DNA from: Phoronis australis
Lineage: Eukaryota > Animalia > Phoronida
Assembly (NCBI GenBank): GCA_002633005.1
Contig: NMRA01000070.1
Coordinates: 876,369 to 940,368, forward strand
Reading direction: 5' to 3'
DNA: 64,000 nt
In this document: in pieces, positions 1 to 64,000 of the stretch
Position numbering within the stretch: position 1 is the first letter of the stretch
Layout of the letters: every line of letters starts with the position of its first letter
The notes under the pieces: model-generated
What the model was told of the DNA's origin: nothing
Database searches by the model: none
What the model saw: only the letters and a program-made list of their open reading frames with translations
Program-made: the position numbers and the translations under genes

Positions 1-1628
1 CCCCCCTACCCTGGGTGCACGCATGCCTTGTTTTCAGTCTCCGGTACCGTTCCATCGCAAGTACACCTCGTTGACTCAATGTTATAGCGACTTTGTGAAT
101 GAAAGGACTGATGGTAAACGGAGCTGTTCTGTACCTGGCGGTTGATTCGATTTCATTGAAGCGCCTTTATGACCTTGCCTATAAGTAGTAATCAAATATC
201 CATAAACAACTATTCTGCTAAATGCTTTTTCTCGCTACGCAGTATATAGTTTGTATTTGTTAAGTTCACCGAGAATGAAGATAAAATATTTTACTAGACA
301 CATGTGAAATGTTGTAAAAATGGCCATTTTTTGTTAATAAGATTTGAGATATCCTTAAGTCCGGTCCGAAAGGGGAAACATGCGTCAGGGTGAAACGTAA
401 GCAAATGGGCGTTAAGTTGACAAATCTTTCAGACCGGTATTCTAAATAAACAATTACTACTTTGACGCAAGCCGCGTTAACGAACTGTGTCCGAATCGGC
501 ATCGATGTTTCGATTGTCAAGCTTCACGACCCTGCTTTACTAAAAATTGGGAGTTATTTTCAGTGTTTTCAAAATGGTTGGTTGATCATGATTCGAGTAC
601 GTCGTGTTGATTTAGTGCCGTGAGCTCTCAAATAATTAAACAATGTATAGGAAGAGGGGCTTTCTTGTTTAAACCGACAGGCTTCAGTAAAATCATTCAG
701 TTCACTGTTTTCTGTATTAGCACCCGACCTTTTTCCTGAATTCCCACGGCGGGATTTTGTTTTCATGAGACGCGGTTTGCAACCAAGTGTGAAAATGATA
801 ACCATGAGTGCTTGTCACTCACCCGAGTGAAGACTCGTTCCCTCCTAAACCCTAGGCACTCTCCAGTAGAGCTAGACTGATCACGTGCTTTTCACAGTGG
901 TACACGACGATGTTTCATCAGAGGTCTCGTTTTTTACAAGGAACATAAACATGTATTTGTACTGGTATATTCTCAGAGTCTTTGTGTCCTTTTGCTCAAG
1001 TGAGAGAGAGTGTTCAGAAAACTTTTGAGGAATGCAAGAGCAAATTACTGAATGAAGACGAAGTGGACAGATGAATTCAAACGCTATTGATAATTTCATT
1101 ATCATGATGTGTCGCCAACCTAACTGACACGGAGGCACTTTGGTCATCTTGGGACATCACTGATGGAAAGCATACATGTAATTTTCTTTCAATCGCGTAT
1201 CAAAGTTTTGCCCTCATTTCAATTCGGGAGGCAGTTCGAAAATTTAGAAATTAAGCTTAGGTTTTATCTACCAACGCCAGTGACATAGAAAAACATACAA
1301 CAAGATATTGGCAGAATTGTTGCTGACGCTGTTTATTTTTCCGATTTCGAGGATTCAAGTCATCAAAAACGGTCATTTTCTACGTGCGTCTACGCCCCAC
1401 CACAGCACTGGTCATACTTAGTTAGTTTGCTAAATGTCGCGAGTGTAAGAAGTTATTGAGAGGCTGAGACGGCTTTTTTGAATTTTGGCAACGGCCAAAA
1501 GGTATAAAGTAAATGTCAGTTCGTTTTGTTAATGAGTTTTATATTACCTACTATGCACGAGTTAGCTTTATTTTCCTGGCCACAAGTTATGTTTAATGTT
1601 TTTGAACGCAAATGTCTTACTGATCAAA

Positions 1629-1905
1629 ATGCCCCATGTGGCCGGCGTACCCCCGCCGTAACCCGGGGATAGGCGGGATACCTGGCCAATTTTTCTTAGG
1701 TCAAAATCGATGAAATGTCCATGTAGCCGGCATACTCCCGTCGTAACCCGGGAAAAGGGGGAACCCCTGATCAATGTTTTAATGAAAGTCAACATCATTT
1801 AAATGCCCATGTGGCCATCGTACCTAAGCAGTAACTCGAGTATAGGGAAACCTCTGCCCAAACTTGTTAGGTCATAATAAAACCCATGTTGGCTGACATC
1901 CTCTC
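1629..1905. repeat. Degenerate tandem repeat, roughly 80-90 bp period, 3-4 copies
   Basis: Recurrent (at)gcccatgtggccggcgtac...gtaacccggg units near 1629, 1715, 1803 and 1882. Confidence 0.6.
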
Positions 1906-2010
1906 CACGTTGCTACATGACCTTGGAATGTTGATCATTTGTTCTTTCTTAAGGCAAACGTCTTATCTTATAGTACATTATGAAAAGGATCAGTGCATAA
2001 CATGAAAAAT

Positions 2011-3230
2011 AACAAGAGCAACGCGGAGCGTTGAAATGCGCCCACGAATGTATTGCAAATGGTGTGCTTTTAAGATTTGTTTATTTGTATCATAAAAATG
2101 GAAACTAGATGGCGCAAAAACATACAATCCATCCAAAAACAGAAACATGCCATATTTCATAAAAATCTGTCACGGAACTTCAGAGAAACAAAGGAAAACA
2201 GAATAAAATGAAATTGCCACCACGATGGATCCGCCTGAACGTGGTCGTCGTCTGTTGTTATCTTCATATAAATACACTTACTAAATTTAGTAAAGATCCT
2301 GCAGTGGGTTAAGAGATACAACTATGGGCGCAAAACAAAATTACCACTAGGAGGCGCCACAGTAATCAGTCACCATCATCAAAGGTCGTCTTCACACTGA
2401 GATCATATATGCCAATTTTCAAATGATTTGGTTGATACAGGGATGGACACCAAAAACAAGATTTGAAAACAGCAAAAATGGCCACTAGGTGGCGCAAAAT
2501 ACCTCAATTCCTTCCAAAACCAGGCAGATAGTATCATCACACCAATAGATGCCTATATTTAAAATTTTATGAAAATCTGTTGAGGGCCTTTGAAGATACT
2601 GAGTTAAACGTAAAAAACTAAAATTGACACTAGGGGGCATTGCAGTAGTCAAATCTGTCTGAAAGTCGTCGTCATCCGTAGTCAACATCACATAAATGCA
2701 CTAGCTAAATTAAGTAAAGATCCTGCGAACGGTTTAGGAGATACAGCCATAGGCGCAACAAAAACAGAACTGCCACAAGGAGGAGCCACAGTAGTCGAAA
2801 TATTCGGAAATCATCGCCAACTGTCCTCTTTATAGTAAGCACAAACATGCCAATTGTCACAATCACTCTTTGAGCGGTTTGGTTGATAGAGGGGTGGACG
2901 CAAAGCAAAACAGACTCGAAAACAGTAAAATGGCCACTAGGTGGCACAAACTATGTCGAATCCATCCGAAAACGGGAGGATAGCGTCATCTCACTAATAG
3001 GTGCCTACATACCCAATTTTATAAAAATCCGTTAAGGACTTTTGAAGATACAAAGGTAAGCTCATGCCGTCCCATTCATGAATGGAACACATATGTATAT
3101 GCCAAATTTCATGAACGTATGTCAAAAGGTGTTAGAGATTGAGCAGCGGACGCCGGACGAACGCCGCCCGGACAGACGGACGGAGATGACAGCATATGTG
3201 TCCACATATAAATATGTGGGCGCATAAAAA
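2011..3230 (+). mobile_element. Non-autonomous Helentron/HINE-like element with internal satellite-like repeats
   Basis: Starts AACAAGAG. Subterminal inverted repeat ATGCGCCCAC (2036-2045) / GTGGGCGCAT (3216-3225). Internal repeats built on gccactagg(t/a)ggcgc; (GGAC)-type microsatellite at ~3148-3185; 3' hairpin ccacatat-aa-atatgtgg followed by an A-run. Confidence 0.7.
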
Positions 3231-4441
3231 GTTCGGTCCATATAACCGTGTACTTTTATCAATTGCGGGTGTTAGGAAAGAGAAAGTATTTGATTAATAA
3301 GTTTTGAAAATGGCTAAAAGTTTTCAGGTGCTTTAGCCATTTTGGCTAAAACCCTGAAAGTCTAGCACGGGCCAAGAAAATTAACTTTTAATCTCACTCT
3401 AGATTGGATGCTTTTTGCCAGAATATGAAACTTGCCCACATCGAATTACTTGGTTTACAACCAAGAGTAGCACTGACTGAATAGGTAATCACCCTGAACA
3501 CATAAACACAAGTACTTTATATACATGCAAAAATAAAGTAAATTGTCAGGTGAAAGCACTCACTAAATGATCTACTCCTAGTGGTCTGAATGGGAAAACC
3601 TCTTGCAATAGATTAAAAGTACGAAGGCTCAATTCTGAATCTGTTATGAGTGATGTCACTAAGTACTGGCAAGGCTGATAGGCAACGAGACCGCGGTCGT
3701 GTTTCATCATAATGATACATCAGGTGATGTGCCCTTCTCCACAAGATAAAGATTTGCCTGCGACTGAGGTGAATTTGCACTGATGATGCAACTTCAAAAA
3801 ATAGCTGTCCCAAAAAGAATTTAAGGAGACATCGTCTCATTTAATTAGATTTTAGCATTTTGATCAACATCACAGCATCGATTTTATTGTTTAAATTGGA
3901 ATGTATTTCAATTTAATGATTTTCTTTAGTGACCCTGTTGGCCACAAATCATCGAATCAAATGGTCTTAAAAGTTACAAGCAAACTAATCCAGTTCGATC
4001 TTTGCCTTCACAAAAAACTCCACTGCATATCAAATACAAACACTATGATTTTATAAATTAACTTATTATTTACATAGTTTGGGAGTGATTCACAGGCAGA
4101 CACATCTTTTTGAGTAATGTAGTCAACAATTTAATATTCACTTGACTAGTGCCCAATCGTCAACACATGTTGCAAAGACGTCTCTTGACAGGCTTACATG
4201 TCCAAGATGCCACTTGTTGGCAAGCCTTCTGTCAATGGTTTTGGCTAACATTTTCCTGTATGACAGCTTCCCACATGCTCACATGTAAAGGTGGTAAAAT
4301 AAATAGGCACCCAGCATTCTCGTCGCCTTCTAGGAGTTACTTTGCCTCAGGAAAAATCCAACAAATCGAAGAAGGAAATATCTGGTCTCTACTTAAAAGG
4401 AACACTAACCAGTCCATAAAAATACACTTTAAATACATTGC

Positions 4442-7400
4442 CTACATATCTGGTTTAGGGGTCTGTTTTTTATCACTCTCACTGTCAACGTTAGGTGTCC
4501 TTCTAGTTTCACGTTCATCAACATCATCGTCAACAAGCATCTTGGGTAATTCTGGGTTACTGTCATCAACAAAGTCATAATCTCTTGCTGATGAATATGG
4601 ATCTGTGCCAGGTATCATCATAATTTCTCCACTGAATTCGTTGGGAAGGTATGATGGTGGTATGAATGCTCCTGCCACGTACCTCCCTTCAGAGTTGAGA
4701 AAGTTAAATGTGGACAAAGCCTGATCCTACCGAAGAAAGGGAGAACAGGACACAAACATTTGAACAGTCAACAATAGTTGTGAAACAGTGCAATTTTAAT
4801 GATATCCAAGAGTACTTGTAACATCTCTAAGGAGCAATAGTTTTCCAAATAAATTGGTCAGAACAGATGAAAATTCCACAAAGTTTTCATCAAAAAAGTG
4901 GCTAAGCGATGAAGCGTTCATTTTATTTTGACTAGAATGCACTTCAAATCTTGATGCAATCTCCACAGGTGCTGCCCATGCACTTCGTTGAAATCGTGAC
5001 AAATCACAAGTCCATTAGTAAATAAAAAACAAAAGACTAAGCAGCAGACTAAATCGTGACAAAATGCTTTTCCATTGACACAAACCTTCGGATAGTAATC
5101 CTCGCAAAGTTTGTCTGCTTTCAAAGTGTGACATTGTTCTGTTGAAGTATGCCTACATGTAGCTCAATTCAAAAACTACCAACACATTTTCAAATAAAAT
5201 GAGAGTTCTCAAGTCTCAATTTTATGCTCAGTTTACTTTTAAGAGGATGCATGCAATAGATAGATTAAAATGTAATTATGGTGATTTCACTTAAATCCCC
5301 AATTTGGCAAACTAATGTGTTAATGAGCAGTGACTAGCTTTCAAAAACCTATGCCATAAGGGATAAAGGGCACACTCCCACGGAATATTACATTCTCCAA
5401 TTAGATATTTGAGTTCCCCACGGCAGGTTTCTTTACTTGCACCACCTAACAACACCAATATGACATAAACAAACACATTTGCGACATGGAGTTTTTATAC
5501 CGAACGGTAACTTTAAGGTAACTGTGAACCTTGTGCTTCTGTGCAAATATCTTAAATTCTGTTAGCTCTAACCCCTACAAAGTACATATTTTCTGAAAGG
5601 TGAATAAATATCATAACAAAATTTACTAGTCTCATTTACTTGTCTTATTTTTTTACAAGACGTGCGTTTTTTAGTATAAAATGTTCCTCCAAAAATATTG
5701 ATCTTTTGTCAACATGTTGATAATGGCATTTCCGAGGGAACCATGTCTCAGATTTTCAATTATTGACTTTTTAGAGCAATTTGAGCAAAAACGGCCATAG
5801 TCTTGATTTTTGAAGGCTTCATTCCAAAAAGCTAAGGCCTATTAAAAATCTGAGACAGTTCCCTCGAAAATGCCATTATCAACATGTTGACAAAGGATCA
5901 ATATTATTGGTGAAACAATTTTGTTAAAAACTCTGTTTAAAGTCAAAAATAATTTTACTAAAAGACGCTTATCTCGTGAAATAATAAAGACAAATACATG
6001 TAAATACTGTTAGTAGGAAAAAAATTGTTGTGAAATTTATTCATCTTACAGAAAATAGGTACTTTGCAGGGGTTAGAGGGAACAGGATTTACGATATTTG
6101 CATATAAGTACAACCTGGTAAACACAGTTCACAATTACCTTAACGTGCATCTTAAGTCCATTACCAAAGATCCTTCATTCACTAGTCACAGTCTAACTGT
6201 TGTATTGTACACTACATTATACGGCTATAGCCAGGCTTGGCGGGACTGTAAACCCTCCATAACCCTTACCCTCCGCATGCTCTGTGGGACTTTAACCCCC
6301 CAGGTTCTGCGGGACTTTAACCCCCCAGGTTCTGCGGGACTAACCCCTCATTACTCTTTTCCTTCCCCAGACTCGGTGCGACTTACCGTTGGCAGTACTT
6401 CCATATTGATCTTTTTGCTCCTCATAAATTGCAGAATTTTCAAATCTAGCCGGTTCGATTGATCGCCAATACCCAATACCAGAATATCTGCAGAAAAAGA
6501 CAACAATGTCTGTATTTCTGACTAAAGATATACAGAGAATAAAATTCCAAGGCTTCACTCAATGACTTACAGAAGTGAATCAAGTTAATCCTTCACAAGA
6601 CATCAGATTTAATGAACCCAATCCTAGTTTATGTTCAAGTGTAATCAATTGTTAGCAGTGTACACAAATGTTGAGTATCAATTTCTAAGTTTAAGGGTAT
6701 GGTTCAAACTCACTGTGTCTACAGAAAAAGAAAAGAACAGTGAACTACTTCAGCTCCACCTGTTGGACATTGTCACTCATCTTGGTGAAGTACTCAATCA
6801 AAAATATGAATGGTGAACTGGTGTTAAAAATTAACTGTCTTCACATTCAAGTGTATTAATTACTCCATGGTCTTCTCGCTCCTTGTTTAAATTGAAATTT
6901 GTTACACTAAATTGCCTGGAACCTCCGTCCCCGATGGAAGCTGAAACTATGCCACAAGAATCTCAGTGGGAATGACCTGAAGCAAAACGTTGATAAGAAA
7001 ATTATTTTCTATCTCAGTGAGGAACTAGGAGGCATGGATTTTATGACGGCACGTGGCATAAGAAAGTTATTTTTGACAGGAGGTCTGGGTTTATTGCCCC
7101 TTTAAAAATTGTCCTTCTAAAGACGTAGAGCTATGTTACTCCCTCTGTTGGAGAATAGTAACGGCCAGATTCCCTCAAAAATCACATTACCATCTGTCAG
7201 AGTGTTCCAGAACAAGTGCAGAGCAACTTAAACCTGATGCGATGCTTCTCTTCACCGAAGGATGAAAGTTTGACATCCCTGAAATTGTTGTTCAGAGCAC
7301 AAGCAGAATCGGCCAGTTAGTACTCTCCACATTTTAGAAGTTTAGAAGACAAAGTTTAAAGATTTCTCAAGGTGTGTTTTGATTTTGCTTTTTTTAACAC

Positions 7401-10400
7401 CAAGGGGGCCTGTCTGAAGAAAAAAAGTTGAAGTACATGACTATCAAATAACCTGATGCAAGGGTGATCTTCTCTTTAAAAACATGTTGTATTTATAGTT
7501 TAAAAAGTAGAATAATGTCACATCAGATATTGTGAGTTTATAAAATTGTGTAGTACATGTAAAATAACTTACTGTGTATGAAAATGATTAATTTATATTT
7601 GTAATCATATGTCATTGTAATTGTAACATCAGTTTTTTAAATTATGTATTTGTGTATTGTAAGTGCCGACACACTCTCTTTAGTAGTTTGACTTTGTTCG
7701 CCATCTGTTGGTGGTTTTGGTGTTTGTGATGCAGCTTCTACCACGTTTATTTTCCACGTGACTTCAATAGTATTTTGCATATGTGAGACTGTTTGGCAGA
7801 TCATGGTTTGGTAGCTGTAACACGCCACTTTGGCTCATTCGTATTTCAACGTCCTTACCGATAAGTTTAGTATATTCCGGTTTAGTCGTGATTTTATGCC
7901 GCAAATTGGTGTAAGTATGTTGAACCTAGCATTGTTGTATAGTCTCAGAACTTCAACGTAATTGTAACGGTAACGCATATTCTGTACCTTAAATTACCAT
8001 TGCCTCAAGTAGTTTACTAATAATCATTTCAGCACAGTAGATATTTCAAATCCGAAACTTGGTCAAGCACTCACTCCACCTACAGTGAAATCTCACCAAT
8101 TAACGACACAATATGACTGAAATTTTACATTATAACACAGGTTTTTTACAACATAGTATAACATAGAACCATGTTCAAGTTTTATACGATATCTACCATC
8201 ACATAGAATTTCGAAAACTTCTGACCACCGAGAACAACTGTTAATTGCTCGTGCCGATACATTAAATTAATGACTGTTACCCATAGGCAGCCTAACTACA
8301 CTCGAGAGCCTAGCTTTTAGGCCTATCTTTCTTCACCTGGTGGCGGGGAGGGTCACATGCAAGGAGGTGTAAGTGGCAGGTAACCCGAACGCTAGGCTCT
8401 CAGGTATAAGTAGGTCCCTGATAGGTAACAGTTATTATTTCAATGTAAGAAGACTTTGAAAAATGAGAGAAGGGAAATTTCGGCAATTAGATTTGTGCAC
8501 AACAGCTGCTTGCTCCCCATCACGTTTAAATCAGGGACTCGACATGTCTTTTACAGATAAGCAACCAACAAAGACTTCGTTTAAGAAAACAGCAATTGTG
8601 TTACTTGATGTTTTTCTTTCAGAAACCGTTTAAACTTGATGAGAGTGCGCCTGAGTTTGGAGGCTCAAAAAGTTGCACCTTCAAACTTTAATAGCGTGTA
8701 AAAGTTTAAGATCGCATATCACAACCCAACTACCAGTTAAAAGCTCCACCAAAAGAATACAAATAAGTTGTACGTACCGAACAGGGAGGGTTAACTTGCC
8801 TATTTCAGTGGCTACATTTTGAGAACCATATAAATGCCCATTATTCAGTGGAGAAACTGGTTCTCAAAGTGCGGGCACGTTACATGTATATCCAAGTATT
8901 ACCGCGTGATGAATTATTTCATAACACAAATGCAAAAATCAAACTCAAAACAAGACACTCTAAATTTAGAAGTTTTAGAGAAAGAGATGGTGTAACTTCA
9001 AAACTATCTTTTTAGCTAGCAGGCAGGATTAGGTGTGCATGAGCGTGCATGCATGGCAGCAGGTCCTTTTGTAAATGTTTTTTGTTCTTCAATAAATATT
9101 TAAAAACTCTCCATAGAATTATATGCATTCCTGCATAATACTCAAACTATTTGAAATTGTCAGTGGGATGAAACACGCTTCATTTAACAAACAAAATAGT
9201 AGCATGGCTGGAGGCAGAGGCTGTGAATAACTTCCAGCAATAAAGTATGAGTCAGAAAGAGCAATAACATGGTGACAAGTGGAAGAAAATGCAAGGATAA
9301 CCATACCTAGTTTTGGTTCCAGCATGTAGAACAAGGAAAGAGATTTCTCATTAATGTCCTCGACTCCCGACACCTGAAGAAAATAATATTAAACAAGTGG
9401 GTAACATCAAACACAAGGGCAGCCATGTCACATCCAATGTTGGTGAATCCTTGTTTTTTCCCAGGTTTGATTGGTTATAATATGTTTAAATAGAGAAGAT
9501 TTTACGAGTTTTCAAATGATTTTGAATTGTTTCCAAGAACGCATTGATTGCCAATATTTAAGACCTGTGGACATGATGGCTTAAATGCTAAGAAATTGTT
9601 AACAGAGAATGCATACTACACATGACTATGACAACTTTTGTACAATGAACAAAGATCACGATTCGTTTCGATGTATAACATTCAAAAGATTTAGTTCAAT
9701 TTGAATCTTTTACGTTAAAACTGTGACCTTATTCACCAAACTTGGTTTCAAGAGCTTTATGGGGTTCAACTATTTCATAAATAACTGCCAATGTGCGTGG
9801 GTACAGAAACGTGGTAAGGGTTCTCAGTAGGAACATACAAAATCAAGATCAAAGAAAATTTACGAACCCCATTATGGCCATAAAAAATCCAGCATCATAT
9901 TTAGAATCTTTTCCACTATCAACTTGGACTGAAGTTATTCGTTAATCAGATGTGGAACAATTTCTGTGCTACAGAAGAACTGACAGTGTAGTAGTGCTTA
10001 AGAACATGACAAGCTAACTTTTCAAACTAAATCTCTAACAATCCCAAAACTAGAAATGATTTTGTGGCTTTGGAAGAATTGAAAATACACAAAAAACTAT
10101 TACTGAGCATATAAACCTGGTGTTTGTGGCAAACAGGTTGTCCAAACAATAAGGCTACCACACCCATCATAGTGCTTGACACAGGTGAAAATGTCTACTC
10201 GAAAATATGAATGATGACATATCTGCCACCCATATTCCTGGAACTGAGCTCATAATAAGTCCCGAGCAAAAAAAATGCAGCACGTCAGCCAGGCGCCCGT
10301 CCAAGTGGGGCCAATTTCTTACTTGCATTTCATATTTTAGTTTTTGCACTCACATTTTCAACCATTTCAACTGCCTATGTCAAGTATTGCATGAACATAG

Positions 10401-10857
10401 TTCCACATATGAAGCGTAGCACACAGGAACAATACTTAGTTCCTTGACTAGCAAGCAGGGATCATTAACTGTAATTACATAGCTACTGACTCACTAAAAC
10501 TGCTCACTGACTGCACAGCAAATTAGACATAAAAATTACTTTTCATGCACTCTATAAGGAATGCAGTTACAGATTTTTGTGAGCATAAGTCATATTTTGT
10601 AAGCTGTGGATGAGCCGTTCTTGCTTGAACTCAGTCTACAATTCTACTGTTATATACATACATTCCACTGTAGCACAGTTCTTGGGAAGAGAACGCATGG
10701 TCCCATTACTTGCATCCCATTGTTCAGTCGAAAGCCAAGCTCGCTGTATGTGTCAACAAACAGGACATCCTGGTTTCTGTTGAGAATATCCAGTGAAGTT
10801 GACTTAAATTCAAAGCCATCCACACCTGTGTCATGACTGACTAGACGTACCGAAGGT
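4442..10857 (-). CDS. NDUFAF3: NADH dehydrogenase 1 alpha subcomplex assembly factor 3 (Mth938/DUF498 domain); spliced, exons 10662-10857, 9307-9373, 6387-6487, 4442-4726; 5' exon(s) not resolved
   Basis: Exons join in phase across GT-AG introns to give ...LFVDTYSELGFRLNNGMQVMGPCVLFPRTVLQWN|VSGVEDINEKSLSLFYMLEPKL|DILVLGIGDQSNRLDLKILQFMRSKKINMEVLPT|DQALSTFNFLNSEGRYVAGAFIPP... This matches recalled NDUFAF3 motifs (GFxxNxxxxxxGP, ILVxGxG, A.STFNFLxxEGR.VAxAxIPP). Stop TAG at 4442-4444. Confidence 0.93.
5513..6143. mobile_element. Palindromic non-autonomous DNA transposon (Kolobok-like, TTAA-flanked) in an NDUFAF3 intron
   Basis: Ends are TTAA-GGTAAC...ATTACC-TTAA. Arms are inverted copies over ~250 bp, e.g. 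ttgtcaacatgttgataatggcatt / aatgccattatcaacatgttgacaa and ctctaacccctacaaagtac / gtactttgcaggggttagag. Confidence 0.75.
6285..6346. repeat. 25-bp minisatellite next to NDUFAF3 exon 6387-6487
   Basis: gggactttaaccccccaggttctgc repeated about 2.5 times. Confidence 0.8.
8258..8447. mobile_element. ~190-bp hairpin MITE in an NDUFAF3 intron
   Basis: tacattaaattaatgactgttacc pairs with ggtaacagttattatttcaatgta; inner gagagcctagc pairs with gctaggctctc. Confidence 0.65.
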
Positions 10858-11389
10858 CTAAAATGAAAACAAACAAGAGCAATCAATTACACAGTTGGAC
10901 CATATCTTTGCAACTTGCTGTCACTCACAAAAATTGAAAAAAGTATCCACTTTGTCATCAACTATATTAAATATTATTTAGGCAATGATTTTCGAATGGC
11001 AGTGGCCCCTCCTAATGGCAGTTTTTTGCATCCATAACTGCATCTCAAAAACCCTCTTTACAATCTTTAACATGTGTATGAACATGAAGTTGACAATGGC
11101 CGCTGACGATATTCAAGCATATCCAACGAAGGTCATACCCCTAGTGGTTATTTTAATTTTTGCATTTTTCTCTTTACCTTTACAGTTTTTTTACAGAGTT
11201 ATATAAAAAAATTGTAAAAATAGGCTTCTTTTAACGAGGCAATGACATATACCATTTTCAGATGGATTTCACATAGTGCAAGTCACCTAATAACCGTTTT
11301 CAGCTTTTTGAGTCTGCTTCTGACATCAGCCTCTCTATCAGACAAACCATTATAAGGATGATTATGAAAATAGGAATATACATTCATTT

Positions 11390-11530
11390 GTATGCTCCTA
11401 CTGGGAAGGAGATGGCTGGCGATGAATTTTCGATGGCTCCAACTAATGTGGCGCCCCAAGTGGCAGTTTTGTTTTTGCAGATCTGTTGCTTTATCTCCTA
11501 TGGGACTCTGTTGATCAGCAATGATTCAAT
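11390..11530 (-). repeat. Fragment related to the core repeat of the 2011-3230 element
   Basis: Reverse complement reads ggagataaagcaacag...aactgccacttggggcgccacattagt...aaattcatcgccagcc, matching 2737-2830. Confidence 0.55.
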
Positions 11531-12584
11531 ACCACTAAAGAGACTGGAGACTTTGGCAGCAACAAAAAGGTATAAAACAGTGGAGATGCCAAAATGGAAA
11601 GAGTAGACATAATGATTTCCGTCAAAGAAGAATAACACTTTCAAAAAGTATAAAGAGGAAGCACTGCTTCTGTGAACATTAAGGAGAACCTCGAGCAAGT
11701 GCTCCTCTCAACACTAAAACCTTCCTCCACAATGAATACATCTTTTAACTCAAGTCAATCCCGCAGCACACATGTGTGTGTCAAAGAGGTATGTAATTAA
11801 ACTGCAATGAGATTGCACGTGTTTAGGTCGCGGATTCATTGAAACAACGCAACTTTGCAGGCACCAGATTCCATTTCATAAATGATTTTGTTGGGATCAG
11901 AGCTATGCTCTAGTACAGGAACTTTAACCAGCAGCTCATCATGACACCAGATCCTATGTAGAAGATAAACAAGACCGATCAAATATGGCCGACAAGTAGG
12001 CTAGTTCTTATTGATTAAAATTAACGGGACAGCTAAGAACACACTTCAAATCTGTAATTACAGGTCTCAATGCTTAACTTGAAGACCCAAACCATTAAAT
12101 ACTTGTAAATGAAATCATCTGTTGTATGCGATATTCCACAGCCCATTCGTGGATTAAAGATGGTTACCGCTGATTTCGCTCCAATGCGCCTGCTCAAGAT
12201 CACCTCGCACCAAATGAAACTAATGTGCATGGCGTAGTTATTTGGGAATGCCGTTAATTTGGCAAAGACACGAATTGGAGATGGGCAGGCTATACGAATG
12301 ACGGGTAGCATTTGTAGGTTTTTAGTGTTTCCAAATAACAGCCTTGTAATACTTTATAAAGAGCATGCACATTTGACTCTAAAAACACAGAAGTGGATGA
12401 ACATAAGTAGGTTGTGATTTACAGCTGTTCCAAAAATATAAGTTCTAATATTCATTTTTGTGACCCTTATCATAACTTGGCGTGTTACCAAGATCAGACG
12501 GTTCCCTAATGGTTGTGTCTCCACTTAAACAAAAATCAAGGTAAGCAGCGATACCTGTAATTACAGATTTGAATTGTACCACTC

Positions 12585-12623
12585 ACTCATTTTAATAAAA
12601 ACACTCAGCAGCCCGTCGGCCAT
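12585..12623 (-). CDS. Possible first exon of NDUFAF3 (MADGLLSVFIKM...)
   Basis: ATG in aatATGGCCG context at 12623, followed by a GTGAGT donor. The consensus donor gives phase 1 while the next exon needs phase 2, so this exon may be UTR or another exon is missing. The ORF at 12311 (MLPVIRIACPSPIRVFAKL, presequence-like) is an alternative. Confidence 0.25.
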
Positions 12624-12772
12624 ATTGGATCGCTCTTGTATACTTTCTATATATTACAGTACATATTGGTGCTGATGAGAGTGCCCGGGGTTCTACCAGA
12701 AAATTAAAAACACAATTGGTTACGAGGAGCCCACAATCATTAGTCAGTATACTATGCCAAAGCGCATGCGGC

Positions 12773-13200
12773 AACATGGTGTCCCAATATTTAGGTTCTC
12801 TGAGGGCTTACTGCTAATAGTCCGATACATGAGCTTCTGCCACTACTGTTTATTGAGTGGGAGTAATATCAATTTCACCTATCTGACTATTACCGGCTTA
12901 CTAGTTGTGTTCTTTAAAGATCAGTCAGAACATAAATACTATACATCTGAAAACGACTTTGCATCAAATAAACGCAGAGACTTACAAGACGAGACAAGTG
13001 ATTACCCCCCTCCAGTGAGCACCCCCACCCTACCCGGTTGCACCTCTCCAGTAGCCACCCCCACCCCCCGGTATCACCCCTCCAGTACGTGGTTAGTCAG
13101 TTTTCTGCGGTGTGGCGTATGGAGAAACATGGTGTCCGATACTTAGGTTCTCCGAAGGGTTGCTTGTTGTGTTTTTTAAAGATCAGTCGGAACATAAATG
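12773..13200. repeat. Local direct duplications flanking a C-rich ~35-bp tandem array
   Basis: aacatggtgtcc.ata.ttaggttctc at 12773 and 13126; taaagatcagtc.gaacataaat at ~12914 and ~13177; ctccagt...acccccaccc units at 13000-13087. Confidence 0.6.
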
Positions 13201-16018
13201 TGGCTTTCAGTGACAAGATATAGTAACAGAACAATTCCGTGAAGGTAAGTCTTTATTTCAGCAAAGAATTTACAACAATACGTAGTATTTCAATTAAATA
13301 TAATGCGAAATGTGCCAAAACGTCCGATAATTAGGTCACTTGACTGGCTGGCTAGATTTACAGCCCGCAATATATCCAAAGAAATATTATGGAAAAAATG
13401 TCAAAATGTCCGATAGATCGCTTATGCAGTTAAGTATATTGCAATACTTCAAAAATATTAGACTCTTTGTTTTCAACTTCCTACCTAAGAAGGCAAGTAG
13501 ATCCAAGAAGCTTCCGAATATTTCTTGCGAGGAAGGACGTCGCCATGATGGTTCTGTATCCATTTATTTTCTTTCGTGAAAACAAGTTTTCGTTATTTTC
13601 GCCATCTGGTGGAGGGCTCATAAACGTTGCACAAAAGACAAACTGACACGGTTAGTTCAATGGCGGAGCATCTTTCCCGAAGACTGGTGGACGAAAAAAA
13701 AACAAGAGAGGGTGCTAGATTCACGACTGGTAGACAAAAAAATCGGAAGACTCTGCAAAGAGAAAGTGCTAGAATTGCACTGAAAGACAATAGAAAGATG
13801 TTTAATCGAATTTGAACGATCTTTGGGCATTATACAGTACATATAGGGAGTATTAGTGAGTCGACTTATTTTCAGTCGAGAACTTTCCGACACCATTTGA
13901 TGCCATCTTCAAAACGCTCAGCTGTTACACTGAGCAAATGTCATGAAGATGTTTTGCTTTTGCACGAATGAGGTAACACAAATAAACTGCAAGAATTGTA
14001 TATTGATTTCTTTGGAAAAAATCAAAAGTTGCATAAAACAAAAACGCCCAGGCGCCGAGACTGAAATTGCAACAGTGGTAGCCTATTTGAAATGTCATCT
14101 TATCAAAAAACTCAATTTGGTCATGATAGGGATACCGTTATATTGCTATAATGGTACCTTTCTCATTTGCTATTTTTTTTCTAAACAGACACGAGCATGT
14201 AAGTCAGTTAATAGCAAATTGGTATAAGCATGAGTGCACCCCCGATAGTAAAAATGAAGCCGGGGGCTCGAGTTTTTGAGAATGTGGAGCTGTTATTAAA
14301 AACACAAGGTAAGATCATAACTATGAATTGTGCAATCGAATTTTGGTAGTTCCTGCCTTTTTAGTGGGTTTTTTGTCTCTCGGCGTTTTCCGGGGGGACG
14401 ACTGGACACGGCGCCCGGGTGCGAGCCCCCCGAGTCCCAGGGTGCACGCACGTCATGAAGTCAAAAATTAAATTTTACAGGCTTTCTACTTTCAGAAAAT
14501 ATGTACTTTAAGTGCTGGACTGGGCATAAATTTGCAGTTTTGTAGATTTCTCTTAATCAGATACCGAGCTGTCAAAAGGCCGGGTCTTTACTGACATGCA
14601 AGTCGCATGCAGTCGGCCCGAAATATAAAGTCGCCTGCCTGTTAGTTTTGACATTTTTAATTTTTGCAGAAAAAATATATGCATTTGAAGCTATTGTGAT
14701 ATGACTCATGAAGGGAGTACAAATGCACAGTCACATCACAGTTCTGAAAACTTTGCAAGTCTTTTTTGCGATTCACGTAACATTTAATGAACGCAATTTA
14801 GCACTTAGTTGAAAGTTTTACAAAATTCAGATGTGGTTCGAACGCTATGATCCAATGCCTGAGTACTCCTGGAGAACTGAGCCTAGCATTGGCGGCACAC
14901 CGGGCGGGGCTGCAGGACTATAGCCCCACGTCTCGTTTCAGCAACGAGTGCTGCGCCGCCCAATGGGAAGAAAAGGAGGGTTACGCCTCAGTCAGTGACC
15001 AAGAAGAGATCCTGCCGTCCGGTCAACCACTGCAGGTACTAATTTTGATAACACACATTAAGGACAGCGCTACGTAAGCTTGGCCTAATTTTTATCATTG
15101 TTTTTAGTTTTGACATTTAATATTATTTGACTCTGCCCGAAACGTTAACGGCATACCACTGCGAATTCCCCCGGCCACACGCGGGGTCGGGGCTTTCGGT
15201 AGCCGCCTCCGTCCAAATGAGCTGTGCTAACGGTTCTTGAAAGTTTCGGAGCGAACTGTTTATTCATGGTTAATCATGTGTGCAGTTTCAGAAAGCCACT
15301 GATAAAATATATTTTGTTGAGATCGATCGAGTTATCTGCCAACTAGATGAACTTTTTCATCAGAGTAGTACTACTGACGGTCACTTGAGCCTTGTCATGA
15401 CTACTATAGTAGGCGTCTCTCAATCATACCCGATGTCAGTCACAGTGGCGGAGTGCAGCGAAAGATTATCTCAGTATTCCTGGCCTGTGTGCGGAATACG
15501 GGATCAATGGAATATGAAGCAAGACGGGAAGGAAATGATAAAAAAGTAAACAATGGGCTACTTAGTTGGCTACATGACAATAGCGAACTCGGAAGAACCG
15601 TCGGGTGAAGTGTTGGACTCAATTGATGAAAAATTCTCCATGCCCCTTTCCACCCTTACATTTTTTTGGCTTTGACGGGGATAGATTTCACTGTGCAGCA
15701 CCAAAAGACTGATGCTTTTCGAAGTATCTCAACGGGCGATTCGGTTCCTCAGTGAGAGGGCAGTTGCCGGGTCACTAATGAGTTAGTAATTAGTGTCATA
15801 ACGGTCATGACTGGCCACCGGGTAGGCCCGTGTGTTGAGCCTGGTTACTTAATTCTGGTGTCAGTTGATCCACATAATTTTTCCCGTAGGTTCTGTTGTT
15901 GTTTTGAACGGCGGTAGCACCCGTCTTCGGTACTGGCGGCATTGACCGTAGTCGGATGCATCAGTAACGAGCCCACCCCGGGCAACGATAACATTTGTTT
16001 ACCCGGTAGAGTGCAGAT

Positions 16019-16069
16019 ACGCATGCGCACTTACTTAATAGATATCCGGTTAAGGTTGCCAATAACAAC
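16019..16069 (+). promoter_or_regulatory. Putative proximal promoter: NRF1-like site and RFX X-box-like element
   Basis: ACGCATGCGCA at 16019-16029; GTTGCC-AAT-AACAAC at 16055-16069 (one mismatch to GTNRCC-N0-3-RGYAAC), about 120 bp before the ATG at 16188. Confidence 0.4.
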
Positions 16070-16187
16070 AATAGCTTGATTCAACGGTGAAGCAGTTCTG
16101 AATGAGACAGTTCAGAACAAGCACACTCGACAGGCACACGCACCTGCTGCATATTTTGGATAACAACCAGTGGGTTAAAGACTTCTC

Positions 16188-19100
16188 ATGGCTACTGGTC
16201 ACGTTTTGCCCGGGTTTGGGCCTCATATCTCCGGACTTCGCAGGGTACAATCGGCCGGTTTGCCTGGAGTGATGGACACAACTCGGCTACACATCCAGAG
16301 GAAGGCTCTAACGGGCCACGGACTCGACAGCACGCGGTTTCAGCGAATCAGGGAAAACGCCAAAAATGAGTGGTCAAGACCCAACATGTACCAAACCACG
16401 TATGACAACACACACTACGAAAAGGTGCTTGATGAACCGACGAGACAAAGGCCCTGTTCTCCAACTAGAACCAACAAACCTCACCCCCCACTGTAAGTAT
16501 GCTTGTCGTGACAGTATCCTTTCCGTATAGTACTGTAGACTTATTCAACCACGAGACAGACTCTCCAAATCATGACTGTTTTCACACAGTAACACCAATT
16601 GCGTCTCGTAATGTGTCAGACTTCAGTATTCGGTGGGTACACTAAGGGAATTATGCATGTTATTGTTGTTTCGTTTTCACGCCGGGCGCTTTCCCTTGGT
16701 CGTAGCGACCGCCCTACTATATATCGTCTACACGTCACTATGCAGAAGGCATCCTCCATCATACCTCTTAAAGCGGCATCAGTAAATCCATTCTTTCTGT
16801 CCAGAAAAAAACAAGTTTGGGTTTATGGAATTTACCGTTATAGAATTGGCCTTGCTGTATCTCTGACTCCGTTAAGTAGTGACCCCTTGGCGTGGTAAGA
16901 ATACTTACCAGCGTTCTGGTACACGCAGTTTTACAGTTTACACCGTTTTTACTAAAAACGAAGATGATCTTCGTTACCCACAACGGTTTTAACTAATTAA
17001 AATTAGCAATCAACATTTTGTGCGTTGCTGTCAGTCGTATTTATAAATAATTTCAATCCAAACAGTCTTTGGCTTGGGCTGAGGATTAAATGACGCATTT
17101 GGAAATATTTTTGTTATGCCAATTCAATAGCAGGACATTTAGCAGTTATAACTATGCAACCATGGCAAGATGGCGATTTTTAAATCTAGCAGGCCGACTT
17201 TAAATTTAATTTTGACTTTTCTATTCGATTGATGACCACGCTACCACAGGTAACATGTGCTGCGTTCCTCAAAGCACGACTCGATATTTCGACTGTGAAA
17301 TATCAAATCTGACTTAATTTTATTTGTGCATCTCTTTGATAGAGTGTTTTTGGAGTGTCGGCTGCATCATGTTGAGGGCTTTCACAATCCAGACGCGGCT
17401 TTAGGAAAAAATATATATAGACGTGAGTATGAGTGCAGTTTTAATGTTGTTGTTGATCTTGTTGACTCTGTTGTTGTTATTGTTATTTGTTGTTTTATGG
17501 TTCGTTGTTGTCGTCATCGTCATTATTTCCGTTTTTAACTTTGTGTCTATAAGTTGTTACAACGTTCCCGTGTAGGCTAATGTTGTCGACATGTTTAAAC
17601 TGTCTTCCTTTCTGTATTCTTCTGCCGTGGTCTTGTTTGTTTCATTTTTTTTGTTATCACACACTTCTTCTTTTTTGTATATTCTGTATTTATTTTGACA
17701 AAAACAAATTCATCCATTCAAGCATAATCATGGGTTATAACAAAGTAAAACATTGGCAATTTTTTTCATATTTCGCTTGCTCACGCCCGTCAGAAAGCAA
17801 AGCTTACTTTTCGCCAAGCTGGTTTCCCTCAGTTTGCGAGTAAGTTGATTTTTCATACATTAGATACGAATAGAATTTGCACTTGTTTTAACTGAACAAG
17901 CGCGTTAGTGATGTTTCACAAATTGTTTTGACCTTGGACGGGTATTCATGCCAGCCGGAAGCACAAAGTCGCTTGTCCATGACCTGTAGTCTTCCACGTG
18001 TTCAAATGTCCCATCGAGCTAGTAGTGTTCATGGAAATTACGTTATCAGTTTTACGGCCGAAAAACAACACTTTGGTATTATTGTTGGTTAGGATGGATT
18101 TCTTCTTTGACCAGAATTTTGAAACAACTAAATCCTATGTATGTTTTTTTTTTTTTAATTTGTTGCAATTCGGCACCAGCGCGTGAACTGCAACCGCTGA
18201 GGCTGTGGCCTGACTCTACGTTACGACCGAACAGCGAAAAATTTTACTTTGATTTGTTCTTTGTGTGTGTTTTCAGCTGACGGTGCAGTTACAGCTGGCG
18301 AACGTTCCTTCAGAAGGGGTTACAGGTCAAAGTTCATAGGTCGACCTAGCACTGCAGCAGTCGCACAATATAGTGACATGGTAGGTTTTTGTGATTGACC
18401 AATTTTTTTTCCTGACCACGTAGAGCCCAGGGGTAGAATCAGACACTTCACTTCTTAATGTTTTTATACGAGGACAAACTGAGACTTTTTAGTCTTCACT
18501 GTTGGCACATGCATGGAGATGATTCCATGGACTTCCAATCAGTGATGACTGGCTCACTTGTAAATTCCCAATATAGCGACGTGTGTTCACGATATATTTC
18601 GAACCATTTTGTGGTCAACACGATATGAAATGCGAAACAGTTTATAAAAATTGGAAACATACATGCCCGACCTCCAACAACAGTGTTTAGTTAATTATGG
18701 CGACTAACCGCGAAGACAAACCTAAGGCGGTTTCCATGCGCGCATTATTGGAAATCGATTCTTGTTGCTTTGTTTTCTTATTTACAATTGTTGTGTGGAA
18801 TTCCAGTTAATAAACGATTGGCAATATCGATATTCAGCATAGTTTCCAATTTGACACTAGATAGCAGATATACGTTCAGGTAGGTCTCCACATGCCTGCG
18901 AGGATTTTCATAACGTGTGTGGTGAATTTCGACTGTTACATGTACCTGTGTTCTAGGACACTGATATTTAGCTACGTTCTAACCAAAAGGCACTACGCCT
19001 GCATACACTATCCTTTCTTTCAATCAAGTAAGAAAGCTGGGCCTTTTTGTTTTACGTTAACATAGATTAAATTATGTGGAATAGATAGGTTAAAAACAAT

Positions 19101-22100
19101 GCAAGTTACGTCGCCTACGTGTACTCATGACTTTCATTTACTTGCGCGGTAGAGACCCAATTATTGAAAAATTCGATGGCGCATTGGTGGCTTGCTACAA
19201 CTGAAAATAAACCAAGAATTTTAGACAAAAAATCCACAAATTTGTTGAAGTGTCATTAATGTGACGTGGAGTGGAATTTGGGCGCCCAAAATAGTAGACA
19301 CGACTTCGATTACCATAATAACGATACAAGTATACATGTATTCTATTGACTCTACAATGAATTGATTGGGAAACTTTTTAAACTCTCAGCAAATGTACGT
19401 ATGACACACAAAGGACAGGATTTGCAAAAAAATTGAAATGAGAATTACTCAAATGCGTACTTTTTACGCTATTTTCGAGTCCCAATATGTGACTTTGTTA
19501 TAAGCAACAAAATTGGATTATTTTTTATTATCGGAAGCTGTCGTTCAAAATTTTAATGGATCGCGGCTCTTAAGAATACGGTTACAAAGGAATAACACGT
19601 ACCTTTGGCAGGCGGTATGCCGCGTATGCGAACGTATTTGGGGATAGAGTTTTGCTGTAATTGACAAATATTTGTTATATGCATGTAAATGGTTTTAATT
19701 CCATGTTACCTGTTTCGGAATAGCTCACCATGCTTATCGCCGTCGCTACCAGCGTGTTCTTTGTAATTGTTTACGAACAATTCTTTACGCGAACAGGCAA
19801 ACAGACAACCAGCATCTTGCAAACGAGTGCCGAGAGATATACCCTAGCACCCACCAATATCTGCCACTCTAAGGGGCGAACCAAACTGATTCAGATGTTA
19901 TCTGGCTCCCAGATTTTAACATCGATGGCTTATCGTTATTGAAATAGAGACGGGGCATTTTTTGTTTCAGATCTGTTGGAAAAGCGTAAGAACACATGTT
20001 GTTGAAATATGATGTCACCTAACACCTTTTTTATTTTAGGAAATCTCTCCCCAGGAGTTGCAACATCAGCCCTCGGAAGCCTGGTTAGCTCAATCGAATC
20101 AACGAAGTAAGTGTGGTTGGAAATTTAGGAATGGGATGCCCTCATCCTCCTCTTTGATATGACTGTTGAGTTTCTTATTGCCAAAAAGCTGCACTGGTTA
20201 CTTATTTAATATAGACGCTGAGGTTATATTTTATAATGGTGAAAATGGGATGTTTCGTGAACAGGATTTAAATTGGATTGAAACTCATCGGCAGTTTTGT
20301 AAGTTGCACCGAGAGGAGAGTGGGGGGTCCCATCTCTCGCCTAAGGAAATGACAAAAAACGAGGTCAGCAGAAACCTGTTTGTAGATATTACGCGGACAT
20401 TCTTCTTCGAAAAATATGTCTGGTTCATGTCTTGCAACATGTTACGTCTAAAGCGTGGAGTTTCACCTTCTTTACTGTAGCACACCTGGTTGTAATTGAA
20501 CCTATGACAAAGAAAATGACCGTACAGTCTGTAGTTTACTGTATTTTGGAGTTCCTGTATTGACCACACTCGCAAGTGAATCGACGATGCATTCTAATTT
20601 GAACACGTGACAAGAGTAGCCTGGTTAATAGTATGCATGTAGAAGAGTTAAAAAAACGTGGACAACCTTCCTGTGACATTTCAGCGTCGTCAATCTTGCG
20701 AAAGCAAACAATCAGTTTTTTCGCCAAACCTTACTGATATCGTGCAGGACATTTCTGCGATCTTGACATAGTGCCAAATCGAATCTATCCTTATACATGT
20801 AGTGAGGCTAAGATTACATATTCTAGGTTTGACATTGTCTCACTTGAGTGGAGTTTTTGTCTTATCATGGTCACGAATGTTTGTTTAAGCGGGAAGACAC
20901 GCTCAAGCGGCTTTAGAAAATATGGAACAAGCTAACCAACAGGTAATTTGTAAATTGATTGCATTTTCTATTTATTGTTTACATTCGAGTAATTTACGTT
21001 CACTCATTCTCCGGCTTTGATTCGGCACCGCTTGTCGAACCTTCGCTTTGAAAATTGTCGTCAGAGCTGTGTTTAGCTTCGTTTGCCATTTTGAATAGAA
21101 GTTTTGTCCGCTGGGAACTCAACCGGCTCATTTCTGTTGGTCTTCTGCAGAGCGTTCGATGACGTGGGTAGAATGAGGAAGACCGAAAACCTAATGCAGC
21201 TGCGTTTTGATCCATGTTCTCTGAGAAAATGTTTTCCTTCGCTTTTACCCCAGTTTGCTTGCTGCTCAATACTTTGGATGTTGACGGTTTGTCGAACTTC
21301 GCTGTCGACCCCCTGCTGGCTTTGCTTTTGGCGATGCTCGCTTGCGACTCGTTCCGTTGCTCGTACTGTGCTACTCGCGACCGCGACGACGGTGGATCAC
21401 GGTGCGCGTCGTGTCCATGGTGTTTTCCTTTGGGCTTAACGGAATGAGGTCTCCTTAGTGAGTTGTCTGTGGATCGGCCAGAACTGATGTGATCACTACC
21501 GTGTTTCTGGTGGGGCTTTGCGGTATCGTGGTCCGCCTTATGGGCGTGACCCAAGGTGCTCCCCTCCCGGCGATGTCCTGTCTTGCATCGCTTGACGGCG
21601 GTCACTTCTGCTTTCAAATCGGAATGTTGAGGGTTACTAACCAAATTGAGGGACGGCGTGTTCATAATTTCGTTCATCGTCATTATCGGATTTCCCTGAT
21701 AATCTGTGTCATATGCTGTTGGAAACTGCTTCCGTTGGCGCCATGCTGCCGACGCCCTCTGGCGAATGTCAGAAAGATCTTTCAGGGCCTGAACGTCGGG
21801 TCTGCTGGCGGTTGAACCTTCTCTGGAACCTAAATCTGATTTTATGGAAGCTGGAGCATAATCGAGAATCGATGCTGCCGAATAGCGATTGCTTGCCATT
21901 TTGTACCTACGAAAGAATGTGACATAAATAACGCTGTGTCACAAAGCCGTGACGATAAAGTTTTGCATGTAGTCAGTAATGTAGCTCCGCCTCCGGCAGT
22001 TGCCAGTCGTGAACGTCAACTACAATGTTGAAGCTTATGCCTAATGAATTAGTTAATACACTAAAGCATTTGAAGACACCCCTGCTTGTTTGTGCACCAC

Positions 22101-23488
22101 TAAATATTTGTGCAAAGTAATTTTTAAATTCTGCCCACTAGGCCTACTTGATTACATATCCCCAGCTTTACCTAACTAGGTCACAGTTGTTGGGCTTCGC
22201 ACGAAATAGGGGCCCTCGGGTTTACCGGGGAAGGGGACTTGCTCGGAACTTGTAGCTACAGGGGCTGGATGAAAAGTTTAGACAAATCAGGAGATAAGTA
22301 TAGGTGAAAAATTAAGGTCACCGGAGGGCAGAGAAATTGTTACGAACCGACGGAAAGTTAAAATTAGTGTGATCCCCTGACTTTTCATAACTCAGGGCTT
22401 AACATACAGTAGCCTTGTTTTTAGGGGATCCGATAACCACTTAAAATTCCGGAAAAACTGTAACAATTTCGCATGAAAACATGCGTGAACGGGCTTTATT
22501 ATAGTAAATGTCTGAGGTCATTTTTGTATGTTTCAGTCATTCAAGGAAGGCGTTGTTCCTTCGCTTCATCGTTTCATGCGCATGGCCGGAGCTGAAGGTA
22601 CAGTGTATGTTTTTATGATACAACAAAATGTTCAGCCATTTTATAGTCTATGCTATGTTGGAGGTGTTTAGAGAGGTGTTAATCAATGACAGACTACAGT
22701 GACAACTGACTGTAGTCATGTCTTTTTCATACATTTTACTCGACACTCGGTTGACTGTACAGTGCCGTAGTTGTCAAGCTTTCACTTAAATTACTTTGCT
22801 CTAGAACGTTCAATTCCTGCATGGATTAAAAAGCGTCATCACATGACGTGGCTTTTATTTCCCACGTCTGGACTCCGAGCTTCATTTGAAGCAGTTATCG
22901 CCAGAGGGAGGGCGCGCTCCCCGATCGAGGGTTATAATTCTTCCAAATCTACAAGTTCCTCCATTTCTCCAGGCAAGATTTTCAAACCTCACTAAAGATA
23001 AATCCCAAAACTAAAAATGGCAATATTTGTTCCACTTTCGTTGTACTAGACGTCGATCACTGTGGATCAAACTGCATACGCGAGCGTGTTAGAGTTCCAA
23101 GGTAGTGCTCATCACATTTCCCGCCAAATTCTTACCTGACGCGCTAGGTTACCTTTGGCAGGCGGTCATCAATGACTTCACGCAGATACATGTACGAATC
23201 AATTTACCACTCTTGACCATGTTTACAGAACGCGAGGCAATGAACAAGTTGGTGGGACGGTTGGGTGGCGTTGAGCCCAATGTGCGGAAGGACCCCAACA
23301 TGATGATACCCCACCTGTCCATGGATGCACAGGGTACACGTCGTCATGATGACATAAACGGTGCACGTCGGGTCACATACAGATACAAGCCTCTCAGGGG
23401 CGATTTTCTTATACATCCCGACTATCCGCCGACGCTGAAACACCACCGACTACCCGATTGGCCTCAGCCAGATCCTTACAGCTCGTAA
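16188..23488 (+). CDS. Uncharacterised 341-aa protein, 7 exons: 16188-16492, 17343-17422, 18277-18380, 20040-20106, 20215-20363, 22537-22597, 23229-23488; ciliary/testis microtubule-inner-protein-like motifs
   Basis: All six introns are GT-AG with pyrimidine tracts, and phases (2,1,0,1,0,1) concatenate to one 1026-nt frame ending TAA. Motifs YQTTYDNTH, RPCSPTRTNKPHP, GVVPSLHRFM and DFLIHPDY resemble short motifs of axonemal/sperm proteins (recall, not searched). Confidence 0.8.
21000..21899 (-). CDS. 299-aa basic Ser/Arg/Lys/His-rich protein with intronless CDS, nested antisense in intron 5 of the 16188-23488 gene; member 1 of the LG[FL]xxSxxYP family
   Basis: 900-nt ORF with aaaATGGC start context; splice-acceptor-like ttctttcgtag just upstream (possible 5'UTR intron); minus-strand AATAAA at 20971-20976; shares the C-terminal motif with ORFs at 28685 and 31506. 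Confidence 0.8.
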   Translation of the reverse strand: MASNRYSAASILDYAPASIKSDLGSREGSTASRPDVQALKDLSDIRQRASAAWRQRKQFPTAYDTDYQGNPIMTMNEIMNTPSLNLVSNPQHSDLKAEVTAVKRCKTGHRREGSTLGHAHKADHDTAKPHQKHGSDHISSGRSTDNSLRRPHSVKPKGKHHGHDAHRDPPSSRSRVAQYEQRNESQASIAKSKASRGSTAKFDKPSTSKVLSSKQTGVKAKENIFSENMDQNAAALGFRSSSFYPRHRTLCRRPTEMSRLSSQRTKLLFKMANEAKHSSDDNFQSEGSTSGAESKPENE

Positions 23489-24441
23489 ATGAAAGGATGA
23501 TGTATAGAACTATGATAAATGATAGAGTTTTGACTCTCATGAGAAGACAGTTTACCTGTATTTTAGTCTGGTGCGTTTTGAGGAAGTTTAGTTTACTGAC
23601 AAAATCATTCCACTTAGCGATACTGACATGCAACTGCTGCCCTCTGTGCAGATGCAAGACATTGGAGAGAAAAGCTTATTGTAGCCAATTGTTTTTTGCG
23701 TCCACGGAAAGCAGCCCTCGTGTGTGGGAATGCCAACTTATGTGTCCCGTTTTTCAGTAAACGCAAGTATTCTGGATTCAGGTCAATTCAGGGTGGTACT
23801 GAACTATTTCAAAACTGTGAACTACGAAACTTGAAGCCTTGCTTCATTTTTTATTAGTCATGTTATGTTTTGAACTCCCTATTTTCATGAATTAGGTCTC
23901 TTGGTTTGCTGTCATTATTTTTCACGTCAATGCCTCCGAAGTCTTCTTGGCGTGCAAAACTTACAGCGATCGGGTTCAAACCTTAACGTATAATAAACTA
24001 GGATTATCACTTTTTTTCGACTGGGGTCCAACATGCCATTCAAACAAGGGTATGATTACTGGGTATATGGTATTCTGTTCCCTTCATTATATATCATCAT
24101 TTTTATGAAAGATTTATGTTTACGATTAAAAATAAATTCTTGGTATTTTCGATGTCAAGCTTTGCCGTGTTTGCGTTTTCCCACGTATTCATTAGCAAAA
24201 CCACTTTGGGCTCCGGTCTTTTTGGGTATTTTGTTTAATCCAGACTGGCAATGGTTTTTGATGTGGCACGTGATATATTTGTTGTATAATACAAAGCATG
24301 GGATATCGGTTTGGACCCCTAGAACGCATGGTAATTATTTGTCTATGAATGCAGATGAAAGCTTTTCAAATCCAAGCATGGAAACGGGTCACATGGTTTC
24401 GAGTTGGGCATGAGCAAGCGTATGCACAGTTGCGTGGTTTA

Positions 24442-25018
24442 TTACCTCGATTGTTCCCTGCGTGCCGCTAGGTCGGGCGGTAGCCGTGCCAGCACGCAGG
24501 TATCACTTAATTTTCCTCGGGAATTTTTTGTACACCAGCGTTTTTGATTGGCTGGTCGAATTCTCAACCGGCAGCACTTTACGCAAACAAACTGGCATGA
24601 GTGATGGACTGAAGTGTAAATGTTGTTCAGACAAATCGGTGCTTGAAATTCATGTTCAGGAAAAGTGAATCCAAGAAATTGTGGTTGCGCCTTTTCGGAG
24701 TGCATCTTTCAGCTGTCGATGACTTTTGTTTACGGTACTGTCCTGTATTCATACAGTGTGAATAACACACCGGTTAAATCGGCCAGATATGTGCTCATTG
24801 TACATGTACATGTATGTGCTTCAAGCACGCGGCTATTAAACATCATTGCAGAGTTGCCGCGACGCCATTTGCATGACAAGGCTAAAAACCGTTCACAGTC
24901 CGCCATTTTTTTACTGCTGAGGTTACATCAACCAATGCTAAAGCGCGTGCCACCGCGTGATACCTGCGTGCTGGCTAGGCGGCACGTTGGGGACCGGCGA
25001 GGGTTTACAACAGGGTAA
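24442..25018. mobile_element. MITE-like element with inverted repeats
   Basis: Perfect 19-bp inverted pair gccagcacgcaggtatcac (24488-24506) / gtgatacctgcgtgctggc (24957-24975); weaker pairing extends to ttacc...ggtaa ends. Confidence 0.6.
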
Positions 25019-27582
25019 AAAAGCCGATTTCAAAATCGGTTAAAGCACAATCAAATGAGATCCACATTCGGTTGCCACGTTTGGTAAAAAGTGATGTCAT
25101 ATAACTATAAAGGGTGGGTTATTTTGAAGTACCATCATTCTAGGTTTCTAAAAAATTTTTGCGCAAGAACCACAGATTTCCGTACGTTCAAAACAACTAA
25201 CCAGCCCAAAAACACGAAACCTGACCTCAGGAACTCCGGTGATTGAACAGCAAACCATGTCTGAAACATTTTGTTCAATTTTTCTGATACCGCTTTCAGT
25301 AGCTTCAAATTTTGAGGTAAAGCATCTTCAAGTACTTTCCAGTTGTTTTCTGCATTTGAGTGTTAAAATTGTCAATAATTTAACGTAACTTATACTATAT
25401 TGAATTTGTTATTTGCCTTTTTATCGGTGAAACTCATACAACTAATCTGTCAGCCAATATTAACATAATCTATATTTAGCTGTTTTTCAGATTATTCAGT
25501 AGTTTCTCCAAAATATTTCCAAAACTGAAATAACACAAAAATATTATTTTGAATTTCGAGTGCTATCGTTTATTAATTTCTTGTGACATGTTCGCAACCT
25601 CGTGAAAGAAGAACATTTGCTTGAAGAATTGAGGAAAGAGAAACTGGCCAGTAGGTGACGCAATATTTCATGGCAAAAGATCACACAACAACTTGAGCAG
25701 CAGAACAACGTAGAACGCCAATCCGTCATAAGTTTTCTAAAATTCTCATATAATAAAACAACATATCACAGCAACTAAATAAAGAAGGAGGATTATTTTT
25801 TCATCAAACGAAGCCTCACAGAAAGTGTGGAGTAGTGCTTCAGTCACCGCCAGGTGTCCTGTCCGACCCCGGGTTTCCTGTTTCAAAGGTCAGGGTTTGA
25901 GTTTTTCGGGCTGGTTAGCTGTTTTGACGGTGCGGGAGTAAACTTCGGAATATCTGTTTTACACCGGGGTTCCTGTTTCCATGGATGGAATAGTGGACTT
26001 GCACATTATATGTGGCTACCGGAGGCAGCGTGTGAAATTGGAATACTACATTGTACATGTATATTCATCGTGGGTTGTCAAGTTTCGCGTTCCAGCGATC
26101 TCAAGATTAGCTAACAGTGTTGGTGGGAATTGTTAATACAGAAATCCTTCATGTATATCGCCAGGTTAGCGACAGATTCCCTCTGTTTTTTGACATGTTT
26201 TACTTATCGTTGCATTCACCGTGTTTAGCTCACTAAAACGACAACTGAGTTACAGGGTAAGCCTTGTACTCTCATATAACCAGTCTCGTATTACCCCTTA
26301 CCGTAACAAGATTCTATTACCGTTACATCCGTACACGAGTTCTCTGAAATGTACAAACTCAAACTTTTGAGAGATATTTCTAATGAAATTATAGGAGGAT
26401 GTGATAGACACGTAAACGTTATGTGAACAACCACAAAACCTCAAATTTTGATGGGACTCTCCTGAACAGTACAACTTATTACAAAGTAGCATTTGCACGG
26501 GAAATCTGTTGCCAAGCAAGCATGTACATGAATTATTTTATGTGTGCTGTTTTACTGTAATGATATAAACTTGTGGACGGATGTTTTAAATCAGTAAGAG
26601 CCAGGCACATATTGGTTTCCGTCGAGCGTTCGAAGGAGCGAACTCCCTTGATATTCAGTGATTGCATTGTGATAGGGGTATAATATTGGATCAGTCAGCA
26701 TTCACATTGAGAAGACTTTGTCTGAGGTTACCATTGGCGAGGAAATGACCGCGTCCAGGTTTGCATTGCATAGTTCCATCTCATTCTCGAGGGCAATGTA
26801 ATTTTTTTCTAAGTAGTTGAGCTGCATTGGGTTAAGAAAATATGCTTCCGAGGCATGGAGTAAATGGGGTGGTTGTAAAAATAAACCTTCTAAATGTCTT
26901 TCTAAACGACTACGGAATAACACAGAAATCGGTGATATCAAGACGGGACGACCCCCTTTCGCAGCTGACATTTCCCTCAGTAGTGCTGAGTTTTCCTGCT
27001 GGGTGGCGTGGAAATTAATGTATTTTTTTCAGGAACCATTCTCATCTATTCGTGGAATTGAGCTCCATAATTTATCCACGAGATGAAATCTCAAAAATAC
27101 GTTTACAGTTTACTAAATTATAGTTCCGTTATCAGTTAATGCAACGTTTGAGTGCTTTCATAAAATCATAAACACTTTAAGTTTGATGGACTGTGAATAT
27201 AGATCATGTAGAGACATTGTTAACAATGCTAAGTAATTTGAAAGAAATTATATCTATGTAAAGAATTTACTGTGCAGAAGGTTTTGGGACAGCTTTAAAA
27301 AATCTTAGCACTATTGGATTCCACGTAAGCTCATGTTATGAGTTCGGGGTCTTTATATTGGAGTTTGTCAACATGTTGAAGATAACCGGTAATAGAAAAC
27401 TGTTGTGTAACATCAAAATATCCAAAGTATGGACGTAAACAGGATATAAATGTGGCCCCCCAAATATGTAGAATTCGAGCGGTAAGGAACAGTAGATTTT
27501 TTACTTTTTGTACTTGAGTGGCGTTGTTCATTCAATCCGCCAAAAGAACGTTCGTGACGATGTTTGGTGCCATTGATAGAAG

Positions 27583-28027
27583 TGTTGTGAAGCGTGACTT
27601 CCGGTTGCGACGACGCGTGCAGTCAGATAAAGCCTCTCTAAGCCGCTTGGCAAGTGCCAATAGCCTCTAGGTCGAATGGTTTAGATGCTTGACCGTTGCT
27701 CGTGCAACCTGGGTTCAAGTCCCGCAGAGACACGGAAATTTTCTACTAAGGAAACTCCATGATTAACCTTGAGATGTAAACCTGGGGATGGAGAGAGGCG
27801 ACCTGGTAGTGGTGGATTCAGAACACAAAAGAGAGCGTTGCAGAGGTCGAATACAAGGACGTTAGGGTGTTGCTGAGATCCAAAAGCCAGGGAGCACGCC
27901 TGTTGTGAAGCATGACTTCCGGTTGTGACAACACGTACAGTCAGATAAAGCCTCTCTATTAAGCCGCTTCCCAAATGGCAATTGCAACCTGGGTTCAAGT
28001 CCCGCCGGAGACACGGAAGTTTTCTAC
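27583..28027 (+). repeat. Duplicated tRNA-derived (SINE-head-like) repeat, two copies (27583-27746 and 27901-28027)
   Basis: Both copies share tgttgtgaagc.tgacttccggttg...cagtcagataaagcctctcta and gcaacctgggttcaagtcccgc...gagacacggaa.ttttctac. Copy 1 has an A-box-like segment and a B-box GGTTCAAGTCC in a degenerate cloverleaf (27663-27732); copy 2 has lost the D/anticodon part. Confidence 0.6.
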
Positions 28028-28684
28028 AGAAATATCCCGTAGGAGTCAGATGGCTGGATTATTTAGCCTTTGGAACGAACTGACACTTTAATGTCAGGTC
28101 CTATCCAACCACTGTCTAGATTATTTACCGAGGAAAAGAATATCGTGAGCTTGATATCATACTTATGATATTTCGTGATATCTTTAGTTACAGTTTTCTA
28201 AAAGAACCAATGGAATCGTCTATCTTACTTTAATGGGTTATATGTTACAACTGGCCTGCAATCAAGACTGTCTGGTACAGCCTGGTCAGCTCGACGATTC
28301 TCATTATTCAAGGAGCAAACTGGAGAAGGGTCACATTGTCACTATTCAAGCTTACTCCAAAAACACAATACCTTCATTTAAACAAGCAGAATAGTCCAAA
28401 CATTTCTATTCTCGACCAAAACATAAAATGAACGACGTCGGCGATGTGTCAAATTTTACTTCCCAACTGCACAAACCTACATGTATCACGAAAATAGATT
28501 CTAAACCATTTTAGCTAAAAGGCATCAGGATTCCCTACTTCTAAGACCAAACAAAAATACTAATGGGAATGTTGGTCAACTTTCCTTTTCGTTTTTATTT
28601 TGCTAATTAAGTGTACATGTTGTCTGATCTGCATCTCGGTCTACTGGTACCCTTGCACGATCCTAGCGTTTTAAAACTGTCGCA

Positions 28685-29083
28685 CTATGTGCCTGCTTTT
28701 GGTTTAGACAACGACCCACTCTTTGTTTCAGTTGAACCTTTTTCTAAAGAAACGGAACCTTTTCCAGCATAACGTTTGGTCAGTTGCGAGCTCAGTCTCG
28801 GCCCACTCGTTCTATGCTTTATGTAAGGATCAGGGTGCTGATTCGGGTACTTCTTGGAAAACGTGAACCCCAAGTTGGCGGCATTACTCTTCAGGTCATT
28901 CGAAAAGCAGCCAGAGGTTGAGGCTTTTTCTGATGATCTATTACTGGAATCCTTGCGCGTGTTGTCTTTTGAAAGCTCCTTAGAATCTCTAGTCTTCTTG
29001 TCGCTGGAGGCTTTCCGTTTTGCAAAGGATTTGTTTGCCGAAACTTTCTCCATTGCATTTTCGTTTTTGTCAGTTTTCCTCAT
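28685..29083 (-). CDS. Intronless 132-aa Lys/Ser-rich protein; member 2 of the LG[FL]xxSxxYP family
   Basis: ORF contains FSNDLKSNAANLGFTFSKKYP...RLSSQLTK; minus-strand AATAAA at 28594-28599; CRE palindrome upstream at 29231-29240. Confidence 0.72.
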   Translation of the reverse strand: MRKTDKNENAMEKVSANKSFAKRKASSDKKTRDSKELSKDNTRKDSSNRSSEKASTSGCFSNDLKSNAANLGFTFSKKYPNQHPDPYIKHRTSGPRLSSQLTKRYAGKGSVSLEKGSTETKSGSLSKPKAGT

Positions 29084-29230
29084 AAAATGTTGAAGTTAGC
29101 AACGTGCGCCAGTTAACTACCTTCGTTCTTACAAATACATTATTTTTGTGGCGTTGTTTCGTTTTTCAAAGTTTATTAAGTTATTGTTCAGTAAATATGA
29201 CAGGGATATGTTTTTGTGGCACAACAGTAG

Positions 29231-29240
29231 ATGACGTCAT
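29231..29240. promoter_or_regulatory. CRE/ATF palindrome ATGACGTCAT upstream of the 132-aa gene
   Basis: Perfect TGACGTCA core about 150 bp 5' of the ATG at 29083. Confidence 0.4.
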
Positions 29241-31505
29241 GTGACCTCAAACTGTCCTAACTCACACGACAATTCTTCTGAAATTCAGCGACGGCTTACT
29301 GCAGTGCATTCCACTTGTCCAATCCCAACTAGTTTACACGTACCAAACTTAACTGTTCCTCGTCCCACATTTCAATAAAATGCTTCACACTGATTTAATC
29401 GAATAATATTTTCCCCGCATTACTACATTTGTGTATTTCTCGGTTGGTAGATTTTGTTGGTTTGGCTAAATCTGTCCAATGACTTATCTTAAAACGTAGA
29501 CCGAAACTTTAGGTTAGTTTTCTTGAAAGAGCATTCAAGACCCTAAAGTCAGTGAATGTGTGACTTCACCGGTGGCCGATCCATTAATACGACGTGTACA
29601 ATATCTGCGATGCACGTGTTTGTTACGTATTTACATGTACATGTATGTAACCACGTTGATGAGGATTCTAGCTATCAAACAGCAAGGTCAGTTTCATAAA
29701 AGATAAAACACGGGTTCTTTCAAAAGAGCGATTACTTGTTCAAATTTAAAGTTGACCACAAACACTAACACTGTGGAAAAATAGATGATCTGCATCAGAG
29801 TTGTGTCCGCTCAGTTATTGATTAGTTAAACAATATATTCCGGCCAACAACATTCTGGTGTTGGCGTTAGACCCGGTCGGTCAAAATTAGGCTACACGGT
29901 TATTTTATTGCAAGATTTGCCCAATATCTGAAATGGACGATATCGCACGTTTGGCGTGCGACTAGTGAGGCAATACCTATGAGAGAGCAGTGACCGAAAG
30001 TGCTACAGACCATATTGATGACGACCAAATGTGTTACATTACGCTACCCTACGAGTCCTGAGTAAAAGTCGTAGGCCTACTAGACCTCCTTTCATCCTTT
30101 ACTGGACCTTGATGGCGACCAAGGCTCTCCCGTTGTCTGGTTCAAGAAAAGTGATTTAGAAGTCAAGTCGGAAATTTGATCTTAAGCTCTACACAGCTTT
30201 TTCAGAAAATAATTAAACATCACATGAGGAAAACATGAAGTATCTGATAATATACACTGTACATGTATACAACAGCTAGTTACTGAGATAACTCCTTAAA
30301 CCCTACTTAGAGTGCGATACGTTCGTGATTTTTTGGCTAAACATTTTTCACCCGCAGATATAAGACCAAAGTCTGTCTTAAGTTTTAGGGCCTGGCGTTA
30401 AACGAAGCAATTCTCTGCAACCCTCGTCAACCCAAGCATGAACCCTCTGACAAAGTTTGCTAAATCTGTGAACGTGGCTAACTCGTGTGAAAATGATATT
30501 GACCGCTGCAAGAAAAGAATGTTTCCTACGAGGCAAAGGATGCAACTCGTAGTGCGGCGAGGGAATGATTTAGGTTCACGTAAATTATGTGATTACCACT
30601 CATACATAAAGTAGGAAAGAGAATGTCAGTTGTCGAGGAAAACATTGAAACAGGCGTCTCAAATAGTGCAGTACGCTTTCTACGCTGACAAAGTGCTAAA
30701 ACAGGAGGGTTATGACAAGTGTCAAAGCCAGCCGGTTACCAAAAAAATGATAATTTTGAAGCACCAGATAAGAAGCCCGGCCCTGCGGAAGAAAGCAAAG
30801 AATCAACAGGTACATGTAACTTGAGTAGACGGGAAAAAATACACCACAACTGAAAGCCTTTGGAGTGTTTTATGTCCACCGTGACGTCAAGTTGAAAACC
30901 GGCAAAGAAAGGCAGACAACTGGAAATAGAACACAAATTGATTGCCGGAATCGAAACGTATGAGAGGTAAGGCACTCAGAAAGCACCACGTCAACAGCAA
31001 GTCCGCAAACCAAAACTAATGTTTTTTTTTATTTTTTAGCCAAAGCGGTTAGGACTTAAAAACATAACACATCCATCATGTCTTGAAGACGACGGGTTTG
31101 AAAACTTCAAAAACACAATGAGCAATTTTAAGCAGTAATCGCCTGTGAACTGAGCGACTTGTTGCACGTTCTGTTTACACATCATTTTAAAAAATTTCAG
31201 TCGCATATTAGTCGTTAATTCATCGTATTTTTAGCATGAACGAGACGTAATGTTTGTGTCTCTACTGGAATCCCATTAACAGCTAGTAGTTGCCGGTCTA
31301 TCAGTTTCAAGCCGACAGTCAAATAGATGAACATGTCTAACATCCATAGAAAAATATGTTTTAATAAATATAATATTAATACATCAGATTATCCCTTCTC
31401 CCCGTACCTGTTACAGAGGTACATGCCTGCAGTACGCCACAAAGAAGTCACTTTATTTGCACGATCTTTACGCTCGTATTTTCACTGCAGCCTTGTTTGA
31501 GGTAC

Positions 31506-31949
31506 TTATTTTTCTTCGGTTAAATTTTTTGAGCCATTCTGACTTATCGTATGTTCTTTCGTCGATTGCGACCTGAGACTTATTTTTGGCGGGTGTTGGG
31601 CACTATATATAGTGAAGGAATCCTGACGTTCGGGGTACGTCTGGGACGGTGTTAATCCCAGTGCCTTGGCATCGTCGTCAGGGCTACCCGAGAAACCGCC
31701 GCAGCCTGCATCCGAATGCCGTTCACGCTTGACCTCCGTCACGCCTAAAGACATTCGTTTCCCGTAATCCGTGCTCTTGGCTGGCCCACGCATAGTCCCG
31801 AAATCCGCTGATGTAGACACTGTTGATTGCAGCTTATTAACTTTTCCGCGTTTGCCGGTGCCACTATCCTCATCAATAATTTGTGGTTGAGTTAAAGTAA
31901 TGTTTGGCTTTTGACGTGAGCTCGAGGACTCTTTGACCTTTCTCTCCAT
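31506..31949 (-). CDS. Intronless 147-aa basic protein; member 3 of the LG[FL]xxSxxYP family
   Basis: ORF contains FSGSPDDDAKALGLTPSQTYP...SLRSQSTK; minus-strand AATAAA at 31452-31457; CRE palindrome upstream at 32021-32032. Confidence 0.72.
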   Translation of the reverse strand: MERKVKESSSSRQKPNITLTQPQIIDEDSGTGKRGKVNKLQSTVSTSADFGTMRGPAKSTDYGKRMSLGVTEVKRERHSDAGCGGFSGSPDDDAKALGLTPSQTYPERQDSFTIYSAQHPPKISLRSQSTKEHTISQNGSKNLTEEK

Positions 31950-32010
31950 CGCATTTTCACCAAAAGAACGCTTTCATAGTGAATTTACTCGACATTATTT
32001 ACTAGGAATT

Positions 32011-32032
32011 GTCACAAAAGCATGACGTCATG
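32011..32032. promoter_or_regulatory. CRE/ATF palindrome CATGACGTCATG with adjacent GTCACAA upstream of the 147-aa gene
   Basis: Perfect 12-bp palindrome about 70 bp 5' of the ATG at 31949. Confidence 0.4.
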
Positions 32033-32882
32033 CAATGACAGTAAGATTGTTTTTCATATGTCATATCGTACTTGATTTTATTTTTCATTTTATTTTTTCT
32101 GCAGAGAAAGGATGTGATTATATCCGAAAACTACAGTTGATCCATTATCAGATTGAAACAAGGTAGAGTCTAAAAGAAAGGATGATTAATGAAGCATTGT
32201 TTGAAAGCAGTTGTTTTGTTTTTCCATGTCAATGATACACCTGCATTGTACTCGGTGATTGTGTAGTAGTTCTGAGATAACTTTCCACGAGTACTTTTGA
32301 ACTTCGCAGCCTAATTCGCACAATGTGTGAACGTTTCCAATGTAAAACGTTTCCGTGTTTAAAGATGAAGTATTCCAGTGAACTTCTTAATAAGAAATAC
32401 GTCTGTACATGTTTTTTAAAGAATTGGTTTTGCAAAAAGTTTTAGTAGCTCGCTTTTGAACATTATCATATAAATGACACAGTGTCAATTCGGTTAACTT
32501 AATTGGTTGTCAGTTTAGTGTTCCACTCGTATATGTATATGTGAGAACAGGCATTGCAATAAAATTCTTACTAAAAGAGTTCCAACACTGCTAATAGAGG
32601 GAGACCTACATCCTGTTCCATGAGATCTCTCTCTCAAGTCTGACCGAAAGTGGGCTAACTTAAGGCTAAATGTCCCCTTTCATGAATTTTCTTAAAAATC
32701 CAAAATTAAGACAGATATCTTACATGTAACATACACGTACACCCCTAGGACTGGAATGTCAAATCCTGAGCGTGACGCGAGTAATCATTATAGTGTTTAT
32801 TTCAAGCGTGCAAGGGCCTTGGTCCAAAGTACAATTACAGCAACTACAGTACAGCCACTGAATTTTTAGACTTCGTCCGGGC

Positions 32883-33072
32883 TACCTCACGCCTGGCCAG
32901 ACTGGAGCGCAACCGGAACACAGGCGTGACAGAAATCAGTCGGGGTCGCCTCAAGCCTACTCTCCGGGTAGTCCTCACGCTTACCTCCGGTTTAGTTAAC
33001 GCCTTCCTCACGCCTCGTTCACGCTTTCTTCGCGCCTAAGTCAAGCTTACCTCACGCTTTCTTCACGCCTTC
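32883..33072. repeat. Degenerate 11-bp minisatellite (cctcacgc core)
   Basis: Repeated ...ctcacgc/ttcacgc/gtcaagc... units at 11-bp spacing; the same unit recurs at 34102-34164, running into the gap. Confidence 0.65.
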
Positions 33073-34164
33073 GGTAGCTCTAGTAACCATGGTAGGGCAC
33101 CGGGCTAATTAGTAAAAATACATGTCAAGTCTTGATTGCCTGTCGTTTCGGTCAAGTTGCAAAGCTTTATAGTATATTATAGAGTAGCTTTGCAAGAAGT
33201 CATCTATCACACTTGGGTTCCGACTAACTCTGTAATTCCTCGTGTTATTCATACAAACGTCTTCCTTCAGCTCGTCTTGTGTTACACTTACAGTACATGT
33301 ACATTTTCAATTTACGTCTTAAGAGCCAGTCCCAGCATCAACGACAAACATGTACAGTAACCACGGTTAGTAAATACGAATAAAAGCGACCCTCTGCCCA
33401 GAGTCTTCTTTACATGGCTGTGGACTCCTTGAAACTTGCCACAGATGGATATAGTTAATTCGCCCTAAAAATAGCCTACGCATCTTGTGAAGTATTGTGT
33501 CACTCCGTAAATTTTTGCACCGCACTGGCGTACAGAAAATTTCAATAGGCCGCCCATCTGACATACCCATCCCTTACTGCAAGCAAATGTTTTGACTTAA
33601 AAGTCCTGAATCCGTAGTGCAGTTCAAGTATTTGTAGCCCACTCCCCGCAGTACATGCGTTTCGACTGAGTACACAGTATCCCCGGGGTACTTCTAAACT
33701 AAAACAATAATAGCGGTCATCTGTTTGACTCGTCAAATGCATGGGCGTGATCAGTTTTCTCCGCATGATGCCGGAACTTGGGATCAATGTGCTCAGAATT
33801 GACATGCTATGCTCCTTCATATCGTGAAGGCAATTGAATAATTCCGCCGTGTACACGCGTGTTAAGATTCTTTATTAGTTTATATAAAAACAAATAATTA
33901 TATATAAGTGAAAAGCAAAGTCCACAGGTCTGTTTTCTGAAGTGACTTAAGATTTGAGACGGAAATTTTGGTATTTTACTGCACGTGACGATTTCAAAAA
34001 AATTAAACGTCACATGAGCAAAAGTCTATGAGAATACACACATCACTGCTAGTTACTGATGTAATTTTAATAAATTACTTTATCATCTGCGATGCAGGTA
34101 AACTCACGCCTAACTCACGGTAAGCTCCGGGTACAGTCACGCTTAGGCTCACGCCAGCTGTCAC

Positions 34165-34336
34165 NNNNNNNNNNNNNNNNNNNNNNNNNNNNNNNNNNNN
34201 NNNNNNNNNNNNNNNNNNNNNNNNNNNNNNNNNNNNNNNNNNNNNNNNNNNNNNNNNNNNNNNNNNNNNNNNNNNNNNNNNNNNNNNNNNNNNNNNNNNN
34301 NNNNNNNNNNNNNNNNNNNNNNNNNNNNNNNNNNNN
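34165..34336. other. Assembly gap (N run)
   Basis: Run of N characters. Confidence 1.
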
Positions 34337-34459
34337 CATCACAACATTCATATGACGAACTTAGATGTCATAAATCAATAAGAAATAGGCTACAGTCTAG
34401 TTCAATAGAAGATAAACCAACATCAATGCAGCAAGAGCGCTCAACAAAGGAACAGCGTC

Positions 34460-35325
34460 ATCAGAAAATCTCAAATAACTCGAAAAGTAGACGTCCTAGC
34501 GAAAAATGGAAACCATCTTCTGAAAGCCCGTTCAAAATTCTATCTAAACTGATGGTATCGCCTAATTCCGTAACTTTTTCGAAAAAAATGAAATTTTGCG
34601 TTTTTTTTAAGAAATTCAAAGTCAAATAACTCGAAAACGGTAAGTCTGAGAAAAAAATTGTTATAGGCCCTTTAAAAGAATACACTTCAAAGAATCCACA
34701 TGCAAAAAATTCACGTCTTTTTCTCTTCCCGTTTAAAATCGCACTCCAGCACGACTGAAAATGGGTCAACATGCACCAGATCCGCCATCTTGAAAGCAAC
34801 TTCCGGTCTTTGGCTTTGTATAATAGCATGTCATAAAAAACTAATATCTGTAAAAATTCGAAGGAGTTGGTCTTATAATGCGCCCACTACAGGAGAAAAC
34901 GTATTTAGGCCAAAATCGAGGTGCGCATGCGATCACCGATATTTCCACCATCTTTAACCGGAAGTAAACAATTTCCGGTACACTTATAGCAAACTTTCGT
35001 TTCATTTACTGTGCCGATTCTTAGCCCTTTACGTAAAAATTGTAGCCTCCTGAAGCATTTGAACCTTTAAATGAAAACAAAATGGCCGCCACAGCCGCCA
35101 TCTTGGATCTGATTTTGACGAAAAACAACAGGCTTTCAGTACTTCCGGAACTACGTGTTTTTTTAAAATTTCGTGATGATCGGACGAAATTTGCGACCTG
35201 TATCGTGCGAACAAACAAAAAAAACAAACTTAGTGGAAGAGCAACATACTTGGCGAAATTTATTTCGCCAAGTAACAAACTTAGCGGAAGAGCAACATAC
35301 TTGGCGAAATTTATTTCGCCAAGTA
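34460..35325 (+). mobile_element. 3' part of a second HINE/Helentron-like non-autonomous element with a duplicated terminal hairpin
   Basis: Internal aataactcgaaaa and gccgccatcttg motifs, an (AAAC)-rich tract, then a 51-bp unit twice (35223-35325), each containing the perfect hairpin TACTTGGCGAAAT-TT-ATTTCGCCAAGTA. Confidence 0.6.
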
Positions 35326-35850
35326 ATAACACTAATGAAACAATAATAGTAATATAAATGAAACGAAACAGAGATGTTATATTAATGACGAGTTAAGACA
35401 TTAGGGACATGATTTCAATGATTCAAAATATTTCTACCTCGTGAAGACAAAGGTTTTAGAATATGGATCCCTCACACTAGCTGCAGATAATTTAGTCAGG
35501 CATACATCCAGAATTATGCATCTTCATATATTATAACTAATTAGACTTTGGTGCCGTTTTATACTGCTAATTCTGCAGTAAGATTTCATAACGCAGTGAC
35601 ATTTACTAAAAATGCGATAAACTACTCCAATACGAAATTTTCAGATAAAGATTTTCTGATGGATAAAACATGGACAAACATCTGTCAGGTAGCTTTCAAC
35701 TGCACTGTGGACAGCTCCTCATATCGCTTGCATTGTGGGACTCTTCATCAATGCTTAAAAATAGCTTCTTTTCTTCAGAGAGTAAAAATTAGTTATAACC
35801 TAATACATATAGTGTATGTTACCGTAAACACAAGAAGACTTTTATGTTAC

Positions 35851-37797
35851 TAAAGAACGCGGACTCTGAAAAATATCAATATACATAAAAAGACAGTATG
35901 ATATTTTGAGCACCGTTTGCCTAGTTGTCACAGTCAACATTCCAGGCCCAAAAAACAGAACAGTTAAATTGAAAATCGGGACTTTAAGACAAAAATCGGG
36001 ATACCTAGTTCTAAGCCATAAACGTGATGGTGGAATGTTCGCTCCAACACACAGACTTACACATGTACTGGCAACTTTTTTGTCGACTCAGAGACGTAAC
36101 ACCCAAAAATCCTCGACAGCATTTTTGTAGTTTAATGGGAAGTTGCAGGTGTCGCAAAACCCATGGAATCGTGACTTTCTTTTAGTCGAGCGGGAAAACA
36201 TGGCTATGTTGCGTGCAAAATTATATGTTAATTTAAATGGTGTGGCTGGATGTCAGAAAAAACACAAAAGTGGGAAAGTCCGCCAAACGCGGGACAATTG
36301 GCAAATGCACTATACCCTGTCAGTAACACGAAGTACTGGATTGAGTTCTTTTACACGATAAACTTTTCATTTTTTAAAGTTTTATGTCATTAGTATGGGT
36401 AAAAACTAGAGTAGGTCTATTTCTAACTGAGAAGTCGGGCCTAAATTTTTCATTGAGGCTAGTTCTCTTTAATAATGATTTCACAGCCGAAAATGTCTCG
36501 GCATATAGGTTGTCAAAAGTGGTTTTACTACTGGAACTGGACAGATGTCAGAAGCCAAACTACACCCGGCATCCACCCAGGGCCACAGGTCGGTGGTTAC
36601 AAAAAATGGCCAATGTAGATGTATTTGTCGGATGTGTTGACTAACTTTGCCAAAAATCGCTGATTTTATAGGTCTGTACCTCAAGACTCTCGCTTGATGA
36701 ACAATAATAACAAAATGAAAATGGAATGAGTTTAGGCTTGATTTGACTGGTAGCGAGAGTTTTGCGCTGTGAATTTCCGATTGTCAGCTCAACTAAGGTT
36801 TGATCTACTGCTGAAGTTTTCAAATCGATCCTAGTTTCATTACTTCTCCTTGGTTTTGTGATTCTTTTACAAGAAAGACTCTTGAGGTTCCAGACAGCAA
36901 GTTATAAGTTGCAAATTTAACCAACAAACGCACCTATCACATTATTCATTCTTTTTAAGCACCGACCTGTGGCCCTTGCTTGATGCCAGGAGTAGTCCGC
37001 CTCCGATATCTTTTCAACTCCGCTCTTAGGGTAATTTCCGACAAAATAGCAAACTGCATGTAAGACTTTTTTCAACAAGACATTTTTGGGCATTGGAAGC
37101 AAACTGCAGTATTCTACGAAGAGAAGTGACATTTGATTTTTGTGTGTTTTTTCTGCAGTTATCAATCGAAAGTGTAAGCCCCACTAACAGGCGTTCATGT
37201 ATCTACGTAAATTTCAAAAGAATATTTGTCTTCTTATATGCTCAGCGAAGTGTGTGCGTGCGTTTTTACCTGATGCACAGGTGTATTGTTTATTATGCTT
37301 TATGTAGTTTGAACCTACACCCGTAAAAATCCACAATACATGTACTTTGAGTGATTACCGAAAGCCTACATGTACATTGCACTTACCAATTGTTCCACTC
37401 TCATTTTGATGTCTTCCCAGCATCCCGACGCACCATTAAAATGTCCCGCTTTTTGACAAACGGCGAAATTGAAGTATTACCGTATACTTTTTGATTTCCC
37501 ACAAGATATCAGCCCTATTTTCCCTTTCTGCTAAAGAAAAAAAACGGAGCATTTGATGAGTTTTTGCGACACACCCGCAACTTCACATTCGTCTAAAAAA
37601 CAAAACAAAAAAAAAATACACCGCCGGGCTCTTTAAGTTGTTGTAGCAACTTTTTCACACCTTCGTTCTGGGATAAAACCAGATGTCCCACGTTTTATCC
37701 GAACGTAACGTTTTCAATGCAGCTGTCTCTTTTTCATCCTCAAAAGCCATGTAACAGGCATTCAAAAATAGTTATTTTTGAGAGCCCAATTTCTTAA
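35851..37797. mobile_element. ~1.9-kb degenerate fold-back element
   Basis: Inverted matches at several points: 35851-35876 vs 37771-37797; gaagttgcaggtgtcgcaaaa (~36140) vs tttttgcgacacacccgcaacttc (~37561); agggccacaggtcggtg (~36579) vs caccgacctgtggccct (~36960). Confidence 0.6.
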
Positions 37798-39424
37798 GGA
37801 TTAAAGTTCAACTTATGTGCCAAGATACATGTGTACATGTAGCTAACCCAATGTTCAGGTCCACCGTAGGACTCTTCATCACTTGGTGCACCGCCCGCCA
37901 AGACCGTGGTTGTGCAAGATGATACAACAGGCTCCACGGCAGATCGCGCATGTTAGAAGAATCGACTAGTGACGACCTGAAAAGAAAAACGAAAACATTG
38001 GAGCAGCGTGAATTCATGAAGGACGTAAACCAGGCAATTCCAGAACCATTCTACTTTATATATACTTAATTTTCCACTTCTTTCTTAATATGCACTGTAT
38101 ACTCAACCAATTACAATTCATCTATGTCGAAGTTTTCATTTCATTGCGTCATATACATGTATTCGCTACAGTTACGGGCATTAGTTCTTCCTACAGGTCT
38201 CTGCTGATGGACGTCACAAACGTCTGCTAAAATCTAAATTATGAACAGTCGCGAGTTTATTAAAGTCTCATTATAAGTACAGAAATGTTACTGGAGAATA
38301 ACAGTGACTATCTGAAGAGGGCAACACATAAAAAAATAAAATATGGAAACACCAAACAAAAATCAAAACAACACTTACCTGTTGCAATAACACCTTAAAC
38401 GCGAACGTACTGACCGACTTGCATGAACGGATTGTAAGTTTAACATGTTAGTAGAGCAAACTGTATCAATGAAATTTTCAAGGTTTACAGGTTTAAGAAG
38501 ATCCACCGTAGATTTCCGTAGTCCAGCAGAATACGTGCCCAGTTTGCGTATCTTAAACTTTTTCCCAAAAATATACCTGGGATGCATATCTGAGAACAAA
38601 AGTGCATGTTTGAAATCTAAAAATAATGCTATTCTCACTAGGATATACATGTACGTGTATTTAGGGCGAGCTACAGTATGACGATTGAACGGGATAAAGT
38701 ACTTGTGTTCGTGTATTCGGCATTGCCGAGTATAGGCCCTAGTGTGTTTTTACATCCGACGTTTGCTTTCCCGAACTTATATACGGAAATCGCTGGTAAT
38801 ACTTCCCAAAATTATTTACCCTTGCTGCAGGTAACACATCACCTCGGTTATAATTAGCAATGTAACAGTCATCTCTTTCGATTCAAACACAATTAAATAC
38901 ACTTGCAGCTGAAATGCTCTTACAACTATCTTAAGTAATACAAGCAGCATGGTCTGTAGTTTAAGATCACGTTTCTTTTTGTCTCAAAACTATCAACTAA
39001 AGGCTGTGACATGGACAAAAAGACAAGGTCCTGTGGAAAGTAGATATGGAACTCCGGGTCGGAAATACCAATCCGGTTCCAAGACCGTTGCATCGGACTG
39101 CAGGTCCTGTATTCTTGTTAGCCTACCCCTAGGACCACAAGAAGCAACGACTACCAAATCTGATTCAACTGACTTGTCTTTCTTCAAAACTGGTGGAGGA
39201 TTTTCTTAGTCTCCGCAGACAGAGAGTGCCACAGGTTCCCGGTGTCCTTTTCCGGATTCATCTTAATCTCGGGACACCATGGAGTCCAGGGTGTTGTATC
39301 TCAGACGGTACAAGGCGCGAATTAAGAACCACAAATACACAGACCAGTGGATGAGCAAGCAAAACTGGGTCGCTGCAAGTTTAATCTTTCATAGGCCCAC
39401 ATAGGGGGAAAGCTTGTAAAGCTA

Positions 39425-40400
39425 GGAAGTCGCTAAAAAGCAAGAATTCATGAGATTACGTGATATACTGTGGTGTATTTGATTGAAAACACGTGATTTT
39501 GGCTAGATTTTTCTAGTCCCAAGACAGCTACTGAACTCTACGTAGCCTGCGTCCAGAGGCACAAGAGTGAGAATCTCACGAGAGCGCAAAACTGAAGACT
39601 TCGAGAGGTATGGTCAGGTATTGCAAGCGAAGCACACGATCACATTATCTAGCTTAGCGATCTCCTTGCACCTGCGATGCACATCGGAGAGCAACAGGGA
39701 ATTTGTAAGGGTAGTGAAGCGTGGCTACGTGGATGAACATTAGTTTTTGATATGTGTTATAGTACAGACCAAAGTATTTTGCAGGCCAATGGACAATTAC
39801 ATCACATAAGACAAGGATGTAATGTCTCTGTAACAATTGCATGTGCGTCGCGCGCCATTTGTGCTGGGCTTTGTACTGCTAAACACGCAAGGCCGTTCTT
39901 ACGCGAATGAGCACTACCAAGAAAACATTAGCAACTGCACTGAAAAACGACTAGACGTTCGAACTGCATACAGATTTTTAATGAAGTATTTTCGTTTCAA
40001 CCCAAAAATTGCGTTGTCAGAAGCACAGAATTACTCGTATGTTGTATGACGTCATTGGAGACTCATTCCTTGCCAACTGTCCCATTTAACATTATTAAGC
40101 AAGCCCAGAACGGCTCCACGAAGTTTTCAATCATTGGGCGGGATGCAGGTAAATGGCAGCAAAACTATTGTCCGACTATAGTTATTCGACTCAAGAGGTA
40201 GAACCATAAAACGCAACCTTGGTCGGGCTCAAGCGGTGTGCGACTTAATTATGTTTGCTTTGTAACCAGGCGTGCGTTCAATAGACGCTAGGACCTACGC
40301 TAGGACCTAGCTAAAATCTAGTCAAAGCCACGCGTTCTCATTTAAAATACATGACAATATCTCACGTAATCTCGCGAAGTCTTGCTTTTTAGCGAAGTCC
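39425..40400. mobile_element. Non-autonomous DNA transposon with ~100-bp imperfect TIRs
   Basis: cgctaaaaagcaaga.ttc..gagattacgtga.ata... at 39431 pairs with ...atctcacgtaatctcgcgaagtcttgctttttagcg ending at 40394; pairing continues to ctagatttt / aaaatctag. Confidence 0.72.
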
Positions 40401-42022
40401 TTGCGTTACTGAACGGGAGGCAGCTTTACTTTGGCTCCGTCTCATTCGGCTGCTGGTGTTCACTATCTGCACAACTTTAAACGCGCGAGATCCGACGGAC
40501 AGACTTGGCTGTATGGTGTATGGGGGTCTAAACAAAAATTATTTCTCATCGCGTCAAGGATAAAATCCGGACACGTCCTCTGGAGATTTTTGCCACTGAC
40601 AAGGGCATTTGCAAGGCCAGGACTTCTAAAAATAGAAAGTTTCGTATATACGCATGTTGATGTCAGGCGTAAAACTTCAATGTCACAGTCCGAAGTCGAA
40701 CAGCACGGTCTAATTAAACCAGAGCACATGTCACGCTACAACTAAAAGTTGCAGCCTTCGGTGCATTCCCCATTTGTATTTCATCAAAAATTTTCGTCAT
40801 GCGGGACTCGGTGGTTTTTTTCATAGATAAAGCGCCAAACACAAGCTTAACGCAAGACAACCGAGTAACGGTCGTGACATCGTCAAGACAGGGTTAAAAT
40901 TACAGAGCCCGTTATACCGATTCTCGGATTCAAGCCTTAAAGAGTAGTAATTATCCTTGAACACTTTAGTGACACGAGGATTGAGTCGATGCGAAGTTGG
41001 CGTTTCTAAAATATTCTTTGTCCGAAAGTCACGGGACAGAAATCCGATGTTTATGACATTGCCCGAAATTCGAGGATCATTGAAAAACAGTTTTTTACCT
41101 TGTACGATTTTCGTGGACTATGAAAAACTCATTTCAGGAATACTTATTCTTGTCCCAAAATGGCGGGCCGAAATTCGCGCGAGTTCACCGTAAACCAAAC
41201 GAATGAGAGGAAAATTCTTGTTCAGTGTGTTAGCTCTAACGCAGTCAAAACCCCTTTATGCGGCGTTTAGAAAACCACAAACGGTCTTAACAGTCATATT
41301 TCCCCTCTTTTTGGGTTATTATTTATAACAACAAACCAAATCGCCGGCCTTCTTGTGAGCTCAGGTTTTAACATACATGTACTGACGTCATGCAGTGACT
41401 ACGGAAAAGTGAAAACGTCGAATCTGTAAGTGTGTAAATTCTTTCGAAGTACTTGATTTCCGTACTTTTATATTCGCCGTAATAATTATGCATTCATTCG
41501 TTTGCAGTTTCGATGCGTGTGGGTTAATGTTTGTCGTACAATTCGAGTGTGATGCGTGTGACACTTGATTCTACACTGTCACTGTGCACCGTCTTCCAAC
41601 CATGCAATTCGCTTGGAAAACGGCGGACTTGCAAAATGTTTAAATGACAGAATATGTTTCATAGCAAGTACACACACTGGAACACAAACACGTGCAAACA
41701 ACTCTCACGCATGCGCGGCGTAACCACAGCAGCCGCAAGATGGGAGTTGACATTCCAGAGGGCGTCAGCAAGCTACTGTACATAACCTCTCTCTGCATTA
41801 TTACACGTAAACATGTACAAATCCACGTTAGAACACAGCTGCTAATCAAACAAACCACAAACGGTCATAACCCAGTTTATTTGAAAGTGGCCCCTGCAGG
41901 GCCTAACCACTGCACTGTAAAAATGCAGTGGCAATGAAACATTACTATTGAAAGCCAATTGGTTTCTTGTAAGGATATATATTAGCCTAACTTCTATTCC
42001 ACTATACATGTAGATACTGGAG

Positions 42023-45000
42023 TCAACAAATTCGATGCGAGGGTTGCTTCGTGTGATTTCTTGGTTCCCATTGTTCCCGAGCAATATCGTTCCAGGTGAG
42101 TGACATGTTGTTGGGGGTTGAATAGCTTCCAATTGTTTTCACGGTCCAGGACGCCGAGCCCTTCTGGTCATATGAACGTCCCCTTTGATCAAAACACGAA
42201 AGAGGGCTACGTGGCGGATTTGATGCACTGTTTTGGTGACGACAGAAGTAATGGCGGTATCTTTCTCGTCGTCGAGTTTTAGATACGTCAAGAATCTCGT
42301 TGAGCTTAGTTGGCTCTTTAAAATTTCTTACATCAATATCTACCCCCGGGAGTTCCTCATCTAAAGTGCTGCATTGCAGTTGTCTGTCTTGATATTCGAA
42401 CGCTTTCCCGTGCAATGTTCGGACATGATCTCGTTGAATGCAAGTATGCCCAACATTTCCACATGGTTTAAAGTGAGGACTGTAATAATACTCATGCGAA
42501 CCCTTTACGAAGTCATTACATCTCTGACAGTCTCTATGGTATGCCAAATTAGGAATATCTAGCATATAATCCTTTTCCGGACCCAGTATTCGCTCTTGCT
42601 GCTCAGGTGTTAACATGTGAGTCGTTTTATCGGAATGAGCACCATCTCTGTTTCTAGTCTTTTCACTGTTGCATTCATCATCATAATGAACAGATTTCTT
42701 CTGACGTGGCATCCTGGATGGGCAGTTTGTCATCGTGTCATTGATTTTGTTCCGAGAGTCTTCAGAATTTTTAGTCCCGTCAGAAATTCCCAGCCATTTC
42801 CAGTTGCTTTCCTCTGTCGAGGCCACTAACGATGACAGAGAATAACCTTCGGTAAAATTATCACGTAAAGGCGTATGAGAAACGCGTTTGTCACGTGTAT
42901 CAGTCAGTGGCGAGCTTTCACTTGAGCTGCTACATCCCGCCATTTTTCTTTTGTTTTTCCTATAGTCAGACGATCGAGCACTTGTATTTCTATTTCTACT
43001 TTTTTGTCTCTCCTGCGATTGGCGTTTCCTTTCTTTGCTTGACTTTCTGGGCTTCGTGTTAACACTAACATTACTTTGTTTAGCATAACTATGTTGATTT
43101 TCATGTTGCCCATTTGGAGATGAGTGGCGCTCCGTTGAATAAACAATCTGTTTTTCATCGTCTTCCTGCTGCCGTAAGAGTTGCTTTTCAAAAATGTCAA
43201 CATTTAGGGACTGTGTCAATATTTGGCTATCTAATGTTTGTTTACGAAAGTGATTTATCATTTGTGCCACATTGTCTGCATTTTGGAACTCTTGCTTAAG
43301 CGATTCTCTACGCTCCTGGACCTTTTCCTCGTTGACACCTCTCCTGTCGAGAGCCGTGTTAATCTTTTTAATTTTTTCTTCAAATGACAGCATTCTATCG
43401 CTACTGTTGCTTGATACACTACGTGTGCTATGCGCGTTATTTATATTGATGCCGTCTTGACTCACACTGTGGCACGATCCTTTATCGGGCTTTAATGCTC
43501 GAGCACTGGACAAAGATTCTTTGACAATTATGTCCACTAAATGGGATGCAGTTTCTTCAATGCCATGATGTGTCCGAGTTTTTGGCCCGGCTACCTGACC
43601 TCTCATATTTCCGCTTTCGCCCGTTGTCCATTCATCTGAGACACCAATATCCTCTCTCATTGTAGCAAAGGAAATTTGCTTTTTCAACGACTTCGATGGA
43701 GACGATGTGATATTTTGAGCGCTATCTCCTGTCTTTAGAGCTGAGTGTGTCTTCCTCACTTCATTTTGAAACTTTGAACTAGATTGTTGAGCTATAGATT
43801 TGTAACCGCTATCACTTTCCTCACTTTTTGGCTCTAGCGGTGGTTTGGGTGAAGATATATCAGTGGAATGTTGTTTCAGATCACAACGCAGAACGCTCTC
43901 AAGAACCGCCTTTACCAGCGTCTGTGCAATGATATTCGGCAAATCCTCTTGGCTTTTTTTCCACGTGCGTTCAGAAAAGAATTCCTTCAGCTTTTTTTGC
44001 CACTCACAGCAGAGTTTGTGCGCAGCGTCGTCTTTGGGAAAGCATTTGCAATGTCCCTGAATACTATTTAAGTAATCATCTAATATCTTATTTGCCTCAC
44101 GTGCGTCAAAGTGTTTCAGACTACCAGGGCTGCAAGTGGCGTCCAGGAATTCGGTGTCTGGTTCTGTTTTAAGCTTAGTGTCATTTTGAGCACCAGAAAA
44201 CGGTGTCATTGTTTCCTTTAGTCGTTTCTGGAACATGTCGGATTCATGGAGCAGTTCTTCTGTGGCTGTTAGCTTTTTGTCCACTAGCTTTCGTGCTAAG
44301 TGCAGGCAAGGGCAGGATGTTTCAGGAGTTGGGCACAGAGAAGGCGTGTGGGTAGTGGTGATGTCAAAGGTCATGCACTCACAGGTTACACTAAATTTCG
44401 CAGGACTTTGGACAGGAGTAAACTTCAATTGTAGATTTGTAGTATTCAAAAACTTCATAGGAGAGATATAGGTATTGTCGTACTGTACTGGTCCTATGTT
44501 TGTCAGAAAGTCATTGCTTTGTGCTGTTGTCGTAACATTGTTCAGCAAAGTCTCAAATTTAGCTTGGTTAGCTTGACTTGTTATTTTAAGCTCTTCAAGA
44601 AAATGTTCAGCATCTTGTGTGAGTTGCTTAGCAGTTTCTGCATCCCTTGAAATTTTGTTCCACAGACCATTGTCAACCCCAAGGCTACCATCGCCGACCT
44701 GGGTCATGATCTTTCCGGAAAGCGTCCCATGCATAATATCGGCTTCATCATTAGATTCTAGATTTTCTTTCTTAATTTGAATCGAGGGCTCACATATATG
44801 CGCCTGTTCTGTTGATCTCGTGTCCGAAACGTCACCAGTAAACGAAGATGAATCGATTTTTTCTGGAGCCGACCATGGCGTACTTTCACCACTCGTTTTC
44901 TTCCGCTGCTTTGCCGTCGTGGATATAGCTCCAAAGTAAGGTATATCTTCGCATGCACTCGACCCTCTTTCATTGGATTTTGATTTCTTTACAGTCGCTG

Positions 45001-48000
45001 TGTTACTATGTATTTCTCCACCCTGTTGCTCCTGTTGGTCTGAAAATTTTACTTTTGTCTGTTGAGTTTGTATGCGAATTCGTTCTTGCATGTCAACGTT
45101 TTCCTGCAGTTCCACTATCCCGTAACGCTTCTGTTTCTCTTCCTTGTCACTCAAATCTTGGGGTTTCTTGAAAACCTGATCTTTCTGGTCATTCCTTGTG
45201 TCAGCGAAATGCTTCTGAGGCAAGTCTTCGTTGTCCGTGTAAAAATACCCTGGCGCATTTCGTGTCTGTTTACTTTGTAATGCGCTCGGACTTTCAGATT
45301 CAACTGCTTCTAGCTCTAACCACTTCTGATCTGAAATACTCGACTCGTCTGTTTCGACGGAGATTAGTTCGCTTTTGGCAATACTGTCGTCCCTGAACTG
45401 CCCGTTACTGGATGGCCAGNATTCGTTCTTGCATGTCAACGTTTTCCTGCAGTTCCACTACCCCGTAACGCTTCTGTTTCTCTGCCTTGTCACTCAAATC
45501 TTGGGGTTTCTTGAAAACCTGATCTTTGTGGTCATTCCTTGTGTCAGCGAAATGCTTCTGAGGCAAGTCTCCGTTGTCCGTGTAAAAATACCCTGGCGCA
45601 TTTCGTGTCTGTTTACTTTGTAATGCGCTCGGACTTTCAGATTCAACTGCTTCTAGATCTAACCACTTCTGATCTGAAATACTCGACTCGTCTGTTTCGA
45701 CGGAGATTAGTTCGCTTTTGGCAATACTGTCGTCCCTGAACTGCCCGTTACTGGATGGCCAGGTTGAGGGCATGGGTTTATCTTTCTCGAGAAGGAACAG
45801 GGTAAGGCTCACGTCTTCATGGAGTTCTTTCAGTTTATCATCTGTTTGTTGTCTCAACATATTTGTATTTTGCCCGTTATTCAAATTTTCCGATTTCATA
45901 CGTTTACCGGCTTTTTTACGGTTAATGTCAAATTCTGGGTCCATCGCGACTCCTGGGTTAATGAGTTGACTAAGTTCAAATGATCTATTCCTATCCGTGC
46001 TCTCGTCTCCTGCTTTGATCAGTTGTTTAGGTACCAACGCGCTTATTCCTTCTTTAGCCCGGTCTTGTTTTATAACCCGAATGGCGTCAGTTTCTGGCTG
46101 TATCCCTGGACTAGATTCTCTCAAGAAGGAATTCTTTATCTGAACTTTGCTGACTTTTGACGAAAGTGGCTCGAAGCTTCTTCGGAATTTATAGATCACA
46201 GTCCAGAGAACAATAAGCACAATTGAAATCGCAAACAAGGGACGGAAGCACTCCTAAAGCAGAGACCTTGTTAGTTAAAAGGGATGTCTAAGCAACTAGA
46301 TGCACGTACAGACCTACATGTACATATTTATACATATATATACATTCTAGCCACATCTAAAAATAATATGCGTGACTAAATGTGTATATAAAATATGTAC
46401 ATGTTATACGTTACATACTTTTACAATTATACATGATGACGTTTTCCCGTTCAATGACATTACCAGACGTAGAGGGTTGTGAGCGTGTGATAACATTTAA
46501 CTTCATGTTAACTGCCAAGCACAGTCTTTTGTCTGGGATGACAACAGACAGGCCAATTATATACCAGGCTTATTACAGACCACGTGTGAACACAGCCAAA
46601 CCTAGAACGAATTGGTACGTGCGCAAAGAACAGATTGTAGTAACGCCGGCTGTAGTTGGGCGATTTTGGCGATTTAATAACTAAACATGATCACCATTTA
46701 ACAAGGATTTTAGAAATGGTATTGGTTTATGTTCAAATATAATATATCTTAACATATACTTTTAACAGTACAGCCCTGTCAGGCTAAATATGATGTTATT
46801 GGAGATTAGAACAATTATCGAACAAAAGAGAGCTGGCCCTCCAACCATCACCGCCAGAATGGAGTTAATCAGTCGTGCAAGATAGTGGCTACAAGGGTCA
46901 TCTTCCCATCTTGTTGTTGGGTGTAGAATCGAACAAGTTAGGAGCAACGAGAAAACGCCGGAATGAATCTTTATGAAACTAGTTTAGATAAACATGAATT
47001 CCCGCATATTAAATTTCTAGATGTGGTTAGGATTGATTTGTTATAATGACAGTTTTGTCCGTCGCTACTCTGCCAAGCAATAACGATGGCGTAAACAAGG
47101 TTCAAATTATTTCTTGTTTTCTTAAAATGCATCTACGTGCATTCTAGATAACGAGGTTATATTAACTGGCATTATGGCAATTCAAATGATTGACCCCTAC
47201 GACTGGAAATAAAGTAGCAAAAATTCTTACAAAACAGAGAGAGGAGAACGACTTTTTTACAACGGTTGCTGCCTCGGGCTCCTTTTGGGTGGCTAGCATA
47301 ATAGTTGATATATCTTCAGGTGTGAACAACCATCCATTGACTGAACACAAAAACTTGTGAACATATCTGAAAGAAAAATCGCCGCCAAAGTCGAAAGTGC
47401 AACATTTGGAAAGAAAATAATACAACAATAATACATCTCAGATGCTTATTGCATCGTTCTAAAATCAACACGAAATAAAGGACAGCCATATTCCACTCCC
47501 TTTGTTGTTGAGATAAGCGACAATGGGGGACATGCACATTTGTTTTCGACGCTAGTATCGCTGGGAGCGCATTTCGGTCTGGATGCCATCTCCCCGTGTA
47601 TCTGCTATGGACAGTCAATATTTCTCGTTAGGTTATCGCAAATTACAGGTTGATGTGTTAATGCCAAGTGTCGTGTGCTGGTTTCACTAATTAATTATAA
47701 CGTTTGATACCTTAGGCACGCATATTGTTATGCTATTTTTAAGACTGGTTTATGGTTGAAACGTAGCGCCGTTGGCGAGTTGGCGAGTCAGTATTCAATA
47801 ACGTCTGCGAAGTTTGCACGGAGTTACAAGCCTATCCGACAAAACATCAACTTAAGGCCACTTCTCTTACGTGTCTTACTATGTGATATGCAGTGCTTTG
47901 CATTAATTTGGGACGTTTTTGGTCATTTGTTGTCACATTTTTAAACTGTTTGCTACTGTTTTTCGGAGCCATCTGATAACCGCATAATAAATGTAAGAAC

Positions 48001-49863
48001 GCACATCTGTGAAATAAACGTGAAAACTCGTTAGAATATTTTCAGCACGAGCTATATTGCCCCTTTTCCGAAAATATCGCAATGGCAGTTTTAACATGAC
48101 ATTTCAAATTTTACATAGTGCGCTTGCCCATCAAACGGGGCAGAAATGATTGGAACTCGTGCCGATGTCCACTTGTTGGAAAGTAGAAATAAAAAAAAAT
48201 CATACCTGGATACCTCTTTTGGATATATACAGTTTTCTTGATTACTCGAGAGGTACCCAACTGTTTTGGCCTCTCAAAATTTGGATACTCAAGACAATCC
48301 TTTAGAGGGACGGCACGAATAAAAGGCACGCACTTTTTATATAGTGATCTTCCTTTCGTATATATGTAGGTAGTTTTCCCCACAAAAACACCCTCAAAAA
48401 GAACACACCTGAAACTTTCCATCAACATTCTTAACCAGCCAGTTTTAGGAAAGAATCAAAAATTGTCAAAACACTATTAGGGGAGCAACATGGGTCAAAT
48501 CCGTTTGAAATGCACCAGGTGCTTGTCGTCTACATGACAGTAACCTTTTGCCAAATTTCATGAATATCCATGGACTTAGTAGATATCAAGGCAACCGGAA
48601 AGAAAACTAGAATTACCCGGAACTGACTCCAGTTTGTTCCATAGTCCTCCAAGGTGTACTATCTTCAATAAAAATATGCCAACAATTACACTAGGTGGAG
48701 CCACAAGAGTCGGACGAGTCCGAAAACCATTGTCAGCCGTATCCTTCCCAGTAGGAACGCATAATGATGATGATCCTAAGAAGTGGTTGCCCAATTAATG
48801 CGGAGGCGGACAGGAAAATAAAACTTGGAAATAATAAAAAATTCCAGGAAGTGGCGTACAAAACGTCGAATCCATAGAACATTGGGAAGTGTCATCTTTG
48901 GCGTTACATCGCTGTGTTGATTGCCACCATCATCATACATGTATGTACACTGTACAGAAGTTGCTGGGAAATCTGCTGGTGTTCGGCAGAGGCTCCCAAA
49001 CATGACTGCAGATTATGCTGTGCGTGGGTGCGATAATCAAAATTAGCAACACGATAAGTATGCCTATATTCAGCAGCTACGGTTAATGTTTTGACTTCCA
49101 GACTTAGTAATACATGAAAAATATACCAAGGTGATAAACATTCATTAATAAGTTTATAAAATGCATAATTGTTGATACTTAACGTTATATAAATTCGTTT
49201 CGCCTTAATCTGAAAATAGTTGCTAAAGTGGGCTTAAATGATTTTTGTGAAATTGATCATCTGTTTATTTATTTTACAATGGTTGTCATAAGATCTTTGT
49301 GTCTTTCATATAATTCAATTTCCACTTCAATTTAAACCAACCCCAGCCTTCACTTTGGAAATGTCTCAAAGAGAAATCGAAGCGAGTATTTTTGTAAAGA
49401 CCCGCCCATGAAAATAAGGCCATTCCTTTGAAAACAAGTTACTCTTTGTATTCTAGGCAGAACTGCGCAACGTATGCAAATATTAGTCAAAGAATGATTT
49501 TCTGTAAACACCGAAAACATGTTTCGTCATTCCACCAAGACAAAAATCAATTGGCAGAGATGATATCAGTTTTGCAAAAAACATATCATTTCCATCGTTG
49601 CATACGGATACGTTGATATTTGCAATAAATGTTCAAATCAAATTATTTGGCACAAGTGCACCGTCAAGTTTTCACCAAATACATGTACACTGTACTAACC
49701 AAATTCACAAAGGAATTGCCACCAGAATGACGGGCGCTACTAGCGATCCTTAAGCATAACACTAAGTGCTTGCGGTATTTCGAATTCAGAGCTTGACCTG
49801 AGACCAATAAAACACCAAACCACAGTAGGACACTTACGTATCCCATGTATCTGTTGCAGCCAT
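42023..49863 (-). CDS. Large (~1350 aa after collapsing the assembly duplication) N-terminally membrane-anchored, mostly disordered protein with AKAP-like helices; exons 49838-49863 (acceptor at 49957, so the start may lie further 5'), 47231-47366, 42023-46253
   Basis: Exons join in phase: MAATDTWDT|YVHKFLCS...SFSSLCF|ECFRPLFAISIVLIVLWTVIYKFRR... Donors are gtaagt and gtaaga; acceptors tttcag and tttag. The ORF-track 277-aa and 1138-aa ORFs overlap through a 342-bp duplication around N45420 and become one frame when it is removed. Confidence 0.72.
45078..45762. repeat. 342-bp tandem duplication around a single N, a probable uncollapsed haplotype overlap (assembly artefact)
   Basis: 45078-45419 and 45421-45762 are identical except for about 5 substitutions seen by eye; they are separated by exactly one N at 45420. 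Confidence 0.88.
48480..48900 (+). repeat. Fragment related to the core repeat of the 2011-3230 element
   Basis: acactaggtggagccac...ccttcccagtagga matches the 11390-11530 fragment and the 2770-2830 core; tgccaaatttcatgaa is shared with ~3100. Confidence 0.5.
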
Positions 49864-52800
49864 TCTGTCGGAGCACTCTTGTATGTTTCGAGCAACCTTC
49901 TTTCTTAATGGAAAGAAGGAATCGCTGGCGTACCCATATTCTTGCCAAAGGAAGGTCCTGCAATGTGAACAGTGAAATCTTATTCTGATTGTAATACGAA
50001 GACTGCAAAGTATGGTTGACGACCTTGAACCGTAGTAACTGTTGTTCAATTATATGCTCCATATGTTCGCTAAGCAAAGCAACGTCTCACTCTAATGACC
50101 ACATCCGAAGACGTTCAGATGACTTCTGTAGTCATGTACACCAAGTGATTCTTAGCGGTTATTACGGCATTGATACATGTAATCGTACAGTCGAGAAATG
50201 AACATTTGAACTGTACTTCTGTCGGTAAGGCTGTGATTATTGAGAGTACTTACTGATACTTACCGAAATGCACTGTAATTGCGATAGAATCAAGATATGG
50301 AACGATGTTATGGCAGTTAATATACTCAATCAATATTTAAAGCTGGGTAAATTATTTTCATCAGTTTCATAAAATAAATTTTGTATAGTTCGTTGTGAGA
50401 GTGTTGCCATTCAAGTTAGGGTCCTTTTCTTGTCCACGCGAACATTTACTAGTTCCATATTTGATGGAGTTATAGCTAAATTCACGAGTTTATCTAATGA
50501 CCTAGTAAAACCTTGTTATTGTAGAAAGGTCCCTCTGTGCGGGTAAATGTGCCATCCAGAGCTCTCTTTTAACTTTCAAGTCCAGGCAATCCACACCACT
50601 TGACCTATTCCCAGATGTCTGGACCAGGTGGTCTCAGGGGAAGCAGTGTGGTCGACCCAAAGCAATCCCTACTTGCTGATGTCCAACTCGTGACTCAAAA
50701 ACATTCACGGCACTGCCTCAACTTCACTGGTGGAAAATCTCTGATCTCTGATAGAGAAGAATCTGGAGAGTTAGACTGACCTCGTTCGTGGTGTTCTCAT
50801 TGGCACCTCATTCATCAAAAACAGACCTATTGTACTACTTGTTTCTACCACTCTGTTCTTGACGGTCTATGGTAATTTGAAAGGTTAAGTATCCAAAGCT
50901 TATAGAAGGCTCTCTAGCAACAAGGCACTTCGAATCTATGCAATCCTAGCTGAGCCTTGTTTATCAGGTGGCCCTCTTCAAATCAGCCATTTGTAAGACG
51001 GCAGTTCCTCACCATGTAGACAAGAGTAAGTATTTTTCAGAAGTTCAGGAATGGTTTAGTCATTCATCTACGTATTCGAAAGGGATATTCGAGTGACTGT
51101 GATAAGTACTATTCTATATTGTTTGCTCTTTATAACCAACCATATGCCTGTTTGGCTGCTACAAACTACACCAATGTACACCCGTGGCCAAGAAGTGCTT
51201 TCTGGGAATCAATCTGATTACTTGTACAGCTGCGCTACAACAAACACCTGAAGAACTTTATGAGGAGCAAAGAGAACCTTCTGCACAATGTCTGTGGACC
51301 TGAGCGAGGTGTTGGGTTTCGAATGAATTTGGGTTATGTTGCCACGACAATGCCATCACCAAGGTCCTTGTGCTTCATCCTGGCATGCAGATTTACAATC
51401 ATCACGACAGTGTCTGCTTTTAACCCTTTCCATCACCCTGCAGGCTGAAGTAGGTCCATATTATAAAACCATCTCTCTTTGCCACGCAGTCAGAGGCTAT
51501 CTGATTCCGCTGTATTACAATCAACGTACACGTTTGACACCATGTTGTCAGAAGACCTTACAACTTCTAAATCTGCATGCAAAGATGAAGGTTTACAACA
51601 GGTGACGTTATGTTTGCAGATGACTCTGCATCTGACTAGACCCAAACGAAACGAGAAAATGAACCTTTATGGAGTTGCAAAAACTTTACTTTCGATATCG
51701 GCTCACAAATGAGACGAATGAGTCTACCAGCCTACTGCTGGAGCCCTTAACGTTGATCCACACGTCACCTTATCCCGAGAAACACCTTACTCAGTCACAC
51801 CGACTATCGTGTTTTTTGCAGTCAACTTCAATACAGACGTATCTAATCGAATCTGCCGTGAACGCCCAGGTTCGTCAGATTTCCAAATACCACGTGAGAG
51901 TGCAAGTGGATAACTCTCCAGACAACCATGGTTTAACACCGAGCTGATGTACTTTCCGTTGCTTAACGTGTCAGTAAGGCATGTGCTGCTTACAGTCATC
52001 GTGTCAAATACACAGTTTTTCATGTACCGCCCCATAAATTGCTAAAGATTATATGGCGGAATAAAGTACCGGACACAATGTCACTGGTCCTTCACGAAAA
52101 CGATGGCGAAAGCATGCTTCGTCGAATTCAGTTTACAATGCGGATGTTTTTCGTGTTCAAGACGACACTCTAAGAGATTGATGTGGTGACGGCTGTGCTG
52201 CGGAACGCCCGTGCATGTTGGTCTGTGGGTGACCTAAAGGGGTTCACAAAATATTGTTTGACAAAAGACTGCAATCTAGATCATTAATCATGACGTACTG
52301 ACTGTGAACAGACGTCACTCCAAAAGACAACTGTCAATCAAACAAGCTTTAGCTGGAAAACCGTTGCATCGAAAGCGCCGTACAGTAACGTTAAATTCCT
52401 AAAAGTGGACAAAATTCTTGCTGGTCATTTGGCAACCTTCCATTTTGCTCCCTTGCTGCAACCGTCATCGTTCTGCCCTCTTTGTGACACCAGCGTCGTC
52501 CTTTGATTTAAGCGATAGCCAGTATTTGGAATACACTGGCTTTTCAAGAAATAAAATTCATGAAATTTTTGCTTGCCTTAGTCAGGACTTTCGTGGCAAG
52601 TTAACGGGAAAACAGGTATTCATAATCTTAGTCTGGTTTTCTTTTGAGCCTGCTTACTTTGAGCGACTGGTTTGACACATCGGGTATTTTTGCAATATCT
52701 CTTCAATTCCCTAACACACGAAAAACACCTGCATTTATGAGATGCGATAGGCTGGTTGAAACTGGGTGATATGACAAATGATATTCTATTTCGTGAATTG

Positions 52801-53312
52801 CAGCTCTGTTTTGAATGACCAGCCTTAATTACACACTCATTTAATGTTATCTTTGACTGAGTAAAATGGGTAAAAAAATACAGTGTAATTAAAATTATCA
52901 AGTGGTCAATTTTGCAACATCTTAACTGCCTCATTGTTCGTTTTTTACTTCAAAATAACTTTATATTTGTACCACTCTAGCTAAAGTAAGGATATGAATT
53001 TACCACCATCTTTTGAAACCGCTATCTTCATATGAAAAGCTTGAATCCATGTTTTTAAATGACACTGCGCAAGCGGCAGGCATTGGGACAAATATGGCGA
53101 CCAACAAAACGCCATCTGCGAGAGTGAAACTTTTCAATATCGCGTTAGCGAGAACTAGAGCTATGGTTTTTCCAAAACACATTCTTTCCGTGATTTGCTT
53201 ATGCATATTCCATGGATTAGGCACGGTCATCGACTTAGATACTTTCGACAGCTTCAACTGCAAAAATGACGATGCAAACTGTGACGTCATTTCATCCAGT
53301 CAGAGTAGTACT

Positions 53313-53403
53313 GTGTCAAAAACTTTTGATAATGAAAACAAGTTTAGTTTTTACAGTCGTGTCCAAACTTTTGATAATGAAAACAAGTTTAGTTTTTACA
53401 GTC
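53313..53403. repeat. ~45-bp tandem duplication
   Basis: aaacttttgataatgaaaacaagtttagtttttacagtc occurs twice. Confidence 0.85.
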
Positions 53404-55619
53404 ATCGAAAGGTTCTTGGCACATGAACATCAACTATGTGAAACAAGTAAGATACTCTACTGGGAGTTTTTGATTGAATAGCTCATATTAAACATTCGTT
53501 ACGTGTTTATCCAGCACTGTGCCACTATGTGGCTGCTGCTGTCTCATTGTGCAGGTGAGAAATAACGACGACGCAATCTTTAGAGGGTGTCTCATCGGAT
53601 GAAATTTTGCTAGCAATCTACTGCCCAACCCTAGCCCTGCTAAACGTGCTACGTTTTTAATTTTGTTAGAAGTCGATGTTTGCTTCGAATTATTCAGTTG
53701 TGTGGTACACTGCAGTTATTACAGGATTTTGGATGCCGACGCACACCTAAGTACATGTAGAGGTGAGTCCTTTCTTCACGTCCTTATCAAAACGAAAGGT
53801 TTCATAGACTTTCCAACTCGACTGCACTACTTATGATAACTGAAAATTGATTATGCTACTTATTCTTAATTGGTTATTTCATAGAAAAAAAATCTGGCGT
53901 AGAAAATTAGGACCAAAAACCTCAAATTTGACAAATTTCTCACCGAAATTACCACATCTTTGCAAATGCTACCACAATTTGACTCTCAACTCTAAAAATG
54001 TATGTCATAATATGCCCTTTACCAGCTGCTTGCTTGGCAATTTCAAATTGTTTGACAGCCAACTGAATTCGCACCAGGGTTTGAAAGCAAACTGCAGCCA
54101 CAATTTTGCATCAAAAGTATATCGCGACTAAAATTTTTTTTCTCATTCAAAAGCACAAGCAAATCAGTTTCCTTAAAATTATTTCAACGCATGACTTGGC
54201 ACTACAAGTAGGTACTTCCTGTCCTCTAGTGGCCACTTGTATCCGGCACCACGTGATCAACCCCCATGCTGCTAGTCTTACGTGACCTGGAATGGAGCCC
54301 TCGGACCTTATCAGTTATGGATAGATCCGACATGTCAGTCAAGTTACACGTAATGGTGACCACTGTAGGAGGCCAAAGCGTAAAATTCAAGGACAAACGT
54401 TTTTCAATGCAAGATTTAAGAATGGGCCAAAACTTTGTGTTCACCCTGCAAGTCCAAAAATACCTTAACACTAGAATTTCCACTCTTACAAGAATTAAAA
54501 TCAGTTAAAACACTATTTTCCCTTTGCGAGACCAAACTAAATCAAGATAAAAATTTATGACGTGTTCAACAATCTGTCTCGCTGACAACACTCATATAAT
54601 GCACTGATGATTAGACTGAATGTCTATTGTTTTTTCCAAGCTTGATAACGTAAGCCAGTGAACACATGGGTACATTGGACTTGACGGCGCCTAAGTATTA
54701 TAGAGACACAGCGGATCGTCAAGGGAGAATACGTGTAGTTCTGGCGTGATTATTGTTCGGTCCTGGTGTGATAAAATTTTGGTCCAGGCGTTATAATAAT
54801 TTTTGGTCATGACATGTTAAAATTTTGTCCTGCAGAGCTTCTAATTTTTTAATATAAGATATGAGTCCTGGACGTTTTTCTCTTTGGCTTCAAATTGAAT
54901 ACAATCGTTCAGAAGAGCAACAATTATAAATTTAGTTCAACCATCAATTGGTGAAGTCTTTGCGTTGGATCACATGCTTGTTACCGAGGACATACCACTT
55001 CATGTAACAGTTGGTGTCAGAAATTTCCCATAACAATTCCAGTAATACATGTACGCACGCCGCTGAGAGTCCATTATAGTCAAGCCGTGTCAATAATCTT
55101 TCTAGTTGTTTTTGTTGTACACAGAAAGACACATACATTAAAATCACAACTGCCTCCGTTTTGTGCTGATGCCGGTCTTTATACTTTGGTGGTTTGCGTT
55201 CAAAACTGTCAGAATTCTGCCAAGTAAATTTCTCCTCCGCAAGCCTCCAATGGATAAACTGATCAGCGCCATCTTGAGGCTTGGTGGTCGAGGCTGATGT
55301 CTTGCAAACAACGGTCAAATATCAGGACTTGTAAACAAGTCATCAAAACCGTACCGTTTTTTGTTGTTTTATAGCTTTCGTCAAAGCTGTTGATTTCAGG
55401 AAGTCTACCACATTGTATACATTTTTTATAGTCAAATCTTTCATTTCTCAAAAGAAAGAAAATATCCGTTTAATGATAACTTTCTAACAATGGAAAGTGT
55501 ACAACATTCACACACCATTCATACACCCACGCACATTTAATGAATAAGTTACTTCACAAATTATACAAGTACATGTATACAAGTGCCAGAAAATGTATAT
55601 CTAAGCGTTCACAGAGGGC

Positions 55620-56610
55620 CTCCCAAATGGTGAAACTCAAGGGCTTTTTAACACTGATAACCAGCTTTCGTCTAACTTTGATATAATGATACAAGGAATG
55701 TATATTTTTTTAAATATAGGCTTTCTGTGGTCCAAAATTGACTAAAATATAAAGTACTGGCATAAAGTTAGTACATTATTCATCTCTTCAAAATTAGGTT
55801 CAAAATACGCATTTAATTTTTTTTTTATGCTTTGTTCAGCTACAGGATGTGTACTACTTAAAGATTGAGCTTTGGACCAGAGCGCCTGTACAATGTACAA
55901 GTGAACTATCACAAAACATATCATCTGAAGTTTCAATACCATTACACGACAAATAACTATTGCATGTATCTCTTACCATCTTCATCTTTTTAGGAGATGC
56001 GTTGTGCCTAACAGGATGAACTCTTCCAAGACAAATTCATGGACGACTTTCAGTACAGCCAGATTAGTACACAATCAACTAAAAATGTAGCTTTTTATGT
56101 AAAATGATTTCCCAACATGATGTAGAACACAGCTTAAATTCGTTCCCATTCAGACTTGTATTCCTTCTCTAAGTTAAAACTTTTAAATATTATTATGTGC
56201 ATAAAAAGTTCTACTTAATCTTCATTAAAGCACATTGTTGTAACCAACTCGAAAATTTGTATCTTTGTCTCATACTTCCTAAGACAAAATCTTGTTTTAA
56301 ATTTCTATTATATCATTTACATACACTATACCTGCCTTGTACAACCCACTGGAAAACACAGATTTGCCATCAATCAAAATATATTTCTTGTTTTATATTA
56401 ACTGACTAATAATATCAATCTTGTTGTGTGAGACAACGTTAACATTCTCCCACGCACTCAGCAAGTCACAATAAAAGTTGGTGGTATCGTTCAAAGGCAA
56501 CAAATTAGTTGAAAAAATATTTAAAAAGTAATGCGTCCCCAAACCTGTAAAAAGTAATTTGGAAAGGTTTTTCCAGGTTTGTCCTCTTCTACATAACGCT
56601 GAACCCATTT
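55620..56610 (-). mobile_element. Decayed 3' ORF2 fragment of an L1/Tx1-clade non-LTR retrotransposon
   Basis: Minus-strand peptides in order: NFYCDLLSAW, ILIDGKSVFSSGLYKAGIVYVNDI, VQALWS. They resemble the post-RT region of Tx1-like ORF2 (FYxxILxAW; IxIxGKxVF...GIxxIxDL; zf-RVT CxxVxxLW) and are broken by stops and frameshifts. Confidence 0.55.
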
Positions 56611-58906
56611 CACTGGGTTATACATGTACAATGTACATGTAAGTATTATTTACATGTACATTGTGTATATGCGGTACTTGCAAGCCACCATCTGCACGGG
56701 TATTTTACTGCCACACTTCTCACTCTAGGAGTCTTATTTTGCCAAACAAAATTGGATATCGAAGAATTGGTCTTTTCTCCTCAAAAACTATCAACACTCA
56801 AATTATTGATAGCATAAACGATTTTAGATAAGGCGAAATTTTTTACAACATCTATTCTGTCCAATAAACTAATATTAACCGTAGATAGGTGTTTCGCCTG
56901 TAAAACCGATCTCCCCAGACTAGTCTTAGTCCGTTATAGGAGAATTTTAGATTTGAGACCTAAAACCAAATACATGTACACCCTGGCGTATATTTTGAAC
57001 TGAAGATTGTCTCGGGTGTGTCAAAACTCAAGCTGGCAATGGAAAATACACATTATTTTCGATGTATGAATGTCCCACTGCTAAAAGATAATGGTTGAAA
57101 CGTATACCCAAAGAAACTGCGGGTTTTTAGTCAATCATTTCCCAAATGTACTGCTTGGTTTTATCTGCGTAAAGTTGTTCCAGGTCCATGCGTTCACCTG
57201 CTGTAACTACTGACAGTCCTGTCTGCAGAAAACTCCGTAGGGTCATATTAAAAAGCAGGGTTTGGATGTTTGCTCTGAATAGAATTTTGAGGTACCAAAG
57301 TGAACCTTCATGGACCAAGAGTACCTCCCCGGGATCAGTCTCTAGCAATTATCCAATTATCGCATGCTTTGTCTGGTCAGTTTTCGATGAACCATTCAGA
57401 TGTCCAACTATACCACAAACGGGCCAACTGCACTGACTTCAATAATTTACTGTTGCACATAAAACATGTGCTAGACCTCACTGCAGACGATCATTAGGCG
57501 TCAAAAAGAAAGTCAAACTGAAACTGAAACAAAATCACTTCATCCCTACGTGTTACGGATAATTTATTTTACTTAATTTTGTAGCATTTTCTAGTATGTG
57601 GTGTAACAACCATCATTGATCATAAACAAATTTTCAAACTGAATGTTTTAGCGAAGACAGATTTTTTTCATTGTAAGTTGTGCTAACTGTACCAGCGAGC
57701 CTAATCGTGTCACCGAAATTAAACTGATCTGCAACAACGTAGGGCATCCACGGATACTGGTACCCCTGTCTTACGGTGAATCCTCACTCTCGAAACTAAA
57801 TCGTCAGTGTGCGTTCTTTTTCCCGTGACTGCAAGGATAATCGTGACATCTTGAAACTTTTCGTGTATTTTATATGTTGTCTGACATTTGCTTTAAGTCG
57901 CGTTTATATAACCTCGCCTATGGCCTATAACTTAGGAAACCCTCAAGAGGTCTTACAAAACCCACGCGAACACCGTAACAACCACCGTGACGTCTGGGGC
58001 AGAATAACAAACCCCTATTGTCTCTTAAGTTTCATTCGTTGCTTGCCACGCCTTTTCCAGGTATACATGTACGTATTTGAAACGTACATGTAGTATCCTG
58101 CTTGCATTTTGTGACACCCCGTGTTTTAAAAAGACTTGCGGATCCGTGTTTCTATTTTCGTCCAAGTGTGGATAGAAATATAATGCATAGAGGAAACGGT
58201 TCCCGTTACAATTTGATTATTAGTTCAAGTGGACAATGCCACGCCACATTTGAGTTTTTCCAAGTTTGACGACTTGTATCTGGGTTACAGAATAGCGTAA
58301 ATAGAACCTTGAGGAGTGGACAATGCAAATCTCTTTCGACCCTGATATTGAAAATTTGAAGAGTTTTGTTCAAGGGGGGGGGGGGGNGGGGGGGGGGTGC
58401 ATACCTGAAAGTGTGGCTATCTCGAAGAATGTTTTGCAAAAACAAAGTCATCGAGTGAGGGCACGGTTGATTAAATTAATTAACCAAATACCTGCAAGTG
58501 TGACGTGTCATTCATGCAGTAGAGATAATGCGCTTGAATGTCCAGCTGTTGTCTGGGCGAGAAGATGTGGCGAATTAATTAGTATGAAACTCACTGCGGT
58601 CAATTAATACGTTTTGTGTCAAATAGTCGCGTAACGAGCTCTACCAACACTAGCGTCTAATGACTTTGGCCCGAGTAGTGCACATTAAAGCGTTAGTTTT
58701 AGTTCGTTACTTCCCGTATCTGATATAATATTAGGCCGTTATAAACCATCTCCCACCCTGAAACCGGCTATGCAACAAAGAATACGCTGCAGTTCTTTCC
58801 GAACCCCCAAAATCACATGGTATTTGAAGTGAGAAACATTATGATATCAACTTCATAATTGGGGCGGGGGTTAATTTTAACCAATTGGATTAAGGAGAGA
58901 TCAAAT

Positions 58907-58983
58907 TATGCTCCCTCTGCGTCAGCTTACACGGTGCAAACTATGCTCCCTGGGCGTCAGCTTACACGGTGCAAACTATGCTC
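58907..58983. repeat. 35-bp tandem duplication
   Basis: tatgctccct..gcgtcagcttacacggtgcaaac x2 plus a partial third copy. Confidence 0.85.
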
Positions 58984-60074
58984 TATTTGATGGTCTTTAA
59001 TTTCAAATTAACCTTATTAAAATATCGAGCACTCGAGCCCAAACATAACTGGAACTTTCCAGGTGACGATCTTAATGCAAGGTTATTTGTTCACTGCGAA
59101 ACATGTATCTGGCAGGGGGATCCGGTCTCATTGGACCCCTCTTGGGTCACCGCGTGGTCTTTAAGCTTTTGCTAGTGGCGTAGCAACATTAGTTTGCAGC
59201 TCCTCGTTTGTTCCCGGTTTGTGTTGTTCCTGTTTCCTCCCGTACACTATGAGTTCGATAGGTCACAATGTTGCACTGATGACATTCTGTTAGGTTTAAC
59301 GCATGGATGATACAGTATGACATTTGGCTTCATGATATTTCGAAATAACACTGCATGACGTGGGAGATCCATTAACTGTGTAAAGCTTAACTGTGCAATA
59401 CCAAATAGAATTCTGATCATTTCAATTGCGTCAATACATACATGTATGCTGTCATCGTTCTGGTATATAAGTTTTCATTACTCTGAGCGAAAACCGAGCA
59501 AACAGTGATACAAATCGTGAAAAACATACCTATATAATGTTTTCTTATTCTTATTATTGGTCAGGAAATACAGTCAGTGACTTTTACTTTCTATAAACAT
59601 TTCTGCAAAATAAATTTGGTGATCTGATGAATCAACGTTGTAAGTGAATGCCACGACAAAACTCGTTGTACATTTAATGCCGGCATTATGCGGACGTAGT
59701 GAACTACACGTATCGACATTAATGGACAGATGGTGTATCACGTGATGCTCTGACGGCACCAAGCGTTTAAAAGTTTTCCCGAAGTGGATTTACGTTAGAG
59801 TTGTTTTGGTTTTTTGCAATTGAACAACACTTTATGGAACGGAGTCGAATTCAGCATTGTTTGAATTGGTAAGAACAAATATGAAATGATTTACTGCATC
59901 TTTAGTTGATCCGTTTTGTAAATACTTAATGCTACTCACAAGTGAAGACCGTCATGTTCATGCGTTTGAAGGTAAAAATCCGGTACGATAACTATTATTT
60001 CACAATATTCAATACCACTGCAAATCAATAGAATTAAACATCTGTCCATGCTTTGTATTTTTTCAGAATTGATC

Positions 60075-61884
60075 ATGTTGATCGAACTCTTGGTGATTTT
60101 GGTCTTTGTGTCCATTTCACTGGTGGCTTCGTCGGAGCTCAACTGTAGTCCGTGCCGTTGTGTTATAACGGGGCACTCTCGTCGTGCCAACTGTTCCAAT
60201 TTGGATCTTCGATATTTGCCGGACACTATTCCTTCTAATATAAAAGAGATTGATGCCAGCAGTAACAGCTTGGAATCTGTAAATATCGCACGCTTTAAAA
60301 ATACTCTCAGGAGATTGAATTTGGCAAGAAATAACATATCCGTTTTGAACAGCGGTCTCTTCCAGCATGTAACATTTCTGGAAGAATTGAATTTGGGAAG
60401 TAATCGACTTCATAGTATTGAAGCGACAGTGTTCAGCGGCTTGCGCTATCTTCGGAAACTTGATGGTTTGACAGTTGACAACTTGGAACCAGAACTTTTT
60501 ACTGGGCTCAGAAATTTGAAATCTTTATCACTAAAAACAGACGATAAGGAGATCTCACGCTCTCTATTTTCCAATTTAACTCTTGAGTCTGTGAAAATTG
60601 TGGCCGATCATGTCGAAAAGCTACCGAATGAGTTGTTCGAATGCTGCCCCAATTCTCTGAAAACGGTTTCAATTTTAGGAAAATCCTTGAGAACGTTGCC
60701 AGAGGATATATTTAAAAAATTGTCGCAAGTAATATCCATAACTGTGAGAGCCGATAATATTTCTCTTCCCCATTCGTTATTCCAGAGTCAGCCTCAACAA
60801 CCCAGAAGTTTTTTAAATTTGTCTCAGATATCAACATTATTTAACCACGCTTTTCCAAAACATGTTGTAAAGGCCCTGTGCTATCAAGCCGTGTCAGGGA
60901 AGAAAACATTGAATAAACTACAGGAAATTACTTTAGATGGTGTGGGCAGTCTTCCGGCTGGATTGTTTAACAACTTGCCAAGACTTCGGAAACTCGACCT
61001 ACATCGCATTAGAGGACTTTCAGAACACACGTTTGTCGGATTGACTGAACTGCAACAATTTCGCTTAATAAACTCAAGCATACATGATTGGGATAAGTTT
61101 GTTTGGATGTTACGATGTAACGACCTAAGGATCCTAGACTTGAGTTTCAATGTACTGGAAGTGATTACATCTTCAATGTTTACTAGCCTTCCTGGCTTAA
61201 GACAAATAAATCTTAGCCACAACAAAATATCACGTATTGATGGAGGTGTGTTCGAAACATGTAGAAAGATTTCGTGGATTGATTTGTCGCATAATAACAT
61301 TTCAACCATCGAAGAGAATCTTTTTACGGGGATGTGGACGCTTAAGTACCTGAACCTGTCAAACAATGCCATACGTCAATTGGGTAATGGAATGTTCCGT
61401 GACACCAGTTTTCTCCTTCATCTCGACTGCTCTCATAATCAGATAGAACACGTGGGAGACGTTCTGGGTGACTTGCAAGACCTTGCCACACTGAAACTGC
61501 AATTTAACAACATAAAACAATTTCCCGGAGACTTGGAATCAGTAAATGACTTAAGAATTCTCGATTTGTCTCACAACAAAATTTTGAACATCCCCGTCAA
61601 CTCTCTTCAGAATCATTATCTGTTAGACTTCGTGTCTTTGGCAGGTAATAATATACAGTGTGACTGCGGACTTGTGTACTTGCTTTATTACACGAGATAT
61701 GCCAAGACAAATAGAATGCAGTTAGACGGCACCTGTGATAGTCCACCGCATCTCCGGGGAAGAATGTTCAGCTCCTTGGACATTTCCCATGACATATGTG
61801 GAAGGCAGAACATACCAGAGAGTCTTCGTACAAGAATAGAAGGGGCTCAGCGACAGACAATCTTTGCACCTGAGACTACGAAAT
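60075..61884 (+). CDS. Extracellular leucine-rich-repeat protein (signal peptide, LRRNT, LRR array, LRRCT); first coding exon, gene continues downstream
   Basis: Acceptor tttcag at 60066 then ATG at 60075. Hydrophobic signal MLIELLVILVFVSISLVASS; LRRNT CSPCRC...ANCS; many LxxLxLxxNxI repeats; LRRCT NNIQCDC...CDSPPHLRG...C; consensus donor gtaagt at 61885. No TM or TIR exon was identified in the window. Confidence 0.9.
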
Positions 61885-62714
61885 GTAAGTTTTTGCGAAG
61901 AACAAGTTCCCATGTACATCCTGTGCTCAATTGTATTATAAAATCAACAGTCTCAGCTGTGTTTTGCATGTCTTGTTAGATTCATGCAATCTCTTCACTC
62001 TGCATGCTTGAGCGCACTGATTGGTGCATTCGTAAATGAACTACGACAAAACCTAAAAATGTCGTAACAGATCTTTGCTTGCGTGTTGCTTCAGTGGCAG
62101 TTCAACAGCTCATGCAGAAAACTGACAGTGACTAAAAATATGCAGACCACACGTTTTTCAACTTGCAAAACAGTTTACTCTACTCATAACACCTTTGAGA
62201 ACTACGTATTGAGTAGTCTTGTCACTAGGATACAAGCAACAACATTTTACTCATGTAGTACCTTCTTAATCTGTTATCACGATATTTTTCTTGCCAGCTG
62301 CAAGATTGGCTTTACTTTCCATTCATGAGCTGGATTCTGTTTAGTAAGGATCTCTGTACTGATTTTTCGGTAGTCTCGTTGAGTTCCTGCCATGATAACC
62401 CCGCCATTCACATTTACCAGATGTAGCAGTGAACTTCCTGTCAAATCTGGGTGTGTCTCATATATGATTTAGATTATTTTTACTCACTTGGCCTAAAATG
62501 CGCAGTTGTTAAAGTTGAACTTCATACGAAAGTCTCATTCCTCATTTTGTTTTTACTGAATTTTGTCTCTAAATCAGTAATCACAAAGTATTCGGTTCTC
62601 CTTCGACAGCGGCATTTTAACATATTTTTATTACTGTGTATCCTGATTTCAAATTTTACAAAATGGAACAAAATATTCTACATATGTAGAATCATCACCA
62701 GTGGCATGGGCTGC

Positions 62715-62874
62715 CAGGGGCGGATCCAGGATTTGGAGTAAGGGGATTGGCGCAGGGGAGTGTATTAGCCAGGATTTTGCTTGTCTGACATTCGCACCCA
62801 CGAACTTCTAAATGGAATCTGGGAGAATTTTAGGAGGAGCATATCCCTCTTGCTCCCTTCTAAATCCGCCATTG
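62715..62874. mobile_element. Short MITE with CAGGGGCGGAT-type TIRs (hAT-like)
   Basis: caggggcggatccag ... ctaaatccgccattg ends; lies in the intron after the LRR exon. Confidence 0.5.
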
Positions 62875-63620
62875 GTTATTGCGCCACCCTGAAAAGAAAG
62901 CTGCGCTCGTCCTGTTTAGCTGGCTAAAAAGGTCATAAAATCTGTCGCAAAATAATCTTTACCGTGATACGTTTCTATTTCGTTAGCTGCAATGACATAC
63001 GGTAGAAACAATCCACGATTCAAAGAAACGCTCCAAATTGCTTTGTGACTGACCATTCTTAAACGTGCGCATTGATAGTGGTGCAGATAGGCATTAACTG
63101 TGACTTGAGTTTGTAACGGAGCTAGAATCCTATCATGGTATGGAGCAATTTTAACTGTTAATGCTACAGGCTTCAATTTCGCTTAATTCTACTAATTCGC
63201 TGTATGCCAATACTGGCAATCGGCGATTTCTAATAAAATGAACACGAACGTTTTTTTCTGTTTTATCACTCTAAGCAAAACTAATAACTTAAGGAACTCC
63301 ATGCTCTCCAACAATATTTCCCAAAATAAATTTCACGGCCCTGAAGTTGAATGTGTCCCTCCAAAACGCGCAAACCAACTCCATCCTACCAATCCCAAGC
63401 ATTTGCAATTACACGTGAATCACTTGAACAAAACATTTATTACAACACAAAATTTCAGGTAGAGGCGTGTGAAGCTGCATACAAGCATAAAAAGCTGTAG
63501 TTGGCTGCAGATTCCGTTAACAATAGCTTTCATGTATACATGTAGTGCACATGCATATCATATTGAAATGGGAAATCGGTAGTCGAAATTAAAAACATTT
63601 GAGATCGACGGCGTTTTGAA

Positions 63621-63623
<3 letters not shown>

Positions 63624-63665
<42 letters not shown>

Positions 63666-63679
63666 ACAAACACACACAC
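63624..63679. repeat. (CA)n microsatellite
   Basis: Direct CA run with two AA interruptions. Confidence 0.95.
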
Positions 63680-64000
63680 GTGTACGACGTCATAAATTTT
63701 GTAGCGCGACATTTGACTAATGCCCATTTTTAGTTCGTCTGTTCAGCTTATTTTTCCAAACAAACTGATATCCAGTTAAATTTAATTTCAACTGTATTCA
63801 AATTCCAGTTCCGTAGCCACTGCGAAATGCGAAACTTAATCGAACTCATAAATTCCGACGACCCTCACCTACACCACTTTGAGGGCCGTTGACCAATTCA
63901 TAACCATTTGATAACGGGAACTGTACAATTAATTATGTTAGTGTAAACAAATGAGTCAACAATGAACACTCCAAGTGTTCAGGGTTGAAACAGGAACACG

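What the first reader, a model, noticed from the sequence alone, without database searches (positions are those of the whole stretch)
21000..31949. Cluster of three basic proteins sharing an unrecognised bipartite motif
Seen in sequence: three co-oriented minus-strand ORFs (299, 132 and 147 aa) within 11 kb have otherwise unalignable low-complexity S/K/R-rich N-termini. They share an ungapped 21-aa block FS-x5-[ND]-A-x2-LG[FL]-x2-S-x2-YP (FSENMDQNAAALGFRSSSFYP; FSNDLKSNAANLGFTFSKKYP; FSGSPDDDAKALGLTPSQTYP), followed 14/16/18 aa later by L[SR]SQxTK (motif regions 21102-21227, 28775-28905, 31557-31694). Each has AATAAA 20-90 bp after the stop. Protein-level conservation with diverged DNA argues for old paralogues under selection. 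I do not recognise the motif as any named domain. Inference: a lineage-specific family of disordered basic proteins with a docking motif, possibly sperm/flagellar or chromatin-associated.
Basis: partly seen in the sequence, partly recalled or inferred. Interest (0 to 1): 0.85.

Follow-up and report, generated by a model that had tools for sequence, protein, structure and literature searches.

The report
Three orphan sperm-type genes, shared motif
Three neighbouring intron-free genes in an invertebrate animal are switched on together in two of three RNA samples, share a short promoter module and encode predicted floppy, basic proteins whose only common part is a two-piece motif found in no database searched; they are likely sperm-cell proteins that use the motif to dock onto a common partner, which is not yet identified.

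Summary
Three minus-strand ORFs (299, 132, 147 aa; pI 9.4-10.2) share a bipartite motif well beyond chance (leave-one-out HMMs), conserved at protein rather than DNA level. All three are transcribed with no splice joint listed. They are on in RNA runs X2 and X3 and off in X4, while a housekeeping neighbour is on in all three. New here: each 5' end carries a shared promoter module, CGTCA-N5-7-TTGTG[A/C]CA (a full CRE in B and C), found nowhere else in the window. Gene A sits antisense in an intron of a co-expressed C4orf51-like gene. No homologue or family was found, though relatives as distant as the three are from each other could be missed. AlphaFold gives disorder plus one 7-residue helix. 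They are not protamines and fail the published microtubule-inner-protein motifs. Best reading: a lineage-restricted family of spermatid docking adaptors. Tissue and partner are inferred, not shown.

The parts
21000..21899 (-). Gene A coding sequence, 299 aa, 33 kDa, pI 9.9; single exon; nested antisense in host intron 20943-22536
   Evidence: minus-strand reads depth 22-40 in X2/X3, 0 in X4, no joint inside it
21165..21227 (-). A motif block 1 (FSENMDQNAAALGFRSSSFYP)
21102..21122 (-). A motif block 2 (LSSQRTK)
21937..21954 (-). A promoter module CGTCA-N5-TTGTGACA (half CRE); 5' end of A only estimated at about 21900-21990 from bin depths
20971..20976 (-). A polyadenylation signal AATAAA; an X1 contig ends 10 nt further, at 20961
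28685..29083 (-). Gene B coding sequence, 132 aa (122 aa if started at Met11, 29053), pI 10.2; single exon
   Evidence: depth 224/194 in X2/X3, 0 in X4
28844..28906 (-). B motif block 1 (FSNDLKSNAANLGFTFSKKYP); predicted helix at residues 64-70
28775..28795 (-). B motif block 2 (LSSQLTK)
29217..29239 (-). B promoter module with full CRE TGACGTCA (29232-29239) and TTGTGCCA; many molecules end at 29216 (5' end)
28594..28599 (-). B polyadenylation signal AATAAA; an X1 contig ends at 28577; some X2/X3 molecules reach 28448-28462
31506..31949 (-). Gene C coding sequence, 147 aa, pI 9.4; single exon
   Evidence: depth 33-75 in X2/X3; X4 0 in the 3' bin and 0.77 in the bin that runs upstream to 32251
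31632..31694 (-). C motif block 1 (FSGSPDDDAKALGLTPSQTYP)
31557..31577 (-). C motif block 2 (LRSQSTK)
32010..32030 (-). C promoter module with full CRE TGACGTCA (32023-32030) and TTGTGACA; many molecules end at 31989-31993 (5' end)
31360..31365 (-). ATTAAA, likely the signal used by C (X1 contig match ends at 31351); the nearer AATAAA at 31452-31457 is read through
16188..23488 (+). Host gene: seven-exon, 309-aa C4orf51-like (DUF4722-like) protein; co-expressed with A, B, C; its intron 20943-22536 holds gene A
   Evidence: splice joints; reading frame; homologues; family lead

Best explanation
A, B and C are transcribed, intron-free paralogues that share a two-piece protein motif and a CRE-containing promoter module, and they likely act in developing sperm cells as predicted disordered adaptors whose motif would fold on binding and dock onto one common partner, most likely a structure of the sperm tail or its cytoskeleton. 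Shown: open frames, strand-specific transcription, on/off co-expression, the motif, its protein-level conservation, the promoter module at the 5' ends, nesting of A in the host intron. Predicted: disorder with one short helix ending in the Leu-Gly-Phe/Leu cap. Inferred: one ancestral single-exon gene was duplicated locally with its promoter; a CREB/CREM-type factor drives the three in post-meiotic male germ cells (about 0.65); helix plus Tyr-Pro and the LxSQxTK element bind two sites 14-18 residues apart on one partner (about 0.75), while the free S/K/R-rich tails drift and may carry phosphorylation sites; the partner is flagellar or cytoskeletal rather than chromatin (about even odds).
For: Expression: A 22-40x, B 194-224x, C 33-75x in X2/X3 and 0 over A, B and the 3' bin of C in X4, while the NDUFAF3-like (DUF498) neighbour is spliced and expressed in 3 of 3 raw runs (14.7/14.6/23.6), which also fixes read orientation. 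The host gene follows the same on/off pattern; its gastropod homologue P0001 is nearest to DUF4722/C4orf51 clusters (scores 0.95 and 0.91), then to ciliary microtubule-inner-protein clusters (0.84-0.88, leads only); C4orf51 is listed as male-reproductive-tract-specific (PMC7436996, one passage). Promoter module: 3 matches in 64 kb, one per gene, 0.04 expected; a null allowing for post-hoc choice gave 6 of 1500 random triplets any such shared key. [quoted passage not shown] Motif: 13 invariant residues, 4-5 aromatics concentrated in 42-46 aa, third codon positions diverged, the only confident part of both AlphaFold models (pLDDT 71-81). No hydrophobic signal or membrane stretch.
Against: The runs have no tissue label; there are only three raw runs from one study and they appear to be different individuals or pools (variants at 10686, 16403), so X4 may differ by sex, tissue or stage. 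CREs also serve many somatic genes, 4 of the 6 full CREs in the window lie elsewhere, and the CREM evidence is from mouse. The proteins match none of the published Mn, SNYG or NWE patterns, nor simple GFG/PYG patterns, and no solved cilia structure. A, B and C lack the X-box-like site seen before the host gene. The C4orf51 link is indirect: through a 38%-identical homologue, with a direct Pfam hit of only E 0.025 in 1 of 6 homologues. No translation or binding evidence exists.
Confidence: 0.4

Rival explanations
1. Spermatid chromatin proteins of a transition-protein kind: the basic S/K/R tails bind DNA transiently during histone replacement and the motif binds a histone, chaperone or import factor.
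For: pI 9.4-10.2, Ser 14-18%, short basic NLS-like runs in all three, a His-rich stretch in A (13 His before the motif), single-exon genes with CRE promoters. An earlier unchecked note describes intronless transition-protein-like genes with a shared promoter in a chimaera (e1-8166139), as an analogy only.
Against: K+R only 16-23%, Arg 6-8%, net charge 0.03-0.13 per residue, with many acidic residues; no histone H1 winged-helix, HMG or protamine Pfam match; C is nearly neutral (net +5).
Confidence: 0.2
2. Proteins of a somatic, cAMP-responsive or heavily ciliated tissue (nerve, gill or tentacle, larva), not of sperm; the motif is still a binding element.
For: Tissue of X2/X3 unknown; the host gene resembles ciliary proteins and has an X-box-like site 133 nt before its ATG; CRE sites are general (PMC3091680 passages).
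Against: Complete shut-off in X4 of four neighbouring genes plus a non-coding transcript and the male-tract-specific mammalian look-alike of the host fit gonad better; most tissues of such animals carry some cilia (own knowledge).
Confidence: 0.2
3. Diverged members of an already described family (for example a sperm microtubule-inner-protein module) that the searches could not reach.
For: Leave-one-out scores of the true paralogues (15-32 bits) lie below the roughly 35 bits needed for E 0.001 in the 1.84-billion library; in simulation only 72 of 300 variants at 50% uniform identity were recovered. B has a near-Mn stretch with one extra residue. No language-model look-alike search was obtained for A, B or C.
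Against: With the 13 invariant residues kept, 277 of 300 variants at 40% and 202 of 300 at 30% were recovered, yet the search returned only 3 repeat proteins whose best single match is at most 11.3 bits; Pfam and PDB gave nothing.
Confidence: 0.15
4. Non-coding or decaying transcripts with chance similarity.
For: No proteomics; A-C pair alone not significant (90 of 2000 shuffles).
Against: Leave-one-out recovery, codon-position pattern, intact frames, shared promoter, polyadenylation signals at transcript ends.
Confidence: 0.03

Closest known systems
Small sperm/ciliary microtubule inner proteins with short tubulin-binding modules (Mn, SNYG, GFG, PYG, NWE; PMC10973386, passages)
   Same: Short module of a roughly 7-residue helix with conserved Gly and aromatic anchors, sometimes one per protein; neighbourhood and co-expression with a gene that resembles this class
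   Different: None of the published patterns is met; those modules are described as conserved across ciliated species, this one has no detectable relative; no X-box-like site in these promoters
Sperm nuclear basic proteins: protamines and protamine-like proteins (PMC11607694 and PMC12216123, passages)
   Same: Basic, small to medium size (14.5-33 kDa, within the 6-40 kDa given for PL), likely testis expression
   Different: pI 9.4-10.2 against 12 or more for protamines; Arg 6-8% against up to 80%; K+R 16-23% with many acidic residues; no winged-helix domain
CREM-tau-driven post-meiotic genes of mammals (PMC3091680 passages; PMC2853129 abstract and outline)
   Same: Full or half CRE within tens of bases of the transcript 5' end; on/off expression
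   Different: The second box TTGTG[A/C]CA is not one I could tie to a paper (one search listed one Drosophila paper, not read); no evidence here that this animal uses CREM in spermatids
Nested young or duplicate genes in introns (PMC5174743, search listing with abstract start)
   Same: A is a single-exon duplicate lying antisense in an intron
   Different: A and its host are co-expressed in the same samples rather than divergent, as far as bulk runs show

Membership tests
Protamine (P-type SNBP) | Highly Arg-rich, pI 12 or more, 3-10 kDa (PMC11607694, PMC12216123 passages) | tested here: not met
   Arg 6-8%, pI 9.4-10.2, 14.5-33 kDa
Protamine-like (PL) SNBP | Rich in Lys and Arg (about 35-50%, figure recalled) | tested here: not met
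   K+R 16-23%, net charge 0.03-0.13 per residue
Protamine-like (PL) SNBP | Histone H1-type winged-helix domain (in the larger PL forms) | tested here: not met
   no Pfam family; model of B has one helix only
Protamine-like (PL) SNBP | Major protein of sperm chromatin | not testable with these tools
   needs sperm nuclear extracts
Mn-repeat microtubule inner proteins | [TS]-[TS]-x4-[YF] unit (PMC10973386) | tested here: not met
   0 matches in A, B, C; one x5 near-match in B only
SNYG-module microtubule inner proteins | [ST]-N-x-x-[ILVY]-G plus associated helix (PMC10973386) | tested here: not met
   0 matches in 3 of 3; the conserved spacing here is [ND]-A-x2-L-G
NWE, GFG and PYG modules | Signature residues NWE, GFG or PYG | tested here: not met
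   simple pattern search, 0 in 3 of 3; PDB profile search no cilia hit
Microtubule inner proteins (any) | Located in the doublet lumen | not testable with these tools
   needs cryo-EM or localisation
Helix-turn-helix / TPR / integrase repeat (PF14882) | Second helix or tandem repeats after the A-x2-LG turn | tested here: not met
   shared 10-12-residue turn only, best single match 11.3 bits; one helix, single copy
Paralogous gene family A/B/C | Significant mutual similarity under protein-level constraint | tested here: met
CREM-type post-meiotic gene | CRE or half CRE near the transcript start | tested here: met
   full CRE 16 and about 30 nt upstream of the 5' ends of B and C; half CRE at A
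CREM-type post-meiotic gene | Expression in haploid spermatids, dependent on the CRE | tested here: inconclusive
   on in 2 of 3 unlabelled raw runs
C4orf51 / DUF4722 (host gene only) | Match to PF15849 | tested here: inconclusive
   E 0.025, below cut-off, in 1 of 6 homologues; none for host exon 1; Atlas feature scores 0.95/0.91 for P0001

The most novel reading that the evidence does not exclude
The helix-LG[FL]-x2-S-x2-YP ... LxSQxTK element is an undescribed two-site microtubule-binding module, an addition to the seven known inner-protein modules, used by a lineage-specific battery of sperm-tail proteins under a CRE-plus-TTGTG[A/C]CA spermatid promoter code that would show CREM-like control of late sperm genes in a protostome-like invertebrate.
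Probability: 0.15. Interest if true: 0.65.

Novelty: new variant of a known kind. Interest (0 to 1): 0.36.

Why it matters
Orphan testis genes are common and this kind of cluster is not surprising in itself. What is useful is that three highly diverged copies isolate a 13-residue binding signature and an 18-20-base promoter module, both directly testable: the first by pull-down or localisation, the second as a search key for a spermatid regulon in an invertebrate lineage. Such single-exon, low-complexity genes are easily missed by annotation; none of the three exact sequences is in the 15-billion-protein collection.

Tried and rejected
No own genome or related genome was available, so no genome-wide copy search, synteny or dN/dS across species. 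Word-based search with B: 8 candidates, none at E<=1; with the motif alignment among longer proteins: 316 candidates, none at E<=10. Full HMMER search of 1.84 billion representatives: 3 hits at E<=0.001, all rejected as sums of weak matches in repeat proteins (two with TPR-type Pfam hits, one integrase-repeat protein). PDB sequences: 2 antibody chains at E 0.7-1.5, rejected; host exon 1 and host homologue profile: 0 hits. Metagenome and viral contigs: 146 and 58 pattern matches, none confirmed; these collections are poor in animal DNA. Pfam: only sub-threshold DUF3723 and RWD for B. Rfam and tRNA scans of the window: nothing. No DNA repeat of 30 nt or more links the three genes. Recalled linear motifs (LC8, PP1 RVxF, SxIP, PIP box, SPKK) absent. 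The run index listed no RNA holder on record; only what the lays showed is used. A possible 5' intron in A (AG just before the ATG) got no read support. No language-model look-alike search was obtained for A, B or C. No fold search was run, because the models hold one short helix. No complex prediction was run, as no candidate partner was available. Literature searches found no description of this family, but they cannot search by sequence and the species is unknown, so this is weak; supplements were not read.
Full report
Setting. The window is animal DNA: about 40% GC, spliceosomal introns, an NDUFAF3-like DUF498 gene. The nearest named relatives of a neighbouring gene are gastropod proteins at 38% identity and an unnamed one at 49%, which suggests a marine invertebrate, perhaps a lophotrochozoan without an annotated close relative (inference). 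No whole genome was available.

Observation. The three ORFs, motif blocks, spacings and AATAAA positions are as reported. A profile from any two motif regions ranks the third first among the non-self fragments of 2817 six-frame fragments (E 4.1e-7, 1.7e-8, 0.0028), and no fourth copy exists in the window. Pairwise, A-B and B-C beat 2000 and 1999 of 2000 shuffles; A-C does not (90 of 2000 reach it). Across the 28 motif codons, positions 1 and 2 are 61-75% identical and position 3 25-50%, and no DNA repeat of 30 nt or more joins the genes: old duplicates held at protein level.

They are expressed genes. Four public runs of one species label were laid. In stranded runs X2 and X3, minus-strand depth is 22-40 over A, 194-224 over B and 33-75 over C. 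In X4 it is 0 over A, B and the 3' bin of C (0.77 in the bin that extends upstream of C). The minus-strand NDUFAF3-like gene is spliced and expressed in 3 of 3 raw runs (14.7, 14.6, 23.6 in its last-exon bin), so X4 holds the organism and the absence is real. No joint lies inside A, where all joints were listed; none is listed in B or C, where 7 weaker joints were hidden. 5' ends pile up at 29216 (B) and 31989-31993 (C); for A only an estimate of 21900-21990 was possible. Contigs of X1 (RNA only by guess) end 10, 17 and 9 nt after AATAAA, AATAAA and ATTAAA. The runs have no tissue label and seem to be different individuals or pools.

Nesting and neighbour. A lies antisense within intron 20943-22536 of a seven-exon plus-strand gene (16188-23488, 309 aa) with the same on/off pattern. 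Its first exon found 6 homologues among 77 candidates. One of them, P0001, is nearest by language-model features to DUF4722/C4orf51 clusters (0.95, 0.91) and then to ciliary inner-protein clusters (0.84-0.88); the direct Pfam match is weak (E 0.025 in 1 of 6); 5 of 6 homologues carry the published Mn unit at one position, while the host exon has a one-longer variant. C4orf51 is listed as male-reproductive-tract-specific (PMC7436996, one passage). This is the main, and indirect, reason to read X2/X3 as containing testis.

Shared promoter. B and C have a perfect CRE 16 and about 30 nt upstream of their 5' ends; the window has 6 such sites against 1.0 expected. All three genes carry CGTCA-N5-7-TTGTG[A/C]CA on the coding strand, the only 3 matches in the window (0.04 expected). 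Because the pattern was chosen after looking, I drew 1500 random triplets of 200-nt stretches: 6 shared any comparable two-box key, and this was the only key shared by the three real upstream regions. In mouse, CREM-tau acts in haploid spermatids through full and half CREs (PMC3091680, passages; PMC2853129, abstract and outline); CREs also serve somatic genes. An X-box-like site precedes the host gene but not A, B or C (pattern recalled).

Proteins. All are predicted disordered (FoldIndex -0.13 to -0.31), lack a signal or membrane stretch, and are moderately basic. AlphaFold with a three-row alignment gives one helix (B 64-70) and pLDDT above 70 only around block 1; such shallow models are weak evidence. 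The picture is a short element that folds on binding, followed by a second element at loosely fixed distance, in freely drifting tails (inference).

Relatives. None found in Pfam, PDB, word-based searches, the exact look-up, or metagenome and viral contigs. The full HMMER search gave 3 proteins, all repeat proteins scoring by adding up matches of at most 11.3 bits to the A-LG-x5-YP turn. Limits: the true paralogues score 15-32 bits when left out, under the roughly 35 needed; simulated variants were found 279 of 300 at 70% and 72 of 300 at 50% uniform identity, and 277 of 300 at 40% if the invariant residues were kept. Close orthologues and motif-faithful relatives are therefore probably absent from the library; distant ones are not excluded.

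Mechanism and comparison. Best reading (0.4): spermatid-expressed disordered adaptors that dock through the motif on a shared partner, leaning to the tail or cytoskeleton because the module resembles inner-protein modules in build (short helix, Gly and aromatic anchors) and the net charge is too low for DNA packaging. It is not a member of the protamine, protamine-like, Mn, SNYG, NWE, GFG or PYG classes by the features tested (definitions from PMC10973386, PMC11607694, PMC12216123, passages). Rivals: transition-protein-like chromatin role (0.2), somatic ciliated or neural role (0.2), undetected known family (0.15), artefact (0.03).

Verdict. A real, undescribed three-member family with a testable motif and promoter code, of a familiar general kind (orphan single-exon gonad-type genes). 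Interest 0.36.

Noticed in passing
window 16188-23488 (+): Spliced 309-aa gene with mollusc homologues, C4orf51/DUF4722-like; most homologues carry a published Mn unit, which hints that C4orf51-type proteins are unrecognised sperm microtubule inner proteins (C4orf51 is not mentioned in the main text of PMC10973386).
   Followed up: partly
window about 22040-22116 (+), joint to 22537: An alternative plus-strand exon inside the host intron, just upstream of gene A, splices into the host's sixth exon (9 reads each in X2 and X3); the A promoter may be bidirectional and give a short host isoform.
   Followed up: no
window about 29700-31112 (+): Plus-strand transcript between B and C, present in X2/X3 (depth up to 15) and absent in X4, with no stop-free frame over 70 aa; likely a non-coding RNA.
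   Followed up: partly
window 29058 and 31954 (-): B (at Met11) and C share the start context AAAATGC[A/G]ATGGAGA, with an out-of-frame ATG 5 nt upstream opening 55- and 20-codon frames; may tune translation.
   Followed up: partly
window 42023-45944 (-): A 1022-aa and a 179-aa ORF without Pfam match are separated by a 98% identical 300-nt duplication around a single N at 45420; probably an assembly artefact splitting one long single-exon gene. Expression not tested.
   Followed up: partly
window about 4440-13500 (-): NDUFAF3-like (DUF498) housekeeping gene, five exons by read joints, divergent from the host gene; used as expression control.
   Followed up: yes
window 60048-61979 (+): 643-aa leucine-rich-repeat ORF with a hydrophobic N-terminus.
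   Followed up: no
window 24400-25900, 27580-27990, 32845-33500: Interspersed repeats drawing diverged reads from all runs; assembly gap of N at 34165-34336.
   Followed up: no
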